Source of the DNA: an uncultured Bacilli bacterium
Lineage (GTDB): Bacteria > Bacillota_I > Bacilli_A > RF39 > UBA660
Assembly (NCBI GenBank): GCA_947629205.1
Contig: CANRCV010000003.1
Span: 1,303 to 65,302 of the forward strand
Length of the DNA stretch: 64,000 bases
Direction of reading: 5' to 3'
Shown here: positions 1 through 64,000 of the stretch, one piece after another
Numbering within the stretch: the stretch's first letter is position 1
Layout of the letters: every line of letters begins with the position of its first letter
The notes under the pieces: model-generated
What the model was told of the DNA's origin: nothing
Database searches by the model: none
Seen by the model: only the letters and a program-made list of their open reading frames with translations
Made by a program: the position numbers and the translations under genes

Positions 1-1
1 A

Positions 2-409
2 AGTGACTTAGAACAAGTCTATGCTCTTGGAAATTTATTAACACCTAATTTTTCAAAAACCAATTCTTTGCATGATTTAGAAAATAATCCTTTTACAAAA
101 GTATTGGTTTATGAAAAAGAGGGTACGATTATCGGTTTTTTAATGTATACAGAACTTGATGAAACTGTAGATATTTTGCATTTATTTGTAAAAGAAGAAT
201 ATCGAAGACAAAAAATTGCCAGTAATCTTTTAGATACTTTAATTAGTAATTTAAAAGAAAGTGTTTGTTATTTAACTTTAGAGGTAAGAAGGGGAAATGA
301 AAGTGCTATAGCTCTTTATCAAAAATTTGGTTTAGAAATTATTCATATACGAAAAAATTATTATGAAAATGAAGATGCTTATTTAATGGGAAGGAGGTTT
401 TCCAATTGA
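2..409 (+). CDS. rimI: GNAT ribosomal-protein-alanine N-acetyltransferase (RimI-like); 5' end lies outside the window
   Basis: ORF 68-409 stays open in the same frame back to the window edge. GNAT-type motifs are present. There is a 4-nt overlap with the downstream tsaD, as in tsaB-rimI-tsaD operons. Confidence 0.7.
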   Translation, partial: SDLEQVYALGNLLTPNFSKTNSLHDLENNPFTKVLVYEKEGTIIGFLMYTELDETVDILHLFVKEEYRRQKIASNLLDTLISNLKESVCYLTLEVRRGNESAIALYQKFGLEIIHIRKNYYENEDAYLMGRRFSN

Positions 410-1425
410 AAGATGTTTATCTATTAGCAATAGAATCTTCTTGTGATGAAACAAGTATGGCGATTGTGAAAAATGGAAGAACGATTGAATCTTTTACCGT
501 TTTAACCCAAATGGATACACATGCTAATTTTGGAGGAGTCGTTCCAGAAATTGCTTCTCGAATGCATACGGAAAATATTACTATGGTTTTTGAAGAAACT
601 TTAAAGAAAAGTAATATAAAAATGGAAGATGTAGATGCGATTGCTGTAACGTATGCTCCTGGTTTACTTGGTAGTTTACTTGTAGGGGTTGAATTTGCGA
701 AAACACTTTGTCTTGTATATAAAAAACCTTTAATTGCTGTTAATCATACCATAGGGCATATTTATGCAAATGCTATAGAGCATACGTTAGAATTTCCTTT
801 ACTTGCTTTAGTAGTTAGTGGAGGACATACCGATCTTATTTTAATGAAAAAGGACTATGATTTTGAAATACTTGGAAGTACTTTAGATGATGCTGTTGGG
901 GAATGCTATGATAAAGTCGCAAGAGTGCTTGGTTTAAAGTATCCTGGAGGACCAAATGTGGATAAATTAGCAATGGATGGAAACGATACTTATCCTTTAC
1001 CGAAACCCGTTAATGATCAATCCTATAACTTTAGTTTTAGTGGTTTAAAAAGCTATATTATTAATTTGGTTCATAATGAAACACAAAGAGGAAATGAGAT
1101 TCGAAAAAATGATTTAGCAAAAAGTTTTCAGGTTACTGTTGTAGATGAATTAATTCGTAAAGTAGAACTGGCCTTACAACATAATGATGTAAAAGAACTG
1201 ATTATTGCAGGTGGAGTATCTGCTAATCGTCATTTACGAGAAGAAATTAAAAAAGTAGCAGACAAGTATCAAGTACATTTAAGTATTCCTAAAATAGAAT
1301 ATTGTACTGATAATGCTGCTATGATTGGTGCTGCTGCTTATCCATTATATAAACAAAAAAAGTTTGCAGATTTTACGTTAAATGCAAGTAGTAGTGGATC
1401 CATTGTCCAAAAAAAAGACAACTAA
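406..1425 (+). CDS. tsaD: tRNA N6-adenosine threonylcarbamoyltransferase TsaD (Kae1/YgjD family)
   Basis: 339 aa with N-terminal SCDETS and metal-binding HxxGH motifs. Overlaps the rimI stop. Confidence 0.9.
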   Translation: MKDVYLLAIESSCDETSMAIVKNGRTIESFTVLTQMDTHANFGGVVPEIASRMHTENITMVFEETLKKSNIKMEDVDAIAVTYAPGLLGSLLVGVEFAKTLCLVYKKPLIAVNHTIGHIYANAIEHTLEFPLLALVVSGGHTDLILMKKDYDFEILGSTLDDAVGECYDKVARVLGLKYPGGPNVDKLAMDGNDTYPLPKPVNDQSYNFSFSGLKSYIINLVHNETQRGNEIRKNDLAKSFQVTVVDELIRKVELALQHNDVKELIIAGGVSANRHLREEIKKVADKYQVHLSIPKIEYCTDNAAMIGAAAYPLYKQKKFADFTLNASSSGSIVQKKDN

Positions 1426-1451
1426 AAAAAGATGAGCATCTCATCTTTTTT
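1424..1451. terminator. bidirectional rho-independent terminator between convergent tsaD and the symporter gene
   Basis: A-run, then 7-bp stem agatgag / ctcatct with loop cat, then T-run (aaaaaaagatgagcatctcatctttttt). Confidence 0.7.
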
Positions 1452-2673
1452 CGTTTAAGAAATTTTTACCATCTGTTAAACGTCCCACAAGTAGACTGGC
1501 TGTAGAATCTCCTACGACATTTAATACAGTGGCTGGTGCATCAATAACAGTAGCAATCACCGTTAGAATTGGTAAAGCTGCAGCAGGGAATCCCATTAAA
1601 CTTAAAATAAACATTTCGCTAATGGTTCCTCCTCCTACTGGAACAGCTGTTATAAGAAGGGTGGCCAGTATAGATACACCAATAATTGTCCATATATCCG
1701 TACTTGTATTAAATAAATAAACTAAAAACATAACTTTAAAAACACTACCAATTACGGATCCATCTTTATGAAAACTAGTTCCCATTGGAATAGTGGTTTC
1801 AGCAATATCTTTTGATACACCCATATTGGTTGTTGAGGTTACATTTACGGGAATACAAGCAGCAGAAGAACAAGTTGCTAAAGCTGTAAGAGTAGGTGTT
1901 AGAATATGTTTCCAATAGTTTTTTAATCCTTTTTTGCCAGCAGCTATAAAAGCATAAAAAGAGTATACTATAAAATAAACAAAGAGACTAACAAGTGTAT
2001 ATAAAATAAAAGTTTTAAAAAATCCTAGGGCAATAGTACTACCATAAGTTCCAATTAAACTAGCAAAATAGCATCCTAATCCAAAAGGAGCATAGTACAT
2101 AATGAGTTTAACTATATTTAAAACAATGTCATTTAAACTTAAAATAAATTCACTTACTTTTTTGCCTTTTTCTTGACTCATACGCGTTGCTAAACCAAAT
2201 AGAATAGAGAATAAAAGTAGAGCAATAATATTATCTTTACTTAGTAAAAGAGAAAAATCACTGACGGTTAATAAACTAGCAGTTCTTTGTAATACGTTTA
2301 CTTTGGTATCAATTGTTGAATTTTGATCTAATAGTTCTAAAATAGAATTGGTATCACTTGGATTTACTAGTTTAAATAGTTTCGTAGAAACAATTCCTAT
2401 TAGGGCTGCTATAACAGACATGATGATAAAAACAATAAGTATTCTGCTCATAATCTTTCCTAATCGTTTAGGACTTTTCATTTTAATAATTGCAGAAGAG
2501 ATAGTTAAGAAAATAAGGGGAACAATGACGACAAACATTAAGTTAATGAAAATATCTCCAAAAGGAGTTAAGACTTGGGCTTTTTCTTTAAAAAGTAAAC
2601 CGACAAGTGCTCCTAGTAAAATTCCTCCTAAAAGAAGCATAGTGCTTCGATAATTTTTCCATATTTTTTTCAT
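1441..2673 (-). CDS. dicarboxylate/amino acid:cation symporter family transporter (SstT/GltP-like)
   Basis: 410-aa polytopic membrane protein with the typical DAACS re-entrant loop sequence pattern. Confidence 0.75.
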   Translation of the reverse strand: MKKIWKNYRSTMLLLGGILLGALVGLLFKEKAQVLTPFGDIFINLMFVVIVPLIFLTISSAIIKMKSPKRLGKIMSRILIVFIIMSVIAALIGIVSTKLFKLVNPSDTNSILELLDQNSTIDTKVNVLQRTASLLTVSDFSLLLSKDNIIALLLFSILFGLATRMSQEKGKKVSEFILSLNDIVLNIVKLIMYYAPFGLGCYFASLIGTYGSTIALGFFKTFILYTLVSLFVYFIVYSFYAFIAAGKKGLKNYWKHILTPTLTALATCSSAACIPVNVTSTTNMGVSKDIAETTIPMGTSFHKDGSVIGSVFKVMFLVYLFNTSTDIWTIIGVSILATLLITAVPVGGGTISEMFILSLMGFPAAALPILTVIATVIDAPATVLNVVGDSTASLLVGRLTDGKNFLNEKR

Positions 2674-2713
2674 TTGAAACCTCCCATTACATTATATTAT
2701 CAAATTGCTTTTT

Positions 2714-3241
2714 TTAGTTTTCTTTTTCTTTATAAAACTTTTCCCATAATTCTTCATTAGAAAGGCATTCATTTTCTTCTTCTCTTTTTTTAATGTATTC
2801 ATCAAATGTACCAATCACTTTAGCAGGTACTCCTGCTACTACACTATTTTCTGGAACATCTTTGGTTACAACGGATCCTGCTGCTACTATGGCATTTGGT
2901 CCAATTCGTACATTTTTTAAAATAGTTGAATTACAACCAATAAAGACATTATCCATAATTTCAATACAACCAGCTTGATAAGAAAAATTTTTTCCTTTTA
3001 AATAGTTTAAACCTAAATGAAAAACATCATGGGTTACAAAAGTAACATTGCTGGTTATAATATCGTTGTTATGAAATTTGATTAGTTTTGGATCTGATGG
3101 TATGACTCTAGGTTGAAAAAAGAAATTTTCTCCTACACTTTTAAATATTTGATGTTTTAGAATATATTGATTTCTTTTATCACTATTGATCATTAAAGCT
3201 ATGCGTAATCTTCTTAATTGATTTTTTGTATATTCTTTCAT
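2714..3241 (-). CDS. hexapeptide-repeat (left-handed beta-helix) sugar O-acetyltransferase
   Basis: 175 aa. Hexapeptide repeats [LIV]GxxxxI in IGCNSTILKNVRIGPNAIVAAGSVV (LacA/WcaF-like family). Confidence 0.7.
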   Translation of the reverse strand: MKEYTKNQLRRLRIALMINSDKRNQYILKHQIFKSVGENFFFQPRVIPSDPKLIKFHNNDIITSNVTFVTHDVFHLGLNYLKGKNFSYQAGCIEIMDNVFIGCNSTILKNVRIGPNAIVAAGSVVTKDVPENSVVAGVPAKVIGTFDEYIKKREEENECLSNEELWEKFYKEKEN

Positions 3242-3301
3242 ATTATCCCTCTTTATTATCTTATCAAATTCTCTTTCTTTTTACAAATAATAACAAGAAG
3301 A

Positions 3302-5389
3302 CTAGTTTTCGTCTTCTTGTTTTTCTTCTTGTTCGTCTCCTATATCAAGACCTGGTATTTCAGGAACAGTAGGATTGGTTTCTTGGTTTTCCTCTTCCTT
3401 GTTTTCCTCTTTATTTTCTTCTTCTGTTGGAGCACCAGGAATCGTTTCTGTTTCATTTGGAGTTTCTTCGTTTTGATTGTCGTTGTTATTTTCTTCTTGA
3501 TTTTCTGTAGTATTACATACTTGATTGACAAAAATGGTAATACTTGAAACACTTCGAGCAGAGGTTCCAGCAAGTATGCTTTGACTACCAATTAATCCTG
3601 GAATTCCATCACTACAAGTAAATGTGGTATTAATCGTGATATTATTATTTCTTCCCCAATCTTCGGCATAGGATACGGTACTACCAACAAAATTAGGAAC
3701 AGTGGTTTCTTTTCCACCCCCTGTAATTCCTTTTCCTATTACAGGAGATGTATATTCTTCATTATAATCATAAGAGAAAGTTTTAATCATTTCTTCTTCT
3801 TTAATTCCTAAATTCACTTGTAAGGCATCTTCAATCGCTTTTAAACTATTATCATAGTATCCTAAAGCAGAAAGAGTAAGTCCACTTATGGAAACAGGTA
3901 AGTTATAAACCTCTAAATACGTTTTTTGAATATTAACAAAATCATTACCATGTAAACTTTGAACCAACATATTTTTTAATGTATCATAAAAAGAAAGAAT
4001 TTGATTGGTAGATAAGTTCGTTGCAATATTTTTACCAATAACATTTAATAAATTTTCAAAATTATTAAAACTACTTACAGTGAGTATTTTTTTAGCTAAT
4101 GCTTCTACTATTTGTTGTTGATGACGATTTCTAGCTAAATCACTTTCTAAAAAACCATGACGATTTCTTGCATAAGCAAGTGTTTGTTCTCCATTTAAAT
4201 GTTGCATACCTGTATCCATACAAACAAGATTATGAGTGCTTCTTAAAGAGTTACTTTCACATAATTTTCCTTCTCCATACTCTCTTACATAAGCTTTATA
4301 ATCAGGTTGTTCTACCTCTACATCAATTCCCCCTAAAGCATTTACTAAATCAATAACACCATTAAAATTAATTTTTGCATAATAATCTATTTCGACATCT
4401 ACTAAGTTTTGAATGGTATTAATAACACATTCTGTTCCATAAGCAGCAGAGGAATTAATTTTATGATAACGATTATTATTACAAGCAATAGGAACATATA
4501 GATCTCTTGGGAAACTAACCATAGTGGCATTAAGCGTTTGTGGATTAAAAGTAATTAACATGAGAGTATCTCCATTAAATGCAGCATTGGCATTTAAACC
4601 ATCTTTTTCGGAGTCTACTCCCATTAATAGAACTGTAAAAGGTTCTGTTAGTTTTTTATTCGTATTCAAATTACTTTTGGTTTTCATTTGTTCACTATAT
4701 TCATATAAAATTTTCGTTTCTTCTCCAATATTTTGATATGTTTCTTCACTACCAAATAAAATAACATAATTACTCGAAACAAAAATAGCATCAACCTCTT
4801 TTGTATAAAGAGCATTTAACATAGAATAATAATCATCATAATAAACAATTTTTTGAGTTAAACCTTCTTTATTTCGTAGGGTATTGGCTAAGCTGTAGCC
4901 TTCTATATCTTCATTATTAGCAATCATTCCAATTTGACTATCTAAAGTAAGTTCTGTATCTTTTAAAGCAATTAAATTGGTTGTATATAAAGTATATTCT
5001 TGATTTGTAAATAATCCAATTTTATTATAAAAATGATGAATAGTAATTGATGCAAAAGTCATGATACCTAGTAATAGAAATTGAATAAAGGTAAAAAGTA
5101 AAAATTTTTTAATTTGATTCGTCACTAAGTTTGATAATCCAAATAAAAAATAAATAAAAAACCAAATTAAAAATAATAGAAAAATAATAATTCTTAAAAT
5201 TGTTTCAATTCCTTCTAATTTAAATAGGAAGATAGAAAAAAAGATAAATCCTATTAAATAGAAAAGAAGGGATAATATATAAATCGTTAAAGCAATTTTA
5301 TTAGAACGTTTAATTTTTTTAAATAGTATTTTCATTTTCTTATCCTTTCTCATTTTATTATTATATAATAAAAGAATAGGGTTATACAA
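3302..5389 (-). CDS. LCP (LytR-CpsA-Psr) family glycopolymer-to-peptidoglycan ligase with long acidic C-terminal low-complexity tail
   Basis: N-terminal TM segments. LCP core sequence TVLLMGVDSE...NGDTLMLITFNP...VSFPRDLYV. The last ~100 aa are E/N/K-rich. Confidence 0.8.
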   Translation of the reverse strand: MYNPILLLYNNKMRKDKKMKILFKKIKRSNKIALTIYILSLLFYLIGFIFFSIFLFKLEGIETILRIIIFLLFLIWFFIYFLFGLSNLVTNQIKKFLLFTFIQFLLLGIMTFASITIHHFYNKIGLFTNQEYTLYTTNLIALKDTELTLDSQIGMIANNEDIEGYSLANTLRNKEGLTQKIVYYDDYYSMLNALYTKEVDAIFVSSNYVILFGSEETYQNIGEETKILYEYSEQMKTKSNLNTNKKLTEPFTVLLMGVDSEKDGLNANAAFNGDTLMLITFNPQTLNATMVSFPRDLYVPIACNNNRYHKINSSAAYGTECVINTIQNLVDVEIDYYAKINFNGVIDLVNALGGIDVEVEQPDYKAYVREYGEGKLCESNSLRSTHNLVCMDTGMQHLNGEQTLAYARNRHGFLESDLARNRHQQQIVEALAKKILTVSSFNNFENLLNVIGKNIATNLSTNQILSFYDTLKNMLVQSLHGNDFVNIQKTYLEVYNLPVSISGLTLSALGYYDNSLKAIEDALQVNLGIKEEEMIKTFSYDYNEEYTSPVIGKGITGGGKETTVPNFVGSTVSYAEDWGRNNNITINTTFTCSDGIPGLIGSQSILAGTSARSVSSITIFVNQVCNTTENQEENNNDNQNEETPNETETIPGAPTEEENKEENKEEENQETNPTVPEIPGLDIGDEQEEKQEDEN

Positions 5390-5490
5390 GTAAGCACTTA
5401 CTTGACAATTATCTTACAAAAAAGAGTGTAGTTTTCTTTCTTGGTCTTTCATATAATGGTATAATAAAGAGGAAAAAGGAGGGAATTTTA

Positions 5491-7242
5491 ATGAAAAAAA
5501 GAGTAAAATTGTTTTTGAAAAAATCTTTTTCTATTCTTTTCATTTGTTTGATAACTTTCTCTTCTATATTTCCTTTTTCTAAAGTTTTAGCAGAACAAAC
5601 TTATATAGGAAAAGTAAATGGTAATGACGTACGTTTACGTTCAAAACCAACAACTGCAAAAGAAAATAATGTTAGTAATATTTTAATGGAATTAGATATA
5701 GGAGATGTTGTAACTGTCCTTTCTATGACTCGTGAAAGTGGAAGTGGTTGTAGTAATGGTTGGTACCATGTTAGTTATCAAAATATTACTGGATATATTT
5801 GTTCTTCTTATATTAGTATTGATGGATATGATGTTTATGATAGACCTTGGACAAGTCCAAAAAAAGCTATTATTGGTGGAGCAAAGTTTATAAGTGGTTC
5901 TTATATTTCTCGTGGTCAATTTACTAGTTATTTAAAAAAATATAATGTAAATCCTAATGGATATTATGATGTTTATAATCACTTGTATATGTCTAATATT
6001 GCTGCTCCTTCTAGTGAAGCCAAAACAAGTTATACAGCTTATTCTAAAAATGGATTATTAAATTTACCTTTATCTTTTAATATCCCTATTTATGAAAATA
6101 TGCAAGAGGTTTATAATCGACCTGGAAGTAATTTAGTTACCGTTGAAAAACAAACGAATGTAACCGATCAAAATTTTGAAAATGCCTTAAATGCCCAAGG
6201 TTTTCCAGAACCTTATAAACAAGCTTTAAGAGCTGTACACACAAAACATCCAAATTGGACATTTACTGCTATGAAAACAGGACTTGATTTTACGGAAGCT
6301 GCTCAAACATTTAAAAATATTGGAGCCATGCAAGGGGGAGACAAATATTATGATTTGAGTAGTGGTTCTAAAGTACAAGCTGGAAATGATTCTGGATGGT
6401 ATATTCCTAATTTAGCTACTACCGAATATTATTTAGATCCAAGAAACTTTTTAGTTGATCAATACATATTACAATTTGAAAGTTTAGAAAATTCTTCTAA
6501 TTATACAGAAAGTACTGTTCAAAGTATATTAGATAATACCTTTATGAGTGGACTATCCATTTTAGATAATCAATCTTATGCATCAATTTTTATTGAAGCT
6601 GGAAAAGTTGCTAATGTTAGTAGTGTTTATCTTGCTTCTTTAGCAAGACAAGAATCTGGTACGAATGGTGGATTTACGACAAATGGTTCTCAATTTGAAT
6701 ATAATGGTGTTATTTATTCTGGTCTTTATAATTTCTATAATATTGGAGCTTCTAGTGGAGCAAGTAATCCTGCTAAAGCTGGTTTAGTGTATGCTAGTGG
6801 TGGTATTTGTACGACTTGTACACTTTCATCTACTGGAGGATCTAGTTTAAATCTTGCTAATTCTTTAGTAGGAAATGGATATAAATTTTCTGGTAATTAC
6901 TTTACTGGATTTAAAGAAGGAGAAAGTGCTAGTACTTTAAAAAATCAATTACAAAATTATGGAATCAATGCAACGATTAGTAGTGATACCATAGGAACAG
7001 GAACAACGATAAAATATAATAATGAGACTTATACAGTCGTTGTTTATGGAGATTTAACTGGAGATGGAAAAATCAATTCAGCGGATTTATTAAAAATGCG
7101 TCAACATTTACAAGGAACGATTTCTTTATCAGGTGCTTATAAAACAGCAGCAGCCGTTGCTAATGGTTCAACCATTAATTCAGCAGACCTATTAAAAATT
7201 AGACAACATTTATTAGGTACAAGTATAATTTCACAAGGATAG
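5491..7242 (+). CDS. secreted SH3b-domain plus GH73-like (glucosaminidase-type) cell-wall hydrolase with C-terminal type I dockerin-like repeat pair
   Basis: Signal peptide, SH3b-like segment, and LARQESG region resembling the GH73 catalytic Glu context. C-terminal DLTGDGKINSADLLKMRQHL and TINSADLLKIRQHL are EF-hand-like dockerin repeats. Good SD sequence AAGGAGGG upstream. Confidence 0.6.
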   Translation: MKKRVKLFLKKSFSILFICLITFSSIFPFSKVLAEQTYIGKVNGNDVRLRSKPTTAKENNVSNILMELDIGDVVTVLSMTRESGSGCSNGWYHVSYQNITGYICSSYISIDGYDVYDRPWTSPKKAIIGGAKFISGSYISRGQFTSYLKKYNVNPNGYYDVYNHLYMSNIAAPSSEAKTSYTAYSKNGLLNLPLSFNIPIYENMQEVYNRPGSNLVTVEKQTNVTDQNFENALNAQGFPEPYKQALRAVHTKHPNWTFTAMKTGLDFTEAAQTFKNIGAMQGGDKYYDLSSGSKVQAGNDSGWYIPNLATTEYYLDPRNFLVDQYILQFESLENSSNYTESTVQSILDNTFMSGLSILDNQSYASIFIEAGKVANVSSVYLASLARQESGTNGGFTTNGSQFEYNGVIYSGLYNFYNIGASSGASNPAKAGLVYASGGICTTCTLSSTGGSSLNLANSLVGNGYKFSGNYFTGFKEGESASTLKNQLQNYGINATISSDTIGTGTTIKYNNETYTVVVYGDLTGDGKINSADLLKMRQHLQGTISLSGAYKTAAAVANGSTINSADLLKIRQHLLGTSIISQG

Positions 7243-7251
7243 GGGATATAG

Positions 7252-8577
7252 ATGAAAAAAAGTTTTTTAGTAAGTATAACTTTGTTACTTTTACTACCCT
7301 TACATGTTTTTGCAGCAGGAAAAGCTAGTATTAGTGGGGCTTCTAGTGTAGAGGTTGGTAGTAGTGTTACCGTAACGGTTACTTTAACCAATACAGCATC
7401 TTGGAATATTAAAATTAATTCTTCTGGTTCGACGAGCGGTTGTTCTCAAAGTTTTGCAGATGCTTCTAGTAATGGAAAAAATACAACCAAAAAATTAAGT
7501 GTAACTTGTAAAGCAACAAGTATTGGAACCATTGGATTTACCGTTTCTGGTGATATTACCAGTGCAGATGGTGCTAATAGTAATGTTTCTTTAAGTAAAA
7601 GAGTAACGGTTACTCCTGTTCGTGAAAAATCAAAAGATGCTAACTTAGCTTCTATAACGCTTGAGGGATATACATTGAGTCCTGAATTTAATAAAGAAAC
7701 TTTAGAGTATGAAACGACTATTCCATCTACTGTGAATACTGTTATACTTTCTGCAAAAGCAAATGAATCTCATGCAAGTGTAGCAGGAGTTGGAGAATTT
7801 GAGGTCACAGAAGGAATAAATACATTTGAAATCGTCGTTACTGCTGAAAATGGGAATCAAAAAACCTATAAAGTACATGTGAATGTAGAAGATACTAATC
7901 CAATTCATGTTAAAATAGGAAATGATGAATATACAGTGATTAAAAATGCTAAAAGTTTAACCAAACCAGAAACTTATGAAGAAAAAACCGTAACGATTAA
8001 TGACTTTACTATACCAGCTTTTTATAGTGATATTACGAAATTTACTTTGGTAGGATTAAAAAGTCAAGAGGGGAAAATTTACTTAGCTATTTATGAGGAA
8101 GAAACAAATACGTATGTTTTATATAATGAAATTACAGCGGGTTCTCTAAATTTATATTTAGTTGATTTTCCAAAAGAATTTCCAGAATATACAAAAAGTA
8201 CTTTAGAAATTAATAATGTTGTTGTTCCTATCTATAAATTTAGTAATAGTCGTTTTGTTTTAGTCTATGGAATGAATATTGAAACAGGAGAGTACGATTA
8301 TTATACATATGATACAAAAGAAGCAACATTTCAAAGTTGGAATCATGAGGAGATTGATGCTTTAAATAAAGAGGTAAAAACGTATCAACTTATTTGCTTT
8401 GCTTTTGGAATTGGTTTATTCTTTGCTTTTATACTTATTCTTTGTTTACTTAAAAAAAGAAAGAAAAAAAATAAGAAGAAAGACCAAAAAGAAGAAAAAA
8501 AGAAAGAAGTAAAAGAACAAACCCAAGAAGAAAAATTAAAACAATTTGATCAATTTGAAGAGAAGAAGAAAAAGTAG
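7252..8577 (+). CDS. cell-surface protein with signal peptide, cadherin-like beta-sandwich domain, C-terminal TM helix and Lys/Glu-rich cytoplasmic tail
   Basis: ANLASITLEGYTLSPEFNKETLEYETTIPSTV...TYKVHV matches the cadherin-like beta-sandwich pattern. TM helix CFAFGIGLFFAFILILCLL is followed by a KKRKKKNKKK tail. Confidence 0.55.
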   Translation: MKKSFLVSITLLLLLPLHVFAAGKASISGASSVEVGSSVTVTVTLTNTASWNIKINSSGSTSGCSQSFADASSNGKNTTKKLSVTCKATSIGTIGFTVSGDITSADGANSNVSLSKRVTVTPVREKSKDANLASITLEGYTLSPEFNKETLEYETTIPSTVNTVILSAKANESHASVAGVGEFEVTEGINTFEIVVTAENGNQKTYKVHVNVEDTNPIHVKIGNDEYTVIKNAKSLTKPETYEEKTVTINDFTIPAFYSDITKFTLVGLKSQEGKIYLAIYEEETNTYVLYNEITAGSLNLYLVDFPKEFPEYTKSTLEINNVVVPIYKFSNSRFVLVYGMNIETGEYDYYTYDTKEATFQSWNHEEIDALNKEVKTYQLICFAFGIGLFFAFILILCLLKKRKKKNKKKDQKEEKKKEVKEQTQEEKLKQFDQFEEKKKK

Positions 8578-8624
8578 AAATCTATTTTTTCTTCATTTTT
8601 TTTCTGGTTTACGTTATAATAAAA

Positions 8625-9701
8625 ATGGAAGTGAATAATATGTATGTAAATGGTCATGATGTTTTTATTATCGTCTTTATAACCTTTTTATGTAGTTTAA
8701 TTGTAACTCCAATTGTTGAACGTATTGCTTATCATGTTCATGCTATGGATTATCCTAATGAAAGAAGATTAAATAAAGTTCCAATGCCTACTTTAGGAGG
8801 ACTTGCTATTTTCTTTGCTTTTTTACTTGGTTATATGTTATATGCCAGAAGTAATGTCCAAATGCTTTCTATTTTAATGGGTAGTTTTTTACTTATCTTA
8901 ATGGGTATGATTGATGATATAAATCCTTTAAAAACACGTTATCAATTACTTGTTCAACTACTAGCTGCAGGAATTGTTACCTTTTATGGAGGTATTACTT
9001 TAAATTATATTAGTGTTTTTGGTCTTTCTTTTATTATTCCTGCTCCATGGAGTTATTTATTAACCATTATTTTAATTGTAGCGATTATTAATGCTATTAA
9101 TTTATCGGATGGATTAGATGGTTTATGTTCAGGTATTAGTTCCATTTACTTTTTAACGATTTCTATTATTGCTTTTATTATGAATTCTCAACAAGGACTA
9201 GATACAACTCTTGCCCTTATTATGCTAGGAGGTACTCTAGGATTTTTAGTTTATAACTTTCCACCTGCTCGTATTTATTTAGGAGATACGGGAAGTAATT
9301 TTATTGGTTTTATTATTGCAGTAACCACACTACTTGGTTATAAAACAGCAACCTTTACCTCCTTAATTATTCCTCTTATTATTTTAGCAACTCCTATTAT
9401 AGATGTCGCTTTATCCATTGCCAGAAGAATTTTAAAAAGACAGAATCCATTTAGTACTCCTGATAAACAACATTTTCATCATCAACTTTTAAAAATGAAA
9501 TTTTCCACGAGAGCTTCTTTACTGATTATTTATGCTATTGATCTTATTTTTGCTGGTTTATCTATTTTATATGCTTTAGGAATTACGTATTATGTTATGT
9601 TGATTTATATTGGATTAATGATTATCTTTTTATTCGTTGTATTAAAAACGGATATTTTATTTAAACATCAAAAAAAAGAAAAGAAAAGTAAAAGAGGGTA
9701 A
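8625..9701 (+). CDS. tagO: GT4/MraY-family undecaprenyl-phosphate N-acetylhexosamine-1-phosphate transferase (TagO/WecA-like priming enzyme)
   Basis: Polytopic protein with conserved DDxxP (MIDDINPL), NAINLSDGLDGL and LGDTGS motifs of the MraY/WecA family. Confidence 0.8.
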   Translation: MEVNNMYVNGHDVFIIVFITFLCSLIVTPIVERIAYHVHAMDYPNERRLNKVPMPTLGGLAIFFAFLLGYMLYARSNVQMLSILMGSFLLILMGMIDDINPLKTRYQLLVQLLAAGIVTFYGGITLNYISVFGLSFIIPAPWSYLLTIILIVAIINAINLSDGLDGLCSGISSIYFLTISIIAFIMNSQQGLDTTLALIMLGGTLGFLVYNFPPARIYLGDTGSNFIGFIIAVTTLLGYKTATFTSLIIPLIILATPIIDVALSIARRILKRQNPFSTPDKQHFHHQLLKMKFSTRASLLIIYAIDLIFAGLSILYALGITYYVMLIYIGLMIIFLFVVLKTDILFKHQKKEKKSKRG

Positions 9702-9703
9702 TT

Positions 9704-11845
9704 ATGAAAGTAAAACAAGAAAATTTTATTTATATTTCTATCTTATTATGGCCAGTGTTGGATTTTATCTCTTTTTTAAATCCTATTGGTAATAGTATTT
9801 CTTTAATCGCTAAAGGTATTTTTCTAGGGTTTGTTCTTTTCTATTTGATTAAGAAAACCGAACATAAAAAAATATTTCTCTTTTTAGGTATTTATTTTTT
9901 TATCTTTCTTTATTTTACCTTTACCAATCATTCTACTATATTCTTAGAAATACAAAATCTTTTGACCATTTTTTCTTTTCCTATCTTTTTATTGTTCTTT
10001 TCTTCGATTGAAAATAAAAAAATTAATTATAGTTTAATGCCTATTCTTTATTTTATATCGACAAGCTTCTTTCTTATTTTATCTGTAAGTTCTATTTCTA
10101 TACCGTCTTCTTTCTTATTTGTCTTTTTAATTTTATTTGCTCTTAGTATTACTTATGTTTTAGAAAGCCATAGTTATATTTTAAAAGGAGTCTTTGTTTT
10201 TGCTACCTTTTTCCTATCCTTATACTTATCTTCTAAAATCTTTACTTTTGGTGTTCTTCTTATTACTCTTTTGGTGTTGCTGTTTCATTTTAAACAATGT
10301 ATTGGATATATAAAGAAAAATCAATTTCCTAGTTTTTGTCTTATTTGCATTATTCTACTTTGTGGCTCTTTATCTTATCAAGCCATAAACTTTGCATCTA
10401 TAAAAAATAAAACTGTTTATACAACTAGAATAGAGAATCAAAAAGAAACCGCACTTTCTTATAAAAATGCTGAAGGTTTATTTAAAGTTCTAGGTTTAAA
10501 ACAAGAAGAGGTTAAAATAGAAGCTGATGTTTTAACGCTTTATTACAGTATTGGTTTTGTTGGTTGTTTCTTTTATTTACTATTTCTTTTATATGCTTTT
10601 AGAAAAAGTACATTAAAAAGAAAAGAAGGTTTTTGGTGTATACTTTTCTTCTGTCTTTCTTTTTTAGGAAATGTTTATACAAATTTTTATGTTATTTTTT
10701 ATATCTCTTTAGTATGTATTCTTTCAAAAACGGATAGCAAAAAACTCACAAAAGATATTTTAATGGTTAGTAATATGTATCCAAGTTTAGAGTATCCACA
10801 TTATGGTATATTTACTAAAAACGCTTATGAATTACTTTGTAATCAAGGGTATAAGATTGATTTAGTGGTTATGAAAAAAACGGAAGGAAAGTTAAAAAAA
10901 TTCATAGCTTATGTTAAAATGTGTGGAACCTCTTTATTAAAAGCAATATTTTATAATTATGACTTTTTCTATGTTCATTTTGCTTCTCATACTCCAGCTG
11001 GAGTGTTTATTCCTTATCTTTTTTCTAGAGATACAAAATACGTTTTAAATGTACATGGAAATGATATTGTTGCTGATACCAAAGTAGATCAAAACTATTT
11101 ACTATTAAGTCGTCTTTTTCTTAAATGGACAAATATCGTTATTGCTCCTTCTACTTATTTTAAAAATATTTTAATAAAAGACTATAAAATACCAAGTACG
11201 AAAATCGTTGTCTATCCATCTGGAGGAGTTGATTGTGAGAAATTTAAGAAAATAAATAAAAAAACAGCCCTTAAGAATAGTAACTTAGATCCTCAATATA
11301 AATATTTTGGTTTTGTTGCACGTCTTGAAAAAGATAAAGGATATGATACGTATTTAAAAGCTATATATGAAATGGAAAAAACAAGAAAGTATAAAGATAT
11401 TCGTTATTTATTAGTTGGTCAAGGAAAAGAAGAAGAAAACGTTGCTTCCTTGATAAAAAAATATCGTTTAGGTAAGAAAGTCATTCGTCTTCCTTTCCAA
11501 ACCCAAGAAGAACTAGTCAATATTTATAATAGCTTAGAAGCCTTTATTTATCCTACTCGAATGAAAAGTGAAAGTTTAGGACTTACTGGTTTAGAAGCTA
11601 TGGCTTGTGAATGTTTGGTAATTGGTAGTAATAAATATGGTCCAAGTGATTATTTAATCCATAAAGAAAATAGTTATACTTTTAATCCTATTGATGCGAA
11701 ATTACTAGAAGAATATATGATTGAGGTCTTATCGATGGATAAGAAAGAAAAAAGTAAAATTGTAAAAAATGCCCGAAAGAAAAGTATGGAATATAGTTTA
11801 GAAAATACAAAAGAAATTCTTTTGAACGTTTTTGAAAAGGAATAA
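9704..11845 (+). CDS. membrane protein with N-terminal polytopic domain (O-antigen ligase/polymerase-like?) fused to C-terminal GT4 (GT1-fold) glycosyltransferase
   Basis: 713 aa, about 10 predicted TM segments in the first 340 aa. The C-terminal part carries the GT4 EX7E-type motif ESLGLTGLEAMACECLVIGS. Confidence 0.65.
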   Translation: MKVKQENFIYISILLWPVLDFISFLNPIGNSISLIAKGIFLGFVLFYLIKKTEHKKIFLFLGIYFFIFLYFTFTNHSTIFLEIQNLLTIFSFPIFLLFFSSIENKKINYSLMPILYFISTSFFLILSVSSISIPSSFLFVFLILFALSITYVLESHSYILKGVFVFATFFLSLYLSSKIFTFGVLLITLLVLLFHFKQCIGYIKKNQFPSFCLICIILLCGSLSYQAINFASIKNKTVYTTRIENQKETALSYKNAEGLFKVLGLKQEEVKIEADVLTLYYSIGFVGCFFYLLFLLYAFRKSTLKRKEGFWCILFFCLSFLGNVYTNFYVIFYISLVCILSKTDSKKLTKDILMVSNMYPSLEYPHYGIFTKNAYELLCNQGYKIDLVVMKKTEGKLKKFIAYVKMCGTSLLKAIFYNYDFFYVHFASHTPAGVFIPYLFSRDTKYVLNVHGNDIVADTKVDQNYLLLSRLFLKWTNIVIAPSTYFKNILIKDYKIPSTKIVVYPSGGVDCEKFKKINKKTALKNSNLDPQYKYFGFVARLEKDKGYDTYLKAIYEMEKTRKYKDIRYLLVGQGKEEENVASLIKKYRLGKKVIRLPFQTQEELVNIYNSLEAFIYPTRMKSESLGLTGLEAMACECLVIGSNKYGPSDYLIHKENSYTFNPIDAKLLEEYMIEVLSMDKKEKSKIVKNARKKSMEYSLENTKEILLNVFEKE

Positions 11846-12056
11846 AAAAGATAGTTATCGACCACTTTTGCACTTATATACTCAAAAATTGGTCAATAAC
11901 TTGACTTTTTCCTTCTTTTTTTTTATAAAAGCTATTATTAACCAGTTTGTATTATTGTTAGAATATTCAAGTGCTATTACTTACTTTGAGTTGTTATATC
12001 CATTTTTTAAATTGCATAACCCTATTAAAAATGGTAAAATACAAATTAGGTGACAT

Positions 12057-12503
12057 ATGAATAGTTTAAAAATAATATTAAAAATTATTTTAATCGGTTT
12101 TTTTATTTTCGTAATTACTCGATTTTATCAAATTGGTATTGTTTTTGGTCATTCTATGGAACCAACTTTAAAACCATATCATTTGCTTGTAATTCAAAAA
12201 TTTCATTTTAATATTGAAGCAAATGATATTGTGATTATCAAAAAAAAGAATCAGTATATGATTAAAAGAGTTATTGGATTACCAAATGATGAGGTGCAAA
12301 TAAAAGAGTATCCTTATATTAATGGGAACCAATTTGATAATGTATGGATAGAAAATCCAGGTGAAATAACAGAGGTTTTGTTAAAAGAAAACGAATACTT
12401 TGTTTTAGGAGACAATCGACAAAATAGTATTGATAGTCGTTTTTCACAAATTGGAATTATTGAAAGAAAAGAGATTATTGGTAAAGTATTAGGAAGGAAG
12501 TAA
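12057..12503 (+). CDS. lepB: signal peptidase I (S26 family)
   Basis: 148 aa with an N-terminal TM segment. Catalytic Ser box GHSMEPT, Lys box IKRVIGLPND, and GDNRQNSIDSR. Confidence 0.85.
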   Translation: MNSLKIILKIILIGFFIFVITRFYQIGIVFGHSMEPTLKPYHLLVIQKFHFNIEANDIVIIKKKNQYMIKRVIGLPNDEVQIKEYPYINGNQFDNVWIENPGEITEVLLKENEYFVLGDNRQNSIDSRFSQIGIIERKEIIGKVLGRK

Positions 12504-12507
12504 AAAT

Positions 12508-14337
12508 ATGCAAGCAATTATGTTAGCAGCTGGAATGGGGAAAAGACTAGGAAAATATACAAAAGATAATACAAAATGTATGTTAGAAATTAATGGCAAA
12601 ACATTAATTGAAAGAGCAATTGAAGCTCTAATTGACTCCGGGGGGGGGGTTACAAAGTTAATAATTGTTACTGGATATAAAGGAGAAAATTTAAAAAAAT
12701 TTTTATTAGAAGAATGTAAAAATGAAAAAATAAAACAACTACCTTTGGAATTTATTGATAATCCAGAATATAATAAAACTAATAATATATATTCTTTGTA
12801 TTTAGCAAAAGAAGCATTAGAAAAAGATGATACAATTCTTTTAGAATCTGATTTAATCTATGATGGAAAACTTATTAAAAAGTTAATAGAATCTCCTGAG
12901 AAAAATTTGGTTTCTGTTGCTAAATATAAACAATGGATGGATGGAACCGTTATTAAAGTTGATGATCAACAAAATGTAATTGAATTTATTGAAAAGAAAA
13001 ATTTTAATTATGAAGAAATAGAAAATTATTATAAAACGGTTAATATTTATAAATTAAGTAAAGAATTTTCCCATCAAGTTTTTATTCCTTTTTTAAAAAG
13101 TTATATTCAAGCCTATGGTAATAATGAGTACTATGAATTAGTATTAAAAATTATTGCCCATTTATCCCGTAGTCAATTAAAAGCATTGGATGTATCAAAC
13201 ATTCTTTGGTATGAGATAGATGATGCACAAGATTATGATATTGCTACTTGTATGTTTTCAAGCGGTAAAGAAAAACTAGAAAATTTTCAAAAACGATATG
13301 GTGGTTACTGGAGATTTGAAAATATATTAGATTATTGCTATTTAGTAAATCCTTATTATCCACCAAAACAATTAATGGAGAAAATAAATTATTTTTCCAA
13401 CAATTTAATTACACAATATCCTTCTGGTCAAAAAATTGAATGTATTAATGCAAGTCGTTTATTTAATGTAGATGAAAATTATTTATGTGTTGGGAATGGA
13501 GCTGCTGAATTAATTAATATTTTAGGAAATATTTTAAAAGGAAAAATGTATGTTCCAAAAACAGCATTTAATGAATATATTCGTTGTTTTAAAAATAATG
13601 AATTTACTTTATTTGATATGGAAAAAAATAATTTTCAATATGATTTACAAGATATTAAGAAAAATATCTCTTTGAATGAGATTATTTGTTTAGTAAATCC
13701 TGATAATCCTTCCGGAACATTTTTATCTTTTGAAGAAATAATTTCTATTTTAGAACAATGTAAAAAAGAAAATAAAATAGTTATTTTTGATGAATCATTT
13801 ATTGATTTTGTTAATCCAAATAAAAGATATACTTTATTACAAAATGAAATTTTAGAAAAATATCAAAATTTAATTGTAATTAAAAGTATTAGTAAATCTT
13901 ATGGCATTCCTGGTTTAAGATTAGGTATTTTGGCAACAAGCAATCTATCATTAATGGAAGAAATAAAAAGAAATATTTCGATATGGAATATTAATTCTTA
14001 TGGAGAATATTTCTTACAAATTGCTAATCTTTATAGCAAAGAATATATAAAATCTTGTGATAAAATTGCTATAGAAAGAGATCGCTTTATGGAAGAGTTA
14101 TCTAAAATTAATGGTGTAATTGTTTATCCATCTGAAGCAAATTATGTTTTGTGTAAATTAAAAAATTATAACTCAACAAAATTAGCCATTCAATTGTTAG
14201 ATCAAAATATTTTTATTAAAGATTTAAGAACAAAAAATGCATTTAATGATAAAGATTACATTCGACTTGCCATTAGAACAAAAGAAGAAAATGATGTTTT
14301 GGTTCGTGAAATCAAAAAATCTTTAAAGGGTGAGTAG
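12508..14337 (+). CDS. bifunctional LicC-like nucleotidyltransferase (N-term) / class I-II PLP-dependent aminotransferase or decarboxylase (HisC/CobD-like, C-term); contains an in-frame G10 tract
   Basis: N-terminal MQAIMLAAGMGKRLG matches the NTP-transferase G-rich loop. The C-terminal half has the PLP-lysine context SKSYGIPGLRLGIL. The tract at 12640-12649 encodes GGG. Confidence 0.7.
   Translation: MQAIMLAAGMGKRLGKYTKDNTKCMLEINGKTLIERAIEALIDSGGGVTKLIIVTGYKGENLKKFLLEECKNEKIKQLPLEFIDNPEYNKTNNIYSLYLAKEALEKDDTILLESDLIYDGKLIKKLIESPEKNLVSVAKYKQWMDGTVIKVDDQQNVIEFIEKKNFNYEEIENYYKTVNIYKLSKEFSHQVFIPFLKSYIQAYGNNEYYELVLKIIAHLSRSQLKALDVSNILWYEIDDAQDYDIATCMFSSGKEKLENFQKRYGGYWRFENILDYCYLVNPYYPPKQLMEKINYFSNNLITQYPSGQKIECINASRLFNVDENYLCVGNGAAELINILGNILKGKMYVPKTAFNEYIRCFKNNEFTLFDMEKNNFQYDLQDIKKNISLNEIICLVNPDNPSGTFLSFEEIISILEQCKKENKIVIFDESFIDFVNPNKRYTLLQNEILEKYQNLIVIKSISKSYGIPGLRLGILATSNLSLMEEIKRNISIWNINSYGEYFLQIANLYSKEYIKSCDKIAIERDRFMEELSKINGVIVYPSEANYVLCKLKNYNSTKLAIQLLDQNIFIKDLRTKNAFNDKDYIRLAIRTKEENDVLVREIKKSLKGE
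12640..12649 (+). repeat. homopolymeric G10 tract (simple sequence repeat) inside the nucleotidyltransferase domain coding region
   Basis: Counted directly: ...gactccGGGGGGGGGGttacaaag, translated DSGGGVTK, in frame. Confidence 0.9.
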
Positions 14338-15952
14338 TATGAAAAAATTAATTTATTCTTATATAATTACTTTTGCATTATGTTTTATGTTATTTTTATA
14401 TGAACCAATCATGATGTATGCTAATAATATTAATGATTTTTGGTTTGATTTAGGCATTGCCTTTTTTCCTTTCTTAAAATTATTTTTAGGTATTTTCATC
14501 ATAGGGGTCTTGTTATTAACTTTGCTTTATTTTTTGAATTCTAAATTATTAAAAAATAAAAATATTTTTTCTGTTTTAATTATTATTGAATTTATTTGCT
14601 TTTTAGCAACTTATATTCAAGGAAATTATTTAATTAAAGATTTACCCATTTTAGATGGTAGTGCAATTGCATGGTCTTCTTTTACTAAGGAAAATATTAT
14701 TACGCTTTTTGTTTGGCTTTTCATTATAATTCTTACAATTTTTTGTATTAAAAAAGTAAAATTAGAAAATACCTTAAAATATGCATCCTTTCTTTCTTTA
14801 GCGGTTTTTGCCATGCTTACAACCTCATTGATTTCTACTCTTATGACTACTGATGCATTAAAAAGTAAGGATGGCATTAATATTACTAATGAAAATTTAG
14901 ATACTATTTCTAACAATGATAATTTTTTAATCTTTTTAGTGGATGCAATAGATTCACAAACTTTTAATCAAATATTACAAGATAATGAGGATTATAAAAA
15001 GGTATTTGCAGATTTTACTTATTTTCCTGATACATTATCTGCATATCCATTTACAAGAGATTCTATTCCTTATATTTTATCTGGAATATGGAATAAAAAT
15101 GAACAAGAATTTAGTGACTATTCAAGTAATGCATTAAATAATTCACCATTTTTTGCAGAATTAACAAATAGAAACTATCAAATAAATTTATATGATGATG
15201 AACTAATTTGGAATGGTAAAGGTCATGATATATTGCAAAATATATCGTCAATAAAAAATTCAAATATTGATTTAACTAGCTTTTATAAACAAGAATTAAA
15301 ATATATTTTGTTTAAGTATTTACCATATAACTTAAAAAAATATTCAAGGATTGAATATATGAATTTTAATATGAGCATAGAAAAATTTAGATGGAATAAT
15401 GATTTAATTTATGAAAATTTAAAAGATAATCAAACTCTTCGTAAAGTGAATAAAAATCAATTTCAATTTGTGCATGCTGAAGGAGGACATGTACCATTTG
15501 ATTATGACAAAGATTTAAATAAGATTGAAAATGGTACATATGGTCAAAAAGTAGAAGCTTCTATTACCTTAATTAAAACTTATTTGGAACGTTTAAAAGA
15601 TAATAATAGTTATGATAATTCTAATATTATTATTATGGCTGACCATGGTTTTGCATTTGATTTGATCGATCCACGTTTCAATCCAATATTACTAATTAAA
15701 GGAAAAAATGAGCATCATGATTTAGAAATTTCAAATCTTCCTATTTCCTATGAAGATTTGCAATCTGCTTACATTGATTTATTAGATAATAAAAAAAGTG
15801 ATGAATTATTTGCAAATATTCCAGAAAAAAGAACTAGAAAACTGATATGGTATATATATGGAAGAGAAAACCATATGGTAGAATTTGAAACAAATGACAA
15901 AGCTTACGAATCGAATAAATATAAAGCAACAGGGAATATATATGATAGGTAG
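14330..15952 (+). CDS. LtaS/sulfatase (alkaline-phosphatase superfamily) membrane enzyme, phospho-headgroup transferase-like
   Basis: 5 N-terminal TM segments followed by an extracellular domain with LIFLVDAIDSQTF, HAEGGHVPFDYD and IIIMADHGFAF motifs. 8-nt overlap with the upstream gene. Confidence 0.65.
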   Translation: MSSMKKLIYSYIITFALCFMLFLYEPIMMYANNINDFWFDLGIAFFPFLKLFLGIFIIGVLLLTLLYFLNSKLLKNKNIFSVLIIIEFICFLATYIQGNYLIKDLPILDGSAIAWSSFTKENIITLFVWLFIIILTIFCIKKVKLENTLKYASFLSLAVFAMLTTSLISTLMTTDALKSKDGINITNENLDTISNNDNFLIFLVDAIDSQTFNQILQDNEDYKKVFADFTYFPDTLSAYPFTRDSIPYILSGIWNKNEQEFSDYSSNALNNSPFFAELTNRNYQINLYDDELIWNGKGHDILQNISSIKNSNIDLTSFYKQELKYILFKYLPYNLKKYSRIEYMNFNMSIEKFRWNNDLIYENLKDNQTLRKVNKNQFQFVHAEGGHVPFDYDKDLNKIENGTYGQKVEASITLIKTYLERLKDNNSYDNSNIIIMADHGFAFDLIDPRFNPILLIKGKNEHHDLEISNLPISYEDLQSAYIDLLDNKKSDELFANIPEKRTRKLIWYIYGRENHMVEFETNDKAYESNKYKATGNIYDR

Positions 15953-15960
15953 GTGCGAAT

Positions 15961-18024
15961 ATGTTTATAGTTGATATTTTAGGAAACTTAATGCGTATTT
16001 TTTATAATTTGTTTCATAATTATGGACTAGCCATTTTACTATTTACTTTGTTTAGTAAAATTATTTTGCTTCCTATATCTGTATGGGTACAAAAAAATTC
16101 TATAAAAATGGTAAAAATGCAACCCAGTATAAATCGAATTAAGATAAATTATTTTGGTGATAAAGATAAAATAGCAGAGGAAGAATCGATTTTATATCAT
16201 AAAGAAAAATATAATGCCTTTGCATCATTAATACCATTAATCATTCAAATTGGATTATTATTATGTTTAGTAGAAGTAATTAATCATCCTTTAACTTATC
16301 TTTTAAATACTCCAAAAGAAACAACTCAACAATTAACCAATATTATGGTTGAACAAAGAGGCTCAAATCCTGAATCTTCCTCTTTAGAAATTGAGGTTGT
16401 CAAAGAGATAAAAAAAGAGAATCAACAAAATATTTTTTCTACTGTTGAAAATCATGAAGCAATAGAAGAACAAGTCAAAAATTTAAACTTTAATTTTTTA
16501 GGATTTGATTTAACTTGGATTGCCGTTGTGGAACAACATTTATCTATTTGGGTACCAATACTTGCTGGATTAAGTGCTTTATTTATGTGCTTTGCTCAAA
16601 ATAAAATCAATGTTTTGCAACAAGAACAATCTAATTGGAATAAATATGGAATGCTTATTTTTTCTGTTGGATTATCTTTATATTTAGGTGCTTTTGTTCC
16701 AGCAGGTGTTGCTCTTTACTGGATTTATAGTAATTTATTTGCTGTTTTACAACAATGGCTTTTAAATTTATGGATTAACCCGAAAAAATATATAGATTAT
16801 AAAGAATTAGAAACAACAAATGAAGAATTAAAGGCATTAAAAGAAATTAAAAATAAAAATAAATTAACAAAAGAAGAAAGAAAAAAAGCAAAAAACGATT
16901 ATAAAAGATTTTTTAAAGTCGTTAATAAGCATTTGGTTTTCTATTCAGAAAGTAATGGCTTTTATAAATATTATAAGGGGATAATTGAATATTTATTAAA
17001 AAATACAAATATAGTTATTCATTATATTACAAGTGATTATCATGATCAAATATTTGATTTAGAAAAAGAAAACCACCAAATCAAAGCTTATTTTATTGAT
17101 GAAAAAAGATTAATTACTTTGATGATGAAAATAGATGCTGACGTAGTAGTAATGACTATGCCAGATTTACAAACCTATCATATTAAAAGAAGCTATTTGA
17201 GAAAAGATATTGAATATATTTATATTCCTCATGGAATGGATAGTTTAAATATGACTATGCGAACGGGTTCAATGAATTATTTCGATACTATTTATACTAC
17301 AGGACCTCATCAATATGATGAAGCTATCAAAACAAATGAATACTATCATTTGAATCGCAAAATTATTAAATGGGGCTATAGTTTACTTGATGATATGCTT
17401 AGTGAATATAAAAAAGAAAATAAGAATAAAACGAAGCAAATATTAATTGCTCCTTCTTGGCAAAAAGATAATATTATAGATTTATGTTTATCTAAAATTT
17501 TAGAGAAATTAAAAGATAAAAACTATGATTGTTATATTAGACCTCATCCACAAGAAATAAGAAGGAAAAAAGATAAATTTTTGCAAATGCAAGAAGAATA
17601 TAAAAAATATCCTAATATTCATTTTGAATTAGATTTTTCAAAAAATAGTACGGTATTTAATGCAGATTTACTTATTACAGATTGGTCTGGAATTGCTTTT
17701 GAATATGCTTTTACAACGAAAAAACCGGTTGTATTTATTGATACTCCAATGAAAGTAATGAATCCAGAATATAAAAATATTAAAGTAGAGCCTTTTAATA
17801 TATGGGCAAGAAAAGAATTAGGAGAGATTGTTAAAGTAGAAGAAATAAATACTATTGACCAAAAAATAGATTATATTATAAATCATTATAAAGAATATCA
17901 AGCAAAAATTAATAAATTAACAAAAGAATCTACTTATAATTTAGGTATAAGTGGTAAAGTTGGTGCAGAATATATTATTGAAACTATACAAAAGAAAATA
18001 GAAGAAAGAAGGAATGAAAAATGA
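15961..18024 (+). CDS. fusion protein: YidC/Oxa1-like membrane insertase domain (N-term, ~280 aa) + CDP-glycerol glycerophosphotransferase (TagF/TagB family) domain (C-term)
   Basis: NYGLAILLFTLFSKIILLPI...KMQP...YHKEKYNAFASLIPLIIQ...LYWIYSNLF parallels SpoIIIJ/YidC. The C-terminal part has the TagF-family IAPSWQKDN and ITDWSGIAFEYAF...KPVVFIDTP motifs. Confidence 0.65.
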   Translation: MFIVDILGNLMRIFYNLFHNYGLAILLFTLFSKIILLPISVWVQKNSIKMVKMQPSINRIKINYFGDKDKIAEEESILYHKEKYNAFASLIPLIIQIGLLLCLVEVINHPLTYLLNTPKETTQQLTNIMVEQRGSNPESSSLEIEVVKEIKKENQQNIFSTVENHEAIEEQVKNLNFNFLGFDLTWIAVVEQHLSIWVPILAGLSALFMCFAQNKINVLQQEQSNWNKYGMLIFSVGLSLYLGAFVPAGVALYWIYSNLFAVLQQWLLNLWINPKKYIDYKELETTNEELKALKEIKNKNKLTKEERKKAKNDYKRFFKVVNKHLVFYSESNGFYKYYKGIIEYLLKNTNIVIHYITSDYHDQIFDLEKENHQIKAYFIDEKRLITLMMKIDADVVVMTMPDLQTYHIKRSYLRKDIEYIYIPHGMDSLNMTMRTGSMNYFDTIYTTGPHQYDEAIKTNEYYHLNRKIIKWGYSLLDDMLSEYKKENKNKTKQILIAPSWQKDNIIDLCLSKILEKLKDKNYDCYIRPHPQEIRRKKDKFLQMQEEYKKYPNIHFELDFSKNSTVFNADLLITDWSGIAFEYAFTTKKPVVFIDTPMKVMNPEYKNIKVEPFNIWARKELGEIVKVEEINTIDQKIDYIINHYKEYQAKINKLTKESTYNLGISGKVGAEYIIETIQKKIEERRNEK

Positions 18025-18293
18025 AAAAAATGGTAAAAGAAATTTTATTTGTAGTAGTGTTTGGAGTAAGTTTTGCATTTTTATTTAGTTTAAATGTAAA
18101 TGCTTATATTGATCCATCGGTTATGACTTATGCTATTCAAGCAGTAGCTGGTATTGTGATTGCAGTTGGAGCAGTAATAGGTATTTACTTTCGTAAAGCA
18201 AAAAAGAAGATTAGTAAGAAATTAGGAATTGATGAAAATAAAAATAAAGAAATAGAAACTGATGAAATTGTTGTAAAAAATGACAAAAAATAA
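18021..18293 (+). CDS. small membrane protein (one TM, Lys-rich tail)
   Basis: 90-aa ORF overlapping the upstream stop by 4 nt. Hydrophobic core followed by a charged tail. Confidence 0.4.
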   Translation: MKKMVKEILFVVVFGVSFAFLFSLNVNAYIDPSVMTYAIQAVAGIVIAVGAVIGIYFRKAKKKISKKLGIDENKNKEIETDEIVVKNDKK

Positions 18294-18300
18294 TATAGAA

Positions 18301-18327
18301 AAAGGATGTTCTTATGCATCTTTTTTT
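18301..18327. terminator. putative rho-independent terminator after the small membrane-protein gene
   Basis: aaaaaggatgttcttatgcatcttttttt: short gatg/catc stem flanked by an A-run and a T7 run. The stem is weak. Confidence 0.4.
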
Positions 18328-18378
18328 CATTAGTATATACAATGGGAATTTCGAACAAATAATTCAATAGATTAAATG

Positions 18379-18407
18379 CTTGATTTTCACCATTTTTTAC
18401 TTTATAA
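18379..18407 (+). promoter_or_regulatory. sigma70-type promoter of the AbiE operon (TTGATT - 17 bp - TATAAT), followed by SD AAGAGGTG
   Basis: ttgattttcaccattttttactttataat read directly. The SD sits 6-7 nt before the ATG at about 18428. Coordinates are +/-1. Confidence 0.55.
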
Positions 18408-18427
18408 TGGTAAAAAGAGGTGAAAAT

Positions 18428-19018
18428 ATGATAATTACCAATACAATTTTTAAAAATAATAATCAACAATATAGGAATCAAAATAATAAATTAACAAGGG
18501 AAGTAAAAGCAAATAAGTTGTATAAAATTATAAATGGGTTATATGAAACAGATCCAAATACACCAGGCTATTTACTTGCTGGAAGTATTTATGGTCCATC
18601 TTATATTTCTTTTGAATATGCTCTTTCCTTTTATGGTCTAATTCCAGAAAGAGTAACTGTGATTACAAATGCTACTTTTGATAAGAAAAAGAAAAAAGAG
18701 TATCATACCTCATTTGGTGTTTTTACCTATAGGGATGTTCCTAAAGAGGTTTATGCCCAAGAAATTCTTTTAAAAGTAGAAAAAAATTATTCTTATCAAA
18801 TTGCAACTCCAGAAAAAGCCTTATGTGATAAGTTATATACTTTATCTCCGCTTCATAATTATAAGAATTTAGAAATAATGCTTTTTCAAGATTTACGTAT
18901 TGATGAAGAAGAATTTAATAAACTAGATGGAAATAAAATAAAAACACTAAGCCATTTCTATCATTCAACAAATATAAATTTATTAGCAAACTATATGAGG
19001 AGAAATAAACATGAATAA
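18428..19018 (+). CDS. AbiEi-family antitoxin-like transcriptional regulator (type IV TA / abortive infection)
   Basis: The track ORF begins at an upstream TTG. The ATG with a strong SD is the likely start. The C-terminal region (GYLLAGSIYGPSYISFEYALSFYGLIPE...ATPEKALCDKLY) resembles AbiEi/COG5340. 8-nt overlap with the AbiEii gene. Confidence 0.55.
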   Translation: MIITNTIFKNNNQQYRNQNNKLTREVKANKLYKIINGLYETDPNTPGYLLAGSIYGPSYISFEYALSFYGLIPERVTVITNATFDKKKKKEYHTSFGVFTYRDVPKEVYAQEILLKVEKNYSYQIATPEKALCDKLYTLSPLHNYKNLEIMLFQDLRIDEEEFNKLDGNKIKTLSHFYHSTNINLLANYMRRNKHE

Positions 19019-19871
19019 TATTATTGAACAAATGTTAGAAAAATATGAAATCAAAAATAGTAATGATGAATTAAATGCCTTAAAAGAAATCATTCAAGAA
19101 ATTGTATTGTCAGGCTTGTCACGAAGTGGTTTTTTTGATGAGGCTGCCTTTTATGGTGGAACAGCATTAAGAATTTTTTATAATTTAAATCGTTTTTCTG
19201 AAGATTTAGATTTTGCTTTACTATCACCAAATACAAATTTTGATTTAAGTAAATATTTTATTTCTATCGAGAAAGAATTAAAAGCGTATGGTTTAAATTT
19301 AGAAATTCATCCAAAAATAAAAAATAAAGATTCTAATATTACCTCTGCTTTTCTAAAAGGGGATACTTTAGAACATATTTTAAAATTTTTCCCTAAGGAA
19401 GAAACAAGACAATTTGATCACTTACTTAAAGATATCAAAATTAAATTTGAGGTGGACATAAACCCTCCACAGGGAGCAAATTATAAGATAGAATATAAGT
19501 TATTGCCAAGTCCACATCAAATTCGTCTTTATGATAAGGAATCTTTGTTTGCTGGTAAAATCCACGCTATTTTATGTCGAAATTGGATTTCTAGAACAAA
19601 AGGTAGAGATTTATATGATTATGTATTCTTTATGGCAACAAATACAAAAGTAAATTTAGAATTATTAAAAAATAAATTAATTGAATCTAGCTATATAAAA
19701 GAAAACGAAGAGTTTGATATTGAAAAATTGAAAGGACTATTGACTAAAAAATTTCAAGAAATTAATTATAATGATGCTAAAAATGATGTATTTCCATTTA
19801 TTAAAGATGTGGATAGTCTTAAAGTATGGAATAGTGAATTTTTTATTCATATTACAGAAAAATTACAATAA
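19011..19871 (+). CDS. AbiEii/AbiGii-family nucleotidyltransferase toxin (DUF1814)
   Basis: FYGGTALRIFYNLNRFSEDLDF is the hallmark N-terminal motif of the AbiEii NTase family. 286 aa. Confidence 0.7.
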   Translation: MNNIIEQMLEKYEIKNSNDELNALKEIIQEIVLSGLSRSGFFDEAAFYGGTALRIFYNLNRFSEDLDFALLSPNTNFDLSKYFISIEKELKAYGLNLEIHPKIKNKDSNITSAFLKGDTLEHILKFFPKEETRQFDHLLKDIKIKFEVDINPPQGANYKIEYKLLPSPHQIRLYDKESLFAGKIHAILCRNWISRTKGRDLYDYVFFMATNTKVNLELLKNKLIESSYIKENEEFDIEKLKGLLTKKFQEINYNDAKNDVFPFIKDVDSLKVWNSEFFIHITEKLQ

Positions 19872-19890
19872 TATTGCATCTGCTTGTTGA

Positions 19891-19925
19891 CAAAATGCTA
19901 TATTCAAAAAGAATATAGCATTTTG
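19891..19925. promoter_or_regulatory. perfect 15-bp inverted repeat (caaaatgctatattc-aaaaa-gaatatagcattttg) downstream of the AbiE operon, overlapping a TTGACA box; terminator or operator
   Basis: Read directly. TTGACA at 19887-19892. An extended -10 TGtTATAAT at 19943-19951 lies ahead of the GT2 gene. Confidence 0.5.
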
Positions 19926-19989
19926 CTTCCTTTTCTATTAAGTGTTATAATAGCAAGTAAGAGTAATAAAAAAGATAAGTGGGTGTCAT

Positions 19990-20841
19990 ATGAAAAATGC
20001 CATTATTATTTTAAATTACAATGATTGGGAAAATACCAAATTATTAGTGCAAGATATTAAGGGGTATAAAACATTAAATTATATAGTGATTGTTGATAAT
20101 AAAAGTACAGATGATTCTCTAGAAAAATTAAAGGTATTAGAAAATGATAAAATTATTTTACTAGAAGCCAAAGAAAATAAAGGCTATGCAGCAGGAAATA
20201 ATATTGGCATTCAATATGCCATAGAAAAATTAAAAGTGGAGAATATTATTATTAGTAATCCTGATATTATTGTAAGAGAAAAAGATTTAGAGGTTTTACT
20301 TAGTGATTTAGAAAAGGAAAATGTTTCTGTTATTGCTCCTGTTGTAGTAGAACCAATGGGAATTTCTCGTGGTTGGCATCTTCCTACATTTTTATCAGAA
20401 CTTTTTGCTAACATTCCTTTTATAAAAAGATTTGAATTTTCAATTCTTGCTTATCCCAAAGACAATTATAAAACAGATTTAACAAAAGTAGATGTTGTAA
20501 AAGGATGTTTTTTTATAATAAAAAAAGAAGCTTTAGAAGCAGTTGGTTATTTTGATGAACATACTTTTTTATATTATGAAGAAATTATTTTAGCTAAAAA
20601 ATTAAAAGATTTAGGGTATACTACTTATGTAGATAATCGCGTGAGTGTAAAACATGCTTTAGATCAAAGTATTTCAAAAAGTGTAAGAAGAATAGATAAA
20701 TTTAAATTATTAAAAGAAAGTCAACTTTATTATGAAAAAGAAATAGTAAAAAGAAATGTTTTTGCCATTCTTATATTAAGAATATGTGCTTATTTTTATC
20801 TATTTGGATTGCAAATAGAAAACATTTTTAGAAAGAATTAA
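19990..20841 (+). CDS. GT2-family glycosyltransferase
   Basis: ILNYNDWENT...VDNKSTDDS...DIIVRE with a DxD region. 283 aa. Confidence 0.75.
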   Translation: MKNAIIILNYNDWENTKLLVQDIKGYKTLNYIVIVDNKSTDDSLEKLKVLENDKIILLEAKENKGYAAGNNIGIQYAIEKLKVENIIISNPDIIVREKDLEVLLSDLEKENVSVIAPVVVEPMGISRGWHLPTFLSELFANIPFIKRFEFSILAYPKDNYKTDLTKVDVVKGCFFIIKKEALEAVGYFDEHTFLYYEEIILAKKLKDLGYTTYVDNRVSVKHALDQSISKSVRRIDKFKLLKESQLYYEKEIVKRNVFAILILRICAYFYLFGLQIENIFRKN

Positions 20842-20853
20842 TGCTCAAAAATA

Positions 20854-20945
20854 AAAAAGTGGGTGCAAAAAGGTGTAAATTTCATCAAAAAGTGGGTGCA
20901 AAAAGGTGTAAATTTCATCAAAAAGTGGGTGCAAAAAGGTGTAAA
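20854..20945. repeat. 2.8 tandem copies of a 33-bp direct repeat (aaaaagtgggtgcaaaaaggtgtaaatttcatc)
   Basis: Copies at 20854-20886, 20887-20919 and a partial copy from 20920. They are contiguous, with no spacers. Confidence 0.85.
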
Positions 20946-20997
20946 AATTGCAATAATTGTTGCAATTTTGTCACAAATAATATATACTATTTGTGAC
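20945..20997. promoter_or_regulatory. two palindromes upstream of AAA-ATPase gene 1: aaattgcaa-taattg-ttgcaattt and gtcacaaata-atatatac-tatttgtgac (10-bp arms); operator-like sites around a TATACT -10-like element
   Basis: Base-by-base check of 20945-20968 and 20970-20997. Confidence 0.55.
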
Positions 20998-21050
20998 GAA
21001 GATAATACAATATTGTGCTTAATTAGCTTATTTTAGGAGAAAAAGAAAAA

Positions 21051-22361
21051 ATGAAAAGAAAAATATATGAAGATTTAATGAATTGGAAGGAAGATAATAG
21101 TTTTAAACCCTTAATTGTTTTAGGAGTAAGACAATGTGGAAAAACCTATATAATTGATGAATTTTGTAAAAATGAATTTAAAAGTTACAAAAAAATTAAT
21201 TTATTATATGATACAGATGTTATTAAATTATACACATCAAATGATCCATCAGAAAAAAAATATAATGCTTTAAAAATGTTAATTGATTTTGATTTTGACC
21301 AAGAAAATAGTGTATTATTTATTGATGAAATTCAAGAATGTGAAGAATTAATCTCTGAATTAAAATTTTTTAATGAAAAACATAGTAATGTGCGTATTAT
21401 ATGTGCAGGCTCTTTGCTTGGTGTAAAATTAGCCAGGTTTAAGAAATCGTTTCCAGTAGGAAAAATAAATATATTAAATATGTATCCTATGGATTTTGAG
21501 GAATTTATGATTGCTTTTAATCAACAACCTCTTTTAGATAAAATAAGAGAATGCTTTCAAAAAGATGAGCCAATGGGAGTTCTTCACAAAATAGCCATAG
21601 ATTATTATAAAAAATATTTATTATCAGGTGGAATGCCAGAAAGTATAAAAGCATTAATCGATTGTCAAGAAGATTATTATAATTATGATTTATCAAAGTT
21701 AGATAATATTATTGAAGGCTATAAAAATGATATGAGTCATCATGTTACTAATTCAAACGAAACTTTAAAAATTAGAAATATTTATAGTTCTTTACCTTCA
21801 CAACTTCAAAATGTATCTAAAAAATTCCAATATTCTGTTATTAATACAGAAGCCAAATCAAGAGAGTATGCTTTACCTTTACATTGGTTAGTAGAAAGTG
21901 AAATGGTTCAAATTTGTAAATGTGTTAAATTACCAGAAATACCTTTATTAGGTTTTGTAGATAACGAGGTTTTTAAAGTTTACTATTCAGATGTTGGCGT
22001 TTTTAATCGATTAGTCAATAATAATGCAAAAACAATTCTTCTTGATGATATGAAAATATATAAAGGCATTATTACTGAAAATTATGTTGCAAATCAGTTA
22101 GCTGCTAAGGAAATTGATTTATTGTATTGGAAAGGCAAAAGAGATGCTGAGGTTGATTTCTTAATTACAACTGCAAATGATGGAGTTATTCCTATTGAGG
22201 TGAAAGCAGAAGAGCATACACAATCCAAAAGTTTAAAAATATATGATGAATTATACCATCCAAACTATATGATTAGAATTAGTTCTAAAGATTTTGGTTT
22301 TGCTAATAATATTAAATCAGTTCCATTATATGCTGTTTTTTGTATTGATTCAATACTATAA
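21051..22361 (+). CDS. AAA+ ATPase of the AAA_14/DUF4143 family (ATP-binding protein, function unknown)
   Basis: Walker A GVRQCGKTY, Walker B VLFIDEIQ, and a C-terminal DUF4143-like region. SD AGGAGA upstream. Confidence 0.7.
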   Translation: MKRKIYEDLMNWKEDNSFKPLIVLGVRQCGKTYIIDEFCKNEFKSYKKINLLYDTDVIKLYTSNDPSEKKYNALKMLIDFDFDQENSVLFIDEIQECEELISELKFFNEKHSNVRIICAGSLLGVKLARFKKSFPVGKINILNMYPMDFEEFMIAFNQQPLLDKIRECFQKDEPMGVLHKIAIDYYKKYLLSGGMPESIKALIDCQEDYYNYDLSKLDNIIEGYKNDMSHHVTNSNETLKIRNIYSSLPSQLQNVSKKFQYSVINTEAKSREYALPLHWLVESEMVQICKCVKLPEIPLLGFVDNEVFKVYYSDVGVFNRLVNNNAKTILLDDMKIYKGIITENYVANQLAAKEIDLLYWKGKRDAEVDFLITTANDGVIPIEVKAEEHTQSKSLKIYDELYHPNYMIRISSKDFGFANNIKSVPLYAVFCIDSIL

Positions 22362-22373
22362 GGAGATATAAAA

Positions 22374-23528
22374 ATGAAAAATATAATCATTATTGGTGCA
22401 AGAGGGTATCAATTTAATTATGGTGGATGGGAAACTTTTGTTACAAATTTAATTCAAAATTATAATGATAAATCGGTTCAATTTCATATACCAGAACTTA
22501 ATCACAATAAAAAAGAAAATAAAAGTATTCTTAATAAAGATGGTGTTTCCTGTTTGCAAATTTATGTTCCAAAAATAGGATTTGTCACTATGTTTCTCTA
22601 TGCTATAAAAGCCTTAAAATATTTAAAAGAATATATAAAGAAGAATCAATTAGAAAATGTAGTTGTCTATGTTTTAGGATGTCGTGTAGGGCCTTTTTAT
22701 CCTTTTTTAATACATTCTTTAAAAAAACAAGGAATACCCATTTATTTAAATCCTGATGGCTTAGAATGGATGCGAGATAAATGGGCATGGTGGATTAAAG
22801 AATGTTTTAAAATTAGTGAATCGTGTATGGTTAAACATAGTGATTATATTGTTTGTGATAGCAAAGCTATCCAAAATTATATTGATAACAAATATAAAAA
22901 ATATAAGAAAAAAACCTATTTTATTCCCTATGGTGCTTATTTAAATGAAAAAGAAGAAAAAACAGAACTTGTTAAAAATATTCTAAAACAATATAACATA
23001 AAAGAAAATAATTACTATTTAATGGTTGGAAGATTTGTACCTGAAAATAATTACGAACTTGTGATTCGTGAATTTATGTCTTCCAATACAGAAAAAGATT
23101 TAGTAATTATTTCAAATGTAAAAGAAAATAAATTTTATAAACAATTAGAACAAAAAACAAACTTTTTAGGAGATAAAAGAATTAAGTTTATTGGTCCAGT
23201 TTATGATCATCCGTCTTTACTTTATTTTCGAAAAAATGCTTATGCATATATTCATGGTCATAGTGCTGGAGGTACAAATCCTAGTTTATTAGAAAGCCTG
23301 GCAACAACAAAAGTAAATCTTTTATATCATGCGGTTTATAATGTTGAGGTAGGAATGATGTCTTCTCTTTATTTTAGTAAAAGAAAAAATGATTTAAAAA
23401 GTATGATTGAAAAGTGTGACACTTTTGATGCTTCTACCATAAAAAAGTATGAAAAACTCGCTAAAGATCGCATCAAAAGCACTTACACTTGGCAATTAGT
23501 TGTGGAAGAATATAAAAAAATTTGGTAG
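22374..23528 (+). CDS. DUF1972 + GT1-fold (GT4) glycosyltransferase, RgpA/WchF-like (rhamnosyltransferase-type)
   Basis: N-terminal IIIIGARGYQFNYGGWETFV is typical of DUF1972 as found in RgpA/WchF. C-terminal GT4 domain. Confidence 0.7.
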   Translation: MKNIIIIGARGYQFNYGGWETFVTNLIQNYNDKSVQFHIPELNHNKKENKSILNKDGVSCLQIYVPKIGFVTMFLYAIKALKYLKEYIKKNQLENVVVYVLGCRVGPFYPFLIHSLKKQGIPIYLNPDGLEWMRDKWAWWIKECFKISESCMVKHSDYIVCDSKAIQNYIDNKYKKYKKKTYFIPYGAYLNEKEEKTELVKNILKQYNIKENNYYLMVGRFVPENNYELVIREFMSSNTEKDLVIISNVKENKFYKQLEQKTNFLGDKRIKFIGPVYDHPSLLYFRKNAYAYIHGHSAGGTNPSLLESLATTKVNLLYHAVYNVEVGMMSSLYFSKRKNDLKSMIEKCDTFDASTIKKYEKLAKDRIKSTYTWQLVVEEYKKIW

Positions 23529-23533
23529 TTTTT

Positions 23534-23660
23534 AAAAAGTCCTTCAATTTTCGTGAAGGTAAGCACAAAAAGTCCTTTGATTTTCGTGAAGGTAAGTACA
23601 AAAAGTCCTTCGATTTTCGTGAAGATAAGTGCAAAAAGTCCTTCAATTTTCGTGAAGAAA
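23534..23660. repeat. 3.8 tandem copies of a second 33-bp direct repeat (aaaaagtccttcaattttcgtgaaggtaagcac), each with an internal 6-bp inverted repeat ccttca/tgaagg
   Basis: Copies at 23534-66, 23567-99, 23600-32 and a partial copy 23633-~60, with point variants (c/t, a/g). Confidence 0.85.
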
Positions 23661-23692
23661 AGATGAAAATAGCTTTATTTTTTGGGCAATTA

Positions 23693-23701
23693 TGGTATAA
23701 T
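23693..23701 (+). promoter_or_regulatory. extended -10 promoter element TGGTATAAT ahead of AAA-ATPase gene 2, followed by SD AGGTGA
   Basis: tatggtataat read directly. taggtga lies 7 nt before the ATG at 23719. Confidence 0.5.
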
Positions 23702-23718
23702 AATAATAGGTGATTTCA

Positions 23719-25041
23719 ATGAAAAGAAAAATATATCAAGAATTATTGAATTGGAAAGAAGGAAAAATAGAGAATAAACCTTTGATGCTTTTAGGAGTAA
23801 GGCAATGTGGTAAAACTTATATTATTGAAGAATTTTGTAAAAATGAATTTAAATATGCTAAGACGATCAATTTGTTAAGTGATACAAATGTTATAGAATT
23901 ATATCGAAGTAATCTTACATCTGATGAAAAATATGTTCAATTGAAATTAATCATTAATTTTGATTTGGATAAAGAAGATTCTGTTCTTTTTATTGATGAA
24001 ATTCAAGAATGCGAAGAATTAATTGCTGAATTAAAATATTTTTGTGAAAAGCATAATAATGTTCACATTATTTGTGCTGGTTCTTTACTAGGAGTGAAAT
24101 TAAATCGCCTGAAATCATCTTTTCCCGTTGGAAAAGTGTGGATACAATATTTATATCCAATGGATTTCGAAGAATTTTTAATGGCATATAAACAAGAAAA
24201 TTTAATTGATTATATTAAAGAATGTTTTAATAAAAATAAGGCATTAAGTGAACCTTTACATCAAAAACTAATAATGCTTTATAGAACCTATTTAATTACT
24301 GGAGGAATGCCAGAGAGCATTAAAAATATGATAATCAATGAAGATGATTATATAAAATATAATAAAAATATTTTACAAAGTATTTTAATTGCTTATATAA
24401 ATGATATGCAAAAACATGTTTTAAATGAACAAGAATCTTTTAAAATAGAAGCTATTTATAAGTCACTTCCTTCTCAATTAATGAATATTTCAAAAAAATT
24501 TCAATATTCAAATGTTTCAAAAAATGCAAGAGCAAGAGATTATGAAACAGCTATTCATTGGTTAGAAAATAGTAATTTAGTTATTAAATGTAGAAATATA
24601 CGATTACCTGAAATTCCTTTGGAAGGCTTTGCTGAAGAAGATGTATTTAAACTCTATTTAAGTGATGTAGGGGTTCTTAATAAATTATTGATAATCAAAA
24701 TGGAAGATATTTTAACGAATAAAAATTTTATATACAAAGGAATTATTGCGGAAAACTTTGTTGCCAATCAATTAGTTGCTAATAATATTCCACTATATTA
24801 TTGGAAAAATGGGGATGGTACTGCAGAGGTAGATTTTTTAATTGATACAAAAGATGGTATAATTCCCATTGAGGTAAAAGCTTCCAATAATACGCAATCC
24901 AAAAGTTTAAAAGTATATATGGATAAATACAAACCAAAATATGCAATAAGAATAAGTAGCAAAAATTTTGGTTATAATGAAAAAACCAATGTTAAATCTA
25001 TTCCACTTTATGCTACATTTTTAATTAAAGAAATTGTATAG
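23719..25041 (+). CDS. AAA+ ATPase of the AAA_14/DUF4143 family, paralog of 21051-22361
   Basis: Track ORF starts at GTG 23710. The ATG at 23719 aligns with the paralog start MKRKIY. Same Walker A/B motifs. About 55% identity to the first copy by eye. Confidence 0.7.
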   Translation: MKRKIYQELLNWKEGKIENKPLMLLGVRQCGKTYIIEEFCKNEFKYAKTINLLSDTNVIELYRSNLTSDEKYVQLKLIINFDLDKEDSVLFIDEIQECEELIAELKYFCEKHNNVHIICAGSLLGVKLNRLKSSFPVGKVWIQYLYPMDFEEFLMAYKQENLIDYIKECFNKNKALSEPLHQKLIMLYRTYLITGGMPESIKNMIINEDDYIKYNKNILQSILIAYINDMQKHVLNEQESFKIEAIYKSLPSQLMNISKKFQYSNVSKNARARDYETAIHWLENSNLVIKCRNIRLPEIPLEGFAEEDVFKLYLSDVGVLNKLLIIKMEDILTNKNFIYKGIIAENFVANQLVANNIPLYYWKNGDGTAEVDFLIDTKDGIIPIEVKASNNTQSKSLKVYMDKYKPKYAIRISSKNFGYNEKTNVKSIPLYATFLIKEIV

Positions 25042-25105
25042 AAAATAGACATTAATAAAACAATTTGGTAGAATAAATAAAGAAACAGGTTTAGGAGGAA
25101 TCGTC

Positions 25106-25834
25106 ATGGATGAATTAGCAATTGAGGTCAAAAATGTAACAAAAAATTTTAAGTTATATTATGATAAACCAAGTACTCTAAAAGAAAGACTTGTTTTTTG
25201 GAATAAGAAAAAAGCAGATGTTCATGTTGTTTTAGAAAATGTATCTTTAAATATAAAAAAAGGAGAGAGTGTTGCTTTAATTGGGGTAAATGGTAGTGGG
25301 AAATCAACTTTATTAAAATTAATGACTAAAATTATTTATCCCAATGCTGGTAAAATTGTTACACATGGAAAACTTACCTCTTTACTAGAATTAGGAGCAG
25401 GTTTTCATCCTGATTTTACGGGACGTGAAAATATTTATTTTAATGCTGCTATTTTTGGTTTAACAAAAGCTGAAATTGATAAACGTTTAGAGGAAATTAT
25501 TGCTTTTTCTGAACTTGGAGAGTTTATCGATAGTCCTGTTCGAACTTATTCATCTGGTATGTATATGCGACTTGCTTTTTCTGTTGCTATAAACGTTGAT
25601 GCTGAAATTCTTTTAATTGATGAAATCTTGGCTGTTGGAGATCAACATTTTCAAGATAAATGTTTTCAAAAACTAAAAGATTTAAAAGAGAGTGGTAAAA
25701 CAATTGTTATTGTTAGTCATAGTTTAGATGCTGTTCGTAAACTTTGTAATCGTGCTATATGGATTCATGAAGGTAAAATAAAAATGGATGGAGATACATC
25801 TGTATTTGATGAATATATAAAGGTGTGTGGTTAA
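25106..25834 (+). CDS. ABC transporter ATP-binding protein, polysaccharide/teichoic-acid export type (TagH/Wzt/RgpD-like)
   Basis: Walker A GVNGSGKST, signature YSSGMYMRLAF, Walker B ILLIDE. Confidence 0.85.
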   Translation: MDELAIEVKNVTKNFKLYYDKPSTLKERLVFWNKKKADVHVVLENVSLNIKKGESVALIGVNGSGKSTLLKLMTKIIYPNAGKIVTHGKLTSLLELGAGFHPDFTGRENIYFNAAIFGLTKAEIDKRLEEIIAFSELGEFIDSPVRTYSSGMYMRLAFSVAINVDAEILLIDEILAVGDQHFQDKCFQKLKDLKESGKTIVIVSHSLDAVRKLCNRAIWIHEGKIKMDGDTSVFDEYIKVCG

Positions 25835-26606
25835 AATGTTTAAAGAACTTTATAATTATCGTGAACTATTAAAAACCAATGTTAAAAAAGATATTCGAGG
25901 AAAGTATAAGGGTTCTTTTTTAGGGGTTTTATGGTCTTTTGTAAATCCTCTTTTAATGACTTTGGTTTATGCTATTGTTTTTCCAATATTAATGCGTAGT
26001 ACTGAACCTCATTATGTTACTTTTATTGTTGTAGGAATTCTTCCTTGGACTTGGTTTACGAATTGTATAGCTCTTGGTACAACAACCATTTTAGCAAATG
26101 CTGGCGTTATTAAAAAAGTATATTTTCCTCGTGAAATTTTACCTATTTCGGTAGTGACAAGTGGTATGATTAATTTTTTAATTTCTTGTTTGATTATTTT
26201 ATTATTCTTACTTTTTTCAAAAATAGGTTTTAGTATTTATATTTTATTTTTACCTCTTATTATACTAGCCCAATATTTACTTTCTTTAGGTATTATTTTG
26301 ATTACAAGTGCTATTGATATTTATATTCGAGATTTAGAATATATTATTAATTTCTTTGTTAGTATGCTATTTTATGCAACTCCTATTTTATATTCTCCAA
26401 GTATGTTTCAAAATACCCCTTTTGCTCTTTTATTTAAAATTAATCCTCTAGCTATTATTATTAGTTCTTATCGCGATATTTTTTATTATAAAACAATGCC
26501 TGATTTAGGGGTTTTAACAATTGTTATTCTTGGATGTATTCTATTTTGTTCTTTTGCTTACTATATATTTAAAAAGTTGGCAAAAGGATTTGCGGAGGAG
26601 GTGTAA
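25827..26606 (+). CDS. ABC-2 type permease (TagG/Wzm/RgpC-like)
   Basis: 6-TM ABC-2 permease pattern. 8-nt overlap with the ATPase gene. Confidence 0.8.
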   Translation: MVKMFKELYNYRELLKTNVKKDIRGKYKGSFLGVLWSFVNPLLMTLVYAIVFPILMRSTEPHYVTFIVVGILPWTWFTNCIALGTTTILANAGVIKKVYFPREILPISVVTSGMINFLISCLIILLFLLFSKIGFSIYILFLPLIILAQYLLSLGIILITSAIDIYIRDLEYIINFFVSMLFYATPILYSPSMFQNTPFALLFKINPLAIIISSYRDIFYYKTMPDLGVLTIVILGCILFCSFAYYIFKKLAKGFAEEV

Positions 26607-26608
26607 AT

Positions 26609-27451
26609 TTGATTGCATTTGTTGTACTACATTATAAGAATTTGGATGATACAATAGCTTGTGTGGAATCATTAAAAAAAATAAAAGGTAATAAAAAGAT
26701 TATCGTTGTAGATAACCATTCTTTAAATGAAGAAACACAAAAAGTATTAGAAAGCAAAGTAAATGATGTGATTGTACTTGATGAAAATATTGGTTTTGCT
26801 AAAGCTAATAATATTGGAATTCAATTTGCAAAAGAAAAATATAATCCAAAATTTGTAATGGTCTTAAATAGCGATACAGAAATTCAACAAATTGACTTTG
26901 TCGATCGCGTAAAAAAAAATGCTCAAAAGTACAAATTTGACCTTTTAGGGGGCAAAATTATTACAAAAGGGGATTCTTGTAACCCTTTTCCTGCCCTTGA
27001 TTCAAAAGAAAAAGTAATGAAGGAAATAAAACGTGCCCATAAATTAATTACGATTTATGAGCACCCTTTCTTATTTTTTCTTTTGAACATTTATATGAAA
27101 ATAAAACATATTTTTAAAAAACCAAAAAAAATGGAAAATGGAAAACGACTTTGTAAAAATGTGCCTTTACATGGTTGTGCTATTCTATTTTCTAAACAAT
27201 ATTTAGATAAATATGAAGATGCTTTTATTAATGATACCTTTTTATTTCATGAAGAAGATTTTCTTTATGAACGAATAAAAAAAGATCATTTACTGACGAT
27301 TTATGATCCAAAAATAGAAGTTATTCATAAAGAAGGTTCTTCTTTAAATAAAACATTTAAAAATGAAAGAAAAAAGAAATTATTTCGAGAAACAGAAAGG
27401 TTAAAATCACTAAAATTATTACTTGAATATATTCAGGAGGGAAAAGAATGA
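26609..27451 (+). CDS. GT2-family glycosyltransferase
   Basis: VVLHYKN...VVDNHS N-terminal GT2 signature, plus DxD. Confidence 0.7.
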   Translation: MIAFVVLHYKNLDDTIACVESLKKIKGNKKIIVVDNHSLNEETQKVLESKVNDVIVLDENIGFAKANNIGIQFAKEKYNPKFVMVLNSDTEIQQIDFVDRVKKNAQKYKFDLLGGKIITKGDSCNPFPALDSKEKVMKEIKRAHKLITIYEHPFLFFLLNIYMKIKHIFKKPKKMENGKRLCKNVPLHGCAILFSKQYLDKYEDAFINDTFLFHEEDFLYERIKKDHLLTIYDPKIEVIHKEGSSLNKTFKNERKKKLFRETERLKSLKLLLEYIQEGKE

Positions 27452-29364
27452 AGAAAAAGAAAATATCAGTTATTATTTCTGTTTATAATACAGCAAACTA
27501 TATAAAAAAATGTTTAGATTCTATTCTAAATCAAACTTACAAAAATTTAGAAATTATATTAATTGAGGATGGTTCAACTGATAATTCAGTCGAAATATTA
27601 AAAAAGTATGAAAAAAAAGATTCTAGAATTGTACTTATTATTAATGAAAAAAATATGGGATTAGCTGCATCCAGAAATAAAGGTTTAGCAAGAGCAACAG
27701 GAGATTATATTGGTTTTATTGATAGTGATGATTATATTCCACTAAATTATTATGAAACTTTAATAAAAGCAATTGAAAAAGAACATGCAGATGTAGCTAT
27801 TTGTGATATTAATCTTATTTTTGAAAATGAAAAAACAGAAATTCTTCGAAAATGTTGTGAAGGAGAATGGAACATAGTAAATATTATAGATAATGGTATG
27901 GTTGCAAGTGCTTGTAATAAATTGTTTAAAGCTGAGTTAATTAAAAAATATTCATTTGCAGTAGGAAAAATTAATGAAGATATTGCAGTTGTTATTCCAA
28001 CCCTCATTCATGCCAAAAAAATAAGTTATGCAAATTGCACTTATAATTATGTGCAAAGAAATAATTCTATACAAAATTCAGCTTTTTCGATGAAAAGATT
28101 TGATATTATTGATGCCGTAGATACCACTTTAGAAAGAATACAGGATTGTGAACATTATGAAGATATTAAAGATGCAATTATATTTAATCAAATTATTGTA
28201 TTATTATTTTATGTAATTCCTAAGGATAAAAGATTCTTTTATCGTCAAAAAGCAATAAAAAAATTTAATGAATTAACCACTAAATATGATATTAGGCAAA
28301 ATAAATGTTATTGGAAATTTGCAGATTGCAGTGGAAAGAAACATGCAATGTATTATCGATTATTATTAAAATTTGTATGTACTGGTCATTATTTTTTAGC
28401 TAACTTATTATTTATTGCTTATAAAATTTTATCAAAAATTTTAAAAGGAAAACCAGTTATTAAAAAAAATTTAACTATTAATGATTTAATTACTGTTGCT
28501 AAAAAACAACAATCTAGAAAGGAAAAAGCAATTAAAATATCAGTTGTAATTCCTAATTATAATTATGAAAAATTTTTAATTCAACGATTATATAGTATAT
28601 TATATCAAAATGTAAAAATTTATGAGTTAATTATTTTAGATGATTGTTCCAAAGATAATTCAAGAATATTAATTGATGAAATAGTTGATAAATTATCTCC
28701 TTATATTAAGATAAAAAAAGTTTACAATGAATCTAATAGTGGTTCAGCTTTTAAACAATGGCAAAAAGGATTTGATTTAGCTACAGGAGATTATGTATGG
28801 ATTGCGGAAGCAGATGATTATTGTCAACGTAAGTTACTTTATTATTTATTAAAACCAATTCAAAAAGATAAGAATGTTAAAATATGTTATTCTGATACAG
28901 CATTTATAGATGCCTTAGGCTATAAAACTATGAAATCTATAAAACCACAAATTGATATTATGAATACGAAACATTGGGATACGTCTTATATTAATAGTGG
29001 ACAGGATGAAATAAAAAATTATACTTTTTTAAACTGCACGATAGCAAATGTATCAAGTTGTATTATTAAAAAAGATAATTATAATGATTATCTATCTCAA
29101 GCAGGAAAATTTAAACAAGCAGGAGATTGGTATTTTTATGTAAATGTAATGAAGCATGGAAATATTGCCTATATTAATAAAGTTTTAAATTATTATCGAA
29201 TGCATGGTAATAATGTAAGTAATATAATGGATCATCAAAAGCATCTTGAAGAGATTCAAAAAATTTATGATATAATAAGTAAGGAATTTTCTTTAAAAGA
29301 AAAACAAAAAAAGGAAATGGAAAAAAGAATAAAAATTTTAAAAAAAGCTTGGAATATTAAATAA
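27448..29364 (+). CDS. tandem two-domain GT2 glycosyltransferase
   Basis: Two GT2 N-terminal signatures: ISVIISVYNTANYI...EDGSTDNS and ISVVIPNYNYEKFL...DDCSKDNS. Confidence 0.75.
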   Translation: MKKKKISVIISVYNTANYIKKCLDSILNQTYKNLEIILIEDGSTDNSVEILKKYEKKDSRIVLIINEKNMGLAASRNKGLARATGDYIGFIDSDDYIPLNYYETLIKAIEKEHADVAICDINLIFENEKTEILRKCCEGEWNIVNIIDNGMVASACNKLFKAELIKKYSFAVGKINEDIAVVIPTLIHAKKISYANCTYNYVQRNNSIQNSAFSMKRFDIIDAVDTTLERIQDCEHYEDIKDAIIFNQIIVLLFYVIPKDKRFFYRQKAIKKFNELTTKYDIRQNKCYWKFADCSGKKHAMYYRLLLKFVCTGHYFLANLLFIAYKILSKILKGKPVIKKNLTINDLITVAKKQQSRKEKAIKISVVIPNYNYEKFLIQRLYSILYQNVKIYELIILDDCSKDNSRILIDEIVDKLSPYIKIKKVYNESNSGSAFKQWQKGFDLATGDYVWIAEADDYCQRKLLYYLLKPIQKDKNVKICYSDTAFIDALGYKTMKSIKPQIDIMNTKHWDTSYINSGQDEIKNYTFLNCTIANVSSCIIKKDNYNDYLSQAGKFKQAGDWYFYVNVMKHGNIAYINKVLNYYRMHGNNVSNIMDHQKHLEEIQKIYDIISKEFSLKEKQKKEMEKRIKILKKAWNIK

Positions 29365-29376
29365 GGATGTGTTTTT

Positions 29377-29724
29377 ATGAATAAAAACAATTATAAAAAA
29401 TTAACTAAGTATTTAATAGATGACATTTATTCATTAAATTTATCAAAAGAAAAGGAAGAAAAATTATTAGCATCAGTTGATGCAGTTATTAATGAATTTG
29501 TTCGTTATAATAAATATATTGATTTAAATTTTGATGTTTATGAAGCTGAAAAAGAAATTTTATTAAATCATTTTATTGAAAAAGATGATGAAGTAAATAA
29601 AATTTATACCGAATCAAATCAAATGAAATTAGAACTTGCTAGATATAAAAAAACAGTATTTTATAAAGTTTATAATTTATTAAGAAAAGTTTATAGAAAA
29701 TTTTTTAAAAGAACTGGAAAATGA
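29377..29724 (+). CDS. hypothetical protein (115 aa, charged, coiled-coil-like)
   Basis: ORF only. Confidence 0.35.
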   Translation: MNKNNYKKLTKYLIDDIYSLNLSKEKEEKLLASVDAVINEFVRYNKYIDLNFDVYEAEKEILLNHFIEKDDEVNKIYTESNQMKLELARYKKTVFYKVYNLLRKVYRKFFKRTGK

Positions 29725-29735
29725 GGTAAAGATGT

Positions 29736-30770
29736 ATGGCAAAAAAGAAAATAGCATTAATGGTGGATGCAGATAATTGGGCTTTTGCAAATATTGCTAC
29801 TATTATGAAAAAATATATTAAAAAATATGAGTTTAAAATTATTCCAATATCTTATTATAATTGCAATTTAGTAAAAGCTTATATTGCTGCAAGAGATTGT
29901 GATGCAATTCATTGGTTTTTTCGAGAATATTTAATTAAATTAGATACTAAAATATTTAGGTGGTATATAAAAATATTAGGATTTAAATCTTATGAGGATT
30001 TTTGTGACAAATATATTAATAATAAAATCATTTCTACAGCAGTTTATGATCATTTATTTTTAGATTCTCAACAATACAAAACAAAAAAAATATTTAATTT
30101 ATGTCCAAATTATTATGTTTCCTCTAATATGTTGTTTGAGATTTATAATCATTTAAACATCAAATATAAACCAAAATATGTAATTACAGATGGTGTAGAT
30201 TTAAATGATTTTTATCCAATAAACTTAAAGAGATTTGAAGAAATTCAAAATCGTAAAATAGTAATTGGATGGGTAGGGAATAGTGAATGGAAACAAAAAA
30301 TTGAAGATTTTAAAGGAGTAAATACCATTTTAAAACCAGCTATAGAAGAATTGCAACAAGAGGGATATCCCATTGAAATGTTTTTTGCAGATCGAAAAGA
30401 AAGAATGATTCCTCATGATCAAATGGTGAATTATTATGCAAAAATTGATGTTCTTGTTTGTGCTTCGAAATGTGAAGGAACTCCTAATCCAGTTTTAGAA
30501 GCCATGGCTTGTGGTGTTCCTATTATTTCTACTAATGTTGGTATTGTTCCGAATGCCTTAGGAGTAAAGCAACAAAATTATATATTAAAAGAAAGAAGTA
30601 AAGAGTGTATGAAAGATACTTTGATTCAATTTATTAATAATAAAAAAAATATACAAGAATTGAGTCAAGAAAATTTAAAACAAATAAAAAATTGGGAATG
30701 GAAAAAAATATGCAAAAAATTTGAAAAATTTTTTGATGATTTGTTTGAAACAAAAATAAATCATGAATAA
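29736..30770 (+). CDS. GT4 (GT1-fold) glycosyltransferase
   Basis: EGTPNPVLEAMACGVPIISTNVG EX7E motif. Confidence 0.75.
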   Translation: MAKKKIALMVDADNWAFANIATIMKKYIKKYEFKIIPISYYNCNLVKAYIAARDCDAIHWFFREYLIKLDTKIFRWYIKILGFKSYEDFCDKYINNKIISTAVYDHLFLDSQQYKTKKIFNLCPNYYVSSNMLFEIYNHLNIKYKPKYVITDGVDLNDFYPINLKRFEEIQNRKIVIGWVGNSEWKQKIEDFKGVNTILKPAIEELQQEGYPIEMFFADRKERMIPHDQMVNYYAKIDVLVCASKCEGTPNPVLEAMACGVPIISTNVGIVPNALGVKQQNYILKERSKECMKDTLIQFINNKKNIQELSQENLKQIKNWEWKKICKKFEKFFDDLFETKINHE

Positions 30771-30811
30771 TGGTAATCAAATTAAAAATAATATAAACAA
30801 GTAGTGAGGTT

Positions 30812-31911
30812 GTGGAAACTTTGAAAAAAATAATTAATGAACAGAATAAAGATTTTTGGAATATAGTAAAAGGCGTAGGGATTTTATCAATTGTAATTGG
30901 TCATACTGGATGTCAATTAGTACCTTACGTTTATTTATATCATTTAGTTATTTTCTTTTTCATTTCAGGTTATTTATATTCTGAAGAAAAATATGGAGAC
31001 AATCCATTTTTGAATTTTCTTACAAGATTAAAAAAAATTGGAAAAAATATTTTGCTTTTTCTGCTTTTTTTATTTTTTTACATAATCTTTTTTATAACAT
31101 TGGTTTTATTATACAAAATAATTCAATGTATACTTTTCAAGATATTATTGTTCAATTAATTAATTCAATGATATTTCAATGTGTAGAATCATTTGCTGGA
31201 GCATTATGGTTTATACCTGTCTTAATATTTGCTTCATCATTATTTGGAACGTTAATTTATTTTGGAAGAAAAATTAATTATATGTTTAAAATAAATTTTG
31301 GAAAACATCTATTTTTAATTTTCATGTGTTTCTTTTTTATTTATATAGGAAGAATGTTAAATGTTGAAAATATTTATACAACTTATCATTTACAGACTGC
31401 TATATTAGTAATTCCAATATACATAATTGCTTATTATGTAAGAAATATTAAGAATTTAGATTGTTTTTTAAAATGGTATTTTTTCATTCCAGCAATTTTC
31501 TTTTTATATTTATGTGTAAATAAATTTAATTGGAATATTGAACTTTCAATTAATTTAATTTCAGGATATAAATTTTATGTTATTTCTATAGTAGGTATTT
31601 ATTGTTGTTTATATTTAGCCAAAATGTTGTTAAATACTAAATTATTAAAAAAATATTTTATTTTAATAGGAAAATTTTCTTTTGAAATAATGGCTCTTCA
31701 TTTTTTAGTTTTCAAACTTATTGATTATGTGTATGCATTGATAATTCATACAAATGCAAATATATATGGTGTATTCCCTTGTGCTTTTAATAATAATTAT
31801 ATTATTTGCACATTATATATTCTATTAGGAACAATAATTCCAGCAACAATTATTAAATTTTTTACAGCATTAAAAAGTAAATTTAATAATAATAATAATA
31901 ATAATCAATAA
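30812..31911 (+). pseudogene. acyltransferase family 3 (membrane O-acyltransferase) gene interrupted by a frameshift in the 30973-31159 overlap region
   Basis: Two ORFs (30812-31159 and 31126-31911) overlap in different frames. Both halves are hydrophobic, acyltransferase-3-like. Frame 1 stays open back to ~30973. The only repeats nearby are T7aT7 (31065-31079). Confidence 0.45.
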
Positions 31912-31977
31912 ATCTATAAATGTTTATTTACAGAGCGATTAGTTATTTGATATAATAAAAAATATGGATGTGAAATT

Positions 31978-33609
31978 ATGAAAAAAAAAATATTAACAAG
32001 AAAAAATCAAAATAATTTTTTTAAATTATGTATAGATAAATTAAAAAAATTATCATTTAAAAATTATTTAAATATTTTTTTACTTACCGTTATTTTAATT
32101 TGTGAAACTTATGTATTTTTTCAATACAAAATGATATTTTTTCCAGATGGTCAACTTTATTATTCTTTATCTAGAATTATAGTTGGTTCAACTTCATTAT
32201 CGCATTGGAGTGCAGTAAGAGGTTTTGGGTTTCCTTTAATTATTGCAATTTGGACTAAATTATTTGGAGATTCTTCTTTTGGATTAATATTAGGTTCTTT
32301 TATCTTCTATTTATTTTTAATACTAGGAATTGGATTTTTAATTCAAAAATTTATAAAAATCAATAAAGTAAAAAATAGAAGTTTATTCTTTTTTCTATAT
32401 TTATTAATAGTTGCTTTTAATCCATTAATCATTGGGTATCAACATACATTATTAACAGAAGCTGTAATGCCAAGTTTTTATTTATTAACTATAATGTTAT
32501 GTTTGAAATGGTATAAAATTAATTATAATGATAATAAAAAAACTTATATAGCAATAAATATTATTTTCGTTATACTTGCTATTTGGATTTGGTTTATAAA
32601 GCAACCTTATTCTCCGGCATTTTATATAGCCCTTTTGTTAACTGCTGTTTTAACAGCTATATATTATAAAAGTTGGAAAATATTTGCTACAAGAATGATA
32701 ACTGTTGTAATGTGTTTTTGTTTTATGATGTTATCGATTTTCATATGGGATAATACTTTAACTAAAAATAGCGCTGCATCTGCAAGTGCACTTGATGTAG
32801 CATATATGAGTAATAATATCTATGGTGGATTAAGTGTATATTATTATTATGTAAAGCCGGAAAATTTTTGCGATATTGATTATATACAAAGTTTGGACCT
32901 TTCATTAAAAGAAAAGGAAAAAATTAATTCTATTTATGAACAAGATAAAGAAAATTGGTGTTCACATATTGTAATGTATGAACTTAAAGATCGATATAAA
33001 CAACATATTGCAACTGAAGTTATTATTTCTAATGATGATAAAATTGATATGGCTGAAAATACAATCTTTTTATTGAAAAATATATGGAGACATCCTACAT
33101 TAGTTTTAAAATCCTATTTTTATAATTACTTAGCAATAGCTGATATCCAAGAACGTGATTTAAATAGAGGAGTTGTTTCATCTTTAAATTATGAACCATA
33201 TGTATGGGGAGAAAATTTAAGTAATGGAATGATGGCATTAACAATAGATAATAATACGGTAGTTTTCAATAATAAATCTTTGGCTAAATTTAATGAAAAA
33301 ACTACTCCTTCTAATATTGATCTTATGAATATTTTATTAATTCATAATAATCTTTGTTATTATTTATATAAGCTTTTAATTTTCTTAGCATTGCCTATTT
33401 TTATGTATAGTTTTATTAAATTTATTAAAAATAAAAATATAAATTATTTCTTAATATCTATTTGTAGTTTAACAACTTTTGTAGATGCATTTTTCCATGT
33501 ATTTACTGGGCATGTAATAGATAGATATGCATATCCAGTATATCCATTAATGATTTTGGTATTAATTCTATTGTTTATGGAAAAAAATAATGAAGATACA
33601 AAAAAATAA
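31978..33609 (+). CDS. polytopic membrane protein (about 14 TM), possible polymerase or GT-C-type enzyme
   Basis: 543-aa hydrophobic ORF with no recognisable catalytic motif. Confidence 0.45.
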   Translation: MKKKILTRKNQNNFFKLCIDKLKKLSFKNYLNIFLLTVILICETYVFFQYKMIFFPDGQLYYSLSRIIVGSTSLSHWSAVRGFGFPLIIAIWTKLFGDSSFGLILGSFIFYLFLILGIGFLIQKFIKINKVKNRSLFFFLYLLIVAFNPLIIGYQHTLLTEAVMPSFYLLTIMLCLKWYKINYNDNKKTYIAINIIFVILAIWIWFIKQPYSPAFYIALLLTAVLTAIYYKSWKIFATRMITVVMCFCFMMLSIFIWDNTLTKNSAASASALDVAYMSNNIYGGLSVYYYYVKPENFCDIDYIQSLDLSLKEKEKINSIYEQDKENWCSHIVMYELKDRYKQHIATEVIISNDDKIDMAENTIFLLKNIWRHPTLVLKSYFYNYLAIADIQERDLNRGVVSSLNYEPYVWGENLSNGMMALTIDNNTVVFNNKSLAKFNEKTTPSNIDLMNILLIHNNLCYYLYKLLIFLALPIFMYSFIKFIKNKNINYFLISICSLTTFVDAFFHVFTGHVIDRYAYPVYPLMILVLILLFMEKNNEDTKK

Positions 33610-33646
33610 AATTTGCGTGAAATATAAATATAAAAGGCATAATTTA

Positions 33647-33681
33647 GGTCTCGCATTTAGATAAAGAGCGAGACCTTTTTT
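33647..33681. terminator. bidirectional rho-independent terminator (ggtctcgc - 13-nt loop - gcgagacc - TTTTTT)
   Basis: Perfect 8-bp GC-rich stem followed by a T6 run, between convergent genes. Confidence 0.8.
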
Positions 33682-33686
33682 CTAAT

Positions 33687-34592
33687 TTAAATTTTATTTA
33701 ATATATTAATAGTAAGGCTTTCTGTGTATTCTTTACGACCTTGATTTGATAAATGAATTAAATCAAAAAAATTATAAGAATTTTTACTAATATTCTCATT
33801 TATATCAGTAGATAGGTAATAAGTAATATTATTTTCTTTTAAAATGTTTGTATAAATAGCCATTAATCCTTGATAATAATGATCTTCCATGATACGTCCT
33901 GATTTAGGAGTTTCAATATATGATAATGAAATATTATTTTCTTGACATATTTTTATAATATTTAAAATGGCTTCTATATTTTTATCTTTAATTGTACTTT
34001 CTTCAATAATATTTAGATTATCTAATTTATTTTTATCTATTCCATTTTTTCCAATTTTTATTCCTCCTTGATAATAAGTAGCATTTACTATAGGATAATA
34101 AATTGGCCAAGTAAGTAATTGCTCAACATTTTTACTTACAAATATTGAATAAAAATCACTAAAATCTTTATTATCTCCTAAAAGATTATACAATTCATAT
34201 TTTCCTTTTAAATTTACTTCCATTAATATTTTACTATCACTTATAGGTGATAAATCTGCTAACGAATAAGCATATAAATCAATATATAAATTTTTTATCT
34301 TAACATTATTTTTTAATAAGTAGTCAATAATCCAAGATTCTAAAATTGGATTATTTCCATTGTAAGATAAAATATAACTGTCTATTCCATTTTCTTCTAA
34401 AATTTTAGAATCTAATCCTTGGCGAAACATAGAAGAACCTATAAATAAATTTTCAACTTGTCCTTGATTAATAAGACGGGGAAGCCCATATTCAGCATGA
34501 TTTAATAATTTATTTTCATAATTATCTTTGATAATAATACAAAAAATAGAAAATAGTATAGCTGCAAAAATAGTAATAATTAATTTTTTCAT
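33687..34592 (-). CDS. secreted SGNH/DltD-like partner protein of the MBOAT (O-acyl transfer to glycopolymer)
   Basis: Signal/anchor sequence. GDS-like block FIGSSMFRQG near the N-terminus. Located immediately downstream of the MBOAT gene. Confidence 0.5.
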   Translation of the reverse strand: MKKLIITIFAAILFSIFCIIIKDNYENKLLNHAEYGLPRLINQGQVENLFIGSSMFRQGLDSKILEENGIDSYILSYNGNNPILESWIIDYLLKNNVKIKNLYIDLYAYSLADLSPISDSKILMEVNLKGKYELYNLLGDNKDFSDFYSIFVSKNVEQLLTWPIYYPIVNATYYQGGIKIGKNGIDKNKLDNLNIIEESTIKDKNIEAILNIIKICQENNISLSYIETPKSGRIMEDHYYQGLMAIYTNILKENNITYYLSTDINENISKNSYNFFDLIHLSNQGRKEYTESLTINILNKI

Positions 34593-34601
34593 TGGTTCCT
34601 C

Positions 34602-35862
34602 CTAATAATTCATGTAAATAAATTTATTTGCTGTAAAAACTCCAAATAAAATAATAAAAACGATGTATATAAAAATTCTAATACAGTATTTTTGTTTTGT
34701 ATAATCTTCTTTATTTTTTATTTCAATAATGAATTGAAATAAAATTAAAATGAATAATGTAATAGCCATAGCAATACTAGCATTATCTCCAGTAAAAGGA
34801 ATTACACAATTTACTAAGCTATTATAATTGATTACAAAATTTGATAACATATGTTTTAAATAATTAATTCCAGCACTAAAGCTCTCTAAACGAAAAAATA
34901 TCCATCCAATAGTTATTTCTATAAAAGTTAAGATTTTGTAAAAAAATGATTTTAATTTATTATGTGATGGGGGGGGGGGTTAAATTATTTAAAATTCCAT
35001 GATACAATCCCCAAAATATGTATCCACTACCATTTCCATGCCAAAATCCACTAACTAAAAAAGTAATTATAGAATTTAACCATTTTCTAAATTTTCCTTT
35101 TCGATTTCCTCCTAAAGGAATGTAAATATAATCTTTTAGCCAACTAGATAAAGAAATGTGCCAGCGTCCCCAAAATTCTTTAATGCTTTTAGAAAAATAA
35201 GGACGATTAAAATTTCTTTCAACCTCTATACCAAGAAGATTAGATATACCTATAGACATATTAGAATATCCAGAAAAATCACTATATATTTGAATGCTAT
35301 AAAGTATAGCAGCAATAAATAAAGCTAAACCTGTATAAGATGTATAATTTTGAAAAACTGTATTGACATATACAGCAGTACGATTTGCAATTACAAATTT
35401 TAAAAATAAACCAGCAATAATTAATTGTATACCTTTTAACCATTTATCTTTTTTAAAAGTAAAAGTGTTATCTAATTGTTCAATAATTGTTTTTCCTCTA
35501 GAAATTGGTCCGGAAATAATTTCAGGAAAATAAGTCACATAAATAAAATAATTTATAAAATTTTGTTTAAATGAAATTTTATGTTTATAGTTATCTATTA
35601 AATAACTTATAATTTTAAAGGAATAAAAAGATAAACCTAAGGGCAATATTTTAATAAATGATTTATAAAATATCCAAATGAAAACCGTAAAAATAGTTCC
35701 TAATAGAGTAAAAATTTTATTATTCTTTTTAGTGCATAAAAAAGTTATGCATACTAAAAGAATTAAAATTGGCAAAGATTTAAAATCAATTAAGCAGTAA
35801 AAAAGTAAATTGATTAATAAAAGAATCATTTTACGCATTTGTATGTTATTTGGTTTTGTCAT
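34602..35862 (-). CDS. MBOAT-family membrane-bound O-acyltransferase (DltB/AlgI/PatA-like), reading frame interrupted at a C11 tract (phase-OFF as sequenced)
   Basis: Conserved-His region WGRWHISLSSWLKDYIYIPLGG...VSGFWHG. ORF 34960-35862 ends ...LTPPPIT* just after the tract. Hand translation of the -1 frame is stop-free from the tract into ORF 34602-34850. Confidence 0.7.
34969..34979 (-). repeat. homopolymeric C11 tract (G11 on + strand) inside the MBOAT gene
   Basis: tgtgatGGGGGGGGGGGttaaatt counted directly. Confidence 0.9.
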
Positions 35863-35971
35863 ATGGTTTAACTCCTTTATTAGCTAATTTAATTATACAC
35901 TAAATAATTAATGATTAATATCTTTTTTTAAAATAAAAGATGAATAGTTTTTTAAATAACTTTACATAAAT

Positions 35972-36742
35972 ATGGAAATTTTGATAAAATTAAATAGAAG
36001 TTGGTGTTATATGAAAAATAAAGAAAAAATATTAATCATTATTCCTGCTTATAATGAAGAAAAAAATATTTTAAGTACATATCAAGAAATTATTAACTAT
36101 AATAAAAAAATGAAAACAAAATATGATGTTATAGTTATAAATGATGGAAGTTACGATAAAACAGAAAACATTTTAAAAGATAATAAAATTCCTCATATTT
36201 CCTTGGTGACTAATTTAGGAATAGGGGGAGCAGTCCAAACAGGATATAAATATGCCTTAGAAAATAATTATGATGTTGCTATTCAATTTGATGGAGATGG
36301 ACAACATGATGTGAATTGTATAAAGGATTTAGTAAAACCAATTCTAGATAAAAAGGCAAATATGACAATTGGTTCTAGATTTATAAAAAAGGATAGTAGT
36401 GAATTCCAATCTTCTCAATTAAGAAGAATTGGAATTAAAATGATTTCTTTAGTGATTAAATTAAAAACCAAGAAAAAAATTTATGACACAACAAGTGGAT
36501 TTAGGGCAATTGATAAGAATTTAATTAAATTATTTACAGAAATATATCCTATAGAATATCCAGAACCAATCTCAACAGTATATGTTTTAAATCATAATTA
36601 TAAAGTGGATGAAATTGGAGTCAATATGAAAGAACGAAAAGAAGGAAAATCTTCTATTCATACTTGGAAAAATTTTTATTACATGATTAATGTTATTTTA
36701 ACGATTTTATTATTGAAAAGAGGTAAGAAAAATGCAAAGTAA
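35972..36742 (+). CDS. GT2 polyprenol-phosphate glycosyltransferase (GtrB/DPM1/ArnC-like)
   Basis: ILIIIPAYNEEKNI...VINDGSYD...DGDGQHD motifs. Confidence 0.7.
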   Translation: MEILIKLNRSWCYMKNKEKILIIIPAYNEEKNILSTYQEIINYNKKMKTKYDVIVINDGSYDKTENILKDNKIPHISLVTNLGIGGAVQTGYKYALENNYDVAIQFDGDGQHDVNCIKDLVKPILDKKANMTIGSRFIKKDSSEFQSSQLRRIGIKMISLVIKLKTKKKIYDTTSGFRAIDKNLIKLFTEIYPIEYPEPISTVYVLNHNYKVDEIGVNMKERKEGKSSIHTWKNFYYMINVILTILLLKRGKKNAK

Positions 36743-37070
36743 TTTAAGAATTTTATTAGTTGTTTTATCCATAGTTTTAATAATTACAACTTTAAGTTTA
36801 ATTGCTAAAAATAAATTGCCTATCAAATATTCTTTATTTTGGCTTGTAGCTTCTATTGTGGTATTACTTGTTGGATTAGTTCCTAATGTTATTACTTTTT
36901 TTACATCATTAATTGGTTTTGAAACCTCAGTAAATTTAGTTACTGGAATTATTTTAGGATTATTATTGTTAATAACTTTATTATTAACAATAATAATTTC
37001 TGAACAAAAAAGAAAAATCATACTTCTTGTTCAAGAGGTATCAATATTAAAAGAAAAAATAAATAAATAA
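36732..37070 (+). CDS. small membrane protein (DUF2304-like), often paired with a GtrB-like GT2
   Basis: 112 aa with 3 TM segments. Overlaps the upstream gene. Confidence 0.45.
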   Translation: MQSNLRILLVVLSIVLIITTLSLIAKNKLPIKYSLFWLVASIVVLLVGLVPNVITFFTSLIGFETSVNLVTGIILGLLLLITLLLTIIISEQKRKIILLVQEVSILKEKINK

Positions 37071-37100
37071 TGTTTTTAAATAACTGAAGGAGTTTTAATT

Positions 37101-37916
37101 ATGAAAAAAAATTTATCTTTAAGAGAAATTCAATTAAAAGAATTAAATATTTTAAAAGAGGTAGTAAAAATTTTAGAAAAACATAATTTAAAATATTCAT
37201 TATGTGGTGGTACACTTATTGGTGCATTAAGACATAAGGGTTTTATTCCTTGGGACGATGATATAGATATATTTATGCCTAGACCAGATTATGATAAACT
37301 TATTCAATTATCTTCAGAAATAGATGATGTTAACCTAAAGCTATGCTGCTATGAAAATGGTACTGGGTTTTTGCCAATTTGTAAAATTAAAGATGAAACT
37401 ATAAAGATTATTGATGATGCAGCAATTTCTGAAGGTAGAGAACAAGATAATATATGGATTGATATTTTTCCTATTGATGCATTACCAGATAATTTAAAGC
37501 AACGAAAAAAATTATATAAAAAATATTCCATATATAGAAAATTATTTATCATTAGTAGAAATAAAATAAATTTTTCAAATAAAAAAATATTTTCTATAGA
37601 ATTTATAAAAGAATGCATAAGAGTTTTAGTTAAACCTATTTCTAAGTTTATTACTGCAAAACAATTAATTAAAATTGCTACTAAGTTGGATTGGAATAAT
37701 GCCAAATATGTTGGTGATATAGTTTGGGGATATGGAGAAAAAGAAATGTTAAATAAAAGTGATTTTGATGATTTAATAGATATTGATTTTGAAGGAAATA
37801 AATTTAAAGTAATTAAAAATTATGATTATTATTTAAAACGTGTTTATGGAAATTATATGGAATTGCCTCCAGAAAATGAAAGAGGAGGACATGGTATTAA
37901 AGCACTGGAAAAATAG
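37101..37916 (+). CDS. LicD/fukutin-family phospho-headgroup transferase (phosphocholine or ribitol-phosphate transferase type)
   Basis: LIGALRHKGFIPWDDDIDIFMPRPDYDKL, the LicD nucleotidyltransferase-fold signature. Confidence 0.75.
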   Translation: MKKNLSLREIQLKELNILKEVVKILEKHNLKYSLCGGTLIGALRHKGFIPWDDDIDIFMPRPDYDKLIQLSSEIDDVNLKLCCYENGTGFLPICKIKDETIKIIDDAAISEGREQDNIWIDIFPIDALPDNLKQRKKLYKKYSIYRKLFIISRNKINFSNKKIFSIEFIKECIRVLVKPISKFITAKQLIKIATKLDWNNAKYVGDIVWGYGEKEMLNKSDFDDLIDIDFEGNKFKVIKNYDYYLKRVYGNYMELPPENERGGHGIKALEK

Positions 37917-37986
37917 TTTAAATAAAAACTATAGTTTTTGTATTTATAAAATTATAGTATAATAGAAGCATTGGAGTAGATTCATT

Positions 37987-39861
37987 ATGAAAATATCAAT
38001 TATTACTGTTAGTTTTAATGCTGAAAATACAATTAAAGATACACTAGATAGTGTATTAAAACAAACTTATACGAATTATGAATATATAATTGTTGATGGT
38101 AAAAGTACTGATAATACTCTTAATATTATTAAAGAGTATATTCCTAAATTTAAAGGAAAATTACAATATATTTCCGAAAAAGATAATGGGCTTTTTGATG
38201 CCATGAATAAAGGCATTAAAATGTCTTCTGGAGATATTATAGGTATGATTAATGCTGATGATATACTGGCTCATAAAAATGTTTTTCAAAAGATTGTTAA
38301 TCATATTGGAAATTGTGATGGTGTATATTCTAACTTATTAATGTTAGATCAAGTTTTAAATAAACCCTATCGTTTATTTAAATCGAAATCGGTTTCTAAA
38401 AAGTGGGGATGGCATATGCCACATCCAACCCTTTATTTAAAAAAAGAAATATATGAAAAATATGGAAATTTTGATTTAAATTACAAAATATCTGCAGATT
38501 TGGATTTTATGTTAAGGATTATAAAAAATAATCTTTCTTTAAAATATATCAATGATTATTTTGTTTTTATGCGCGCAGGCGGTACAAGTACAAAAGGATT
38601 AAAAGGATACTATGAAAATTTTAAAGAAAGTTATAAAGTTTTAAAACATAATTATATCCAATTTCCACTTTTAACCAATGTAAAAAGAACAATAGATAAT
38701 GTTTTTTTACAAAGACTTAAAGTTAAAAATAAACATAAAATGGAAGAGATAGCTACAAACTTAGGGAACCCTATAATGATTCAAATTAATACCGTTTGTA
38801 ATGGATCAACTGGCAAAATTATGGGAGATATTCAAAGAAAAGCCAATCAAGAAGGATATAAAACTTTATCTATATATGGTAGAAGAAAAGGCTTTAAAGA
38901 TTTAAATTGTATAAAAATAGGTGGTTTTTTCTCTTTCTGGTTCCATGTATTTATTACAACTATTTTTGATAAACAAGGACATGGATCTTATTTTAAAACA
39001 AAGAAAATGGTGCGAATTTTAAAAAAAGAAAATCCAGATATTATTCATTTGCATAATATTCATGGATATTATCTAAATTACAAAGTTTTATTTAAATATT
39101 TGAAAGGAGAATATCAAGGTAAAATTTATTGGACATTTCATGATTGTTGGCCATTTACAGGACATTGTCCTTATTTTTCATTAGTAAATTGTGAAAAATG
39201 GAAAACAGAATGCCATCATTGTCCTAATAAAAAAAGATACCCAACAAGTTTATTTTTTGATTCTTCAAAAAGTAATTATTATGAAAAAAAAGAATTATTT
39301 ACGGGTCTTAACAATTTAACGATTATTACACCATCGAATTGGTTAAATCATTTAGTAAAGCAATCCTTTTTAAAAGAATATTCTGTTATTACTGTTCATA
39401 ATACCATTGATAAGAAAATATTTAGACCGATTCGAGATAATAATATTTATGAAAAATATCATTTGCCTAAAAATAAAAAGATTATTTTAGGTGTAGCAAG
39501 TGTTTGGGAAGAAAGAAAGGGCTTAAATGATTTTATAAAATTGTCACAAATGCTTGATAAAAATTTTCAAATTGTTTTAGTTGGTTTAACCAAAAAACAA
39601 ATTAAAAAATTACCAAAAGAAATTATTGGAATTACTAGAACAGAAAATCAAAATGATTTAGCAAAACTTTATAGTTGTGCTACTTATTTTGTAAATCCTA
39701 CGTATGAGGATAATTATCCTACTGTTAATTTAGAAGCAATGGCTTGTGGAACAAAAGTCATTTGTTATAATACAGGTGGATGTAGTGAGCAAATTGATTC
39801 AAATCATGGTATAATAATACCTGTAGGGGATGTTGATGGTATTTTTAAATCTTTAAAATAG
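37987..39861 (+). CDS. two-domain glycosyltransferase (GT2 N-term + GT4 C-term)
   Basis: ISIITVSFNAENTI...VDGKSTDNT (GT2). The C-terminal part ends in the EX7E-like motif NLEAMACGTKVICYNTGG. Confidence 0.7.
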   Translation: MKISIITVSFNAENTIKDTLDSVLKQTYTNYEYIIVDGKSTDNTLNIIKEYIPKFKGKLQYISEKDNGLFDAMNKGIKMSSGDIIGMINADDILAHKNVFQKIVNHIGNCDGVYSNLLMLDQVLNKPYRLFKSKSVSKKWGWHMPHPTLYLKKEIYEKYGNFDLNYKISADLDFMLRIIKNNLSLKYINDYFVFMRAGGTSTKGLKGYYENFKESYKVLKHNYIQFPLLTNVKRTIDNVFLQRLKVKNKHKMEEIATNLGNPIMIQINTVCNGSTGKIMGDIQRKANQEGYKTLSIYGRRKGFKDLNCIKIGGFFSFWFHVFITTIFDKQGHGSYFKTKKMVRILKKENPDIIHLHNIHGYYLNYKVLFKYLKGEYQGKIYWTFHDCWPFTGHCPYFSLVNCEKWKTECHHCPNKKRYPTSLFFDSSKSNYYEKKELFTGLNNLTIITPSNWLNHLVKQSFLKEYSVITVHNTIDKKIFRPIRDNNIYEKYHLPKNKKIILGVASVWEERKGLNDFIKLSQMLDKNFQIVLVGLTKKQIKKLPKEIIGITRTENQNDLAKLYSCATYFVNPTYEDNYPTVNLEAMACGTKVICYNTGGCSEQIDSNHGIIIPVGDVDGIFKSLK

Positions 39862-39882
39862 TTTGGAAGGGAAATTAATAAT

Positions 39883-40896
39883 ATGAAACAAGAAGAATCA
39901 AATAAAATAACGAATCTTAATTTTATATTAACAATACTAATTGTTTTTATGCACTCAAGCTGCTTAAGTTATAGTAGTACAATTCAAAATGAATTTGTTG
40001 GAATAATATATAATTTCATATATGGTATTCTAAATATAGCAGTTCCTACTTTTTTTGCATTATCAACAATTTTATTTTTTCGCAATTTTGATATGTCAAA
40101 ATATAGATTTAAGATAAAAAGTAGAATTAAATCATTAGTGTTGCCTTATTTATTTTGGAGTACTGTTTTTCTTGTTTATTACATAATAATTACTCATATT
40201 CCTTGGGTTAGTAGTATGGATACTACAATGGAACCAATAAAATATAATTTATTTTCTATACTATATTATATTTTATTTGCAAAATATGCGGGTGCCCTTT
40301 GGTATATTAGAGAACTTTTTATATTATTTTTAATTTCACCAATAATATATAGTCTGGTAATTAAATTAAAAAGTAAAAATTGGATTTTAATTCTTTTTGT
40401 TATTACAATGAATTTAATTTTTAAGCCATCCTATTTTACTTTTATTTATTGGCTCCCATTATACTATATGTTTGCTTATCTAGTGATTAGCAAGAAAAAA
40501 ATAAATATAAATTTAAATGTTCTTAAATTTCTATTAATTTCGGGGGGGGGGCTATTCTTAATAATACTTAATGAATATTCAGGATTTTATATGCACTTTA
40601 TATTTAGATTATATATACCATTCTTTATATTATATTTAGTTTCAAAAAGTAAATTATTAGAAAAGAATCCTAAATCTTTTATGAAAAATAATTTTATTAT
40701 ATATTGTACTCATTTTCAATTATCGGTTGTAATTAAAAGATTACTTATGATTATTTTTGGAACTAATGAATGGTTACTTTTAGTATATCAGTTGGTAACG
40801 TGTTTTATGGTAGTGTGTATAATTAATATATTTATTAAATTAGGAAAAAAGATATGCCCGAAATTTATAATGTTTATATCTGGTGGTAGAGTTTAA
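39883..40896 (+). CDS. acyltransferase family 3 membrane O-acyltransferase; contains an in-frame G10 tract
   Basis: 10-TM protein with N-terminal TILIVFMHSS pattern. The tract at 40542-40551 encodes ISGGGLF. Confidence 0.65.
   Translation: MKQEESNKITNLNFILTILIVFMHSSCLSYSSTIQNEFVGIIYNFIYGILNIAVPTFFALSTILFFRNFDMSKYRFKIKSRIKSLVLPYLFWSTVFLVYYIIITHIPWVSSMDTTMEPIKYNLFSILYYILFAKYAGALWYIRELFILFLISPIIYSLVIKLKSKNWILILFVITMNLIFKPSYFTFIYWLPLYYMFAYLVISKKKININLNVLKFLLISGGGLFLIILNEYSGFYMHFIFRLYIPFFILYLVSKSKLLEKNPKSFMKNNFIIYCTHFQLSVVIKRLLMIIFGTNEWLLLVYQLVTCFMVVCIINIFIKLGKKICPKFIMFISGGRV
40542..40551 (+). repeat. homopolymeric G10 tract in the acyltransferase-3 gene
   Basis: atttcGGGGGGGGGGctattc counted directly. 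In frame. Confidence 0.9.
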
Positions 40897-40920
40897 AAAT
40901 ATAGAGAAAGAAGTGAAAAA

Positions 40921-41940
40921 ATGAAAAAAGAAATTCCTATTATGTTTTGTTTTGATAAAAATTATGTGATTCCTGCAGCTGCTTGTTTTATATCTATAAT
41001 GGAACATGCAAATTCTAAAAATAACTATCATTTTTATGTTTTGCACTCTGATATATCAAAAGATCAACAAGATAAATTACACTTGGATATGAGAAAATTT
41101 TCAAATTGTAAATTGGAATTTATAGATATGAATAACAAATTTAAAACTGAATTTAAAAATGTTGAGAATAAAGCCCATTTTTCGAAAGAAGTATTATATA
41201 AATTAATTTGTGGTTCTATTTTTCCGAATATTAATAAACTAATTATTACAGATGTAGATGTAATCTTTTTAGATGATATTGCTAAAATTTATGATGAATT
41301 ATCAGAAAATGATTCATATTATTTTGCTGGTATTCCCCCTATTAAAACCAAACCATATATTTATAAAGATAAACCTAGTTATAAAAAATTTGATGAGACT
41401 GAATTGGCAATATTAGAAAATGGTATAGGTGGAGGTTTTTTATTAGCTAATTTAAAAAAAATTCGTGATGATAATTTTGAAGAAAAATTAGTAAATTACC
41501 TTATACAAAATGCAAATAAACTAATACAAATGGAACAAGATGTTATAAATGTCGTTGGGGGGGGGGTACATGGTATAAAACATTTACCATATTATTACAT
41601 GGTATGTAGTTATCATTATAATGATTTTAATGATTCAGAGGCATATAAAAAATTAATTTATCATGACGAAAAAGATGTTAAATATGCTTTAGAACATCCA
41701 GTACAGTTACATTATGCTACTTGTGATAAACCTTGGACTTATGTTGATTGTGCTAAAAGTGAAATATGGTTTCAGTATATCGTTAAATCAGTTTTTTTAA
41801 GAGATTTTTTAGAAGAATTACCAAGTAAAATAAAAACCGTAAATGACTTTTTACAAACCATGAGAAAGAAGCATAAAAAGTTATATAATTTTTTATTAAA
41901 AATATATCATTTAATTAAAAAGATACTTTTTATTAAATAA
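40921..41940 (+). CDS. GT8-family glycosyltransferase (LgtC/RfaJ-like retaining hexosyltransferase); contains an in-frame G10 tract
   Basis: IPIMFCFDKNYVIPAAACFISI and the DxD region LIITDVDVIFLDD. The tract at 41557-41566 encodes VVGGGVHG. Confidence 0.7.
   Translation: MKKEIPIMFCFDKNYVIPAAACFISIMEHANSKNNYHFYVLHSDISKDQQDKLHLDMRKFSNCKLEFIDMNNKFKTEFKNVENKAHFSKEVLYKLICGSIFPNINKLIITDVDVIFLDDIAKIYDELSENDSYYFAGIPPIKTKPYIYKDKPSYKKFDETELAILENGIGGGFLLANLKKIRDDNFEEKLVNYLIQNANKLIQMEQDVINVVGGGVHGIKHLPYYYMVCSYHYNDFNDSEAYKKLIYHDEKDVKYALEHPVQLHYATCDKPWTYVDCAKSEIWFQYIVKSVFLRDFLEELPSKIKTVNDFLQTMRKKHKKLYNFLLKIYHLIKKILFIK
41557..41566 (+). repeat. homopolymeric G10 tract in the GT8 gene
   Basis: gtcgttGGGGGGGGGGtacatgg counted directly. 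Confidence 0.9.
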
Positions 41941-41969
41941 AAAATAAAATACAAGAAAGGATTTACAGT

Positions 41970-43484
41970 ATGAAAAGTAGTCGATTTAAAAAAACAATTT
42001 TTAATAGTATTTCAAATGTTTTAGTACTTTTCAGTATTACTGTCTTTTCTTTTGTTTTAAGAACATATTTTATTAAAATATTAGGTGAACAATGTTTAGG
42101 TGTAGATGGGTTGTTTACAAATATTTTATCTTTGCTTTCCTTATCAGAATTGGGAATTTCTGCTGCTATAAGTTATAGTTTATATAAACCATTAGCTGAA
42201 AAAAATAAAGATAAAATAAATAAAATCATGTCTTTTTATAAAAAAGTTTATCATTTTATTGCTTTGTTTATTTTCTTTTTTAGTATTGTATTAATTCCAT
42301 TTTTACACCTAATTGTAAAGGGCTATGATGTTAATTATAATATTTATCTTATTTATAGCTTGTATGTTATTGATATTGTAATGTCTTATCTTACATCTTA
42401 TAAAATTATTTTAATTGAGGCAGATCAAAAATCTTATAAATTAACAGGAATAAAAATTATGTTTAACTTTTTGACATATGGTTTGCAATTATTGTTTTTA
42501 TTGCTAACAAGAAATTTGATTTGGTATCTGGTTATACAAGTTATAGTAAGACAAATAGAAAGATTAATTACTAATATTTATATTGGAAAGAATTATCAAG
42601 ATATAGACTTTAATTATAAAGAAAAATTAGATAAAGAAGATAGTGATAATATAAAAGAAAATGTAAAGGGTATTATTTTTCATAAAGTTGGTAATTATGC
42701 TGTTAATAGTACAGATAATATTTTAATTTCAAGCATTGTCAATATTTCAACAACAGGTATTTATTCAAATTATTTATCTATTATTTCCATTATTCGTAAT
42801 TTTATTGGAAGTATTGTATCCTCAGCTACATCTAGTTATGGTAATTTAAATGTAAATGATACTCCTCAAACTAAATTAAATATTTTTAATATTATGGATT
42901 TTACGTGTTTTTTTGTAACAGGATTATTTACTTTAGGTATTTATTTTCTAATTAATACATTTATTCATTTATGGGTTGGAACAAATTATATATTAGATAA
43001 TTTTTGTGTAATAATTATAACTATTAATTTTTATTTAAATTGTATGTTGTTACCAGTTGATACTGTAAAAAGCTCAACCGGAAAATATTATCAAGATCGA
43101 TATATACCAATAATTCAAGCGATAATTAATTTGGCGTTATCTATTATATTAGGAAAAATTATGGGACTAGTTGGTATCTTACTTGCAACTACTATTTGCT
43201 ACTTATGCACAGTAAGTTGGTCTAAAGCTTATATAATATATAAATATATTTTTCAAAAAAATGTTTTTACTTATTTAAAAAGGCAACTAAAAAATGGAAT
43301 AATGTTATTATGTACTGCTTTTGTTATCCAATATATTTTTAAATACATTCATATTAATGGTTTGTTTTTATCTTTCGTGATTAAAGGATGTATTTTAACT
43401 CTTACTTTTAGTATTATTTTTCTATTATTTTATAGAAATTCCAATGAATTTAGTTTCTTTAAAAATTTATTTTTGAAAAAATAA
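41970..43484 (+). CDS. Wzx-type polysaccharide (lipid-linked oligosaccharide) flippase, PST/MOP family
   Basis: 504 aa with about 14 TM segments. N-terminal pattern (FNSISNVLVLFSITVFSFVLRTYFIKILGEQCLGVDGLF) is typical of Wzx/polysaccharide biosynthesis proteins. Confidence 0.75.
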   Translation: MKSSRFKKTIFNSISNVLVLFSITVFSFVLRTYFIKILGEQCLGVDGLFTNILSLLSLSELGISAAISYSLYKPLAEKNKDKINKIMSFYKKVYHFIALFIFFFSIVLIPFLHLIVKGYDVNYNIYLIYSLYVIDIVMSYLTSYKIILIEADQKSYKLTGIKIMFNFLTYGLQLLFLLLTRNLIWYLVIQVIVRQIERLITNIYIGKNYQDIDFNYKEKLDKEDSDNIKENVKGIIFHKVGNYAVNSTDNILISSIVNISTTGIYSNYLSIISIIRNFIGSIVSSATSSYGNLNVNDTPQTKLNIFNIMDFTCFFVTGLFTLGIYFLINTFIHLWVGTNYILDNFCVIIITINFYLNCMLLPVDTVKSSTGKYYQDRYIPIIQAIINLALSIILGKIMGLVGILLATTICYLCTVSWSKAYIIYKYIFQKNVFTYLKRQLKNGIMLLCTAFVIQYIFKYIHINGLFLSFVIKGCILTLTFSIIFLLFYRNSNEFSFFKNLFLKK

Positions 43485-43508
43485 ATTTTAGATAAGGAGG
43501 ATTAAATA

Positions 43509-44618
43509 ATGAAAGAAAAAACAAATAGAAATTCAAATGTTGAAATATTAAGAATAATTAGTATGCTATTAATTATTGCTCATCATTATTCATACTATGG
43601 TTTTAAAGATTTGGGTATAGTTTATACTTTTAACAAGTATTTAGTAAGTTTTATTGGTTTTGGTGGAAAATTGGGAACTCTTATTTTTGTACTTATTTCT
43701 GGTTATTATATGTGCGATTCTAAATTTTCAATTAAAAAATTAATTAAATTAATTGGAGAAGTTTGGTTTTATTTAACTGGTATTGGTCTTTTATTGCTTT
43801 TTGTTTTTCCAACAAATATTCCTATAGATTTTCATACAATACTTAAAATTTTTATTCCTTTATTATATCAACAAAATTGGTTTATTACTGACTACATATT
43901 ATTAATGATAATATCTCCTTTATTGAATATAATTATTCAACAAATTAATAAAGAATTTTATAAAAAGATTTTGTTTGTTGGAGTTCTAATATGTTCAATA
44001 ATTCCAAGTCTTTTTTATGCAGATTTAAATATAAATAGTATATTATGGTTTATAGTATTGTATTTTATTTCTGGATATTTGAAAAAGCATATTCAATTGA
44101 ATCAAAATAGTAAAAAAAATTTTTTATTATCATTTCTATTTTTAATAATACTATTTACCCTTAAAGTAGGAAATGTATTTTTAGGAAATTATTTACATAT
44201 GCCTATATTAATTAATAATAGTATATATTTTAATTCTTTAATTAGTCCATTGACGTTGCTTGTAGGTTTAGAGTTATTAATTGCGTTCTTAAAATTAAAA
44301 CCTTTTTCTAACAAAATTGTAAATGAAATTGCTAGTACAACATTAGGAATTTATCTTATTCATGATCATTTTTTAATGAGAAATTTCTTATGGGGGGGGG
44401 GTATATTTAATAATAAAATATACTTTAATTCCAATTTATTAATTATCCATGCTATGATTTGCATAAGTATAGTATATATTATTTGTGCCATTATTGATTT
44501 AATACGTCAAAAAACAATAGAAAAAATTTATTTGAAAATAGTAGATAAATTTATATTATTTTATCAAAAGAAAAATTTAAATAAATTTTGGAGTTATGTT
44601 TATAAAATTATTAATTAA
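43509..44618 (+). CDS. acyltransferase family 3 membrane O-acyltransferase, paralog A; contains an in-frame G10 tract
   Basis: ILRIISMLLIIAHHY...ASTTLGIYLIHDHF...LWGGGIF. Close paralog of 47885-49006. Confidence 0.65.
   Translation: MKEKTNRNSNVEILRIISMLLIIAHHYSYYGFKDLGIVYTFNKYLVSFIGFGGKLGTLIFVLISGYYMCDSKFSIKKLIKLIGEVWFYLTGIGLLLLFVFPTNIPIDFHTILKIFIPLLYQQNWFITDYILLMIISPLLNIIIQQINKEFYKKILFVGVLICSIIPSLFYADLNINSILWFIVLYFISGYLKKHIQLNQNSKKNFLLSFLFLIILFTLKVGNVFLGNYLHMPILINNSIYFNSLISPLTLLVGLELLIAFLKLKPFSNKIVNEIASTTLGIYLIHDHFLMRNFLWGGGIFNNKIYFNSNLLIIHAMICISIVYIICAIIDLIRQKTIEKIYLKIVDKFILFYQKKNLNKFWSYVYKIIN
44392..44401 (+). repeat. homopolymeric G10 tract in acyltransferase-3 paralog A
   Basis: cttatGGGGGGGGGGtatattt counted directly, translated LWGGGI. 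Confidence 0.9.
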
Positions 44619-44646
44619 TTAAAAAGTAAATAGAGTAGGTGAAAGT

Positions 44647-45585
44647 ATGCTTAAAAAAATATTTAATAAAATATTCCAAATGATAAAAGAGTATTTTATT
44701 AATTTAAAGTATTTTGGTTTTAAAATAGCAAATTTAAATTTTTTATGTGAATTTTCAATGATTCCATTTTTACAAAATAGAATGGATTCATTACATCAAA
44801 AAAGGTATAAATATATAAATCATTATTTAGTGACTAATTTTGATTATTTGATTGATAAATATCGTCATAAAACTATGATAACTCAAAAAGGTGAAAAAAT
44901 CATTTGGTGTTTTTGGTATCAAGGCTTTGATAGTGCTCCTTTATTAGTTCAAAAATGTATAGAAAGTATTAAAAAAAATGCTGGTGAATATCAAGTTATT
45001 TTATTAACAAAAGAAAATTATCAATCTTATATAAAAATACCTCAATTTATTTTAGATAAATTAGAAAATAAAACTATTACTCTTACACATTTTTCGGATA
45101 TTTTAAGAGCGGGATTATTAAAGGAACATGGCGGTATTTGGGTTGATGCTACAATGTATTTTACTAAAAATATATTTAAAGAGTTTGACAACAAAATATT
45201 TAATAGTACTATTTTAGATGAAGAAAGCAACTTACATTGTACAGGCTTTTTTATGGGAGGTTGTCCTAATAATTTATTTGATTTTTTGTATGAGTTTTTT
45301 TTAGAATATCACAAAAAAAATAAATATCTTATTAATTATTTCTTAATTGATTATATTTTAAATATTGCTTATGATAATTTAGAAAATTGTAGAAAAATTA
45401 TGGATTTAGAAACGATTGAAAATAAAAACATGTATCTTTTAACATCAAAATTTTCTTTAGAATACAATAAATTGGAATATAAAAATATAATAAATAGCGC
45501 TCCATATTTTAAATTAAATTATAAACATCATTATAATAAAAACATAAATGGAAAAATAACGAATTATGGTTATTTTATGAAATAA
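44647..45585 (+). CDS. DXD-motif sugar-binding glycosyltransferase (GT32/capsular polysaccharide synthesis protein family)
   Basis: FSDILRAGLLKEHGGIWVDATMYF matches the Gly_transf_sug / Caps_synth consensus. Confidence 0.6.
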   Translation: MLKKIFNKIFQMIKEYFINLKYFGFKIANLNFLCEFSMIPFLQNRMDSLHQKRYKYINHYLVTNFDYLIDKYRHKTMITQKGEKIIWCFWYQGFDSAPLLVQKCIESIKKNAGEYQVILLTKENYQSYIKIPQFILDKLENKTITLTHFSDILRAGLLKEHGGIWVDATMYFTKNIFKEFDNKIFNSTILDEESNLHCTGFFMGGCPNNLFDFLYEFFLEYHKKNKYLINYFLIDYILNIAYDNLENCRKIMDLETIENKNMYLLTSKFSLEYNKLEYKNIINSAPYFKLNYKHHYNKNINGKITNYGYFMK

Positions 45586-45697
45586 AATAAAAAAAGGAAT
45601 GCCAAACAAATAGACTTTAATTCGTTTTTTTGATACAATGTTTAAAAGAATAAAGATGAAATGTTAAAATGTATTAGGAAGGAATAAGTGGATTAAA

Positions 45698-46819
45698 ATG
45701 AAAAAAAATAGCAAATTATTATTGTCCATTATTTGTCCTATTTATAATGGTGAAAAAGTTGTTGGAAATTTAATTGAATCTTTAGAAAATCAAGAATACA
45801 AAGACTATGAATTGATATTGATAAATGATGGATCAGAAGATAATACATGGGATGTCATTCAAAATTATGCCAAACAATATAGTAACATTGTTTTAATAAA
45901 TAAAAAAAATACGGGCGTTGGAGATACTAGAAACGAAGGACTAAAAATTGCCAAAGGAAAATATATTGCATTTGCTGATGCAGATGATACTTATACAATA
46001 GATTTTTTTGAAAAAATAATTCCAGAAATTAAAAAGGAAGATTTTGAAATGCTTGTTTTTAATGCAAATGTAATGAATCACGAAAAGTATTTATATGCTG
46101 AAATTTCTGAAAAATATTCTAGTGGTTCTTTTATTGAAAAACATGGAGTAGAAAAATATTTACAAGGTGAATTTTGTTATAGAATTGGAAATGTGCCTTG
46201 GAATAAAATATACTTATCTAAAATTATAAAAGAAAATAATATTTGGTTTGAAAAAGACAAAAAAACAGGAGAAGATTTGATATTTAATATTTGCTATGTA
46301 TCTAAAATTGAAAAATATAAATATTTAAATATTAAACTTTACAATTATATGCTAAATATGATTGTAAATAAAAATAGAAATTATTTTGAAAACTGTTTAG
46401 AAGAAAATTTAAAATATTATGAATTATTAGAAAAAATATGTAAAACTGAAAATATAAAAACGCAATATTTATCTTTATTTTTTCTAAGGAGATTTCCAGG
46501 TATTGTACAAAATGAAGTTAATAATAAAGATTACTATCAAGGTAAACTAAATATAAAAAAATACTTATGCAATGAAAAAATGAAAAAAGTTTTTACTAAT
46601 ATAAATTTACGAAATATAGATTTAAAATTATTTATTTGTTATCTATTTTATAAATTAAAAATTTATAATTTTTACTATTGTATAAAATGGAAAATAGCTC
46701 ATAAAATTGATCGGGGGGGGGGCTATAGACTAGATTTTAATTTCCTTAATACTGAAATAAATAATATTCAATATTTTTTTAAAAAGACTTTAATACCTAT
46801 ATACTTTTTGAAAGAATAA
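45698..46819 (+). CDS. GT2-family glycosyltransferase, paralog 1; contains an in-frame G10 tract near the C-terminus
   Basis: LSIICPIYNGEKVV...NDGSEDNT GT2 signature. The tract at 46713-46722 encodes DRGGGYRL. Confidence 0.7.
   Translation: MKKNSKLLLSIICPIYNGEKVVGNLIESLENQEYKDYELILINDGSEDNTWDVIQNYAKQYSNIVLINKKNTGVGDTRNEGLKIAKGKYIAFADADDTYTIDFFEKIIPEIKKEDFEMLVFNANVMNHEKYLYAEISEKYSSGSFIEKHGVEKYLQGEFCYRIGNVPWNKIYLSKIIKENNIWFEKDKKTGEDLIFNICYVSKIEKYKYLNIKLYNYMLNMIVNKNRNYFENCLEENLKYYELLEKICKTENIKTQYLSLFFLRRFPGIVQNEVNNKDYYQGKLNIKKYLCNEKMKKVFTNINLRNIDLKLFICYLFYKLKIYNFYYCIKWKIAHKIDRGGGYRLDFNFLNTEINNIQYFFKKTLIPIYFLKE
46713..46722 (+). repeat. homopolymeric G10 tract in GT2 paralog 1
   Basis: attgatcGGGGGGGGGGctataga counted directly. 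Confidence 0.9.
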
Positions 46820-46855
46820 GAAAAAGTATAAAAAGTAAAAGAAAGGATTTTTAAT

Positions 46856-47881
46856 ATGAAAAAAAATAGTGAAATATTATTATCCATTATTTGCCCAATT
46901 TATAATGGTGAAAAGGTAGTTGGGAATTTAATAGAGTCTTTAGAAAATCAAGAATACAAAGACTATGAATTAGTATTAGTAAATGATGGCTCAGAAGATA
47001 ATACATTAAAAGTATTGAATGAATATTCTAAAAAATATCCTAATATTATAGTTGTTGATAAACCACATACTGGATTATGTGATACTCGAAATGTAGGTGT
47101 TGAGCATTCACATGGAAAATATCTTACCATAGGAGATTGTGATGATTATTATAGTGCAGATTTTTTTGAAAAAATAATTCCAATAATCCAAGAAGGAGGA
47201 TTTGAATTATTAATCTTTAATGCGTATGTAATGAATTATGATAAATTTATGCACTATTTAATTCCAGATAAATATAAAAGTGGTTATTTTGAAGAAAAAA
47301 ATGGTGTTTATAAGTATTTAAGAGGGCAATTTGGACATCAAATTGCTAATAATACATGGAATAAAATATATCCTAGAGAAATTATAGATAAATATAAATT
47401 TAAATATTCAGTTGAAAATCATGGGGAAGATTTGTTATATCATATTCTATATACATCTAAAATAACCAAATATAGATATTTTAATGAAAAACTGTATTAT
47501 TATCAGTTAAATATGAATCCATTAACAACAAGCAGTTATCGTGAAAATGAAGTTAAGGATGTGCTTGACTATTATGAACCAATTAAAAAAATTTGTGTGA
47601 ATAGTCAACTTGAAAAGTGGGAGGAATATTTAAGTTTATTTTTCTTAAGAAGATTACCAATTATCGTTTTAAATGAAACAAATTGTAACGATTATAACAA
47701 GGGAAAAGAAAACATAGAATCATTTTTAAACAATAAAATAATTTTATCTTTGTTTAAAAAAATTAAGTTTAAGTATTTTGATTTTAAATTATTTATCAGT
47801 TTTTTATTATATAAATTAAAATTATACAAATTAGTCTATATTGTATTATGGAAGAAAAGACATAAAAAGAGGAATCATTAA
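46856..47881 (+). CDS. GT2-family glycosyltransferase, paralog 2 (5' ~150 nt nearly identical to paralog 1, 3' part divergent, no G tract)
   Basis: Same N-terminal 50 aa as 45698 with only conservative changes. The protein ends before the region that carries the tract in paralog 1. Confidence 0.7.
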   Translation: MKKNSEILLSIICPIYNGEKVVGNLIESLENQEYKDYELVLVNDGSEDNTLKVLNEYSKKYPNIIVVDKPHTGLCDTRNVGVEHSHGKYLTIGDCDDYYSADFFEKIIPIIQEGGFELLIFNAYVMNYDKFMHYLIPDKYKSGYFEEKNGVYKYLRGQFGHQIANNTWNKIYPREIIDKYKFKYSVENHGEDLLYHILYTSKITKYRYFNEKLYYYQLNMNPLTTSSYRENEVKDVLDYYEPIKKICVNSQLEKWEEYLSLFFLRRLPIIVLNETNCNDYNKGKENIESFLNNKIILSLFKKIKFKYFDFKLFISFLLYKLKLYKLVYIVLWKKRHKKRNH

Positions 47882-47884
47882 AAA

Positions 47885-49006
47885 ATGAGTACTACTGAAA
47901 AAAAGCGTAATTCAAATTTAGAATTATTAAGAATTATTAGTATAATTTTAATTATTGCTCACCACTATGCTGGGCATGGTTTTGTTATTGAAAATATGCC
48001 ATATTCGTTCAATCAATATTTAATTGGTTTTTTAGTATTAGGTGGGAAATTAGGAGTCGTTTGTTTTATTTTAATTTCTGGATTTTTTATGTGTGAAACA
48101 AAATTTTCTATTAAAAAATTAATTAAATTAATAGGTGAGGCATGGTTTTATTTACTTGTAATAGGAATATTATTTAATACAATTTTAACCCCAACTATTC
48201 CTATTGATTTTACAGTAATATTAAAATCAACCATTCCAATTATATATGATCAAAATTGGTTTATAACAGATTATATAATGCTAATGATAATTTCACCAGT
48301 ATTAAATATTATCATTAAAAATATTAGCAAAGAATCATATCAAAAAATGCTTATCATAGGATTTATTTTATATTCAGTTTTACCTATATTCATTTTTGCA
48401 AGTCTTAATAATACAAGTTTTGTTGGGTTTATTTATTTATATTTTGTAGCAGGGTATATGAGAAAATTTTTACAAGTTCAAAATTCTCCTAAAAGATATT
48501 TTTTAAAAGCTTCGATAATTAATTTTATGGTTATATTATCAAGTATTTTGTTTATATTTTTAGGTCATAAATTCAATTTAACTATTTTTATAGTTAATAA
48601 TGCCTATTTTAGTTCTTTAAATAGTCCATTTACTTTGTTAATAGGAATTGAACTATTTATATTCTTCTTAAAATTAAAACCCTTTACAAGTAAAATTATT
48701 AATAAAATTGCTAGTACAACTTTAGGAATTTATTTAATTCATGATAATTTTTTACTACGTCCATACTTGTGGGGGGGGGGTATATTAAATAATTTAAATT
48801 ATGTTAATTCTCCATTTTTATTTTTACATGCTATTATTTCAATAATAGGAGTATTTATTGTATGTGTTATTATTGATCTAATTAGACAAGAAACAGTAGA
48901 AAAGGTTTATTTGAAAATTGTAGATAAATTAATTTTATTTTATCAAAAAAAGAATTTAAATATATATAAAAAAATTTGGTATTATATTAGTAAAATAATA
49001 GATTAA
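47885..49006 (+). CDS. acyltransferase family 3 membrane O-acyltransferase, paralog B; contains an in-frame G10 tract
   Basis: Collinear with 43509-44618, including the LWGGGIL tract context and the ...IDLIRQETVEKVYLKIVDKLILFYQKKNLN tail. Confidence 0.65.
   Translation: MSTTEKKRNSNLELLRIISIILIIAHHYAGHGFVIENMPYSFNQYLIGFLVLGGKLGVVCFILISGFFMCETKFSIKKLIKLIGEAWFYLLVIGILFNTILTPTIPIDFTVILKSTIPIIYDQNWFITDYIMLMIISPVLNIIIKNISKESYQKMLIIGFILYSVLPIFIFASLNNTSFVGFIYLYFVAGYMRKFLQVQNSPKRYFLKASIINFMVILSSILFIFLGHKFNLTIFIVNNAYFSSLNSPFTLLIGIELFIFFLKLKPFTSKIINKIASTTLGIYLIHDNFLLRPYLWGGGILNNLNYVNSPFLFLHAIISIIGVFIVCVIIDLIRQETVEKVYLKIVDKLILFYQKKNLNIYKKIWYYISKIID
48771..48780 (+). repeat. homopolymeric G10 tract in acyltransferase-3 paralog B
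   Basis: acttgtGGGGGGGGGGtatatta counted directly. Confidence 0.9.
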
Positions 49007-49179
49007 ATGTTTATATTTTTGAAGGCAAATAATTTAAAATCAAATCTAAATGAAAATTAGCAAGTTTGAGTTTAAATTAATTATTTGCCTTTTATTTTAT
49101 GCAACAAAATGTTATAATTTATTATATAGTGTTTATATAGAAAAAACAAAATAATAAATTTTATATTAGGGAGGGTTAA

Positions 49180-50142
49180 ATGAAATTTGAACCTATTTTA
49201 AGCGTAATTATAATCTCATATAAACAAGAAAAATATATTCGAGAAGCCATAGAAAGCGTTTTGAGCCAAAAAACAGAATACAAATATGAATTACTTTTAG
49301 CTGATGATTGTTCGCCAGATAAAACGCTGGAAATTATGGAAGAATATGCAACAAAGTATCCCAAAATAATTAAACTTTTAAAAAGAGAAAAAAATTTAGG
49401 AGCTAATAATAATTTATTAGATGCATATTCAAAATGTAAAGGTAAATATGTTACCTTTTTAGAAGGTGATGATTATTGGTGCGATAAAAATAAAATCCAA
49501 AAACAAATTGATTTTTTAGAAAAACACACAGAATATATTGGAGTTTCGCATACTCAAGAAGGAAGAAAAAACAATGTTGTAGTAGGGTATTTTCCTAAAA
49601 AATTAAATGAAGATATGATTATTGATGGATTAGATGATTTAATTAAAAATGAAAAGACTTTTTCATTTTCATCTACTATTCATAAAAACTTATATTTAAA
49701 TGAAAAATGGAAAAAAGATATTATTTATTTACATAGCTTGGATAGTACTATTAGTGATTCTCAAATGTGCGATTACTTATGTTTTATTGGTAAAATATAT
49801 GTGATGAATGAGGGAATGATGGTATATAGAATTAGAAATAATGATGGAAATTCAAATTTTAATTCAAGTCATAAAATAAATGAAATTCAATTACGATATT
49901 TAAAAATATATTTAGAAGAAGAAAAATTTTATAATGAAAAATATAGTTTTTATAACAAAATAAAAGAACGATATACTTTAGGAATTGTTTATAATTTATT
50001 ACATGGAAATTTTAAAGAAATAAAGGACTTTAAAAGATTATGCCCTAAAAAATATCGTTTAAGAATAAATTTAGTTTTTCCAATTACTTGTTGTAAAATT
50101 TTATGGAGAAGATTTATTAAAAATCGAGGTGAAAAAAAATGA
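49180..50142 (+). CDS. GT2-family glycosyltransferase
   Basis: LSVIIISYKQEKYI...LLADDCSPDKT...EGDDYW. Confidence 0.75.
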   Translation: MKFEPILSVIIISYKQEKYIREAIESVLSQKTEYKYELLLADDCSPDKTLEIMEEYATKYPKIIKLLKREKNLGANNNLLDAYSKCKGKYVTFLEGDDYWCDKNKIQKQIDFLEKHTEYIGVSHTQEGRKNNVVVGYFPKKLNEDMIIDGLDDLIKNEKTFSFSSTIHKNLYLNEKWKKDIIYLHSLDSTISDSQMCDYLCFIGKIYVMNEGMMVYRIRNNDGNSNFNSSHKINEIQLRYLKIYLEEEKFYNEKYSFYNKIKERYTLGIVYNLLHGNFKEIKDFKRLCPKKYRLRINLVFPITCCKILWRRFIKNRGEKK

Positions 50143-50852
50143 AATTAGGAATTATGCAGCCATATTTTTTCCCATACATTGGTTATTGGCAATTAATTAA
50201 TGCAGTTGACAAATATATTATATATGATGATGTTAACTATATTAAAGGGGGATGGATTAATCGTAATCGTATTTTAGTCAATGGGAATCCAAGTTATTTT
50301 TCTTTACAATTAGATGGAGCTAGTCCAAATAAAAAAATTAATGAGATTAAATTAAATAGTAATGCAGTGTGGAAGAAAAAATTAATAAATTCTTTGCAGA
50401 TGAGTTATAGTAAAGCACCTTTTTATAATGAAGTATTTCCCATAATACAAGATATTATATTATATTCAGAAAATAATTTAGCAAAATATTTAGAAAATTC
50501 ATTAAGAAAATTATGTGCGTTTTTAGATATTAATACTGAAATTATTGTTTCTTCTACTTTACAAAAAAATAATGACTTAAAAGGCAAAGATAAAGTTATA
50601 CATATTTGTGAAATTTTAGATGCTAAAGAATACATAAATGCAATTGGTGGTCAAGATATGTATGATAGTAAAACATTTTTGGAACATGGAATAAAATTAA
50701 GTTTTATTGAAACAAATATTATTCCATATACTCAATTTAAAAATGACTTTGTACCCTATTTATCTATAATTGATTTATTAATGTTTAATGGAAAAGAAAA
50801 GGTAAAAGAATATTTAAATGATTATAAATTAATAAAAAATAGTAAGGAGTAA
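50139..50852 (+). CDS. WbqC-like family protein (O-antigen/amino-sugar pathway accessory protein)
   Basis: N-terminus MKLGIMQPYFFPYIGYWQLI matches the WbqC-like family consensus start. Confidence 0.65.
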   Translation: MKLGIMQPYFFPYIGYWQLINAVDKYIIYDDVNYIKGGWINRNRILVNGNPSYFSLQLDGASPNKKINEIKLNSNAVWKKKLINSLQMSYSKAPFYNEVFPIIQDIILYSENNLAKYLENSLRKLCAFLDINTEIIVSSTLQKNNDLKGKDKVIHICEILDAKEYINAIGGQDMYDSKTFLEHGIKLSFIETNIIPYTQFKNDFVPYLSIIDLLMFNGKEKVKEYLNDYKLIKNSKE

Positions 50853-50853
50853 A

Positions 50854-51830
50854 ATGAAAGAAATTGGTGGATTTTTAGAATTAGATCTTTATAAAGATAG
50901 AAATAAAAAATTTAAAAATAATTTATTATTATTTAATAGTTGTCGTAATGCATTGGCTTATATAATTAAAGTAAAGAATATAAAAAAAATGGCTGTGCCC
51001 TATTATTTGTGTGATTCAATTGTAAATTTATTACAAAAAAATAATATAGATATAACTTTCTATCATATTAAAATGGATTTTACTCCTGAGAATAATATTA
51101 AATTAAGAACTGGTGAATATCTTTTTGTAGTAAATTACTATGGTCAATTAACGAAAAAAATGCAAGGCAAATTAAAATCACAATATAAAAATATAATTTT
51201 AGATAATACGCAAGCTTTTTTTGATAAGCCTTTAAAAAATGTTGATACTCTTTATTCTTTTCGTAAATTTTTTGGAGTCCCCGACGGGGGGGGGTATCTA
51301 CGAATGATGCAAGTTACTATAATCAATTAAAGGTTGATAAATCTAATAATCGTATGTCAGCTTTACTTGGCAGATTTGAAGAAAATGCAGCAGCTTTTTA
51401 TACAGTTTTTCAAAATTTAGAAGAAAATTTTGAGAATATGCCTATGTTAAAAATGTCAAAGTTAACTAATAATCTTTTAAATGCAATTGATTTTTGTAAA
51501 GTAAGAACTATTAGAACTAAAAATTTTAACTTTTTATATAAAAATTTAAAGAATAAAAATATTTTGAAATTAAAAAAAGTTAAAGGTGCTTATATGTACC
51601 CATTATATTTAGAAGATGCTGTAGAATTAAAAAAATTTTTATTAGAAAATAAAATATATATTCCTATTTTATGGCCTAATGTTTTAAATATAGTTTCAAA
51701 AGATTCTATTGAATATAAATATGTGCATAATATTTTACCTTTACCTTGTGATCAAAGATATAGTAAAACAGATATGAAATACATTTGTGATAAAATAATT
51801 GAATTTGAAAAAAGGACAAGAAAGAAGTGA
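50854..51830 (+). CDS. DegT-like (fold-type I PLP enzyme-like) sugar-modifying protein, split into two ORFs at a G9 tract (phase-OFF as sequenced)
   Basis: ORFs 50854-51330 and 51354-51830. NSCRNALAYII...VPYYLCDS resembles the DegT N-terminal block. Hand translation shows the +1 frame after the tract runs stop-free into the second ORF. Confidence 0.4.
51286..51294 (+). repeat. homopolymeric G9 tract separating the two halves of the DegT-like gene
   Basis: ccccgacGGGGGGGGGtatcta counted directly. Confidence 0.9.
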
Positions 51831-52933
51831 TAATAATGTCAAAAATTTTAGTTACACAATCTTCTATGCCAAGTTATGAAGAATATTGTGAAGAAATAAA
51901 AGAATTATTTGATACAAAATGGTTAACGAACAACGGTAAAAAACATAATTTATTAGAAGAAAAATTATGTGATTATCTTGGTGTAAACAATATATCTTTA
52001 TTTTGTAATGGCCATATGGCTTTATATAGTGCTCTTAAATTTTTAAATTTAAAAGGTGAGGTTATTACAACTCCTTTTACATTTGCATCTACAACACATG
52101 CTATTGTAGAAAATGGACTTACTCCTGTTTTTTGTGATATTAATCAAGAAGATTACACAATAGATGCTAATAAAATTGAAGATTTAATTACTGATAAGAC
52201 TTGTGCTATTGTGGCAGTACATGTATATGGTAATCCATGTAATGTAGAAAAAATAGAAGACATTGCAAAAAAACATAACCTTAAAGTTATATATGATGCT
52301 GCTCATGCTTTTGGAGTTAAATATAATGGTATACCTATTGCAAATTTTGGAGATATTTCCATGTTTAGTTTTCATGCTACAAAAGTTTATAATACAATAG
52401 AAGGTGGTGCTCTTGCTTATTCTAATAAAGAGTGGTATCAAAATTTTGGAGAGTTGAAAAATTTTGGTATTGTCGATGAAGAGCATGTTTCTAACATAGG
52501 AATAAATGCTAAAATGAATGAATTTCAAGCCGCTATGGGATTATGTAATTTAAGGCATATAAATGAAGAAATAGCAAAAAGAAAAAAAGTATATGAAAAA
52601 TATATAGAGTTATTAAAAGATGCGAAAGGTATCAAATTAAATATTTTAAAAGAAAATGTTGAAAAAAATTATGCATATTTTCCAATTATTATTGAAGATG
52701 AGTATGGTTTAACAAGAGATCAATTATATGAAAAACTAGCTGAAAATGACATATTTACCAGAAAATATTTTTATCCTTTAGTTAGTGATTACGATTGCTA
52801 TAATAAACAATATGATTCTACTTTAACACCTATTGCAAAGGATATTGCTAATAGAGTTTTAACTTTACCAATGTATGCTAATTTATCTTTAGAAGATGTA
52901 GAAAAAATATGTAATATAATTAAAAAACAATAG
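51827..52933 (+). CDS. DegT/DnrJ/EryC1/StrS-family sugar aminotransferase (PLP-dependent)
   Basis: 368 aa. NGHMALYSALKFL...GEVITTPFTFASTTHAI...FSFHATKVYNTIEGG, with the Lys in HATK. Confidence 0.85.
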   Translation: MIIMSKILVTQSSMPSYEEYCEEIKELFDTKWLTNNGKKHNLLEEKLCDYLGVNNISLFCNGHMALYSALKFLNLKGEVITTPFTFASTTHAIVENGLTPVFCDINQEDYTIDANKIEDLITDKTCAIVAVHVYGNPCNVEKIEDIAKKHNLKVIYDAAHAFGVKYNGIPIANFGDISMFSFHATKVYNTIEGGALAYSNKEWYQNFGELKNFGIVDEEHVSNIGINAKMNEFQAAMGLCNLRHINEEIAKRKKVYEKYIELLKDAKGIKLNILKENVEKNYAYFPIIIEDEYGLTRDQLYEKLAENDIFTRKYFYPLVSDYDCYNKQYDSTLTPIAKDIANRVLTLPMYANLSLEDVEKICNIIKKQ

Positions 52934-52937
52934 ACAT

Positions 52938-53738
52938 TTAATCATTGAATTTTATTTCTATGATACCATGTCTATTTTCTCTTTTATCAACGGGTGGAGG
53001 AGTCATATAATCTCCATAAAAAAATTTTAAATATTTATCATATCCTTTTAAACCCATTAATGTTGTATTTTCAAATTGTAAGGGTATAAATTCGGTCATT
53101 AAACTTGCATCAATTATCATTTTATTAAAATAAACGTCAGCAAAATGGGTAATATAGAAAGTATTTTTCCCATAATATTTATATTGTATTTTGTTTATTT
53201 TTTTTATTATTTTATTAGTTGATATAAAGAACGAAAGGAATTTTAAAATTTTTAACAATATTTTTTTTATAATTGTTTGTGATTCAAGAATATATTTTTT
53301 TTTGATTAAAAGAATCATTCTTAAAATAATTACTTTTTTAATAATAATTTTGTTTAAAAAAGTATTATTACTTAATTGATCAATAGGAAATATATCAATA
53401 AAGATACCATGATGTATATCAACATTTTTTGATATTTCTTCTAAATAAAGAGTATTATTTTCTCTGATTTTTGCAAATGGGAATACAAAATTTTTATCAG
53501 TATCCCAAGTTTGAAGAAAATATTTTTTCCCTAATTCTTGTTGAGCAATTTTAATAAATTTATCATAATCTTCACGAGGCATACTAATATCAAGATCATC
53601 ATCCCAAGGAATGAATCCTTGATGACGTATGGCACCTAATAGTGTGCCACCTGCAATACTATATCGAAGGTTATACTTTTTGCATATTCGATCAACTTCT
53701 TTTGCCATATTCAATTGATGTTGTTGTATTTGATTCAT
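52938..53738 (-). CDS. LicD/fukutin-family phospho-headgroup transferase, second copy
   Basis: LGAIRHQGFIPWDDDLDISMPREDYDKF. Confidence 0.7.
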   Translation of the reverse strand: MNQIQQHQLNMAKEVDRICKKYNLRYSIAGGTLLGAIRHQGFIPWDDDLDISMPREDYDKFIKIAQQELGKKYFLQTWDTDKNFVFPFAKIRENNTLYLEEISKNVDIHHGIFIDIFPIDQLSNNTFLNKIIIKKVIILRMILLIKKKYILESQTIIKKILLKILKFLSFFISTNKIIKKINKIQYKYYGKNTFYITHFADVYFNKMIIDASLMTEFIPLQFENTTLMGLKGYDKYLKFFYGDYMTPPPVDKRENRHGIIEIKFND

Positions 53739-54080
53739 AATAATTAATCACCTAATCTTTAATTCTATTATATATTATTTTAAGTAAAAAAGGAAAGTAT
53801 AAGTTACATGATTAATTAATTAAAAAAATAGTATTTGAATATAAGATATTTATATTAATATTGAATTCTTAAATTATGTAGTAACTATTAAAAGTCAAAC
53901 TTAAATAAAAAATTAAAAAATGACAGATAATTAAATTTTGTCACATTTTAATAAATATGCTATAATTAAATTAATAAAGTTATTGTGTTTGTTACTGATA
54001 TTGATTTTATACTAAATATAGTTATAATTTAGAAATTAACAGAAGGGAATAATTAATTTTAAATTAATTATAGGTGAATT

Positions 54081-54791
54081 ATGAACATAGTTATATTAAC
54101 AGCTGCTGGAAATGGAAGCAGGACACATCAAGATATTCCTAAGCAATTTTTAACAATTAATAATAAACCTTTAATTGTTTATACAATGGAGGTATTTGAA
54201 AAACATCCAAGTATTGATGCTATTTTAGTTGTATGTTTGGATGGATGGCATGAGGTATTGAAAGCATATGCCAAACAGTATAATATTACTAAATTAAAAT
54301 GGGTGGTCTCTGGTGGAAAAACAGGTACTGAATCAATTAAAAATGGAATTATTGAGTTAGAAAAACATTGTAAAAAAGATGATGTAATCTTAATTCATGA
54401 TGGAAATAGACCACTCGTAAGTCAAGAAATTATTACAGATAGTTTAGTTATATATAAAAAATATGGATCAGCAGTTGCGGCTATTCCTTGTATTGAAGCA
54501 ATTTTTAAAAGCCAAGATGGTATTAGTTCTAATGTACACATACCAAGAGAAGAATTATATAGAACACAAACACCTCATACATATTCTTTAGATAAACTTT
54601 TGTGGGCTTATAAAGAAGCAGAAAAGAAAAATATAACTTCTACAACTGCAACTTGTACTCTTATGAATGAATTAGGAGAAACAATTTATTTTTCAAAAGG
54701 ATCTGAACGAAATATAAAAGTTACAACTGTTGAAGATATAGAATTAGTTAAATCTTTATTAGAAACAAATTTGGATTATATTAAGAGGTAA
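54081..54791 (+). CDS. tarI: IspD/TarI-family sugar-phosphate cytidylyltransferase (ribitol-5-phosphate cytidylyltransferase-like)
   Basis: ILTAAGNGSRTHQDIPKQFL...KPLIVYT, IspD/TarI fold. The context with the SDR reductase matches the split Bcs1 arrangement. Confidence 0.75.
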   Translation: MNIVILTAAGNGSRTHQDIPKQFLTINNKPLIVYTMEVFEKHPSIDAILVVCLDGWHEVLKAYAKQYNITKLKWVVSGGKTGTESIKNGIIELEKHCKKDDVILIHDGNRPLVSQEIITDSLVIYKKYGSAVAAIPCIEAIFKSQDGISSNVHIPREELYRTQTPHTYSLDKLLWAYKEAEKKNITSTTATCTLMNELGETIYFSKGSERNIKVTTVEDIELVKSLLETNLDYIKR

Positions 54792-54793
54792 TT

Positions 54794-55840
54794 ATGATTA
54801 GTAATAAATTATATTTAGAAAATTTAGGGCAAATAAGTAAACTTGATTATGATTGGAATTTTTTTCAAAATAAAACCATATTAGTCGCTGGCGCTAGGGG
54901 TTTAATAGGTAGTTATTTCATTGATGAAATAATGTATTTAAATAAAATTAAAAATTTAAATTGTACTATTATTGCAATTGGAAGAAATAAAAATAGTTTA
55001 GAAAATAGGTTTAAAGAGTATTTAAATTATTCAACATTTAAAATATACGAAATGGATATCAATAATAAAATTAAATTGAATGATACTATAGATTTTATTA
55101 TTGATGGAGCTAGCAATACACATCCACTTGCTTATAGTACTGATCCAGTTGGAACTATTATTACTAACGTAATAGGATTGTATAATTTATTGAACTTAGC
55201 AGTAGATAAAAAAATAAAAAAATTTATTTTTTTATCATCTGTAGAAATTTATGGCGAAAATTTAAATAATATAGATGCTTATAAGGAAACTGATTTAGGT
55301 TATATTGATTGTAATACTTTAAGAGCAGGATATCCCGAAAGTAAAAGATTAGGGGAAGCTTTATGTCAAGCCTATATAGAAAAGTATGATTTAGATATTA
55401 GTATAGCTAGAATATCTAGAGTTTATGGACCAACATTATTAAAAGAAGATAGTAAAGCTCTTTCACAATTTTTGAATAAAGCTATAAATGATGAAGATAT
55501 AATATTAAAAAGTGAAGGTAAACAATTTTTTTCTTATACTTACGTTGGTGATGTAGTTTCTGCAATTTTATTAATAATCTCAAAAGGAAAAAATGGAGAG
55601 GCTTATAATATTGCAGATGAACAATCCAATATTTTATTAAAAGATTTAGCACAATTAATTGCAGAAAGTGTAGGAAAAAAAGTAATATTTGAATTGCCAA
55701 ACGAAATTGAAAGGAAGGGCTATTCAACAGCAACTAAAGCAATTTTGGATGGTAGCAAGTTAAAAGAGTTAGGATTTGTTCCATTAATTCATATTGAAGA
55801 AGGAATACAAAGAACTATAAAAATTATGAAAGAAAAATAA
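54794..55840 (+). CDS. NAD(P)-dependent SDR epimerase/dehydratase-family reductase (likely ribulose-5-P reductase partner of TarI, Bcs1 C-domain-like)
   Basis: Rossmann ILVAGARGLIGSYF, and YxxxK region YPESKRLGE. Confidence 0.65.
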   Translation: MISNKLYLENLGQISKLDYDWNFFQNKTILVAGARGLIGSYFIDEIMYLNKIKNLNCTIIAIGRNKNSLENRFKEYLNYSTFKIYEMDINNKIKLNDTIDFIIDGASNTHPLAYSTDPVGTIITNVIGLYNLLNLAVDKKIKKFIFLSSVEIYGENLNNIDAYKETDLGYIDCNTLRAGYPESKRLGEALCQAYIEKYDLDISIARISRVYGPTLLKEDSKALSQFLNKAINDEDIILKSEGKQFFSYTYVGDVVSAILLIISKGKNGEAYNIADEQSNILLKDLAQLIAESVGKKVIFELPNEIERKGYSTATKAILDGSKLKELGFVPLIHIEEGIQRTIKIMKEK

Positions 55841-55849
55841 AATTGATAA

Positions 55850-56071
55850 TTGATTTTTACGACACATGCTACAAATTTATTTAATTTTGATTTATTACGA
55901 AGAGATCAAATTTGGTTTACGGAAAAAGACTATGAAACAAGTATTTCGGATTTATTTCCACTTGATTCCTTTCCTGTTCGAAAAGGAGAAAATATAGAAA
56001 AAGGTTATAGAAATGGACGCTATGGAGCTGTTCCATTTATAAAAGAAATAGAAAAATTAAAAAAGCAATGA
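55850..56071 (+). pseudogene. C-terminal fragment of an AAA_21-type ATPase (abortive-infection-like ATP-binding protein); gene remnant
   Basis: 73-aa ORF MIFTTHATNLFNFDLLRRDQIWFTEKD...GRYGAVP resembles the conserved C-terminus of AAA_21 ATPases. No ATPase N-terminus is present upstream. Confidence 0.35.
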
Positions 56072-56295
56072 TCTGCTTTTTTAATTGGTTTGTTTTTCTT
56101 TTGATTTTTCATATTCTGTATCTTCTTCACAAAGATGAAAATGGTAATATCGTTATTAAACCTGAACCAGAACCAACTCCAACACCTACACCTACACCAG
56201 ATCCAGTACCTGGAACTGGTGATTCAATAGCATTAGGTCTTGTTGGTGTACTTGCTTTAGTATCTGCATGTTATGTATTTAAGAAAAATGCTTAA
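56068..56295 (+). CDS. small ORF: Pro/Thr linker + sortase-type sorting signal-like tail (VPGTGD, hydrophobic stretch, KKNA); probable remnant of a surface-protein C-terminus
   Basis: PEPEPTPTPTPTPDPVPGTGDSIALGLVGVLALVSACYVFKKNA. Confidence 0.35.
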   Translation: MICFFNWFVFLLIFHILYLLHKDENGNIVIKPEPEPTPTPTPTPDPVPGTGDSIALGLVGVLALVSACYVFKKNA

Positions 56296-56315
56296 GAAAT
56301 AAATAATAAATAAAG

Positions 56316-56346
56316 TGAAGCAAAATAAATTTGCTTCATTTTTTTT
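56316..56346 (+). terminator. rho-independent terminator (tgaagcaaa-ataaa-tttgcttca-TTTTTTTT)
   Basis: Perfect 9-bp stem followed by a T8 run. Confidence 0.75.
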
Positions 56347-56388
56347 GCATGTTATGTTATACGTGGTATAATAAAAATATAAAGTGAT

Positions 56389-57366
56389 GTGGTAAAAGTG
56401 AAAAATAGTTTATATGTAGTTATTCCTTGCTATAATGAAGAACAAGTATTACCAGAAACATGTAAAAGATTAACAAAGAAATTAAAAAATATGATGGAAG
56501 ATGGTTTCATTACTAAAAGTAGTAAGATGTTATTTGTAAATGATGGAAGCAATGATAAAACTTGGGATATGATTAAACAATTGCATAAGGAAAATGATCT
56601 TGTTTTAGGTGTTAATTTATCAAGAAATAGAGGACATCAAAATGCTCTTTTAGCAGGACTTATGACTGCTAAGGAAAAAGCGGATATAGTCATTTCTATG
56701 GATGCAGATTTACAAGATGATATAGAGGTTATGGATGAGATGATTCAAGAATACAATAAAGGTGCTGATATTGTTTATGGTGTTCGCAATAATCGTAAGA
56801 AAGATTCTTTCTTTAAAAGAACCACTGCTCAAGGTTTTTATAAATTTATGAAATTCTTAGGAGTAGATGTTGTTTATAACCATGCGGATTATCGATTAAT
56901 GAGTAAAAGAACTATAATGGAACTAGAAAAGTATAAAGAAGTTAATTTATTTTTAAGAGGAATTATTCCTTTAATAGGATTTCAAAGTAGTAAAGTATAT
57001 TATGAACGAAAAGAAAGATTTGCTGGAGAAAGTAAATATCCATTAAAGAAAATGCTTAGTTTTGCTTTGGAAGGAATTTTATCTTTTAGTGTAAAACCTT
57101 TAAGAATTATTACCATATGTGGTTTTACTATTGCTTTTATTAGTTTTCTTTTCTTACTTTATGTTGTAATTGGTCATTTTATTACGGGAAATGTTCAAGG
57201 TTGGACCACGATTGTTTCACTGATTTCTTTCTTTGGAGGATTCCAAATCTTTTGCATTGGAATTATAGGAGAATATATTGGTAAAATTTATAGTGAAACA
57301 AAACAAAGACCAAGATATATAATAGCGGAGGTACTAGATGATGACAAAAAAAATCGAACAATTTGA
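56389..57366 (+). CDS. GtrB/CsbB-like GT2 polyprenol-phosphate glycosyltransferase
   Basis: YVVIPCYNEE...VNDGSNDKT...DADLQDD plus two C-terminal TM segments. GTG start in the track. Confidence 0.75.
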   Translation: MVKVKNSLYVVIPCYNEEQVLPETCKRLTKKLKNMMEDGFITKSSKMLFVNDGSNDKTWDMIKQLHKENDLVLGVNLSRNRGHQNALLAGLMTAKEKADIVISMDADLQDDIEVMDEMIQEYNKGADIVYGVRNNRKKDSFFKRTTAQGFYKFMKFLGVDVVYNHADYRLMSKRTIMELEKYKEVNLFLRGIIPLIGFQSSKVYYERKERFAGESKYPLKKMLSFALEGILSFSVKPLRIITICGFTIAFISFLFLLYVVIGHFITGNVQGWTTIVSLISFFGGFQIFCIGIIGEYIGKIYSETKQRPRYIIAEVLDDDKKNRTI

Positions 57367-58930
57367 AAACTTTTTACAAAAACAAAGTAAAAAAATGAAG
57401 GATAGTCTTCCTTACCTTTTCTTATTTATTATTATTTTTCTTCTTTTGTTTTTTATGCATCATTTAATTGGTTTATACTATGATGATTTTGGTAATGCTT
57501 CCTTAAGTTATGGTCAAAATTCATTGGATGTGATTGGAACAAATTATACGTTGTCTCAATTATGGTCTTGGTGTAAAATGATTTATATGACTTGGGGTGG
57601 AAGAATTTTATGGGCGGCTCTTATTTTAATTCCTTTACTTAAATTTGGAGCAGGTATTTATTTTGCATTACAAAGTGTTGTTCTTACTTTCATTTTTTAT
57701 TTTATTTTTAAAATTGTAGAACAAGTTACAAAGAAAAAAAGTATTTTTGTTCCTATAGTATTAATGATTTTATATGGTTTAATTGATATGACTTTCTTAC
57801 GTCATGGTATTTATTGGGCTTCGGCATCTATTTTATATATATGGCCATTATTACCTTTATTTCTATTTATCTATCTATATATGAAACTAACTGATAAGAT
57901 TAAGAATAAGGAAAAAGTAAATTACTTTCTTTATGTACCTATTTTATTAATTTTAAATTTCTTTGCTACTTTTTCACAAGAACAAATTAGTGTCGCTATG
58001 CTTACCTTTTTAATTTTGTATATTTTATTTTATCATGGTAAAGAATGGAAGCAATATAAAAAGTTAGATATACCCAATATTGTAGTTTGTCTTGCCAGTT
58101 TTGCTCTTTTAATGCTTGCTCCCGGAAATTATGCACGATTAGATACGAATGTAGAGTTTGCCTCTTTAAGTTTATTTGGAAAAGTATTTAAAAATTTACC
58201 ATCATTACTTTTAGTGATTTTCCGTTCGCAAATGACGATTTTTATGATGATTTTAACTATTCTTTTCTTACTTTGCTTATTTAAATATCGTAAAGAATTT
58301 AAGATAAATCCTAAAAAGACGGTTGTATCTATCCTTTTATTTATACTTTTAAGTGTTATTTGTGTTTTCTTACAAAAACAATTTAAAATTATTGGAGTTC
58401 TTTATGGAATTGTTTGGATACTTTATATGGGAATATGGATGCTCATTTATGGTTTTCATTTTAAAAAGTTAAGTATTCCTATACTAGCTATAACTGGGTG
58501 TGGTTCGATGTTTTGTTTAGTAGTATCTCCCGTTATTGGAGGAAGAACAGCTTTACCCTTTATTTTCTTTCTCTTTTTATTGATTGCTATATTTACAGTT
58601 GAACTTTTAAAAGAGGCAAGAATGATGGTCTATGTGGTTTTTATTCTTTTCCTATTTCCTTTAGGTACTCTAAGTGCTCTATCTTTTAATATTAACTACA
58701 ATGGTTATTTAAATAATTATAATATAGAAAAATTAAATCATGAAATTCTTATAAAACATTCCAATACTACAGATAAAGAAATAACGTTATATAAATCAAA
58801 AGATTCTGGTTTTGGAGTAGCAAGAGGATATGAAGAACCATCAATTACTTATTGGATGAAAGAATATTATAATATCCCTCAAGATGTCGTTTTTAATTGG
58901 GTGGATATTTATGAGGACATAAGAGAATGA
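57338..58930 (+). CDS. polytopic membrane protein, putative GT-C-fold glycosyltransferase (GtrC/YfhO-like role)
   Basis: 530 aa with about 13 TM segments. Located between the GtrB-like and GtrA-domain genes. Confidence 0.45.
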   Translation: MMTKKIEQFENFLQKQSKKMKDSLPYLFLFIIIFLLLFFMHHLIGLYYDDFGNASLSYGQNSLDVIGTNYTLSQLWSWCKMIYMTWGGRILWAALILIPLLKFGAGIYFALQSVVLTFIFYFIFKIVEQVTKKKSIFVPIVLMILYGLIDMTFLRHGIYWASASILYIWPLLPLFLFIYLYMKLTDKIKNKEKVNYFLYVPILLILNFFATFSQEQISVAMLTFLILYILFYHGKEWKQYKKLDIPNIVVCLASFALLMLAPGNYARLDTNVEFASLSLFGKVFKNLPSLLLVIFRSQMTIFMMILTILFLLCLFKYRKEFKINPKKTVVSILLFILLSVICVFLQKQFKIIGVLYGIVWILYMGIWMLIYGFHFKKLSIPILAITGCGSMFCLVVSPVIGGRTALPFIFFLFLLIAIFTVELLKEARMMVYVVFILFLFPLGTLSALSFNINYNGYLNNYNIEKLNHEILIKHSNTTDKEITLYKSKDSGFGVARGYEEPSITYWMKEYYNIPQDVVFNWVDIYEDIRE

Positions 58931-60135
58931 AAACAAAAATGAAATATATTGTTCAATTTATAAAATTTGGTATTGTTGGATGTATTAATACCTTTAGTTC
59001 TTGGTTCTTTTATTATAGCTTACTATTTTTAAAAGTACATTATTTACTTGCTACTACAATTGCTTATTTTTTAAGTTCTATTGTTGGTTTTTTATTAAAT
59101 CGATCATGGGTGTTTCAAAAGAAAATTTATAATCAACGTTTTATTTTTAAATATTATATTGTTTATGGAAGTAGTTATCTTTTAAATTTATTTTGTATGT
59201 ATTTATTTGTTGATATTTTAAATATATCTACTTTGATTGCTCCCATTTTAACCCTTTTTATTACAGTTCCTTATAATTTTCTTTTTAGTCGTCTTTGGGT
59301 ATTTAAAGAAAAAGAAAATATTTATTTAAAAAATCCTAAAAAATATCATACTTTTGCCATTTGTGCTTATAAAGAGTCTCCTTATTTAGAAGAATGTATT
59401 CACTCTATAATAAATCAAAGTATAAAAACAAATGTTATTATGGTTTCTTCTACTAAAAATAAAAAAATTGATTCTTTAGCTAAAAAATATAATCTAGAAC
59501 TCTATTATCGTGATGGAAAAAGTGATATTGAAGAAGATTGGAATTTTGGTATGCAAAAGGCTAAAACCGAATTAGTAACCATTGCTCATCAAGATGATGT
59601 GTATGATCCTTATTATGCCGAAAATATTTTAAATAATTATACGGGGAAAGAAATGATGCTATTTACGGAAAATTATTTTTTAAAACAAGGTAAAAAAATA
59701 AGTGATAAAAACTTAGTGATTAAAAGAATTTTAAAAAGTCCATTACGTATACCTGGATTTTCAAATATTAGATGGATAAGAAAATTAACATTAGCTTTTG
59801 GTAGTAGTATTTGTTGTCCTTCTGCTACTTATAATAAAAAATTAATACCCAATCCAATTTTTACAAGTGATTTAAGATTTGCTTTAGATTGGGATACTTT
59901 TTTAAAAATATTTGAGTTAAAAGGAAAAGTTCGTTATATTCCAAGAAAATTGATTTCTTTTCGTATTCATGAGGGTGCAACAACTGCGATGTGGATAAAG
60001 AATCAAACGAGACAAAAAGAGGATACTATGATGTTTCAAAAGTTTTGGCCAAAAAAGATAACGAACATGATTATGCATTATTATGTAAAATGTTATGAGG
60101 TTTATAAGGAGGATGCAAAAAATGAAAGAAAATAA
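58927..60135 (+). CDS. GtrA-like flippase domain (N-term, 4 TM) fused to GT2 glycosyltransferase domain
   Basis: N-terminal FIKFGIVGCINTFSSWFFYY GtrA pattern. C-terminal YHTFAICAYKESPYLEECIHSIINQS GT2 signature. Confidence 0.6.
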   Translation: MKTKMKYIVQFIKFGIVGCINTFSSWFFYYSLLFLKVHYLLATTIAYFLSSIVGFLLNRSWVFQKKIYNQRFIFKYYIVYGSSYLLNLFCMYLFVDILNISTLIAPILTLFITVPYNFLFSRLWVFKEKENIYLKNPKKYHTFAICAYKESPYLEECIHSIINQSIKTNVIMVSSTKNKKIDSLAKKYNLELYYRDGKSDIEEDWNFGMQKAKTELVTIAHQDDVYDPYYAENILNNYTGKEMMLFTENYFLKQGKKISDKNLVIKRILKSPLRIPGFSNIRWIRKLTLAFGSSICCPSATYNKKLIPNPIFTSDLRFALDWDTFLKIFELKGKVRYIPRKLISFRIHEGATTAMWIKNQTRQKEDTMMFQKFWPKKITNMIMHYYVKCYEVYKEDAKNERK

Positions 60136-61657
60136 AAAGAATTGGATTGCTCTTGGTATTGTAGGTTTTTTATTACTTTTTACGTTTGGTTTCTATATCA
60201 AAAACTTACATTTTCAATTTTTAATGGATGGAATTCAAGAAATAGGAAAATATAATACCTCTTTTTATATACGAGGAGGGATCACTCTTTTATTAGTAGG
60301 ACTTGCGGTATGGATTGCAAGTCATGGTAAAAAAGAAAATCTCCATAAAATTTATTTATTGGTAGGTTTGCTACTTGGAGCTTGTTATTTAATTGTGATG
60401 CCATTATTTGTCCAAAGTGATGAGGTAGCGCATTACTTGCGTGCTTATGAAATGAGTAATGGACATTTTGTTGCTTCCTATGTGGATGGACAAAGAGCTA
60501 GTTTATTTTCAAAAAGTGTTTATGATACGATTTATACGGATCTCTCTAAATTACCAGAATATAAGACATATGAGGATATGAAAAGTATTTCTACAATTGA
60601 AAATAGTGATGAAGAAGTTGTTCTATCCAATAGTGCGGGAAATTATTCTTTCATAAATTATATTCCCCATATTCTTGGTATTTGGGTATCTAAACTTTTT
60701 GGAGGTAATCCTTACGTTTGTGGAATTCTTGGACGTATTTTTAGTGTCATTTTTTGTGTTTGTTTAGCTGCTTTAGGAATAAAGTGGTTACCAGAAGGAA
60801 AATTTTTTGCTTTTACTTGCTTATTATCTCCCGTATTTTTATCTTATAGTGCCTCTTTTTCTGCTGATGCAACCACTATTGTTTATGTTTTCTTACTATT
60901 TAGTTTTATCTTAAAAAAACGAAAAGAAAAAAAAGTACTCAACAAATGGGATGTTGGAATACTTACTCTTTTAACCATGGCTACATCATTAGCAAAAATT
61001 GCTTATATGCCTTTAATTATTTTTATCTTTTTCTTACCTAAAGAGTGTTTTAAAAATAGAAAAATGGAATATTTATGTAAAGGTTTATTAGTAGTATTGG
61101 GAGCTTCCTTTAATTTTGGATGGCGAGAGTTATTAAGTCTTGCTGCAGCTCATTATAAAACAGTTTCTACAGAAACAGCAGTTGCAACAAATGCTTGGAT
61201 TTATACCCAACCAATACGTTTTATGATGGTCCTTTTAAATACTTTATTTATAAATGGTTATGATTATTTAATTAATATTTTTGGTGGAGAATTTTTATGT
61301 CATATGCAAGTCGTTCCTTTTGCTCTTATTAGTTTTCTTCTTCTTCTTATTAATGCCTTGGCTTATTTTACGGAAGAAAAAAATAAAGAAGGAACATGGT
61401 GGCAATGTCTATTTGTGTTTATGGTTTTTGCCTTTGTAAGTGTTTTAATTTTAATTGCAATGTATCTTGCAAGTACTTATGAAGGATCACCAATTGTTAT
61501 AGGAGTTCAAGGAAGATATTTTTTACCATTACTATTTACATTCTGTTTCTTAAAAATGACAAAACCAATTTCTATTTCGAAAAAGTATTTAACATATGCA
61601 AATCTAATCTGTAATTATTTTATTCTTTTGGATATGGTTTTAACCTTTCTTTATTGA
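60095..61657 (+). CDS. polytopic membrane protein, second putative GT-C-type/DUF2142-like enzyme
   Basis: 520-aa hydrophobic ORF with a 41-nt overlap with the upstream gene. Confidence 0.45.
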   Translation: MRFIRRMQKMKENKKNWIALGIVGFLLLFTFGFYIKNLHFQFLMDGIQEIGKYNTSFYIRGGITLLLVGLAVWIASHGKKENLHKIYLLVGLLLGACYLIVMPLFVQSDEVAHYLRAYEMSNGHFVASYVDGQRASLFSKSVYDTIYTDLSKLPEYKTYEDMKSISTIENSDEEVVLSNSAGNYSFINYIPHILGIWVSKLFGGNPYVCGILGRIFSVIFCVCLAALGIKWLPEGKFFAFTCLLSPVFLSYSASFSADATTIVYVFLLFSFILKKRKEKKVLNKWDVGILTLLTMATSLAKIAYMPLIIFIFFLPKECFKNRKMEYLCKGLLVVLGASFNFGWRELLSLAAAHYKTVSTETAVATNAWIYTQPIRFMMVLLNTLFINGYDYLINIFGGEFLCHMQVVPFALISFLLLLINALAYFTEEKNKEGTWWQCLFVFMVFAFVSVLILIAMYLASTYEGSPIVIGVQGRYFLPLLFTFCFLKMTKPISISKKYLTYANLICNYFILLDMVLTFLY

Positions 61658-61709
61658 GGTTAAAGATTGAAAAAAGAAACCTTATCATGATATAATACTT
61701 TTTGAAAGA

Positions 61710-62675
61710 ATGAAGGGAGTCTTAATGATGCCTAAAAAAGAAAAAAGCAAGTTTAATTCTAAAAATGTTCAAATCAAAGAGGAAGAATTATCCATTACTA
61801 AAATTGGAGAAATGAATACAGAAAATCAAAGTTCTATTGTCATGCTTATTTTATTTGTTTTTATTTTAGGTTTTATCTTTTTCTTACCAAATATTGTAAC
61901 CCTTATTAAAGGAAAACAAGAAAAACCCGATTATAGTATGATAAACAATCAAGAACAAGAAAAAGAACAAGATAGTGAAAAACAACAAGAAGAGTCTTTT
62001 TATACTTTAAGTTCCTCTTTAACCGTTCATTTAGAAGAGAAAATTGTTCTTTCTAATTTTAAGTTACAAGACAATCAATTATCATTTACTGTTCAAAATG
62101 AGCAAGATACTAGATATTATTTTGAAAAAGAAAACTATTTTTTAGAACTTTATTCTAAAGAACAAACATTACTGGAAAGAATTCGTTTAGAAGATATTGT
62201 TGTTTCTAAAGGAGAAAATGTCAATGTAGAGTATACTTTACAAGAAAGTACAAGTTCTTTAGTCAATCAATTGTATTTTGTGAAAAAAACAGAAAATGAT
62301 TATCCTTATAGAGTAATCGAAAAGGATGAAGAAGGTGTACAAAAATTAACTTGTACAAATAATCATAATACGTTAACGTATACGTTTTCTAATGATCAAT
62401 TAGTTTCTTTTGAAGAAGAAATACGTTATTCTTTAGGGGATACAAATTATGAAAACTTAAAAGTGGAATGGCAAGAAAAAAGTACTTTTTTAAATCAACA
62501 AACTGGATTAACCTCTCTTTTTGTTGACACAGAAAATCGCTTTGTTGTCAATACAACATTTGATTTACAAAAAGCAAATGTAAAGGATTTGAATAATCAT
62601 TACTATTATGAAAAAGATACTCATTCTAAAGTAGTTGCCTTTGAAATGGAAGCAAGAGGTTTTGTTTGTAAATAA
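61710..62675 (+). CDS. hypothetical membrane-anchored protein
   Basis: ORF with one N-proximal TM segment. No recognisable motif. Confidence 0.35.
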   Translation: MKGVLMMPKKEKSKFNSKNVQIKEEELSITKIGEMNTENQSSIVMLILFVFILGFIFFLPNIVTLIKGKQEKPDYSMINNQEQEKEQDSEKQQEESFYTLSSSLTVHLEEKIVLSNFKLQDNQLSFTVQNEQDTRYYFEKENYFLELYSKEQTLLERIRLEDIVVSKGENVNVEYTLQESTSSLVNQLYFVKKTENDYPYRVIEKDEEGVQKLTCTNNHNTLTYTFSNDQLVSFEEEIRYSLGDTNYENLKVEWQEKSTFLNQQTGLTSLFVDTENRFVVNTTFDLQKANVKDLNNHYYYEKDTHSKVVAFEMEARGFVCK

Positions 62676-62689
62676 AGGAGGGAATACAA

Positions 62690-63409
62690 GTGGATTACTT
62701 AATTGATATAAATGACTTTCATGGCCCACTTGATTTATTACTTCATTTGGTCAAATCAACCCAAATGGATATTTATGAAATAGATACACATGAAATAATT
62801 GAAAAATATTTAGACTATATAGAAAAAATGCAAGATTTAAATATTGATATTGCTAGTGAGTTTTTAGTCATGGCTGCTACTTTGGTTCATTTAAAAAGTA
62901 AAATGTTAGTAGGTAGCACCGAAGAAACAGAAGAAGAAAGTGAATTTGAAATCAATAGTGAAGAAGAATTAAAAAATAAAATTATAGAATATGAAAAATA
63001 TAAAAATATGACAGAAATTTTTAAAGAAATGGAAGAAAAAAGAAATGACTTTTTTACCAAAGAACCCGTTTCTTTAAAAGAATTTAGTGATCAAGCTATA
63101 AAAAATGATGGTAGTGTAACGATAGAAGATTTAATTCAAGCACTATTAAGTTTTCAAGAACGAAAAAATGAACAAAAACCCATACATACAAAAATTACAA
63201 GAAAAGAATTAAGTATTGAAGATAGTATTTTATCTATTAAAGAACGATTAAAAAAACAAAAGAAAATGAATTTTTTAGATTTATTTGAAGAGACAACAAA
63301 AGAATATATTATTGTCACTTTTTTGGCTATTTTACAAATGAATAAAGATGATGAAATTACAATCTATCAAGAAAAAAATTTTGGAGATATTTTAGTTGAG
63401 AGTAGGTGA
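62690..63409 (+). CDS. scpA: segregation and condensation protein A
   Basis: HGPLDLLLHLVKSTQMDIYEID N-terminal ScpA signature. Confidence 0.85.
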   Translation: MDYLIDINDFHGPLDLLLHLVKSTQMDIYEIDTHEIIEKYLDYIEKMQDLNIDIASEFLVMAATLVHLKSKMLVGSTEETEEESEFEINSEEELKNKIIEYEKYKNMTEIFKEMEEKRNDFFTKEPVSLKEFSDQAIKNDGSVTIEDLIQALLSFQERKNEQKPIHTKITRKELSIEDSILSIKERLKKQKKMNFLDLFEETTKEYIIVTFLAILQMNKDDEITIYQEKNFGDILVESR

Positions 63410-63996
63410 GTATAATGAACTTATTAGGTGTTTTAGAAGGTATTTTATTTGTCGTTGGAGATGAAGGAATTTCTTTAAAAAAGATTTGTGAAATTATGGA
63501 TATATCTTTAGAAGAAGCAAAATCTTTATTAAAAGAATTAAAGCAAACATATGAAAATGATGCTCGAGGTATTCGTATTAGTTATTTAGGAGATGCTTTT
63601 AAATTAACGACAAAACAAGAACATAAAGAGTATTATAAAAAGTTAGTAGAAAATCCTGAAAACCACTTATTAAGTCCTTCTGCTTTAGAGGTACTAGCAA
63701 TAGTTGCTTATAATCAACCGATTACAAGAGTGGAAATAGATGAAATGCGTGGTGTTTCTTCTAGTCATATGATAAGAAGATTAGTAGCCAAAGGACTATT
63801 AAAAGAAGCTGGAAAGAGTACTATGCCAGGAAGACCAAATTTATATAAAACAACAAGTGATTTTTTAGATTATTTTGGACTTGCTACTATAGAGGATTTA
63901 CCAAGTATTGATTTATTAGAATATCATAAGGATGAGGAAGAAGAAAAAGACTTATTTACCTCTATTTATAAAGAAGAGGAAGAAGTAGAAAAATAA
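63406..63996 (+). CDS. scpB: segregation and condensation protein B
   Basis: SPSALEVLAIVAYNQPITRVEIDEMRGVSS winged-helix ScpB signature. 4-nt overlap with scpA. Confidence 0.85.
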   Translation: MSIMNLLGVLEGILFVVGDEGISLKKICEIMDISLEEAKSLLKELKQTYENDARGIRISYLGDAFKLTTKQEHKEYYKKLVENPENHLLSPSALEVLAIVAYNQPITRVEIDEMRGVSSSHMIRRLVAKGLLKEAGKSTMPGRPNLYKTTSDFLDYFGLATIEDLPSIDLLEYHKDEEEEKDLFTSIYKEEEEVEK

Positions 63997-64000
63997 ATTT

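What the first reader, a model, noticed from the sequence alone, without database searches (positions are those of the whole stretch)
20842..25041. Two paralogous DUF4143-type AAA ATPases, each preceded by its own array of 33-bp tandem direct repeats plus palindromes, bracketing an RgpA-like glycosyltransferase
Upstream of ATPase 1 there are 2.8 copies of a 33-bp unit (20854-20945), followed by two perfect palindromes (20945-20968 and 20970-20997) around a TATACT box. Upstream of ATPase 2 there are 3.8 copies of a different 33-bp unit (23534-23660). Each of these units contains a ccttca/tgaagg hairpin. They are followed by an extended -10 TGGTATAAT. Both units begin aaaaagt, are exactly 33 bp (three helical turns) and are contiguous. 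The layout is iteron-like rather than CRISPR-like. DUF4143 ATPases are widespread with unknown function. Paralog-specific repeat arrays suggest each ATPase, or a partner, binds its own iterons. That could be autoregulation, or an origin or partition-like or defense-associated role. Their insertion into a glycan locus on either side of a transferase gene is unexplained.
Basis: seen in the sequence. Interest (0 to 1): 0.6.

Follow-up and report, generated by a model that had tools for sequence, protein, structure and literature searches.

The report
Conserved 33-bp operator arrays before PDC-S01 ATPases
Each of the two ATPase-nuclease genes (a very common but untested candidate phage-defence family) carries just before its promoter a short array of 33-bp DNA repeats that recurs with this gene family in over a hundred other genomes. 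This is most likely a docking site through which the protein controls its own gene.

Summary
TRF finds 2.8 perfect copies of a 33-bp unit at 20854-20945 and 3.8 copies (92%) of a different one at 23534-23657. Each lies upstream of an AAA_14+DUF4143 ATPase; the two are 59% identical and both match PADLOC candidate PDC-S01.

The arrays are a conserved family feature. Among 75 relatives from other genomes, 44 show 32/33-bp periodicity just upstream of the gene, against 3-7 in control regions. The units share a bipartite core, AAAGT-N6-AAAAA-N-GTG-N-A, spaced exactly 33 bp in 43 of 48 pairs. Three copies is the usual number, always oriented toward the gene and in helical phase with the promoter.

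The 25-bp core is conserved while the 8-bp spacer drifts freely. A gene-blind metagenome scan for the array found the ATPase immediately downstream in 78 of 122 cases. At least three of the rest are deletion remnants.

The arrays are not coding, not a known or stable RNA, not CRISPR, and not a plasmid origin. The protein model resembles ORC/Cdc6-type AAA+ winged-helix proteins.

Best reading: cooperative operator sites bound by the ATPase itself for autoregulation. This is inferred, not shown.

The parts
18380..19871 (+). AbiEi antitoxin (18380-19018) and AbiEii toxin (19011-19871). This is a known abortive-infection pair immediately upstream; it is context, not part of the repeat element.
   Evidence: Pfam AbiEii E 8e-30. 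PADLOC AbiEi 1.5e-63 and AbiEii 3.3e-103. Absent from the syntenic locus L081; present in the same-species contig L209.
19990..20841 (+). Family-2 glycosyltransferase. Its stop codon lies about 10 nt before array 1.
   Evidence: Pfam Glycos_transf_2. The same gene precedes the array and ATPase in L081 and L209.
20854..20945 (+). Array 1: three 33-bp units, with cores at 20856-20878, 20889-20911 and 20922-20944 (AAAGTGGGTGCAAAAAGGTGTAA).
   Evidence: TRF gives 2.8 copies at 100%. The cores are unique in the window. The same core recurs in relatives that are 71-83% identical at protein level: L081, L001, L002, L004, L172, L210. A near-identical strain, L209, has only 2 units.
20944..20997 (.). 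A lineage-specific stretch of about 70 bp between array 1 and the ribosome-binding site. It holds two inverted repeats with 10-nt arms, a TTGCAA-17-TATACT promoter-like site (20960-20988), and a relic of the family's -10 position (TGCAATAAT, 20949-20957).
   Evidence: Absent from the orthologous spacer in L081 and L210. Present in L209. Found in none of the other loci.
21051..22361 (+). ATPase 1 (436 aa): AAA_14 ATPase, winged helix, and DUF4143 PD-(D/E)xK nuclease-like domain. PADLOC family PDC-S01.
   Evidence: Invariant Walker A (G25..G30-K31), Walker B (D92-E93) and E383-x-K385, with D369 in at least 90% of sequences. AF2 model pLDDT 72. Fold hits to PAB2304, ORC and Cdc6.
22374..23528 (+). 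DUF1972/Cps2T-like rhamnosyltransferase lying between the two cassettes.
   Evidence: Pfam DUF1972 1.8e-50. NCBIfam Cps2T 8e-139, which is below that model's cut-off.
23534..23698 (+). Array 2: four good 33-bp units (23534-23665, core AAAGTCCTTCAATTTTCGTGAAG) and a degenerate fifth unit (23666-23698) that overlaps the promoter.
   Evidence: TRF gives 3.8 copies at 92%. The repeat finder places a fourth and fifth register. Cores are unique in the window. The same core type, in 3 units, lies upstream of the 69%-identical relatives L204 and L205.
23693..23713 (+). Predicted extended -10 (TGGTATAAT, 23693-23701) and ribosome-binding site (AGGTGA, 23708-23713) of ATPase 2.
   Evidence: Read from the sequence. 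The -10 starts 41 nt after the GTG of the last good unit, one of three helically phased classes. No transcript data exist.
23719..25041 (+). ATPase 2 (440 aa), a paralogue of ATPase 1. Together with array 2 it forms a ~1.5-kb block (23529-25041) that is missing from the syntenic locus L081.
   Evidence: 59% identity to ATPase 1. Pfam and PADLOC matches. Presence/absence against L081.

Best explanation
Each array is a cis-regulatory operator. It consists of 2-5 (usually 3) head-to-tail 33-bp units, each a 25-bp bipartite binding site (AAAAAGT-N6-AAAAA-N-GTG-N-AA) followed by an unconstrained 8-bp spacer.

The array sits directly on or just upstream of the promoter of a PDC-S01 ATPase-nuclease gene, in fixed orientation and in helical phase with it. 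The most likely binder is the gene's own product. Its ORC/Cdc6-like AAA+ and winged-helix modules would occupy successive units cooperatively, probably depending on ATP.

Occupancy would throttle a promoter that is otherwise strong, keeping a potentially toxic nuclease at a set level. Different core variants would let paralogues in one cell be controlled separately.

**Shown:** the element's existence, anatomy, conservation, linkage to the gene, phasing with predicted promoter elements, and that it is neither coding nor a stable RNA.

**Inferred:** that a protein binds it, that the binder is the ATPase, and that the effect is repression.
For: **Linkage to the gene.**
- A period-32/33 tandem repeat lies 100-240 bp upstream of the ATPase start in about 35 of 80 relatives from MAGs labelled Bacilli, Clostridia and Treponema.
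- The best autocorrelation lag is 32/33 in 44 of 75 upstream regions, against 3-7 of 70-80 in four control regions. Strong arrays number 21 against 0.
- A gene-blind scan of metagenome contigs for two cores 33 bp apart gave 122 arrays. Of these, 78 have a PDC-S01 relative (31-73% identical) on the same strand, in most starting 24-150 bp downstream. About 13 more had too little sequence to tell.
- At least three 'orphan' arrays are deletion remnants of the gene.

**Binding-site signature.**
- Cores are exactly 33 bp apart in 43 of 48 pairs.
- In the ATPase 1 clade, positions 1-25 carry 1.76 bits and positions 26-33 carry 0.43 bits.
- Cores differ by 9-10% where proteins differ by less than 30%, while spacers already differ by 54-59%.
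- The variable core positions are therefore conserved within clades but not between them.

**Relation to the promoter.**
- The predicted -10 starts 9-13, 29-33 or 40-41 nt after the last unit. These offsets differ by about 2 and 1 helical turns.
- The predicted promoters are near consensus.
- In a Parabacteroides plasmid the last unit ends in a sequence I read as TAnnTTTG, the Bacteroides-type promoter element as I recall it. On that reading, the element keeps its form while the promoter type changes with the host.

**The ATPase as binder.**
- It is the only gene consistently linked. The only recurrent neighbour among the 80 loci is a second ATPase paralogue, in 8 of them.
- The same array type travels with the gene into unrelated genomic contexts.
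- The two paralogues in this window have different cores, each matching its own clade.
- The AF2 model resembles AAA+ winged-helix DNA binders: PAB2304, ORC4/5, Cdc6, and archaeal Orc1/Cdc6 bound to origin DNA.
Against: **No experimental data.** There is no binding, transcript or phenotype evidence, and promoters are called by consensus only in AT-rich DNA. The window scan finds 38 promoter-like sites where 36 are expected by chance.

**Arrays without the gene.** About 31 arrays lack a downstream ATPase. Some look intact and sit, with a promoter, in front of other genes: MazG-like, NrtR-type NUDIX and RmuC. L081 carries an orphan ATPase-2-type array in front of a glycosyltransferase gene. So the array can function, or at least persist, without the gene in cis. 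A different binder is therefore possible.

**No domain-specific co-variation.** Core divergence correlates no better with the winged-helix segment than with other domains (rho about 0.1 for all).

**Direction of regulation is uncertain.** In 24 of 44 arrays the last good unit lies upstream of the -35 rather than over it. That geometry is also used by activators.

**Model quality.** The AF2 model is of moderate confidence, and the TM-scores to ORC-type proteins are low (0.2-0.4).
Confidence: 0.5

Rival explanations
1. The array is a regulatory binding site, but the binder is a host or otherwise unlinked protein rather than the ATPase. The ATPase gene would be just the most common cargo behind a portable promoter module.
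For: Apparently intact arrays with promoters precede MazG-like, NrtR-NUDIX and RmuC genes, and a glycosyltransferase gene in L081. Fourteen core positions are constant across clades that are only about 30% identical in protein. No winged-helix-specific co-variation was found.
Against: The array accompanies the gene in MAGs labelled Bacilli, Clostridia and Treponema, and on a Bacteroidota plasmid whose last unit ends in a sequence I read as a Bacteroides-type promoter element. A single host factor with the same specificity in all of them is unlikely. The variable core positions are conserved per ATPase clade and differ between two paralogues in one genome. No other motif-like arrays occur in the 64-kb window. 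No regulator gene is co-conserved.
Confidence: 0.2
2. The array is part of the working mechanism rather than only a gene switch. It would be a loading or docking platform on which the ORC-like ATPase-nuclease assembles, is stored inactive, and from which it is released or activated on infection.
For: The protein has an initiator-clade AAA+ plus winged-helix fold with a fused PD-(D/E)xK nuclease domain. Three evenly spaced sites suit nucleation of an oligomer. The family is a defence candidate.
Against: Nothing here distinguishes this from plain autoregulation. Relatives at 36-46% identity have other upstream elements in place of this direct-repeat motif, among them paired or single palindromes. 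That fits interchangeable operators better than a mechanistic platform.
Confidence: 0.1
3. The array marks a site used for movement of the gene, either as an insertion or homing target or as a recombination site of a small mobile cassette.
For: There are clean presence/absence polymorphisms. Array 2 plus ATPase 2 are absent from L081. The ATPase ORF alone is absent from L092 compared with L014, with the array kept. The same cassette occurs in unrelated contexts. The gene carries a nuclease-like domain.
Against: Breakpoints are inconsistent. The array is inside the indel in one case and outside it in another, and two cases are internal deletions that keep the first codons of the gene. There are no target-site duplications, no terminal inverted repeats, and no linked recombinase.
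Confidence: 0.05
4. The arrays are iterons of a replication origin, or a centromere (parC-like site), of an integrated plasmid-like element.
For: They are tandem direct repeats next to a gene for an initiator-like AAA+ protein. The layout resembles iterons or parC sites that include a promoter.
Against: No Rep, ParA/ParM or ParR-type partner is conserved next to the gene. The loci lie between chromosomal housekeeping genes such as aspS and the suf genes. Two different arrays sit 2.7 kb apart inside a polysaccharide operon.
Confidence: 0.03
5. The repeats act after transcription, either as a translated 11-residue repeat peptide (33 = 11 codons) or as a structured 5' leader RNA.
For: In this window one frame is open across both arrays (KKWVQKGVNFI and KKSFNFREGKx). 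Array 2 units contain a 6-bp hairpin.
Against: That frame is open in only 8 of 27 arrays, and no frame is consistently open. Predicted -35/-10 elements lie after or within the last unit, and at least 6 arrays follow a terminator directly. Folding z-scores are -1.2, +0.5, -1.8 and -1.1. There is no Rfam match. The hairpin is not conserved in L204 or L205.
Confidence: 0.03
6. The arrays are neutral minisatellites produced by replication slippage.
For: Units in array 1 are 100% identical, spacer included. A 98%-identical strain has 2 units instead of 3. Copy number therefore does change by slippage or recombination.
Against: Period, copy number, orientation, position and a 25-bp core are conserved across more than 100 loci and across proteins down to about 30% identity, while the spacers randomise.
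Confidence: 0.02

Closest known systems
PADLOC phage defence candidate PDC-S01 (AAA_14 + DUF4143; COG1373)
   Same: Both ATPases match its HMMs end to end (E 1e-135 and 1e-145). They have the same ATPase plus PD-(D/E)xK architecture.
   Different: PDC-S01 is defined by protein models alone. The papers I read describe no cis element, and the family is untested for defence. The repeat array is a feature of only part of the family: 76 of the 139 family genes in the loci gathered here.
DnaA boxes in the dnaA promoter, and archaeal Orc1/Cdc6 with ORB elements next to its own gene
   Same: In both, an AAA+ plus DNA-binding-domain protein binds several repeated boxes beside its own gene, with ATP-dependent cooperative assembly and (for DnaA) autorepression. 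This is from my own knowledge of those systems. The model's best fold matches include ORC subunits, Cdc6, and Orc1/Cdc6-DNA complexes 2qby and 2v1u.
   Different: There is no sign of an origin: no unwinding element was identified, and the two arrays lie inside an operon. The units are strictly tandem and direct at 33 bp, not inverted around an origin. The protein carries a nuclease-like domain. Fold similarity is domain-level only (TM 0.2-0.4).
Plasmid iterons and parC-type centromeres (tandem direct repeats around a promoter, bound cooperatively by Rep or ParR, giving autorepression)
   Same: Head-to-tail repeats with fixed spacing, located at the promoter of the adjacent gene, with unit sequences that differ between related systems. 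The comparison rests on my own knowledge of those systems.
   Different: There is no Rep or partition gene set. The context is chromosomal and the cassette is a single gene. The unit is longer (33 bp with a bipartite 25-bp core).
Autoregulated defence and toxin-antitoxin promoters, for example AbiEi binding repeats in the abiE promoter, or WYL/BrxR-type regulators of defence operons
   Same: The shared logic is that a potentially harmful defence gene is kept in check by a protein binding repeats at its own promoter. This is from my own knowledge. An AbiE pair lies 1 kb upstream in this window.
   Different: Those systems use a dedicated small regulator or antitoxin and inverted repeats. Here no separate regulator gene exists, and the sites are direct repeats in the main clade.

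Membership tests
PDC-S01 (PADLOC candidate defence family) | Full-length match to the family's protein HMMs | tested here: met
   PDLC04786 matches at E 2.6e-135 (ATPase 1) and 3.2e-145 (ATPase 2), covering residues 1-433 and 1-438.
PDC-S01 (PADLOC candidate defence family) | AAA_14 ATPase fused to a DUF4143 PD-(D/E)xK domain, with catalytic motifs intact | tested here: met
   Pfam AAA_14 and DUF4143 both pass their cut-offs. Walker A G25..G30-K31, Walker B D92-E93 and E383-x-K385 are invariant, and D369 is present in at least 90% of 28 sequences. DUF4143 is listed as PD-(D/E)XK in PMC3424549.
PDC-S01 (PADLOC candidate defence family) | Protection against phage | not testable with these tools
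   The PDC systems as a class are described as untested in the papers read.
Plasmid iterons / replication origin | Tandem direct repeats of fixed period next to the initiator gene | tested here: met
   Period is 33 bp in 43 of 48 unit pairs. Arrays end about 30-150 bp before the start codon.
Plasmid iterons / replication origin | Adjacent gene belongs to a Rep initiator family, and the locus is a replicon | tested here: not met
   The gene matches only AAA_14 and DUF4143. Loci lie between chromosomal housekeeping genes, and no replication gene is co-conserved.
parC-type centromere with ParR/ParM (or ParA/ParB) | A partner pair of partition NTPase and adaptor genes downstream of the repeats | tested here: not met
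   The cassette is a single gene. The only recurrent neighbour is a second ATPase paralogue.
CRISPR array | Repeats separated by unique spacers of similar length, with cas genes or a leader | tested here: not met
   Units are contiguous. The only variable part is an 8-bp stretch. No cas genes were found among the neighbours.
ORC/Cdc6-type initiators with ORB boxes | AAA+ initiator-clade fold followed by a winged helix | tested here: inconclusive
   Foldseek gives probability 0.96-1.0 for nearly all listed matches to PAB2304 (2qen), ORC4/5, Cdc6, 2qby and 2v1u. However, TM is only 0.2-0.4 and the model pLDDT is 72.
ORC/Cdc6-type initiators with ORB boxes | Boxes flank an unwinding element and fire replication | not tested
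   No unwinding element was looked for, and function is not testable here. The arrangement is direct and tandem, not inverted.
Known RNA families (Rfam 15) | Match at the gathering threshold | tested here: not met
   There are 0 matches in the whole window. Folding energies do not differ significantly from shuffles.

The most novel reading that the evidence does not exclude
The 33-bp array is not merely an operator. It would be the nucleation site on which an ORC-like ATPase-nuclease builds an ATP-dependent oligomer on the cell's own DNA. That would be a docking and licensing station that keeps the nuclease silent and couples its release or activation to infection. On this reading the array is an integral DNA component of one of the most abundant candidate defence systems in prokaryotes.
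Probability: 0.12. Interest if true: 0.85.

Novelty: new variant of a known kind. Interest (0 to 1): 0.62.

Why it matters
PDC-S01 (AAA_14 + DUF4143) is reported as the fourth most common defence-type gene family across prokaryotes and the most frequent single locus in rumen genomes (PMC12988326, PMC13356809). Nobody yet knows what it binds or does. A full-text search for DUF4143 returned three papers, of which I read only the DUF4143 passage of one; that passage and the three PDC papers I consulted mention no cis element.

A conserved, sequence-defined DNA element that travels with the gene gives a concrete ligand and a simple set of experiments: gel shift, footprint, and reporter assays with phase-shifted arrays. 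It also suggests the protein reads DNA sequence in the manner of an ORC/Cdc6 initiator.

There are practical consequences too. The element can serve as a marker for recently lost copies of the gene (orphan arrays). It also explains why the two paralogues here each carry their own repeat type.

Tried and rejected
1. **Repeat-peptide ORF.** The frame that is open in this window is open in only 8 of 27 arrays. Rejected.

2. **RNA element.** Rfam finds nothing, folding z-scores are unremarkable, and the hairpin is not conserved. Rejected.

3. **Terminator always upstream of the array.** I expected this to show the array is untranscribed. Only 6 of 42 arrays have a clear one, so it is weak support only.

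4. **Domain-specific co-variation.** I compared core divergence with divergence of the AAA+, lid, winged-helix and nuclease segments. All rho values are about 0.1, so this is uninformative. The winged-helix segment does differ between clades with different operator types, but that cannot be separated from shared ancestry.

5. **Conserved neighbour or regulator gene.** None found.

6. **Mobile-element hallmarks.** The indel junctions show no target duplications or inverted ends.

7. **Consensus promoter and terminator scan of the window.** The number of promoter-like sites equals the chance expectation, so it is not informative on its own.

8. **Sequence search of the PDB.** No relative found.

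9. **Source organism.** The exact proteins are on record but unnamed. The closest genomes are uncultured Bacilli MAGs.

10. **Phage carriage.** Only 2 array matches in 2.9 million viral contigs and 13 weak protein matches in phage records. The element is cellular or plasmid-borne.

Full report
**1. The observation**

The region reads as described. TRF reports 20854-20945 (period 33, 2.8 copies, 100% matches) and 23534-23657 (period 33, 3.8 copies, 92%) as by far the strongest tandem repeats in the 64-kb window. The 23-nt cores AAAGTGGGTGCAAAAAGGTGTAA and AAAGTCCTTCAATTTTCGTGAAG occur 3 and 4 times, only at these sites, with 0 expected in shuffles.

Downstream lie two paralogous genes, 21051-22361 and 23719-25041. 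They are 59% identical, and each is AAA_14 plus DUF4143. Between them is a DUF1972/Cps2T-like rhamnosyltransferase. Upstream are a family-2 glycosyltransferase and an AbiEi/AbiEii pair, and downstream an ABC-2 exporter. The window has 24.7% G+C. Its closest relatives are uncultured gut Bacilli MAGs.

- The two 'palindromes' have perfect 10-nt arms but centres that are not palindromic.
- Array 2 has a degenerate fifth unit over its promoter.
- The start of ATPase 2 is better placed at the ATG at 23719, which aligns with ATPase 1.

**2. What the genes are**

Both proteins match PADLOC's PDC-S01 models over their full length (E 1e-135 and 1e-145). PDC-S01 belongs to PADLOC's set of untested 'phage defence candidates', which were found embedded in BREX, DISARM and type I RM systems (bioRxiv 10.1101/2024.01.29.577857). 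It is reported as the fourth most common defence-type system in prokaryotes (PMC12988326) and the most frequent single locus in rumen genomes (PMC13356809). DUF4143 is classified as a PD-(D/E)XK nuclease-fold family (PMC3424549).

In an alignment of 28 relatives, Walker A, Walker B and E383-x-K385 are invariant, and D369 is present in at least 90%. An AlphaFold2 model (pLDDT 72) shows an AAA+ core, a helical lid, a helix plus β-hairpin segment consistent with a winged helix, and a C-terminal α/β domain. Foldseek against the PDB returns the Pyrococcus Walker ATPase PAB2304 (2qen), ORC4/5, Cdc6, archaeal Orc1/Cdc6-DNA complexes (2qby, 2v1u), RuvB and RFC. The similarity is at domain level only (TM 0.2-0.4). 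No solved structure is detectable by sequence.

**3. The arrays are a conserved feature of the gene family**

I fetched 80 loci encoding relatives (36-77% identical) from one-genome-per-species contigs. TRF finds a period-32/33 repeat of 2-3.7 copies, starting 100-240 bp before the ATPase start, in about 35 of them. These include MAGs labelled Bacilli, Clostridia and Treponema.

A simple autocorrelation of the 300 nt upstream gives 32 or 33 as the best lag in 44 of 75 loci. Four control regions of the same loci give 3-7 of 70-80. Strong arrays number 21 against 0.

An iterated nhmmer profile converges on a 22-nt core, AAAGT(G/C)(G)T(W)NN-AAAAA-N-GTG-N-A. Successive cores are exactly 33 bp apart in 43 of 48 pairs.

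Across all loci gathered, 76 of 139 family genes have such an array. Copy numbers are 2 (10 arrays), 3 (55), 4 (9) and 5 (2). This set is partly selected for arrays.

**4. A test that does not start from the gene**

I scanned the metagenome collection for two cores 33 bp apart. In 78 of them a PDC-S01 relative (31-73% identical to the window's proteins) lies on the same strand as the array. In most it starts 24-150 bp after the array. About 13 had too little downstream sequence, and 31 had something else downstream.

Several of those 31 are remnants of gene loss:
- L092 equals the L014 locus (94-95% identical flanks) with the ATPase ORF, from -21 to +8, replaced by 17 bp. The array and the -35 are kept.
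- L135 keeps the array and the first 12 codons of the gene that is intact in L191.
- L123 against L171 is a similar internal deletion.

Others look intact and sit with a promoter in front of a MazG-like gene, an NrtR-type NUDIX gene or rmuC, or upstream of clpB's CIRCE operator. Only 2 matches were found in 2.9 million viral contigs.

**5. Signature of selection on a binding site**

The ATPase 1 clade here comprises 9 loci (proteins 71-83% identical to ATPase 1, plus ATPase 1 itself) and 29 units. Unit positions 1-25 carry a mean of 1.76 bits and positions 26-33 carry 0.43 bits.

Over all dereplicated pairs, cores differ by 9-10% when the proteins differ by less than 30%, and level off at 32-34% beyond that. 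Spacers differ by 54-66% at every distance, which is near random for this base composition.

So there are three layers:
- about 14 positions constant across the whole family;
- about 9 positions conserved within a clade but different between clades (for example GTGGGTGC…GGTGTAA, GTCGTTAG…TGTGAAA, GTGGTATC…AATGCAA, GTCCCTTG…CGTGCA);
- a free spacer.

Each paralogue in this window carries the array type of its own clade. The ATPase 1 type is seen in L081, L001, L002, L004, L172 and L210. The ATPase 2 type (AAAGT(G/C)CTTTGA(T/A)TTTCGTGAT) is seen in the 69%-identical L204 and L205.

Copy number does fluctuate. A strain whose ATPase 1 is 98% identical has 2 units where the window has 3. That fits the 100% identity of the window's units.

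**6. Relation to the promoter**

For 44 dereplicated arrays I located the best -35/-10 match between the array and the start codon. The -10 hexamer begins 9-13 nt after the GTG of the last good unit in 14 loci, and 29-33 nt after it in 20 loci. In that second group a near-consensus TTGACA typically begins 7-9 nt after the GTG. In four loci, including ATPase 2, the offset is 40-41 nt.

These offsets differ by about 21 and 10.5 bp, that is, whole helical turns. The array is therefore in a fixed rotational phase with the promoter. Either it overlaps the -35 region or it ends just upstream of it.

Array 1 fits the first class if TGCAATAAT (20949-20957) is the homologue of the TGnTATAAT seen in L081, L001, L002 and L210. 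However, this strain and L209 have about 70 extra bp there, with two inverted repeats and a TTGCAA-17-TATACT site. No other locus has these.

In a Parabacteroides distasonis plasmid (protein 34% identical), three units about 33 bp apart end in TGTATCTTTGCA. I read this as TAnnTTTG, the Bacteroides-type promoter element as I recall it from the literature. On that reading the array keeps its form while the core promoter changes with the host.

**7. What the arrays are not**

- **Not coding.** 33 bp is 11 codons, and in this window one frame is open over both arrays. That frame is open in only 8 of 27 arrays, and no frame is consistently open.
- **Not a known or stable RNA.** There is no Rfam match. 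Folding z-scores are -1.2, +0.5, -1.8 and -1.1. The hairpin in array 2 units is not conserved. In at least 6 loci a terminator directly precedes the array.
- **Not CRISPR.** The units are contiguous.
- **Not an origin or centromere of a plasmid-like element.** The only recurrent neighbour is a second ATPase paralogue, in 8 of 80 loci. Flanks are ordinary chromosomal genes such as aspS, hisS and suf.

**8. Genomic context in this window**

The ENA contig L081 (ATPase 83% identical to ATPase 1) is syntenic: RgpF, GT2, three units, ATPase, DUF1972 transferase, ABC exporter. Window 19986-23527 and 25130-26494 align to it at 77-78%. L081 lacks AbiE. It also lacks ATPase 2 with its array; there the transferase stop and the ABC start are 68 bp apart.

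Window 23529-25041 is therefore a block of array, promoter and gene that is present in one lineage and absent in the other. L081 in turn has an orphan ATPase-2-type array (9600-9690) between the ABC permease gene and the next transferase gene, where the window has none.

L210 (79% identical) carries the ATPase 1-type array and gene between a HIT-family gene and the suf genes.

Taken together, the cassette comes and goes, and the polysaccharide locus is a place where defence-type genes (AbiE and two PDC-S01 copies) have accumulated. The four indel junctions I looked at show no shared breakpoints, duplications or inverted ends.

**9. Mechanism**

The anatomy is that of a cooperative protein-binding site: a 25-bp bipartite core, a free spacer, a strict 33-bp period, three copies, fixed orientation and helical phasing with the promoter.

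The ATPase is the best candidate for the binder, for five reasons:
- It is the only consistently linked gene.
- The element travels with it between contexts and, by MAG and plasmid labels, between phyla.
- Clade-specific core positions are conserved.
- Paralogues in one genome differ.
- The predicted fold is that of AAA+ winged-helix proteins that recognise repeated boxes.

The predicted promoters are near consensus, or carry an extended -10. I therefore favour negative autoregulation, by analogy with DnaA at its own promoter. The analogy rests on my own knowledge and is not a result of this work.

Relatives at 36-46% identity fit the idea of an operator that evolves with its binder. Some carry two palindromes, TTCGTACA-N3-TGTACGAA, 32 bp apart, the second over the promoter. 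Others carry one long palindrome around the -35.

Weaknesses:
- There are no experimental data.
- Intact-looking arrays precede other genes.
- No domain-specific co-variation was found.
- An upstream position is also compatible with activation.

I put the operator reading as a whole at about 0.7-0.75, and 'bound by its own ATPase, repressing' at about 0.5.

**10. Comparison with known systems and novelty**

The proteins are members of PDC-S01. The arrays work like iterons, parC sites or DnaA-box clusters, but they fail the membership tests for plasmid iterons, partition sites, CRISPR and known RNAs (see the table).

A full-text search for DUF4143 returned three papers. The DUF4143 passage I read in one of them (the other two I did not open) and the three PDC-S01 papers I consulted mention no cis element. 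I cannot exclude a description in literature outside the library.

I class it as a new variant of a known kind. It is a new family of promoter-linked tandem operator repeats, attached to a very abundant and uncharacterised ATPase-nuclease.

Noticed in passing
window 18380-19871: An AbiEi/AbiEii abortive-infection pair sits immediately upstream of the glycosyltransferase that precedes array 1. It is absent from the syntenic locus L081 and present in the same-species contig L209. The polysaccharide locus has therefore picked up three defence-type cassettes.
   Followed up: partly
window 20944-20997 (also L209 2894-2947): About 70 bp between array 1 and the ribosome-binding site hold two inverted repeats with perfect 10-nt arms and a TTGCAA-17-TATACT site. 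The stretch is missing from the orthologous spacers of L081 and L210, and the GTCACAAATA-N8-TATTTGTGAC motif occurs in none of the other 205 loci. It could be a second operator for an unknown regulator, or a small insertion.
   Followed up: partly
L081 9600-9690: An orphan three-unit array of the ATPase 2 type lies between the ABC permease gene and the next glycosyltransferase gene of the syntenic locus, with no ATPase gene nearby. The window has no array at the corresponding junction (26600-26610).
   Followed up: partly
L035, L037, L038, L041, L044, L045, L046, L051 (100 nt before the ATPase start): Relatives about 43% identical carry two palindromes, TTCGTACA-N3-TGTACGAA, about 32 bp apart in place of direct repeats. 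The second overlaps the -35/-10. The spacing is the same but the site symmetry differs. L039, L063, L072 and L079 instead have one long palindrome, AAGTCAAGAAAAATC…GATTTTTCTTGACTT, around the -35.
   Followed up: partly
L082 and L187 (array, then a 110-aa gene); L127; L085; L096 and L100: Intact-looking arrays with a promoter precede a MazG-like pyrophosphohydrolase, an NrtR-type NUDIX regulator or RmuC, or lie upstream of clpB's CIRCE operator, with no ATPase in the fetched 5-15 kb. It is unknown whether a cognate ATPase exists elsewhere in those genomes.
   Followed up: partly
L209 2840-2895, compared with window 20854-20945: A strain with a 98%-identical ATPase 1 has two units where the window has three. 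Unit number therefore varies within a species.
   Followed up: yes
L206 (Parabacteroides distasonis plasmid NZ_OY725769, 33000-33117 in the record): A plasmid record of a named species carries an array-bearing copy. Its three units end in a sequence I read as a Bacteroides-type TAnnTTTG promoter element. This makes it a possible experimental system.
   Followed up: partly
window 23541-23559, minus strand: On the minus strand each array 2 unit reads as a short hairpin followed by a T-run, which looks like a terminator. No gene converges on it, and the hairpin is not conserved in L204 or L205, so it is probably incidental.
   Followed up: yes
L015 646-785; L030 577-2008; L062 2605-2858 and 6808-7140; L035 1736-1813: Other unrelated tandem repeats were seen in fetched loci: 34 bp x4.1 at 96%; 339 bp x4.2; several 21-bp arrays (ATCCTGTCGAGT…); and 41 bp x2 just after an ATPase gene. 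None was examined.
   Followed up: no
window 8454-8536: TRF also reports a period-33 repeat here. It is an A-rich, low-complexity stretch (76% matches) inside ORF 7252-8577 and has no similarity to the arrays.
   Followed up: no

What the first reader, a model, noticed from the sequence alone, without database searches (positions are those of the whole stretch)
34602..35862. MBOAT O-acyltransferase gene switched OFF at a C11 tract; a 1-nt contraction restores a ~420-aa DltB/AlgI-like protein
ORF 34960-35862 on the minus strand ends ...NLTPPPIT* immediately after the C11 run. I translated the frame one base shifted by hand from the tract through 34851. It reads P-S-H-N-K-L-K-S-F-F-Y-K-I-L-T-F-I-E-I-T-I-G-W-I-F-F-R-L-E-S-F-S-A-G-I-N-Y-L-K-H and joins ORF 34602-34850 without a stop. 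That gives a full-length MBOAT carrying the conserved FWHG histidine. The downstream SGNH/DltD-like partner gene (33687-34592) would be co-expressed. The sequenced state is therefore a phase-OFF variant of an O-acylation system. O-acylation systems of this kind (e.g. D-alanylation or O-acetylation) typically change surface charge and phage or antimicrobial-peptide sensitivity.
Basis: seen in the sequence. Interest (0 to 1): 0.7.

Follow-up and report, generated by a model that had tools for sequence, protein, structure and literature searches.

The report
Slippery C-run switches off acyltransferase gene
A run of eleven C's breaks a membrane acyltransferase gene that decorates the cell-wall sugar coat of an uncultured gut bacterium, and it is one of eight such slippery runs in the same gene cluster, a known kind of on/off switch seen here in an unusual host.

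Summary
On the minus strand, a C11 run (34979-34969) ends an MBOAT reading frame at 300 aa. C10 or C13 gives an intact 419/420-aa protein that aligns end to end with full-length homologues.

The phase-variation reading is supported.
- A near-identical metagenome contig from another sample carries C10, and a third assembly carries C11.
- The run is absent from relatives and is built from rare CCC codons.
- The 124 codons after the run are still open and conserved.

The window holds eight G9-G11 runs where about 0.01 is expected. All eight lie inside genes of one wall-glycopolymer cluster: three AT3 acyltransferases, GT8, GT2, a nucleotidyltransferase-aminotransferase fusion, an unknown gene and this MBOAT. 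Length 10 is the ON length in all eight. Six are ON and two are OFF.

The downstream gene is a membrane-anchored SGNH protein whose fold is closest to DltD and PatB. The pair is therefore PatA/PatB- or AlgI/AlgX-like. It is not a DltB equivalog, and no dltA or dltC lies nearby.

This is a new member of a known kind, resembling Campylobacter poly-G contingency genes. It sits in an uncultured low-GC rabbit-gut Bacilli lineage whose sister species lack such runs in the regions I could inspect. Switching itself has not been measured.

The parts
34602..35862 (-). MBOAT O-acyltransferase gene, frameshifted in this sequence (300-aa product; 419 aa with C10)
   Evidence: sequence and translations. PF03062 E=1.5e-26. 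DltB structures 6BUG/8JEM, E about 1e-25; full-length homologues.
34969..34979 (-). C11 homopolymer (G11 on the + strand), encoding T-P-P-P. This is the switch. C10 and C13 are ON; C9, C11 and C12 are OFF.
   Evidence: C10 in L001 and C11 in L002. Relatives have mixed codons here. CCC is only 7.7% of Pro codons elsewhere in the window.
34960..34962 (-). Premature TAA stop reached in the C11 frame
34602..34959 (-). Out-of-frame C-terminal third of the MBOAT (residues about 298-419). It is still an open frame with the family's invariant residues.
   Evidence: no stop in 124 codons; invariant F313, G319, F323, M338, P355, F356, D359, E380, Y399, F414, Y416, N418 are present; the post/pre-tract identity ratio is 0.84, against 0.90 +/- 0.07 among homologues.
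33687..34592 (-). Partner gene: a 301-aa N-terminally membrane-anchored SGNH-fold protein (DltD/PatB-like). Its AGGAGG ribosome-binding site overlaps the MBOAT stop codon.
   Evidence: invariant G52, S54, G79, N80, D277, H280. AlphaFold2 pLDDT 93.8. Foldseek top hits are DltD 6O93/3BMA, GDSL esterases and PatB 8TLB/7TLV. Always adjacent to the MBOAT in relatives. RBS read.
35863..35971 (.). Divergent intergenic region upstream of the MBOAT gene (AAGGAG RBS; promoter presumed)
   Evidence: sequence. The promoter scan was uninformative in this AT-rich DNA: 26 sites found against 29 expected.
33646..33676 (.). 9-bp GC-rich hairpin between the convergent genes. Likely terminator: a U-run follows on the + strand, and it also closes the MBOAT-partner unit.
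   Evidence: -16.1 kcal/mol, z = -5.3 on the minus strand; -16.0, z = -3.5 on the + strand.
12640..12649 (+). G10 run (ON) at codon 45 of the NTP-transferase + aminotransferase fusion gene 12508-14337
   Evidence: G10 also in L090.
40542..40551 (+). G10 run (ON) in AT3 acyltransferase gene 39883-40896
41557..41566 (+). G10 run (ON) in GT8 glycosyltransferase gene 40921-41940
44392..44401 (+). G10 run (ON) in AT3 acyltransferase gene 43509-44618
46713..46722 (+). G10 run (ON) in GT2 glycosyltransferase gene 45698-46819
   Evidence: G10 in L091.
48771..48780 (+). G10 run (ON) in AT3 acyltransferase gene 47885-49006, at the same codon as in its paralogue 43509-44618
   Evidence: G10 in L091.
51286..51294 (+). 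G9 run (OFF). G10 would fuse ORFs 50854-51330 and 51354-51830 into one 325-aa protein of unknown family.
   Evidence: The same G9 reading frame is seen in a second assembly (P0365).

Best explanation
The gene at 35862-34602 encodes the membrane component (MBOAT) of a two-protein extracytoplasmic O-acylation system. Its partner, encoded 10 nt downstream, is a membrane-anchored SGNH transferase.

By analogy with PatA/PatB and AlgI/AlgJ-AlgX, the MBOAT passes an acyl group (most likely acetyl, from a cytoplasmic thioester) across the membrane. The SGNH partner then puts it on a wall-linked glycopolymer made by the surrounding cluster.

Expression is governed by a poly-C run inside the coding sequence. 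Slipped-strand mispairing during replication changes the run by +/-1 nt. That toggles between an in-frame state (C10, 419 aa) and out-of-frame states (C11 here, 300 aa, lacking the last roughly 120 residues and at least three predicted membrane helices).

The sequenced state is OFF. The same device sits in seven other genes of the cluster, with G10 as the ON length in every one. A clonal population can therefore display up to 2^8 combinations of glycan decorations.

Shown here: the frameshift, the family assignments, the C10/C11 polymorphism, the eight runs and their frames. Inferred: the switching rate, the acyl donor, the acceptor polymer, loss of function of the truncated protein, and the selective agent (phage or host immunity).
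For: - Frame logic: C10 and C13 restore 419/420 aa; C9, C11 and C12 truncate.
- Length polymorphism: L001 (ENA ERZ27249635) is 100% identical over 1,015 nt and 99.96% over 2,331 nt, the only difference there being C10 versus C11. L002 (ERZ27249148) is 100% identical over 2,009 nt and has C11.
- The gene is otherwise intact. There is no stop in the 124 post-run codons, although about 1 random codon in 10 in this composition is a stop. All family-invariant C-terminal residues are present. Post/pre-run conservation is within the family's range.
- The run is derived and costly. Relatives read CCG GCT CCT AAA or CCT ACA CCA AAA at this site. CCC is 7.7% of Pro codons and GGG 6.8% of Gly codons elsewhere in the window.
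- Pattern: eight G9-G11 runs against 0.0015-0.01 expected, and none of 6-8. All are intragenic in glycan genes, and length 10 is in-frame in all eight. Six of eight are in frame; the binomial P is about 0.02 if frames were random (my arithmetic).
- Two AT3 paralogues only 69% identical in DNA keep a perfect G10 at the same codon, so the runs are maintained.
- The run lies in a predicted loop (residues 293-301) between helices, at a position variable among homologues.
- Family: PF03062 and DltB structures with both conserved His. The partner has the SGNH fold and motifs. The MBOAT-partner pair is conserved in relatives next to RgpF, ABC-transporter and GT genes.
- Cluster context: LCP-PASTA ligase, GT4 primer, TagF-like enzyme, ABC-2 exporter and LicD x2.
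Against: - Only one C10 contig exists. It has about 2x coverage, so an Illumina or assembly homopolymer error cannot be excluded.
- That contig also carries an unexplained in-frame 84-nt to 30-nt replacement. It removes the conserved VTYFPEIISGPISR motif, so the only 'ON' allele seen may not encode an active enzyme.
- No length variation was seen at the four other runs for which I had a second assembly: three at G10/G10 and one at G9/G9.
- None of the computed +/-1 products of the six ON genes is on record.
- No read-level data were available, so within-population heterogeneity is untested.
- The truncated protein keeps both conserved histidines (H235, H275), so loss of activity is assumed, not shown.
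- The partner has its own strong RBS and may be made in either state.
Confidence: 0.72

Rival explanations
1. Homopolymer-length miscall. The organism really carries C10 (gene ON), and C11 in this assembly (likewise G9 at 51286) is a short-read or assembly error at a long G/C run.
For: The source is evidently a short-read metagenome assembly, because relatives and allelic contigs are SPAdes 'NODE' contigs. The alternative contigs have only about 2x coverage. Length 10 is the in-frame length at all eight runs, and both deviants differ from it by exactly one base. L001 reads C10.
Against: C11 is called in two separate per-sample assemblies: the window's 65.6-kb contig and L002. The G9 frame is also seen twice. 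The same pipelines call G10 consistently at other runs. Even if the length were miscalled, the tract would remain a contingency-type repeat.
Confidence: 0.1
2. Decaying pseudogene. The frameshift is a fixed loss-of-function lesion in a redundant acyltransferase, not a reversible switch.
For: The cluster has at least four other acyltransferase genes (three intact AT3 and one split AT3 at 30812-31911 with no G/C run). The only C10 allele carries a further lesion that deletes a conserved motif. C11 was seen in two of three assemblies.
Against: The downstream 124 codons are open and conserved to the family norm. The lesion sits exactly at a hypermutable run that the lineage itself built from rare codons. 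Seven sister runs are kept, mostly in frame. The partner gene is intact and identical across samples.
Confidence: 0.08
3. Leaky rather than binary switch. From the C11 template some full-length MBOAT is still made, either by RNA-polymerase slippage on the run or by +1 ribosomal slippage of tRNA-Pro on CCC-C. The run would then tune the level rather than switch ON/OFF.
For: This rests on established knowledge only. Long homopolymers cause transcriptional slippage, which is noted for Buchnera poly(A) genes in PMC2831843. CCC-N proline codons are classical +1 frameshift sites, and the required shift from C11 is +1. Nothing in my results tests this.
Against: There is no stimulatory element: no conserved structure or Shine-Dalgarno-like sequence was noted near the run. 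The same design with poly-G (Gly codons) in seven other genes argues for a DNA-level mechanism common to all. Slippage on G/C runs is generally weaker than on A/T runs (my knowledge).
Confidence: 0.07

Closest known systems
Campylobacter jejuni poly-G/C contingency genes ('phasome') in capsule, LOS and flagellar-glycosylation loci (PMC6321876, PMC8437040, PMC8355987, PMC3417653)
   Same: G/C homopolymers of about 9-11 nt sit inside coding regions of many glycan-modifying genes clustered in surface-polysaccharide loci of an AT-rich gut bacterium. ON/OFF is set by frame, and states combine across genes.
   Different: The host is an uncultured low-GC Gram-positive-type Bacilli lineage with an LCP-linked wall polymer, not an epsilonproteobacterium. 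The ON length is uniformly 10, and all runs are G on one DNA strand. The sister species I could inspect lack such runs in the stretches I had. Switching is not measured here.
PatA/PatB (peptidoglycan or secondary cell wall polysaccharide O-acetylation) and AlgI/AlgJ/AlgX, WssH/WssI: an MBOAT plus a separate SGNH transferase (reviewed in PMC9558356)
   Same: A polytopic MBOAT with the conserved histidines is encoded next to an extracytoplasmic SGNH-fold protein. The location is inside a glycopolymer locus.
   Different: The partner matches no Pfam or NCBIfam model at the default or relaxed thresholds. It is closer in fold to DltD than to PatB. Acceptor and acyl group are unknown. My searches found no paper describing these systems as switched by a homopolymer.
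DltB/DltD D-alanylation of teichoic acids
   Same: DltB is the best solved-structure match for the MBOAT (6BUG, 8JEM). DltD is the best fold match for the partner. Both partners are N-terminally membrane-anchored.
   Different: The DltB equivalog model is not met (160 bits against 375). The partner is 301 aa, against about 390 aa for DltD, with TM-scores of only 0.37-0.49. No DltA or DltC is in the 64-kb window.
Phase-variable O-acetyltransferases of the AT3 family, such as Haemophilus influenzae oafA (PMC9558356)
   Same: Repeat-mediated on/off switching of O-acetylation of a surface glycan. Three AT3 genes in this same window carry G10 runs.
   Different: A different enzyme family for the gene in question (MBOAT). 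The repeat is a homopolymer, not a tetranucleotide.

Membership tests
MBOAT superfamily (PF03062) | Domain match above Pfam's gathering score | tested here: met
   93.9 bits against a cut-off of 27, residues 98-290. PF13813 also matches at 35 bits against 25.
MBOAT superfamily (PF03062) | Conserved catalytic histidine in a membrane helix (GFWHG) and the second conserved His (RWHxSLS) | tested here: met
   H275 and H235 align with the corresponding DltB residues and are invariant in 21 homologues. Both lie upstream of the run.
DltB (TIGR04091 equivalog; D-alanyl transfer) | Score above the equivalog cut-off | tested here: not met
   160.2 bits against a cut-off of 375
DltB (TIGR04091 equivalog; D-alanyl transfer) | Operon with DltA (AMP-binding ligase) and DltC (carrier protein) | tested here: not met
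   No AMP-binding or PP-binding domain in any ORF of 90 aa or more in the window. The rest of the genome was not available.
Two-component MBOAT + SGNH glycan O-acyltransferase (PatA/PatB, AlgI/AlgJ/AlgX type) | Adjacent gene for an extracytoplasmic SGNH-fold protein with a Ser...Asp-x-x-His catalytic set | tested here: met
   Invariant G52-S-S54, G79-N80 and D277-x-x-H280 in 55 homologues. Model pLDDT 93.8 with an N-terminal helix 2-29. Foldseek hits to DltD, GDSL esterases and PatB at E = 1e-5 to 1e-3. Adjacency is conserved in relatives.
Two-component MBOAT + SGNH glycan O-acyltransferase (PatA/PatB, AlgI/AlgJ/AlgX type) | Transfers acetyl (or another acyl) group to a defined extracytoplasmic glycan | not testable with these tools
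   Needs chemistry on the polymer. Only the genomic context points to a wall polymer: LCP ligase, GT4 primer, ABC-2 exporter and, in relatives, RgpF.
SSR contingency locus (phase variation by slipped-strand mispairing) | Long simple repeat within the ORF whose +/-1 changes toggle the reading frame | tested here: met
   C10/C13 are ON; C9/C11/C12 are OFF
SSR contingency locus (phase variation by slipped-strand mispairing) | Repeat-length polymorphism among otherwise identical genomes | tested here: inconclusive
   C10 (L001) against C11 (window, L002), with 99.96-100% identical flanks. There is only one variant contig, at about 2x coverage, and it carries an extra indel.
SSR contingency locus (phase variation by slipped-strand mispairing) | Repeat over-represented relative to composition and concentrated in surface-structure genes | tested here: met
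   8 runs of 9 or more, against 0.0015-0.01 expected. All lie in glycan genes between 12.5 and 51.8 kb.
SSR contingency locus (phase variation by slipped-strand mispairing) | High, reversible switching rate within a clonal population | not testable with these tools
   No reads or cultures were available

The most novel reading that the evidence does not exclude
A Campylobacter-style multi-gene poly-G 'phasome' has arisen independently and recently in one species-level lineage of uncultured, very low-GC gut Bacilli. Eight G10-ON switches, all with G on the leading strand, sit in a single wall-glycopolymer cluster. They include combinatorial O-acylation by one MBOAT/SGNH pair and three AT3 enzymes, and would give up to 256 surface glycotypes from one genome. 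The sister species I could inspect, over partial regions only, have no such runs. This would be, as far as my searches show, the first homopolymer-switched MBOAT system and a rare case of poly-G contingency genes governing a Gram-positive-type wall polymer.
Probability: 0.5. Interest if true: 0.6.

Novelty: new member of a known kind. Interest (0 to 1): 0.45.

Why it matters
Phase-variable glycan decoration is a main route by which Campylobacter, Neisseria and Haemophilus escape phages and antibodies. It has been studied almost only in Gram-negative pathogens.

A commensal-type, uncultured Gram-positive gut bacterium appears to use the same device at eight genes of its wall-polymer cluster. 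If so, stochastic surface diversification by poly-G slippage is a more general strategy in gut ecosystems than assumed.

There are practical consequences too. Metagenome-assembled genomes will routinely show such genes as 'frameshifted pseudogenes', and tract lengths in metagenomic reads could be mined as a readout of phage or immune pressure.

For the enzyme family, it offers natural ON/OFF material for working out what an orphan MBOAT-SGNH pair acylates.

Tried and rejected
- JGI metagenome scan for the run with variable length and exact flanks: 0 hits. The strain appears only in ENA rabbit-gut assemblies and one Logan run.
- Exact-sequence look-ups of the computed C9/C10/C12/C13 MBOAT products, and of the G9/G11 products of the other seven genes. 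Only the window's own G9 product and a second-assembly fragment of it were on record.
- Look-ups through neighbouring genes to capture more tract alleles. Two gave nothing, the DegT look-up gave nothing, and L088 and L089 stop short of the runs.
- Pfam and NCBIfam on the partner protein, even at E <= 10: no relevant hit. The question was resolved by structure prediction instead.
- Sigma-70 promoter scan: no more sites than in shuffles, so uninformative in 23% GC DNA.
- AlphaFold2 of the repaired MBOAT with 14 sequences: pLDDT 69. I used it only for helix and loop positions and did not submit it to a fold search.
- Search for the origin of the 30-nt replacement in L001: absent from the window and from all 91 loci.
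- Common flanking motif or mobile element around the eight runs: none seen, so I rejected the idea that the runs were inserted by a shared element.
- Poly-G sequencing artefact from two-colour chemistry: rejected. The runs recur at the same in-frame positions in independent assemblies.
- The D-alanylation (Dlt) reading: rejected on the equivalog score and the absence of DltA/DltC.
- Organism name: a TsaD homologue search returned only unnamed metagenomic proteins. The taxon was inferred from the nearest MAG titles.
- Literature: no paper combines phase variation, homopolymeric tract and MBOAT.
Full report
**1. The observation**

On the minus strand the sequence reads ...GGA ATT TTA AAT AAT TTA ACC CCC CCC CCC ATC ACA TAA. 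The run is C11, at window 34979-34969 (G11 on the + strand). ORF 35862-34960 ends ...NLTPPPIT* after 300 codons.

I rebuilt the gene with other run lengths:
- C10 gives a 419-aa ORF that reads TPPPSHNKLKSFFYKILTFIEITIGWIFFRLESFSAGINYLKHMLSNF... and ends at the TAG at 34604-34602.
- C13 gives 420 aa.
- C9, C11 and C12 stop within 6-9 codons.

The only slip is '~420 aa' for 419.

**2. What the gene is**

The repaired product matches Pfam MBOAT (PF03062, E=1.5e-26, 93.9 bits against a cut-off of 27) and MBOAT_2. Its only solved relatives by sequence are DltB of Streptococcus thermophilus (6BUG) and Bacillus subtilis (8JEM), at E about 1e-25. HHAT is a distant third.

The alignment covers both conserved histidines: 'WGRWHISLS' (H235) and 'SGFWHGNG' (H275). 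Both lie upstream of the run, which encodes residues 294-297.

The NCBIfam DltB equivalog scores only 160 bits against a cut-off of 375. This is therefore a bacterial MBOAT of the AlgI/PatA/DltB kind, but not a DltB.

A search of 5.8 billion proteins found relatives of 66-73% identity that are 416-429 aa long and align end to end. After the run the window's shifted frame keeps every invariant residue of the family: F313, G319, F323, M338, P355, F356, D359, E380, Y399, F414, Y416 and N418.

The ratio of post-run to pre-run identity is 0.84. Among the homologues themselves it is 0.90 +/- 0.07. A 124-codon open frame is not expected by chance in DNA where roughly one random codon in ten is a stop. 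Apart from the run, the gene is intact.

**3. The partner**

Ten nucleotides downstream lies a 301-aa ORF (34592-33687). An AGGAGG site overlaps the MBOAT stop codon. The ORF has no Pfam or NCBIfam match, even at relaxed thresholds.

In 55 homologues, the invariant residues are those of the SGNH blocks: G52-S-S54, G79-N80 and D277-x-x-H280. An AlphaFold2 model is confident (pLDDT 93.8, pTM 0.90). It shows an N-terminal helix at residues 2-29, followed by an alpha/beta domain.

Foldseek against the PDB puts DltD first (6O93 at E=1e-5, then 3BMA). GDSL esterases and peptidoglycan O-acetyltransferase PatB (8TLB, 7TLV) follow. TM-scores are 0.4-0.6.

The MBOAT-partner pair is adjacent in every relative I fetched. 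In one relative it sits beside RgpF, an ABC-2 exporter and glycosyltransferases.

**4. The surroundings**

From about 3.3 to 61.7 kb the window is a wall-glycopolymer cluster. It contains:
- an LCP ligase with a PASTA domain
- a GT4 priming transferase
- a YidC-TagF-like fusion
- an ABC-2 exporter pair
- many GT2, GT4 and GT8 enzymes
- two LicD proteins
- an IspD-like cytidylyltransferase
- DegT, WbqC, GtrA-GT2 and DUF2142 proteins
- four AT3 acyltransferase genes

No AMP-binding (DltA) or carrier-protein (DltC) gene is present. A wall-linked polysaccharide or teichoic-acid-like polymer is therefore the likeliest acceptor, and acetyl the likeliest group. Both are inferences.

The MBOAT-partner unit is the only part of the cluster near this site on the minus strand. 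It is closed by a 9-bp GC hairpin at 33646-33676.

**5. The run is one of eight**

The window is 24.7% GC. G runs of length 5 occur four times. Lengths 6-8 never occur. Then there are one G9, six G10 and one G11, all as G on the + strand, and no C run exceeds 5. Chance predicts 0.0015 (independent bases) to 0.01 (Markov) runs of 9 or more.

All eight runs are inside ORFs of the glycan cluster:

| Gene | Product | Run | State |
|---|---|---|---|
| 12508-14337 | Nucleotidyltransferase + aminotransferase fusion | G10 | ON |
| 35862-34602 (minus strand) | MBOAT | G11 | OFF |
| 39883-40896 | AT3 acyltransferase | G10 | ON |
| 40921-41940 | GT8 glycosyltransferase | G10 | ON |
| 43509-44618 | AT3 acyltransferase | G10 | ON |
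| 45698-46819 | GT2 glycosyltransferase | G10 | ON |
| 47885-49006 | AT3 acyltransferase | G10 | ON |
| 50854-51830 | Unknown family | G9 | OFF |

In the last gene, G10 would fuse two 158-aa ORFs into one 325-aa protein. In every one of the eight genes, length 10 is the in-frame length. Six of eight in frame has P of about 0.02 if frames were random (my arithmetic).

The runs use GGG and CCC codons, which make up only 6.8% and 7.7% of Gly and Pro codons elsewhere in the window. Two AT3 paralogues that are only 69% identical in DNA both carry a perfect G10 at the same W-G-G-G codon position. The runs are therefore maintained, not accidental. The flanks share no motif.

**6. Is the run variable?**

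The same strain turns up in separate per-sample ENA assemblies.

| Run (window position) | Window | Other assemblies | Source |
|---|---|---|---|
| MBOAT, 34969 | C11 | L001 (ERZ27249635): C10. L002 (ERZ27249148): C11 | |
| 12640 | G10 | L090 (ERZ27249360): G10 | |
| 46713 | G10 | L091: G10 | |
| 48771 | G10 | L091: G10 | |
| 51286 | G9 | Fragment P0365, ending ...DGGGYLRMMQVTIIN: G9 frame | |

L001 is 100% identical over 1,015 nt and 99.96% identical over 2,331 nt. The single difference in that stretch is C10 instead of C11. L002 is 100% identical over 2,009 nt.

So the MBOAT run is the one place where near-identical sequences differ in the comparisons I could make. The OFF lengths are reproducible between assemblies, which argues against random miscalls.

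The caveats are real. The variant contigs have about 2x coverage. L001 also carries an in-frame replacement of 84 nt (window 35537-35454) by an unrelated 30-mer. That removes the conserved VTYFPEIISGPISR motif, and the 30-mer occurs nowhere else in my data. It may be an assembly chimera or a real lesion. I could not obtain reads, and further look-ups found no other alleles.

**7. Origin of the run**

At the homologous site, relatives read P-A-P-K or P-T-P-K with mixed codons (CCG GCT CCT AAA; CCT ACA CCA AAA), or S-P-K.

The nearest genomes are rabbit-gut MAGs titled 'uncultured Bacilli bacterium' or 'uncultured Tenericutes bacterium', with TsaD 88-89% and MBOAT 68-69% identical. In roughly 110 kb of their DNA that I fetched, including their MBOAT loci, no G/C run exceeds 5. 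Within the limits of that sample, the poly-G design is specific to the window's lineage.

A low-confidence model of the repaired MBOAT (pLDDT 69) places residues 293-301 in a coil between helices 279-292 and 302-325. Six further helices follow. The run therefore sits in a variable loop, where one extra proline (C13) should be tolerated. The C11 product lacks at least three membrane helices.

**8. Mechanism proposed**

The run changes length by +/-1 nt through slipped-strand mispairing at replication.
- In C10 or C13 cells the full MBOAT is made. With the SGNH partner it O-acylates the wall polymer.
- In C11 cells a 300-aa stump is made.
- The partner has its own ribosome-binding site and may still be translated. 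Without the MBOAT it would lack an acyl supply.

With seven other switches, a clone can generate up to 2^8 glycotypes. By analogy with Campylobacter capsule switches (PMC3417653, PMC8437040, PMC8224891), the likely selective agents are phages and host antibodies.

Shown here: the frames, the family assignments, the eight runs and one C10/C11 polymorphism. Inferred: the switching rate, the chemistry, the phenotype and the selection.

**9. Rivals**

- A homopolymer miscall (gene really ON). This is weakened by the reproducible C11 and G9 calls.
- A fixed pseudogene. This is weakened by the intact downstream frame, the derived nature of the run and the C10 allele. It is kept alive by the extra lesion in L001 and by acyltransferase redundancy.
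- A leaky switch through transcriptional slippage or +1 ribosomal slippage on CCC-C. This is untested, and it could coexist with the DNA switch.

**10. Comparison and novelty**

Functionally this is the poly-G/C contingency-gene design of Campylobacter (PMC6321876, PMC8355987) applied to an MBOAT/SGNH acylation pair of the PatA/PatB-AlgI/AlgX type (PMC9558356).

Phase-variable O-acetylation is known for AT3 enzymes, such as H. influenzae oafA (PMC9558356). My full-text searches found no paper that links phase variation, homopolymeric tracts and MBOAT. A broad survey reports that poly(G) and poly(C) tracts are generally under-represented in prokaryotic genes (PMC2831843).

I rate it a new member of a known kind. 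The single-gene finding is ordinary in principle. The eight-switch cluster in an uncultured low-GC Bacilli lineage is the more interesting result.

Noticed in passing
window 12640-12649, 40542-40551, 41557-41566, 44392-44401, 46713-46722, 48771-48780, 51286-51294: Seven further poly-G runs (six G10, one G9), all inside glycan-biosynthesis genes. Length 10 is in-frame in every case. All are G on the + strand, which has positive GC skew throughout (0.06-0.23).
   Followed up: yes
window 50854-51830: A second OFF gene. G9 splits a 325-aa protein of unknown family (no Pfam, NCBIfam or PDB sequence match) lying between WbqC and DegT genes. The same G9 frame is seen in a second ENA assembly (P0365).
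   Followed up: partly
window 31981-31990: An A10 run directly after the ATG of ORF 31978-33609 (MKKKIL...; 543-aa multi-pass membrane protein with no family match). This gene is the convergent neighbour of the MBOAT pair. It may be an additional 5'-end homopolymer switch of another type.
   Followed up: no
window 30812-31911: An AT3 acyltransferase gene is split into two overlapping ORFs (30812-31159 and 31126-31911), with no G/C run at the junction. Its 3' end carries a (TAA)7 repeat (31884-31904) encoding a poly-Asn tail.
   Followed up: partly
window 43509-44618 and 47885-49006: AT3 paralogues 69% identical in DNA keep a perfect G10 at the same W-G-G-G codon position. This implies long-term maintenance of the run. 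The neighbouring GT2 paralogues (45698-46819 and 46856-47881, about 73% identical) differ: only the first has a run.
   Followed up: partly
L001 1016-1045 (window 35454-35537): The only C10 contig replaces 84 nt of the MBOAT gene with an unrelated 30-mer, in frame, deleting the conserved FPxIxSGPIxR motif. The 30-mer is found nowhere else in the data. It is either a low-coverage chimera or a real lesion.
   Followed up: partly
window 12508-14337: A LicC/IspD-like nucleotidyltransferase fused to a class I/II aminotransferase (best NCBIfam hits CobD and HisC), with a G10 run at codon 45. With two LicD genes (37101-37916; 52938-53738 on the minus strand), this suggests a phase-variable phospho-amine (choline-, ethanolamine- or phosphonate-type) decoration.
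   Followed up: no
window 15961-18024; 18380-19871; 21051-22361 and 23710-25041: There is an unusual YidC (60KD_IMP) domain fused to a TagF-like glycerophosphotransferase. Inside the glycan cluster sit an AbiEii toxin gene with an upstream 212-aa ORF, and two AAA_14/DUF4143 ATPase genes.
   Followed up: no
window 5491-8577: Secreted proteins with SH3 plus dockerin, and with cadherin-like domains, lie next to the LCP-PASTA ligase. They are conserved in the sister MAGs (L092-L096).
   Followed up: no

What the first reader, a model, noticed from the sequence alone, without database searches (positions are those of the whole stretch)
39883..49006. Duplicated acyltransferase-3 / GT2 cassette in which each acyltransferase paralog carries a G10 tract at the same WGGGI position
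The block reads AT3(43509) - GT32-like - GT2a(45698) - GT2b(46856) - AT3'(47885). The two AT3 genes are collinear paralogs with nearly identical sequence around the tract (ASTTLGIYLIHD..F...LWGGGI) and in the C-terminal tail. A third AT3 (39883) has a G10 in a different context (ISGGGLF). GT2a also carries a G10 close to its 3' end. The tract has been kept, or regenerated, in both paralogs. That pattern argues for selection for switchability rather than chance. It would let several alternative O-acyl decorations be expressed independently.
Basis: seen in the sequence. Interest (0 to 1): 0.65.

Follow-up and report, generated by a model that had tools for sequence, protein, structure and literature searches.

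The report
Poly-G switches in wall-sugar acyltransferase genes
An uncultured, very AT-rich Gram-positive gut bacterium carries eight runs of about ten G's inside genes that decorate its cell-wall polysaccharide, including two sister acyltransferases with the run at the same codon, which is the classic signature of random on/off (phase-variable) surface switching best known from Campylobacter.

Summary
AT3 genes 43509-44618 and 47885-49006 are 57% identical paralogs with a G10 run at the same WGGGI codons. A third, unrelated AT3 (39883) and GT2a (45698) also carry G10.

The runs are far from chance. The window has no G run of 6-8 and eight of 9-11. GGG makes up only 6.8% of Gly codons elsewhere.

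All eight genes are full-length at exactly G10. The two that are not G10 (G9, G11) are broken.

The four genes with the WGGGI tract form one clade, and 26 tract-less homologues have a loop one residue shorter. So the tract is inherited and kept across about 45% protein divergence, not on a recently converted block.

Off-state alleles exist elsewhere: G9 in an orthologue, and five truncated AT3#1 homologues ending just after GGG.

Best explanation: slipped-strand poly-G contingency switches giving combinatorial O-acyl and glycosyl decoration. The mechanism is known; the host, a low-GC Bacillota, is unusual. Switching itself is inferred, because no read-level data were available.

The parts
39883..40896 (+). 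AT3 #1, a membrane O-acyltransferase of 337 aa; full-length at G10
   Evidence: PF01757 at 66.8 bits against a cutoff of 31. G9 or G11 give 225-229 aa. Five diverged homologues are truncated just after GGG at this position.
40542..40551 (+). G10 tract in AT3 #1 (codes S-GGG-L)
   Evidence: Near-identical contigs read G11 in L085 (with a 53-bp deletion downstream) and G10 in L084, which is 97.4% identical.
40921..41940 (+).
   Evidence: PF01501 at 85.6 bits. G9 or G11 give 218-229 aa.
41557..41566 (+). G10 tract in GT8 (codes V-GGG-V)
   Evidence: Contig L091 has no mismatches over 1,931 nt except that it is 4 nt shorter at this tract, which splits the gene into P0248 and P0250.
41970..43484 (+). 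Multi-pass membrane protein of 504 aa, probably a Wzx-type flippase; no tract
   Evidence: No Pfam hit here. Its 32%-identical homologue in L095 carries PF01943 Polysacc_synt, a weak hit.
43509..44618 (+). AT3 #2, 369 aa, paralog of AT3 #3; full-length at G10
   Evidence: PF01757 at 66 bits. 57% identical to AT3 #3. ±1 in tract length gives 300-310 aa.
44392..44401 (+). G10 tract in AT3 #2 (TGG GGG GGG GGT = W-G-G-G)
44647..45585 (+). Caps_synth / DXD (GT32-like) glycosyltransferase; no tract
   Evidence: PF05704 at 237 bits and PF04488.
45698..46819 (+). GT2a, 373 aa at G10; the tract affects only the C-terminal tail
   Evidence: PF00535. G9 or G11 give 343-344 aa, about the length of paralog GT2b at 341 aa. 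G10 reads about 30 extra residues into the spacer before GT2b.
46713..46722 (+). G10 tract near the 3' end of GT2a, 134 nt upstream of the GT2b start
   Evidence: It is also G10 in the second assembly, L001.
46856..47881 (+). GT2b, 341 aa, paralog of GT2a; no tract
   Evidence: PF00535. 54% identical to GT2a.
47885..49006 (+). AT3 #3, 373 aa, paralog of AT3 #2; full-length at G10
   Evidence: PF01757 at 79.4 bits. The AF2 model has pLDDT 91.2. The tract residues G297-299 lie between short helix 291-298 and the last long helix 312-356, so ±1 removes the last transmembrane helix and the C-terminal helices.
48771..48780 (+). G10 tract in AT3 #3, at the codon homologous to the AT3 #2 tract
   Evidence: Orthologues read G9 in L002 (off) and G10 in L003.
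12508..14337 (+). Nucleotidyltransferase plus CobD-like PLP enzyme fusion with a G10 tract at 12640-12649 (outside the finding; same system)
   Evidence: ±1 gives 50-57 aa.
34602..35862 (-). DltB/AlgI-like MBOAT O-acyltransferase, broken by C11 (G11 on the + strand, 34969-34979); C10 restores 419 aa
50854..51830 (+). Gene of unknown family split by the G9 tract at 51286-51294; G10 restores 325 aa
   Evidence: The same broken C-terminus appears in another contig's protein, P0261.

Best explanation
The interval is the core of a strain-variable 'decoration' module inside a large cell-wall polysaccharide locus. The locus is Rgp/teichoic-acid-like and has an ABC transporter, a Wzx-like protein, LicD and TarI/J-like genes. 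The host is an uncultured, about 22-25% GC, Gram-positive-type (Bacillota) gut bacterium.

Seven modification genes in the window each contain a 9-11 nt G run that acts as a simple-sequence contingency switch:
- three AT3 O-acyltransferases,
- one MBOAT O-acyltransferase,
- a GT8,
- a nucleotidyltransferase/decarboxylase fusion,
- one gene of unknown family.

Proposed mechanism: slipped-strand mispairing at replication changes the run by ±1. This shifts the frame and truncates the enzyme. For AT3 #2 and #3 the truncation removes the last transmembrane helix and the C-terminal helices. A later slip restores the frame. Each gene flips independently, so one clone yields a mixture of cells with different O-acyl and glycosyl patterns (up to 2^7 combinations). 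The likely benefit is escape from phages and host antibody.

The tract shared by AT3 #2 and #3 was present in their common ancestor and has been retained. The GT2a tract only changes the C-terminal tail and is probably not an on/off switch of catalysis.

Shown:
- The tracts are real and non-random.
- Every gene is in frame at G10.
- ±1 truncates the product.
- The tract is conserved across diverged homologues.
- Broken alleles exist here and elsewhere.

Inferred:
- High-frequency reversible switching.
- Loss of activity in truncated forms.
- The selective agent.
For: (1) Non-randomness. There are 24 G8 hits against 0.15 expected. There is no G or C run of 6-8 but eight of 9-11. GGG is 61 of 900 Gly codons outside the tracts. 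A/T runs of 10 or more are depleted, 1 against 23.4 expected.

(2) Frame logic. All eight genes are full-length only at G10. The G9 and G11 tracts coincide with the two broken genes.

(3) Retention. AT3 #2, AT3 #3, L002 and L003 form one clade with W-GGG-[IL]. The 26 nearest homologues have W-xx-[IL]. The paralogs are 57% identical, with diverged codons right next to the identical tract and no significant conversion signal.

(4) Length variants. Orthologue L002 is G9 and its called protein P0003 ends ...WGGVY. L085 has G11 in AT3 #1. L091 differs from the window only at the GT8 tract.

(5) AT3 #1 subfamily. Among 150 cluster representatives, five (35-75% identical to AT3 #1) are truncated 3-20 residues after GGG at the homologous site. 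One is full-length with GGG there, and 136 are full-length without it.

(6) The same habit in other low-GC gut MAG contigs. L004, the nearest GTDB AT3 hit, has four G9-10 tracts, two of them in AT3-like genes. L095, a backbone relative, has a C10 in a GT10 gene.

(7) Independent assemblers (ENA SPAdes-style NODE contigs and Logan contigs) both give the tract.

(8) Close functional precedent. The C. jejuni capsule locus has six poly-G genes, including the paralogous MeOPN transferases cj1421 and cj1422, and sugar transferases with tracts at the extreme C-terminus (PMC5808241).
Against: - No read-level data, so heterogeneity within a population is not shown.
- The cross-sample length variants come from roughly 1-2x coverage contigs, where homopolymer miscalls are plausible. 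The L091 change (-4 nt, including a T) is not a clean slip.
- The mismatch-repair status of the organism is unknown.
- Several relatives with the same conserved backbone have no tracts in 17-21 kb (L092, L093, L099-L107). The habit is therefore patchy.
- The AT3 #2/#3 tract lies at about 80% of the gene, so truncated proteins keep most helices and the invariant His27. Loss of function is assumed.
- The GT2a tract cannot act as a simple on/off switch.
Confidence: 0.8

Rival explanations
1. The G runs are real but functionally static. They would simply encode tolerated Gly3 (or Pro3) loops, and the organism repairs slippage well enough that they do not act as switches. The broken genes would be ordinary pseudogenes.
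For: No direct measurement of switching. The tracts sit in loops; the AF2 model puts G297-299 between helices. Some relatives lack tracts entirely.
Against: - Gly3 elsewhere in the window is coded GGA/GGT (for example GGAGGAGGA and GGTGGAGGT) and never as a G run.
- The bimodal run-length spectrum has an empty 6-8 class.
- Both pseudogene-like breaks in the window lie exactly at tracts.
- Five diverged AT3 #1 homologues are truncated exactly after GGG.
- The tract is retained through about 45% protein divergence while adjacent codons changed.
Confidence: 0.1
2. The two AT3 paralogs share the tract because of a recent gene conversion between them, not because of long-term retention. The tract could still be a switch.
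For: Codons 262-300 show a somewhat higher identical-codon fraction among identical residues (23/28 against 114/174 elsewhere). The C-terminal 40 codons are 85% identical at nucleotide level.
Against: - The excess is not significant (Fisher p=0.086).
- The five codons immediately 5' of the tract differ at synonymous and non-synonymous sites: ATG/CTA, AGA/CGT, AAT/CCA, TTC/TAC, TTA/TTG.
- The high identity upstream coincides with a motif that is invariant in the whole family.
- Two further orthologues from other samples have the tract at the same codon.
Confidence: 0.06
3. The G runs are sequencing or assembly artefacts, for example two-colour Illumina poly-G signal.
For: The source is metagenomic. 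Several supporting contigs have about 2x coverage. Six of eight tracts are exactly G10.
Against: - The tracts are internal and flanked by continuous coding sequence. Six of eight preserve the frame, with homologous protein sequence on both sides.
- They sit at homologous codons in paralogs and orthologues from different samples and two assembly pipelines.
- The same sites are marked by GGG plus truncation in unrelated public assemblies.
Confidence: 0.02
4. The runs act at the RNA or translation level (transcriptional slippage or programmed frameshifting), producing two protein isoforms from each gene rather than heritable DNA switching.
For: Homopolymers can cause polymerase slippage. The GT2a tract yields alternative C-termini of 343, 344 or 373 aa.
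Against: - DNA-level length differences are seen: G9, G10 and G11 in this window, and G9 in L002.
- The alternative frames end within 3-20 codons with no conserved second product.
- No stimulatory structure was looked for or seen.
Confidence: 0.02

Closest known systems
Campylobacter jejuni poly-G contingency genes of the capsule locus (for example the paralogous MeOPN transferases cj1421 and cj1422; PMC5808241)
   Same: - Intragenic G9-G11 runs are clustered in genes that add side groups to a surface polysaccharide.
- The genome is AT-rich.
- Several independent switches sit in one locus.
- Paralogous transferases each have their own tract.
- Some sugar transferases have tracts at the extreme C-terminus that only trim the tail, as GT2a does here.
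- On/off is set by a ±1 G.
   Different: - The host here has Gram-positive-type envelope genes (LytR-CpsA-Psr + PASTA, dockerin, TagF-like), not a Campylobacterota envelope.
- The gene families differ (AT3, MBOAT and GT8 rather than MeOPN transferases and methyltransferases).
- All eight tracts here share one in-frame length (G10), which is not the case in C. jejuni as far as I recall.
- Switching is measured in C. jejuni and is not measured here.
Haemophilus influenzae oafA, a phase-variable AT3 O-acetyltransferase of LOS (reviewed in PMC9558356)
   Same: It belongs to the same protein family (AT3). A simple-sequence repeat inside the gene gives on/off O-acetylation of a surface glycan.
   Different: The repeat is a tetranucleotide, not a homopolymer. 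It is a single gene, not three. It is Gram-negative LOS.
Neisseria pglI, an AT3-SGNH O-acetyltransferase of the pilin glycan (PMC9558356). That it carries a poly-G tract is from my own memory and was not checked here.
   Same: An AT3-family O-acetyltransferase reported to be switched by a homopolymeric G run.
   Different: It has a fused SGNH domain. The target is a protein glycan. It is a single copy.
Streptococcus pneumoniae wciZ (serotype 15B/15C), with TA repeats in a capsule O-acetyltransferase gene (PMC5266551, citing van Selm 2003)
   Same: It is a Gram-positive surface-polysaccharide O-acetyltransferase whose activity depends on the copy number of a short repeat inside the gene.
   Different: The repeat is a dinucleotide. 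It is one gene. The host is a cultured pathogen. Whether wciZ is AT3 family is from my memory only.
Helicobacter pylori futA/futB, paralogous fucosyltransferases that each carry a poly-C tract (own knowledge, not checked here)
   Same: Paralogs each retain a homopolymer at the equivalent site and switch independently. A relative of this window (L095) has a C10 in a GT10 fucosyltransferase.
   Different: The enzyme family and the phylum differ.

Membership tests
Simple-sequence-repeat (homopolymer) contingency / phase-variable genes | A repeat tract long enough to be hypermutable (G/C run of about 8 or more) inside the ORF or promoter | tested here: met
   Eight G runs of 9-11 nt lie in coding sequence.
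Simple-sequence-repeat (homopolymer) contingency / phase-variable genes | Tracts over-represented relative to composition, with a gap between ordinary short runs and long runs | tested here: met
   Shuffles expect 0.15 G8 hits against 24 found. The spectrum has no runs of 6-8. GGG is 6.8% of Gly codons outside the tracts.
Simple-sequence-repeat (homopolymer) contingency / phase-variable genes | A ±1 repeat-unit change shifts the frame and truncates the product | tested here: met
   In-silico G8-G12 series for all eight tracts. Seven give early truncation. GT2a only changes its last roughly 30 residues.
Simple-sequence-repeat (homopolymer) contingency / phase-variable genes | Tract-length polymorphism between closely related cells or strains while flanks stay identical | tested here: inconclusive
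   L085 has G11 against G10. L091 is 4 nt shorter with 0 mismatches in 1.9 kb. L002 has G9 in an orthologue. Five truncated AT3 #1 homologues end after GGG. However, the same-strain contigs are only about 1-2x coverage and no reads were available.
Simple-sequence-repeat (homopolymer) contingency / phase-variable genes | Measured high-frequency, reversible on/off switching of the phenotype | not testable with these tools
   This needs a culture or deep read data.
Acyltransferase-3 (PF01757) membrane O-acyltransferases | Significant match to the AT3 profile over the whole domain | tested here: met
   66.8, 66.0 and 79.4 bits against a cutoff of 31, covering profile positions about 2-324 of 326.
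Acyltransferase-3 (PF01757) membrane O-acyltransferases | Polytopic all-helical membrane fold with a conserved His in the first helix | tested here: met
   The AF2 model has pLDDT 91.2 and pTM 0.90 and is all-helical. H27 is invariant in 34 homologues and lies in helix 10-32. The best solved-structure match is the transmembrane acetyltransferase HGSNAT, but only weakly (E 0.2, prob 0.8).
Acyltransferase-3 (PF01757) membrane O-acyltransferases | Transfers an acyl group to an extracytoplasmic glycan | not testable with these tools
   Inferred from the family and from the position inside a polysaccharide locus.
Tandem duplication of one AT3-GT2 cassette | Two copies of the same gene order in the same orientation | tested here: not met
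   The order is AT3, GT32-like, GT2a, then GT2b, AT3', all on the + strand. The pairs are paralogous (57% and 54%), but the layout is mirrored and has an extra gene. In L002 the orthologous AT3 is preceded by a different AT3-like gene.

The most novel reading that the evidence does not exclude
An uncultured lineage of very low-GC gut Bacillota may have independently evolved a Campylobacter-style, multi-gene poly-G contingency system for its cell-wall polysaccharide. The system shows unusually strict rules:
- every gene is in frame at exactly G10;
- the G's are always on the leading (+) strand, even for an opposite-strand gene;
- the tracts are never flanked by A;
- A/T runs are avoided.

These rules would point to a lineage-specific slippage or repair regime, for example loss or alteration of mismatch repair. 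It would be the first dense homopolymer-switch repertoire described in Firmicutes, a phylum reported to avoid simple repeats (PMC3315296).
Probability: 0.3. Interest if true: 0.65.

Novelty: new member of a known kind. Interest (0 to 1): 0.5.

Why it matters
Phase variation by homopolymer slippage is textbook biology for a few Gram-negative mucosal pathogens. It is hardly documented for Gram-positive gut commensals, whose known switches are mostly invertible promoters.

If confirmed, many uncultured gut Bacillota may diversify their wall-polysaccharide acylation stochastically. That would affect phage host range, antibody (IgA) recognition and strain tracking in metagenomes. It would also mean that 'pseudogenes' split at G runs in MAGs are mis-annotated switches.

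The idea is directly testable from existing read sets. The mechanism itself, and phase-variable AT3 genes, are already known, so the advance is one of host range and scale, not of principle.

Tried and rejected
- Gene conversion as the reason both paralogs have the tract. Sliding identity and identical-codon counts show no significant block.
- A pattern scan of JGI metagenomes for the AT3 #2/#3 tract context gave 0 hits. I did not use the optional second scan.
- The GTDB genome scan with the AT3 alignment did not find the window's own genome. Cluster look-ups and the TsaD homologue search gave no organism names.
- The promoter/terminator scan of 39.5-52 kb gave 136 promoter-like sites against 131 expected. 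It is uninformative in this AT-rich DNA, so I make no claim that the GT2a tract acts on GT2b transcription.
- NCBIfam gave no named family for the three AT3s, the Wzx-like protein or the repaired 50854 gene.
- The PDB fold search gave only a weak HGSNAT match.
- Literature searches for poly-G contingency loci in Firmicutes/Bacillota, and for the rabbit MAG study, found nothing specific. Absence from this library is not proof of novelty.
- The A10 run after the ATG of 31978 was considered as a ninth switch. Relatives start with similar Lys-rich A runs (A6-A8), so it is probably an ordinary MKKK start.
- No +3 (GGGG) variants were seen in any of the tract-bearing genes.

Full report
**What is there**

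The window is very AT-rich, 21-32% GC in 2-kb bins, with positive GC skew throughout. Almost all of its genes lie on the + strand.

The gene content is that of a Gram-positive-type cell-envelope locus:
- a LytR-CpsA-Psr protein with a PASTA domain;
- dockerin, SH3 and cadherin-like surface proteins;
- a GT4 initiating transferase;
- a YidC-TagF-like fusion;
- an ABC-2 exporter with DUF1972 and GT2 enzymes (Rgp-like backbone);
- LicD, IspD/TarI-like and epimerase genes;
- many GT2 genes.

The finding's interval reads: AT3 #1 (39883-40896), GT8 (40921-41940), a 504-aa membrane protein that is probably a Wzx flippase (41970-43484), AT3 #2 (43509-44618), a Caps_synth/DXD GT32-like enzyme (44647-45585), GT2a (45698-46819), GT2b (46856-47881) and AT3 #3 (47885-49006).

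**Checking the observation**

G10 runs lie at 40542, 44392, 46713 and 48771, exactly as reported. Outside the interval are G10 at 12640, G11 at 34969 and G9 at 51286.

AT3 #2 and AT3 #3 are collinear and 57% identical, with the run at the aligned codons TGG GGG GGG GGT. GT2a and GT2b are 54% identical. AT3 #1 shares only the family with the other two.

Chance is excluded:
- Dinucleotide shuffles expect 0.15 G8 matches; 24 are found.
- The G-run spectrum falls 6006, 1316, 134, 30, 4 for lengths 1-5. It is empty for 6-8, then shows eight runs of 9-11. The longest C run is 5.
- GGG is 61 of 900 Gly codons outside the tracts. Other Gly-Gly-Gly tripeptides are coded GGA/GGT.
- A/T runs of 10 are strongly avoided, 1 found against 23.4 expected.

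**Frame logic**

I rebuilt each gene with G8 to G12. Every one of the eight genes is full-length only at G10 (or 7 or 13). The six G10 tracts are in intact genes.

The other two tracts each break a gene:
- The G9 tract splits a 325-aa gene into 50854-51330 and 51354-51830.
- The G11 tract, which reads C11 in a minus-strand gene, cuts a DltB/AlgI-like MBOAT at 300 aa. C10 gives 419 aa.

For seven genes, a ±1 change gives early truncation.

GT2a is the exception. Its tract lies where paralog GT2b ends. G9 or G11 give 343-344 aa, close to GT2b's 341 aa. G10 reads about 30 extra residues into the spacer before GT2b. The same situation is described for two C. jejuni sugar transferases with tracts at the extreme C-terminus (PMC5808241).

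**Is the shared tract kept, regenerated or converted?**

The top homologues of AT3 #3 include the window's own paralog and a 299-aa protein, P0003, that ends ...LWGGVY. Its contig L002, from another sample, has G9 at the same codon, with the homologous reading frame continuing downstream. That is an off-state orthologue. A Logan contig from a further run, L003, has G10 at the same codon.

In a neighbour-joining tree, the four tract-bearing genes form one clade. All 26 nearest tract-less homologues read W-xx-[IL]-x-[KN], one residue shorter. The tract is therefore a shared derived character of a clade whose members are only 51-59% identical (L002 and L003 are 85%).

The paralogs show no significant conversion block:
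- The identical-codon fraction among identical residues is 23/28 around the tract against 114/174 elsewhere (p=0.086).
- The five codons immediately upstream of the tract differ at synonymous and non-synonymous positions.

It carries no information about the tract.

An AF2 model of AT3 #3 (pLDDT 91.2) places G297-299 between a short helix and the last long helix. A frameshift there deletes the final transmembrane helix and the C-terminal helices.

**Evidence that tract length really varies**

- The window itself holds two off-length tracts.
- Contigs from other samples that are 97-100% identical to the window show G11 (L085, with an extra 53-bp deletion) and G10 (L084) at the AT3 #1 tract.
- L091 matches 1.9 kb of the window with no mismatches. 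Its only difference is a 4-nt-shorter GT8 tract that splits the gene.

These contigs are only about 1-2x coverage, so homopolymer miscalls cannot be excluded.

Stronger evidence comes from an exhaustive profile-free search with AT3 #1. Among the 150 best cluster representatives:
- five proteins (35-75% identical to AT3 #1) stop 3-20 residues after a GGG at the homologous position;
- one is full-length with GGG there;
- 136 are full-length without it.

So this tract site recurs in diverged relatives and is repeatedly caught out of frame.

**Distribution of the habit**

The window's genome is not among GTDB representatives, and no source names it. Its closest TsaD and backbone relatives are MAGs with CANR/CANQ accessions. 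The nearest AT3 hits carry 'Lapin' (rabbit) isolate names, so a rabbit-gut origin is likely but is inferred.

Relatives share the conserved left flank and the Rgp-like backbone but replace the region 33.6-56.4 kb. That region holds seven of the eight tracts.

Poly-G is patchy among other low-GC gut contigs:
- L004, the nearest GTDB AT3 hit, has four tracts: two in other AT3-like genes, one in a GT2 and one 37 nt upstream of an AT3 start.
- L095, a backbone relative, has one tract, in a GT10 gene.
- The backbone relatives L092, L093 and L099-L107 have none.
- Five of the 80 AT3 homologues fetched from GTDB genomes of other gut taxa also carry in-frame G8-9/C9 runs, at other positions.

**Mechanism and comparison with known systems**

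The best-supported reading is slipped-strand, homopolymer-based phase variation of polysaccharide-modifying enzymes. Each gene would be an independent switch, giving combinatorial O-acyl and glycosyl patterns.

This matches the C. jejuni capsule locus in detail. That locus has six poly-G genes, paralogous transferases with their own tracts, C-terminal tracts and phage-driven selection (PMC5808241). Phase-variable AT3 genes are also known, such as H. influenzae oafA (PMC9558356), as is a repeat-controlled Gram-positive capsule O-acetyltransferase, wciZ (PMC5266551).

What is unusual is the host. Firmicutes were reported to avoid simple repeats consistently (PMC3315296), and I found no paper describing such a repertoire in gut Bacillota. 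I therefore file it as a new member of a known kind.

**Unexplained regularities**

- The in-frame length is uniformly G10.
- All G's are on the + strand, including for the minus-strand MBOAT.
- None of the 16 flanking bases is A, although G3-G5 runs are flanked by A in about 40-60% of cases.

**Limits**

No reads, no culture and no whole genome were available. Switching rate, repair status and phenotype are therefore inferred. Rival explanations (static Gly3 loops, recent conversion, artefact, RNA-level slippage) are each contradicted by at least two independent results and together get about 0.2.

Noticed in passing
window 12640-12649, 34969-34979, 40542-40551, 41557-41566, 44392-44401, 46713-46722, 48771-48780, 51286-51294: All eight genes are in frame at exactly G10. 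If the in-frame class were random among 9, 10 and 11, this would have a probability of about (1/3)^7. No explanation was tested. One idea is that the mutational equilibrium length is about 10, and selection keeps the modal length 'on'.
   Followed up: partly
same eight tracts: All tracts read G on the + strand, which is the strand with positive GC skew. This includes the tract in the minus-strand MBOAT gene, which codes PPP. None of the 16 flanking bases is A, whereas G3-G5 runs are flanked by A in about 40-60% of cases.
   Followed up: partly
window 33600-56400: This roughly 23-kb block, holding seven of the eight tracts, is a replaceable decoration module. Relative L093 goes from the homologue of 31978-33609, through one PMT_2 gene, directly to homologues of 56491-60135.
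   Followed up: partly
window 12000-20000: This roughly 8-kb stretch is absent from relative L086, which joins the neighbouring genes directly. The stretch holds an S26 peptidase, the poly-G nucleotidyltransferase/CobD-like fusion, a sulfatase-like protein, a YidC-TagF-like fusion (15961-18024) and an AbiEii toxin (19011-19871).
   Followed up: no
window 21051-22361 and 23710-25041: Two paralogous AAA_14/DUF4143 ATPase genes bracket the DUF1972 glycosyltransferase inside the polysaccharide backbone operon.
   Followed up: no
L004 9961-9970: In the nearest GTDB hit, a G10 run sits 37 nt upstream of the start codon of the AT3 homologue, in a 0.9-kb stretch without ORFs. It could be a promoter/leader switch or the remnant of a decayed gene.
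   Followed up: no
L095 15794-15803: A relative's GT10 (FucT_N) fucosyltransferase on the opposite strand carries C10, which reads G10 on the locus + strand. This recalls the poly-C tracts of H. pylori futA/futB.
   Followed up: no
L006, L033, L037, L056, L068 (AT3 homologues): AT3 homologues in Bacteroides, Lachnospiraceae, Fructobacillus, Treponema and Monoglobus genomes carry in-frame G8-9 or C9 runs at other positions. L068 has SGGG in the same loop, 14 residues further on. This suggests that AT3 genes acquire such runs repeatedly.
   Followed up: partly
L002 10-18: The gene upstream of the orthologous AT3 in L002 is the C-terminus of another AT3-like protein and has its own G9 run (VWGG...).
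   Followed up: no
window 31981-31990: This is the only A/T run of 10 or more in the window (23 expected). It lies directly after the ATG of a 543-aa membrane protein. Relatives start with A6-A8 runs, so it is probably an ordinary Lys-rich start rather than a switch.
   Followed up: yes
L085 271-300 vs window 40573-40625: A contig from another sample, otherwise 99-100% identical to the window, lacks 53 bp just downstream of the AT3 #1 tract in addition to having G11.
   Followed up: no
window 44647-44780 (protein P0258): A 90%-cluster variant of the GT32-like protein differs in a short N-terminal stretch (YFKRLLKVKKDNFL against YFGFKIANLNFL). This looks like a local double frameshift.
   Followed up: no
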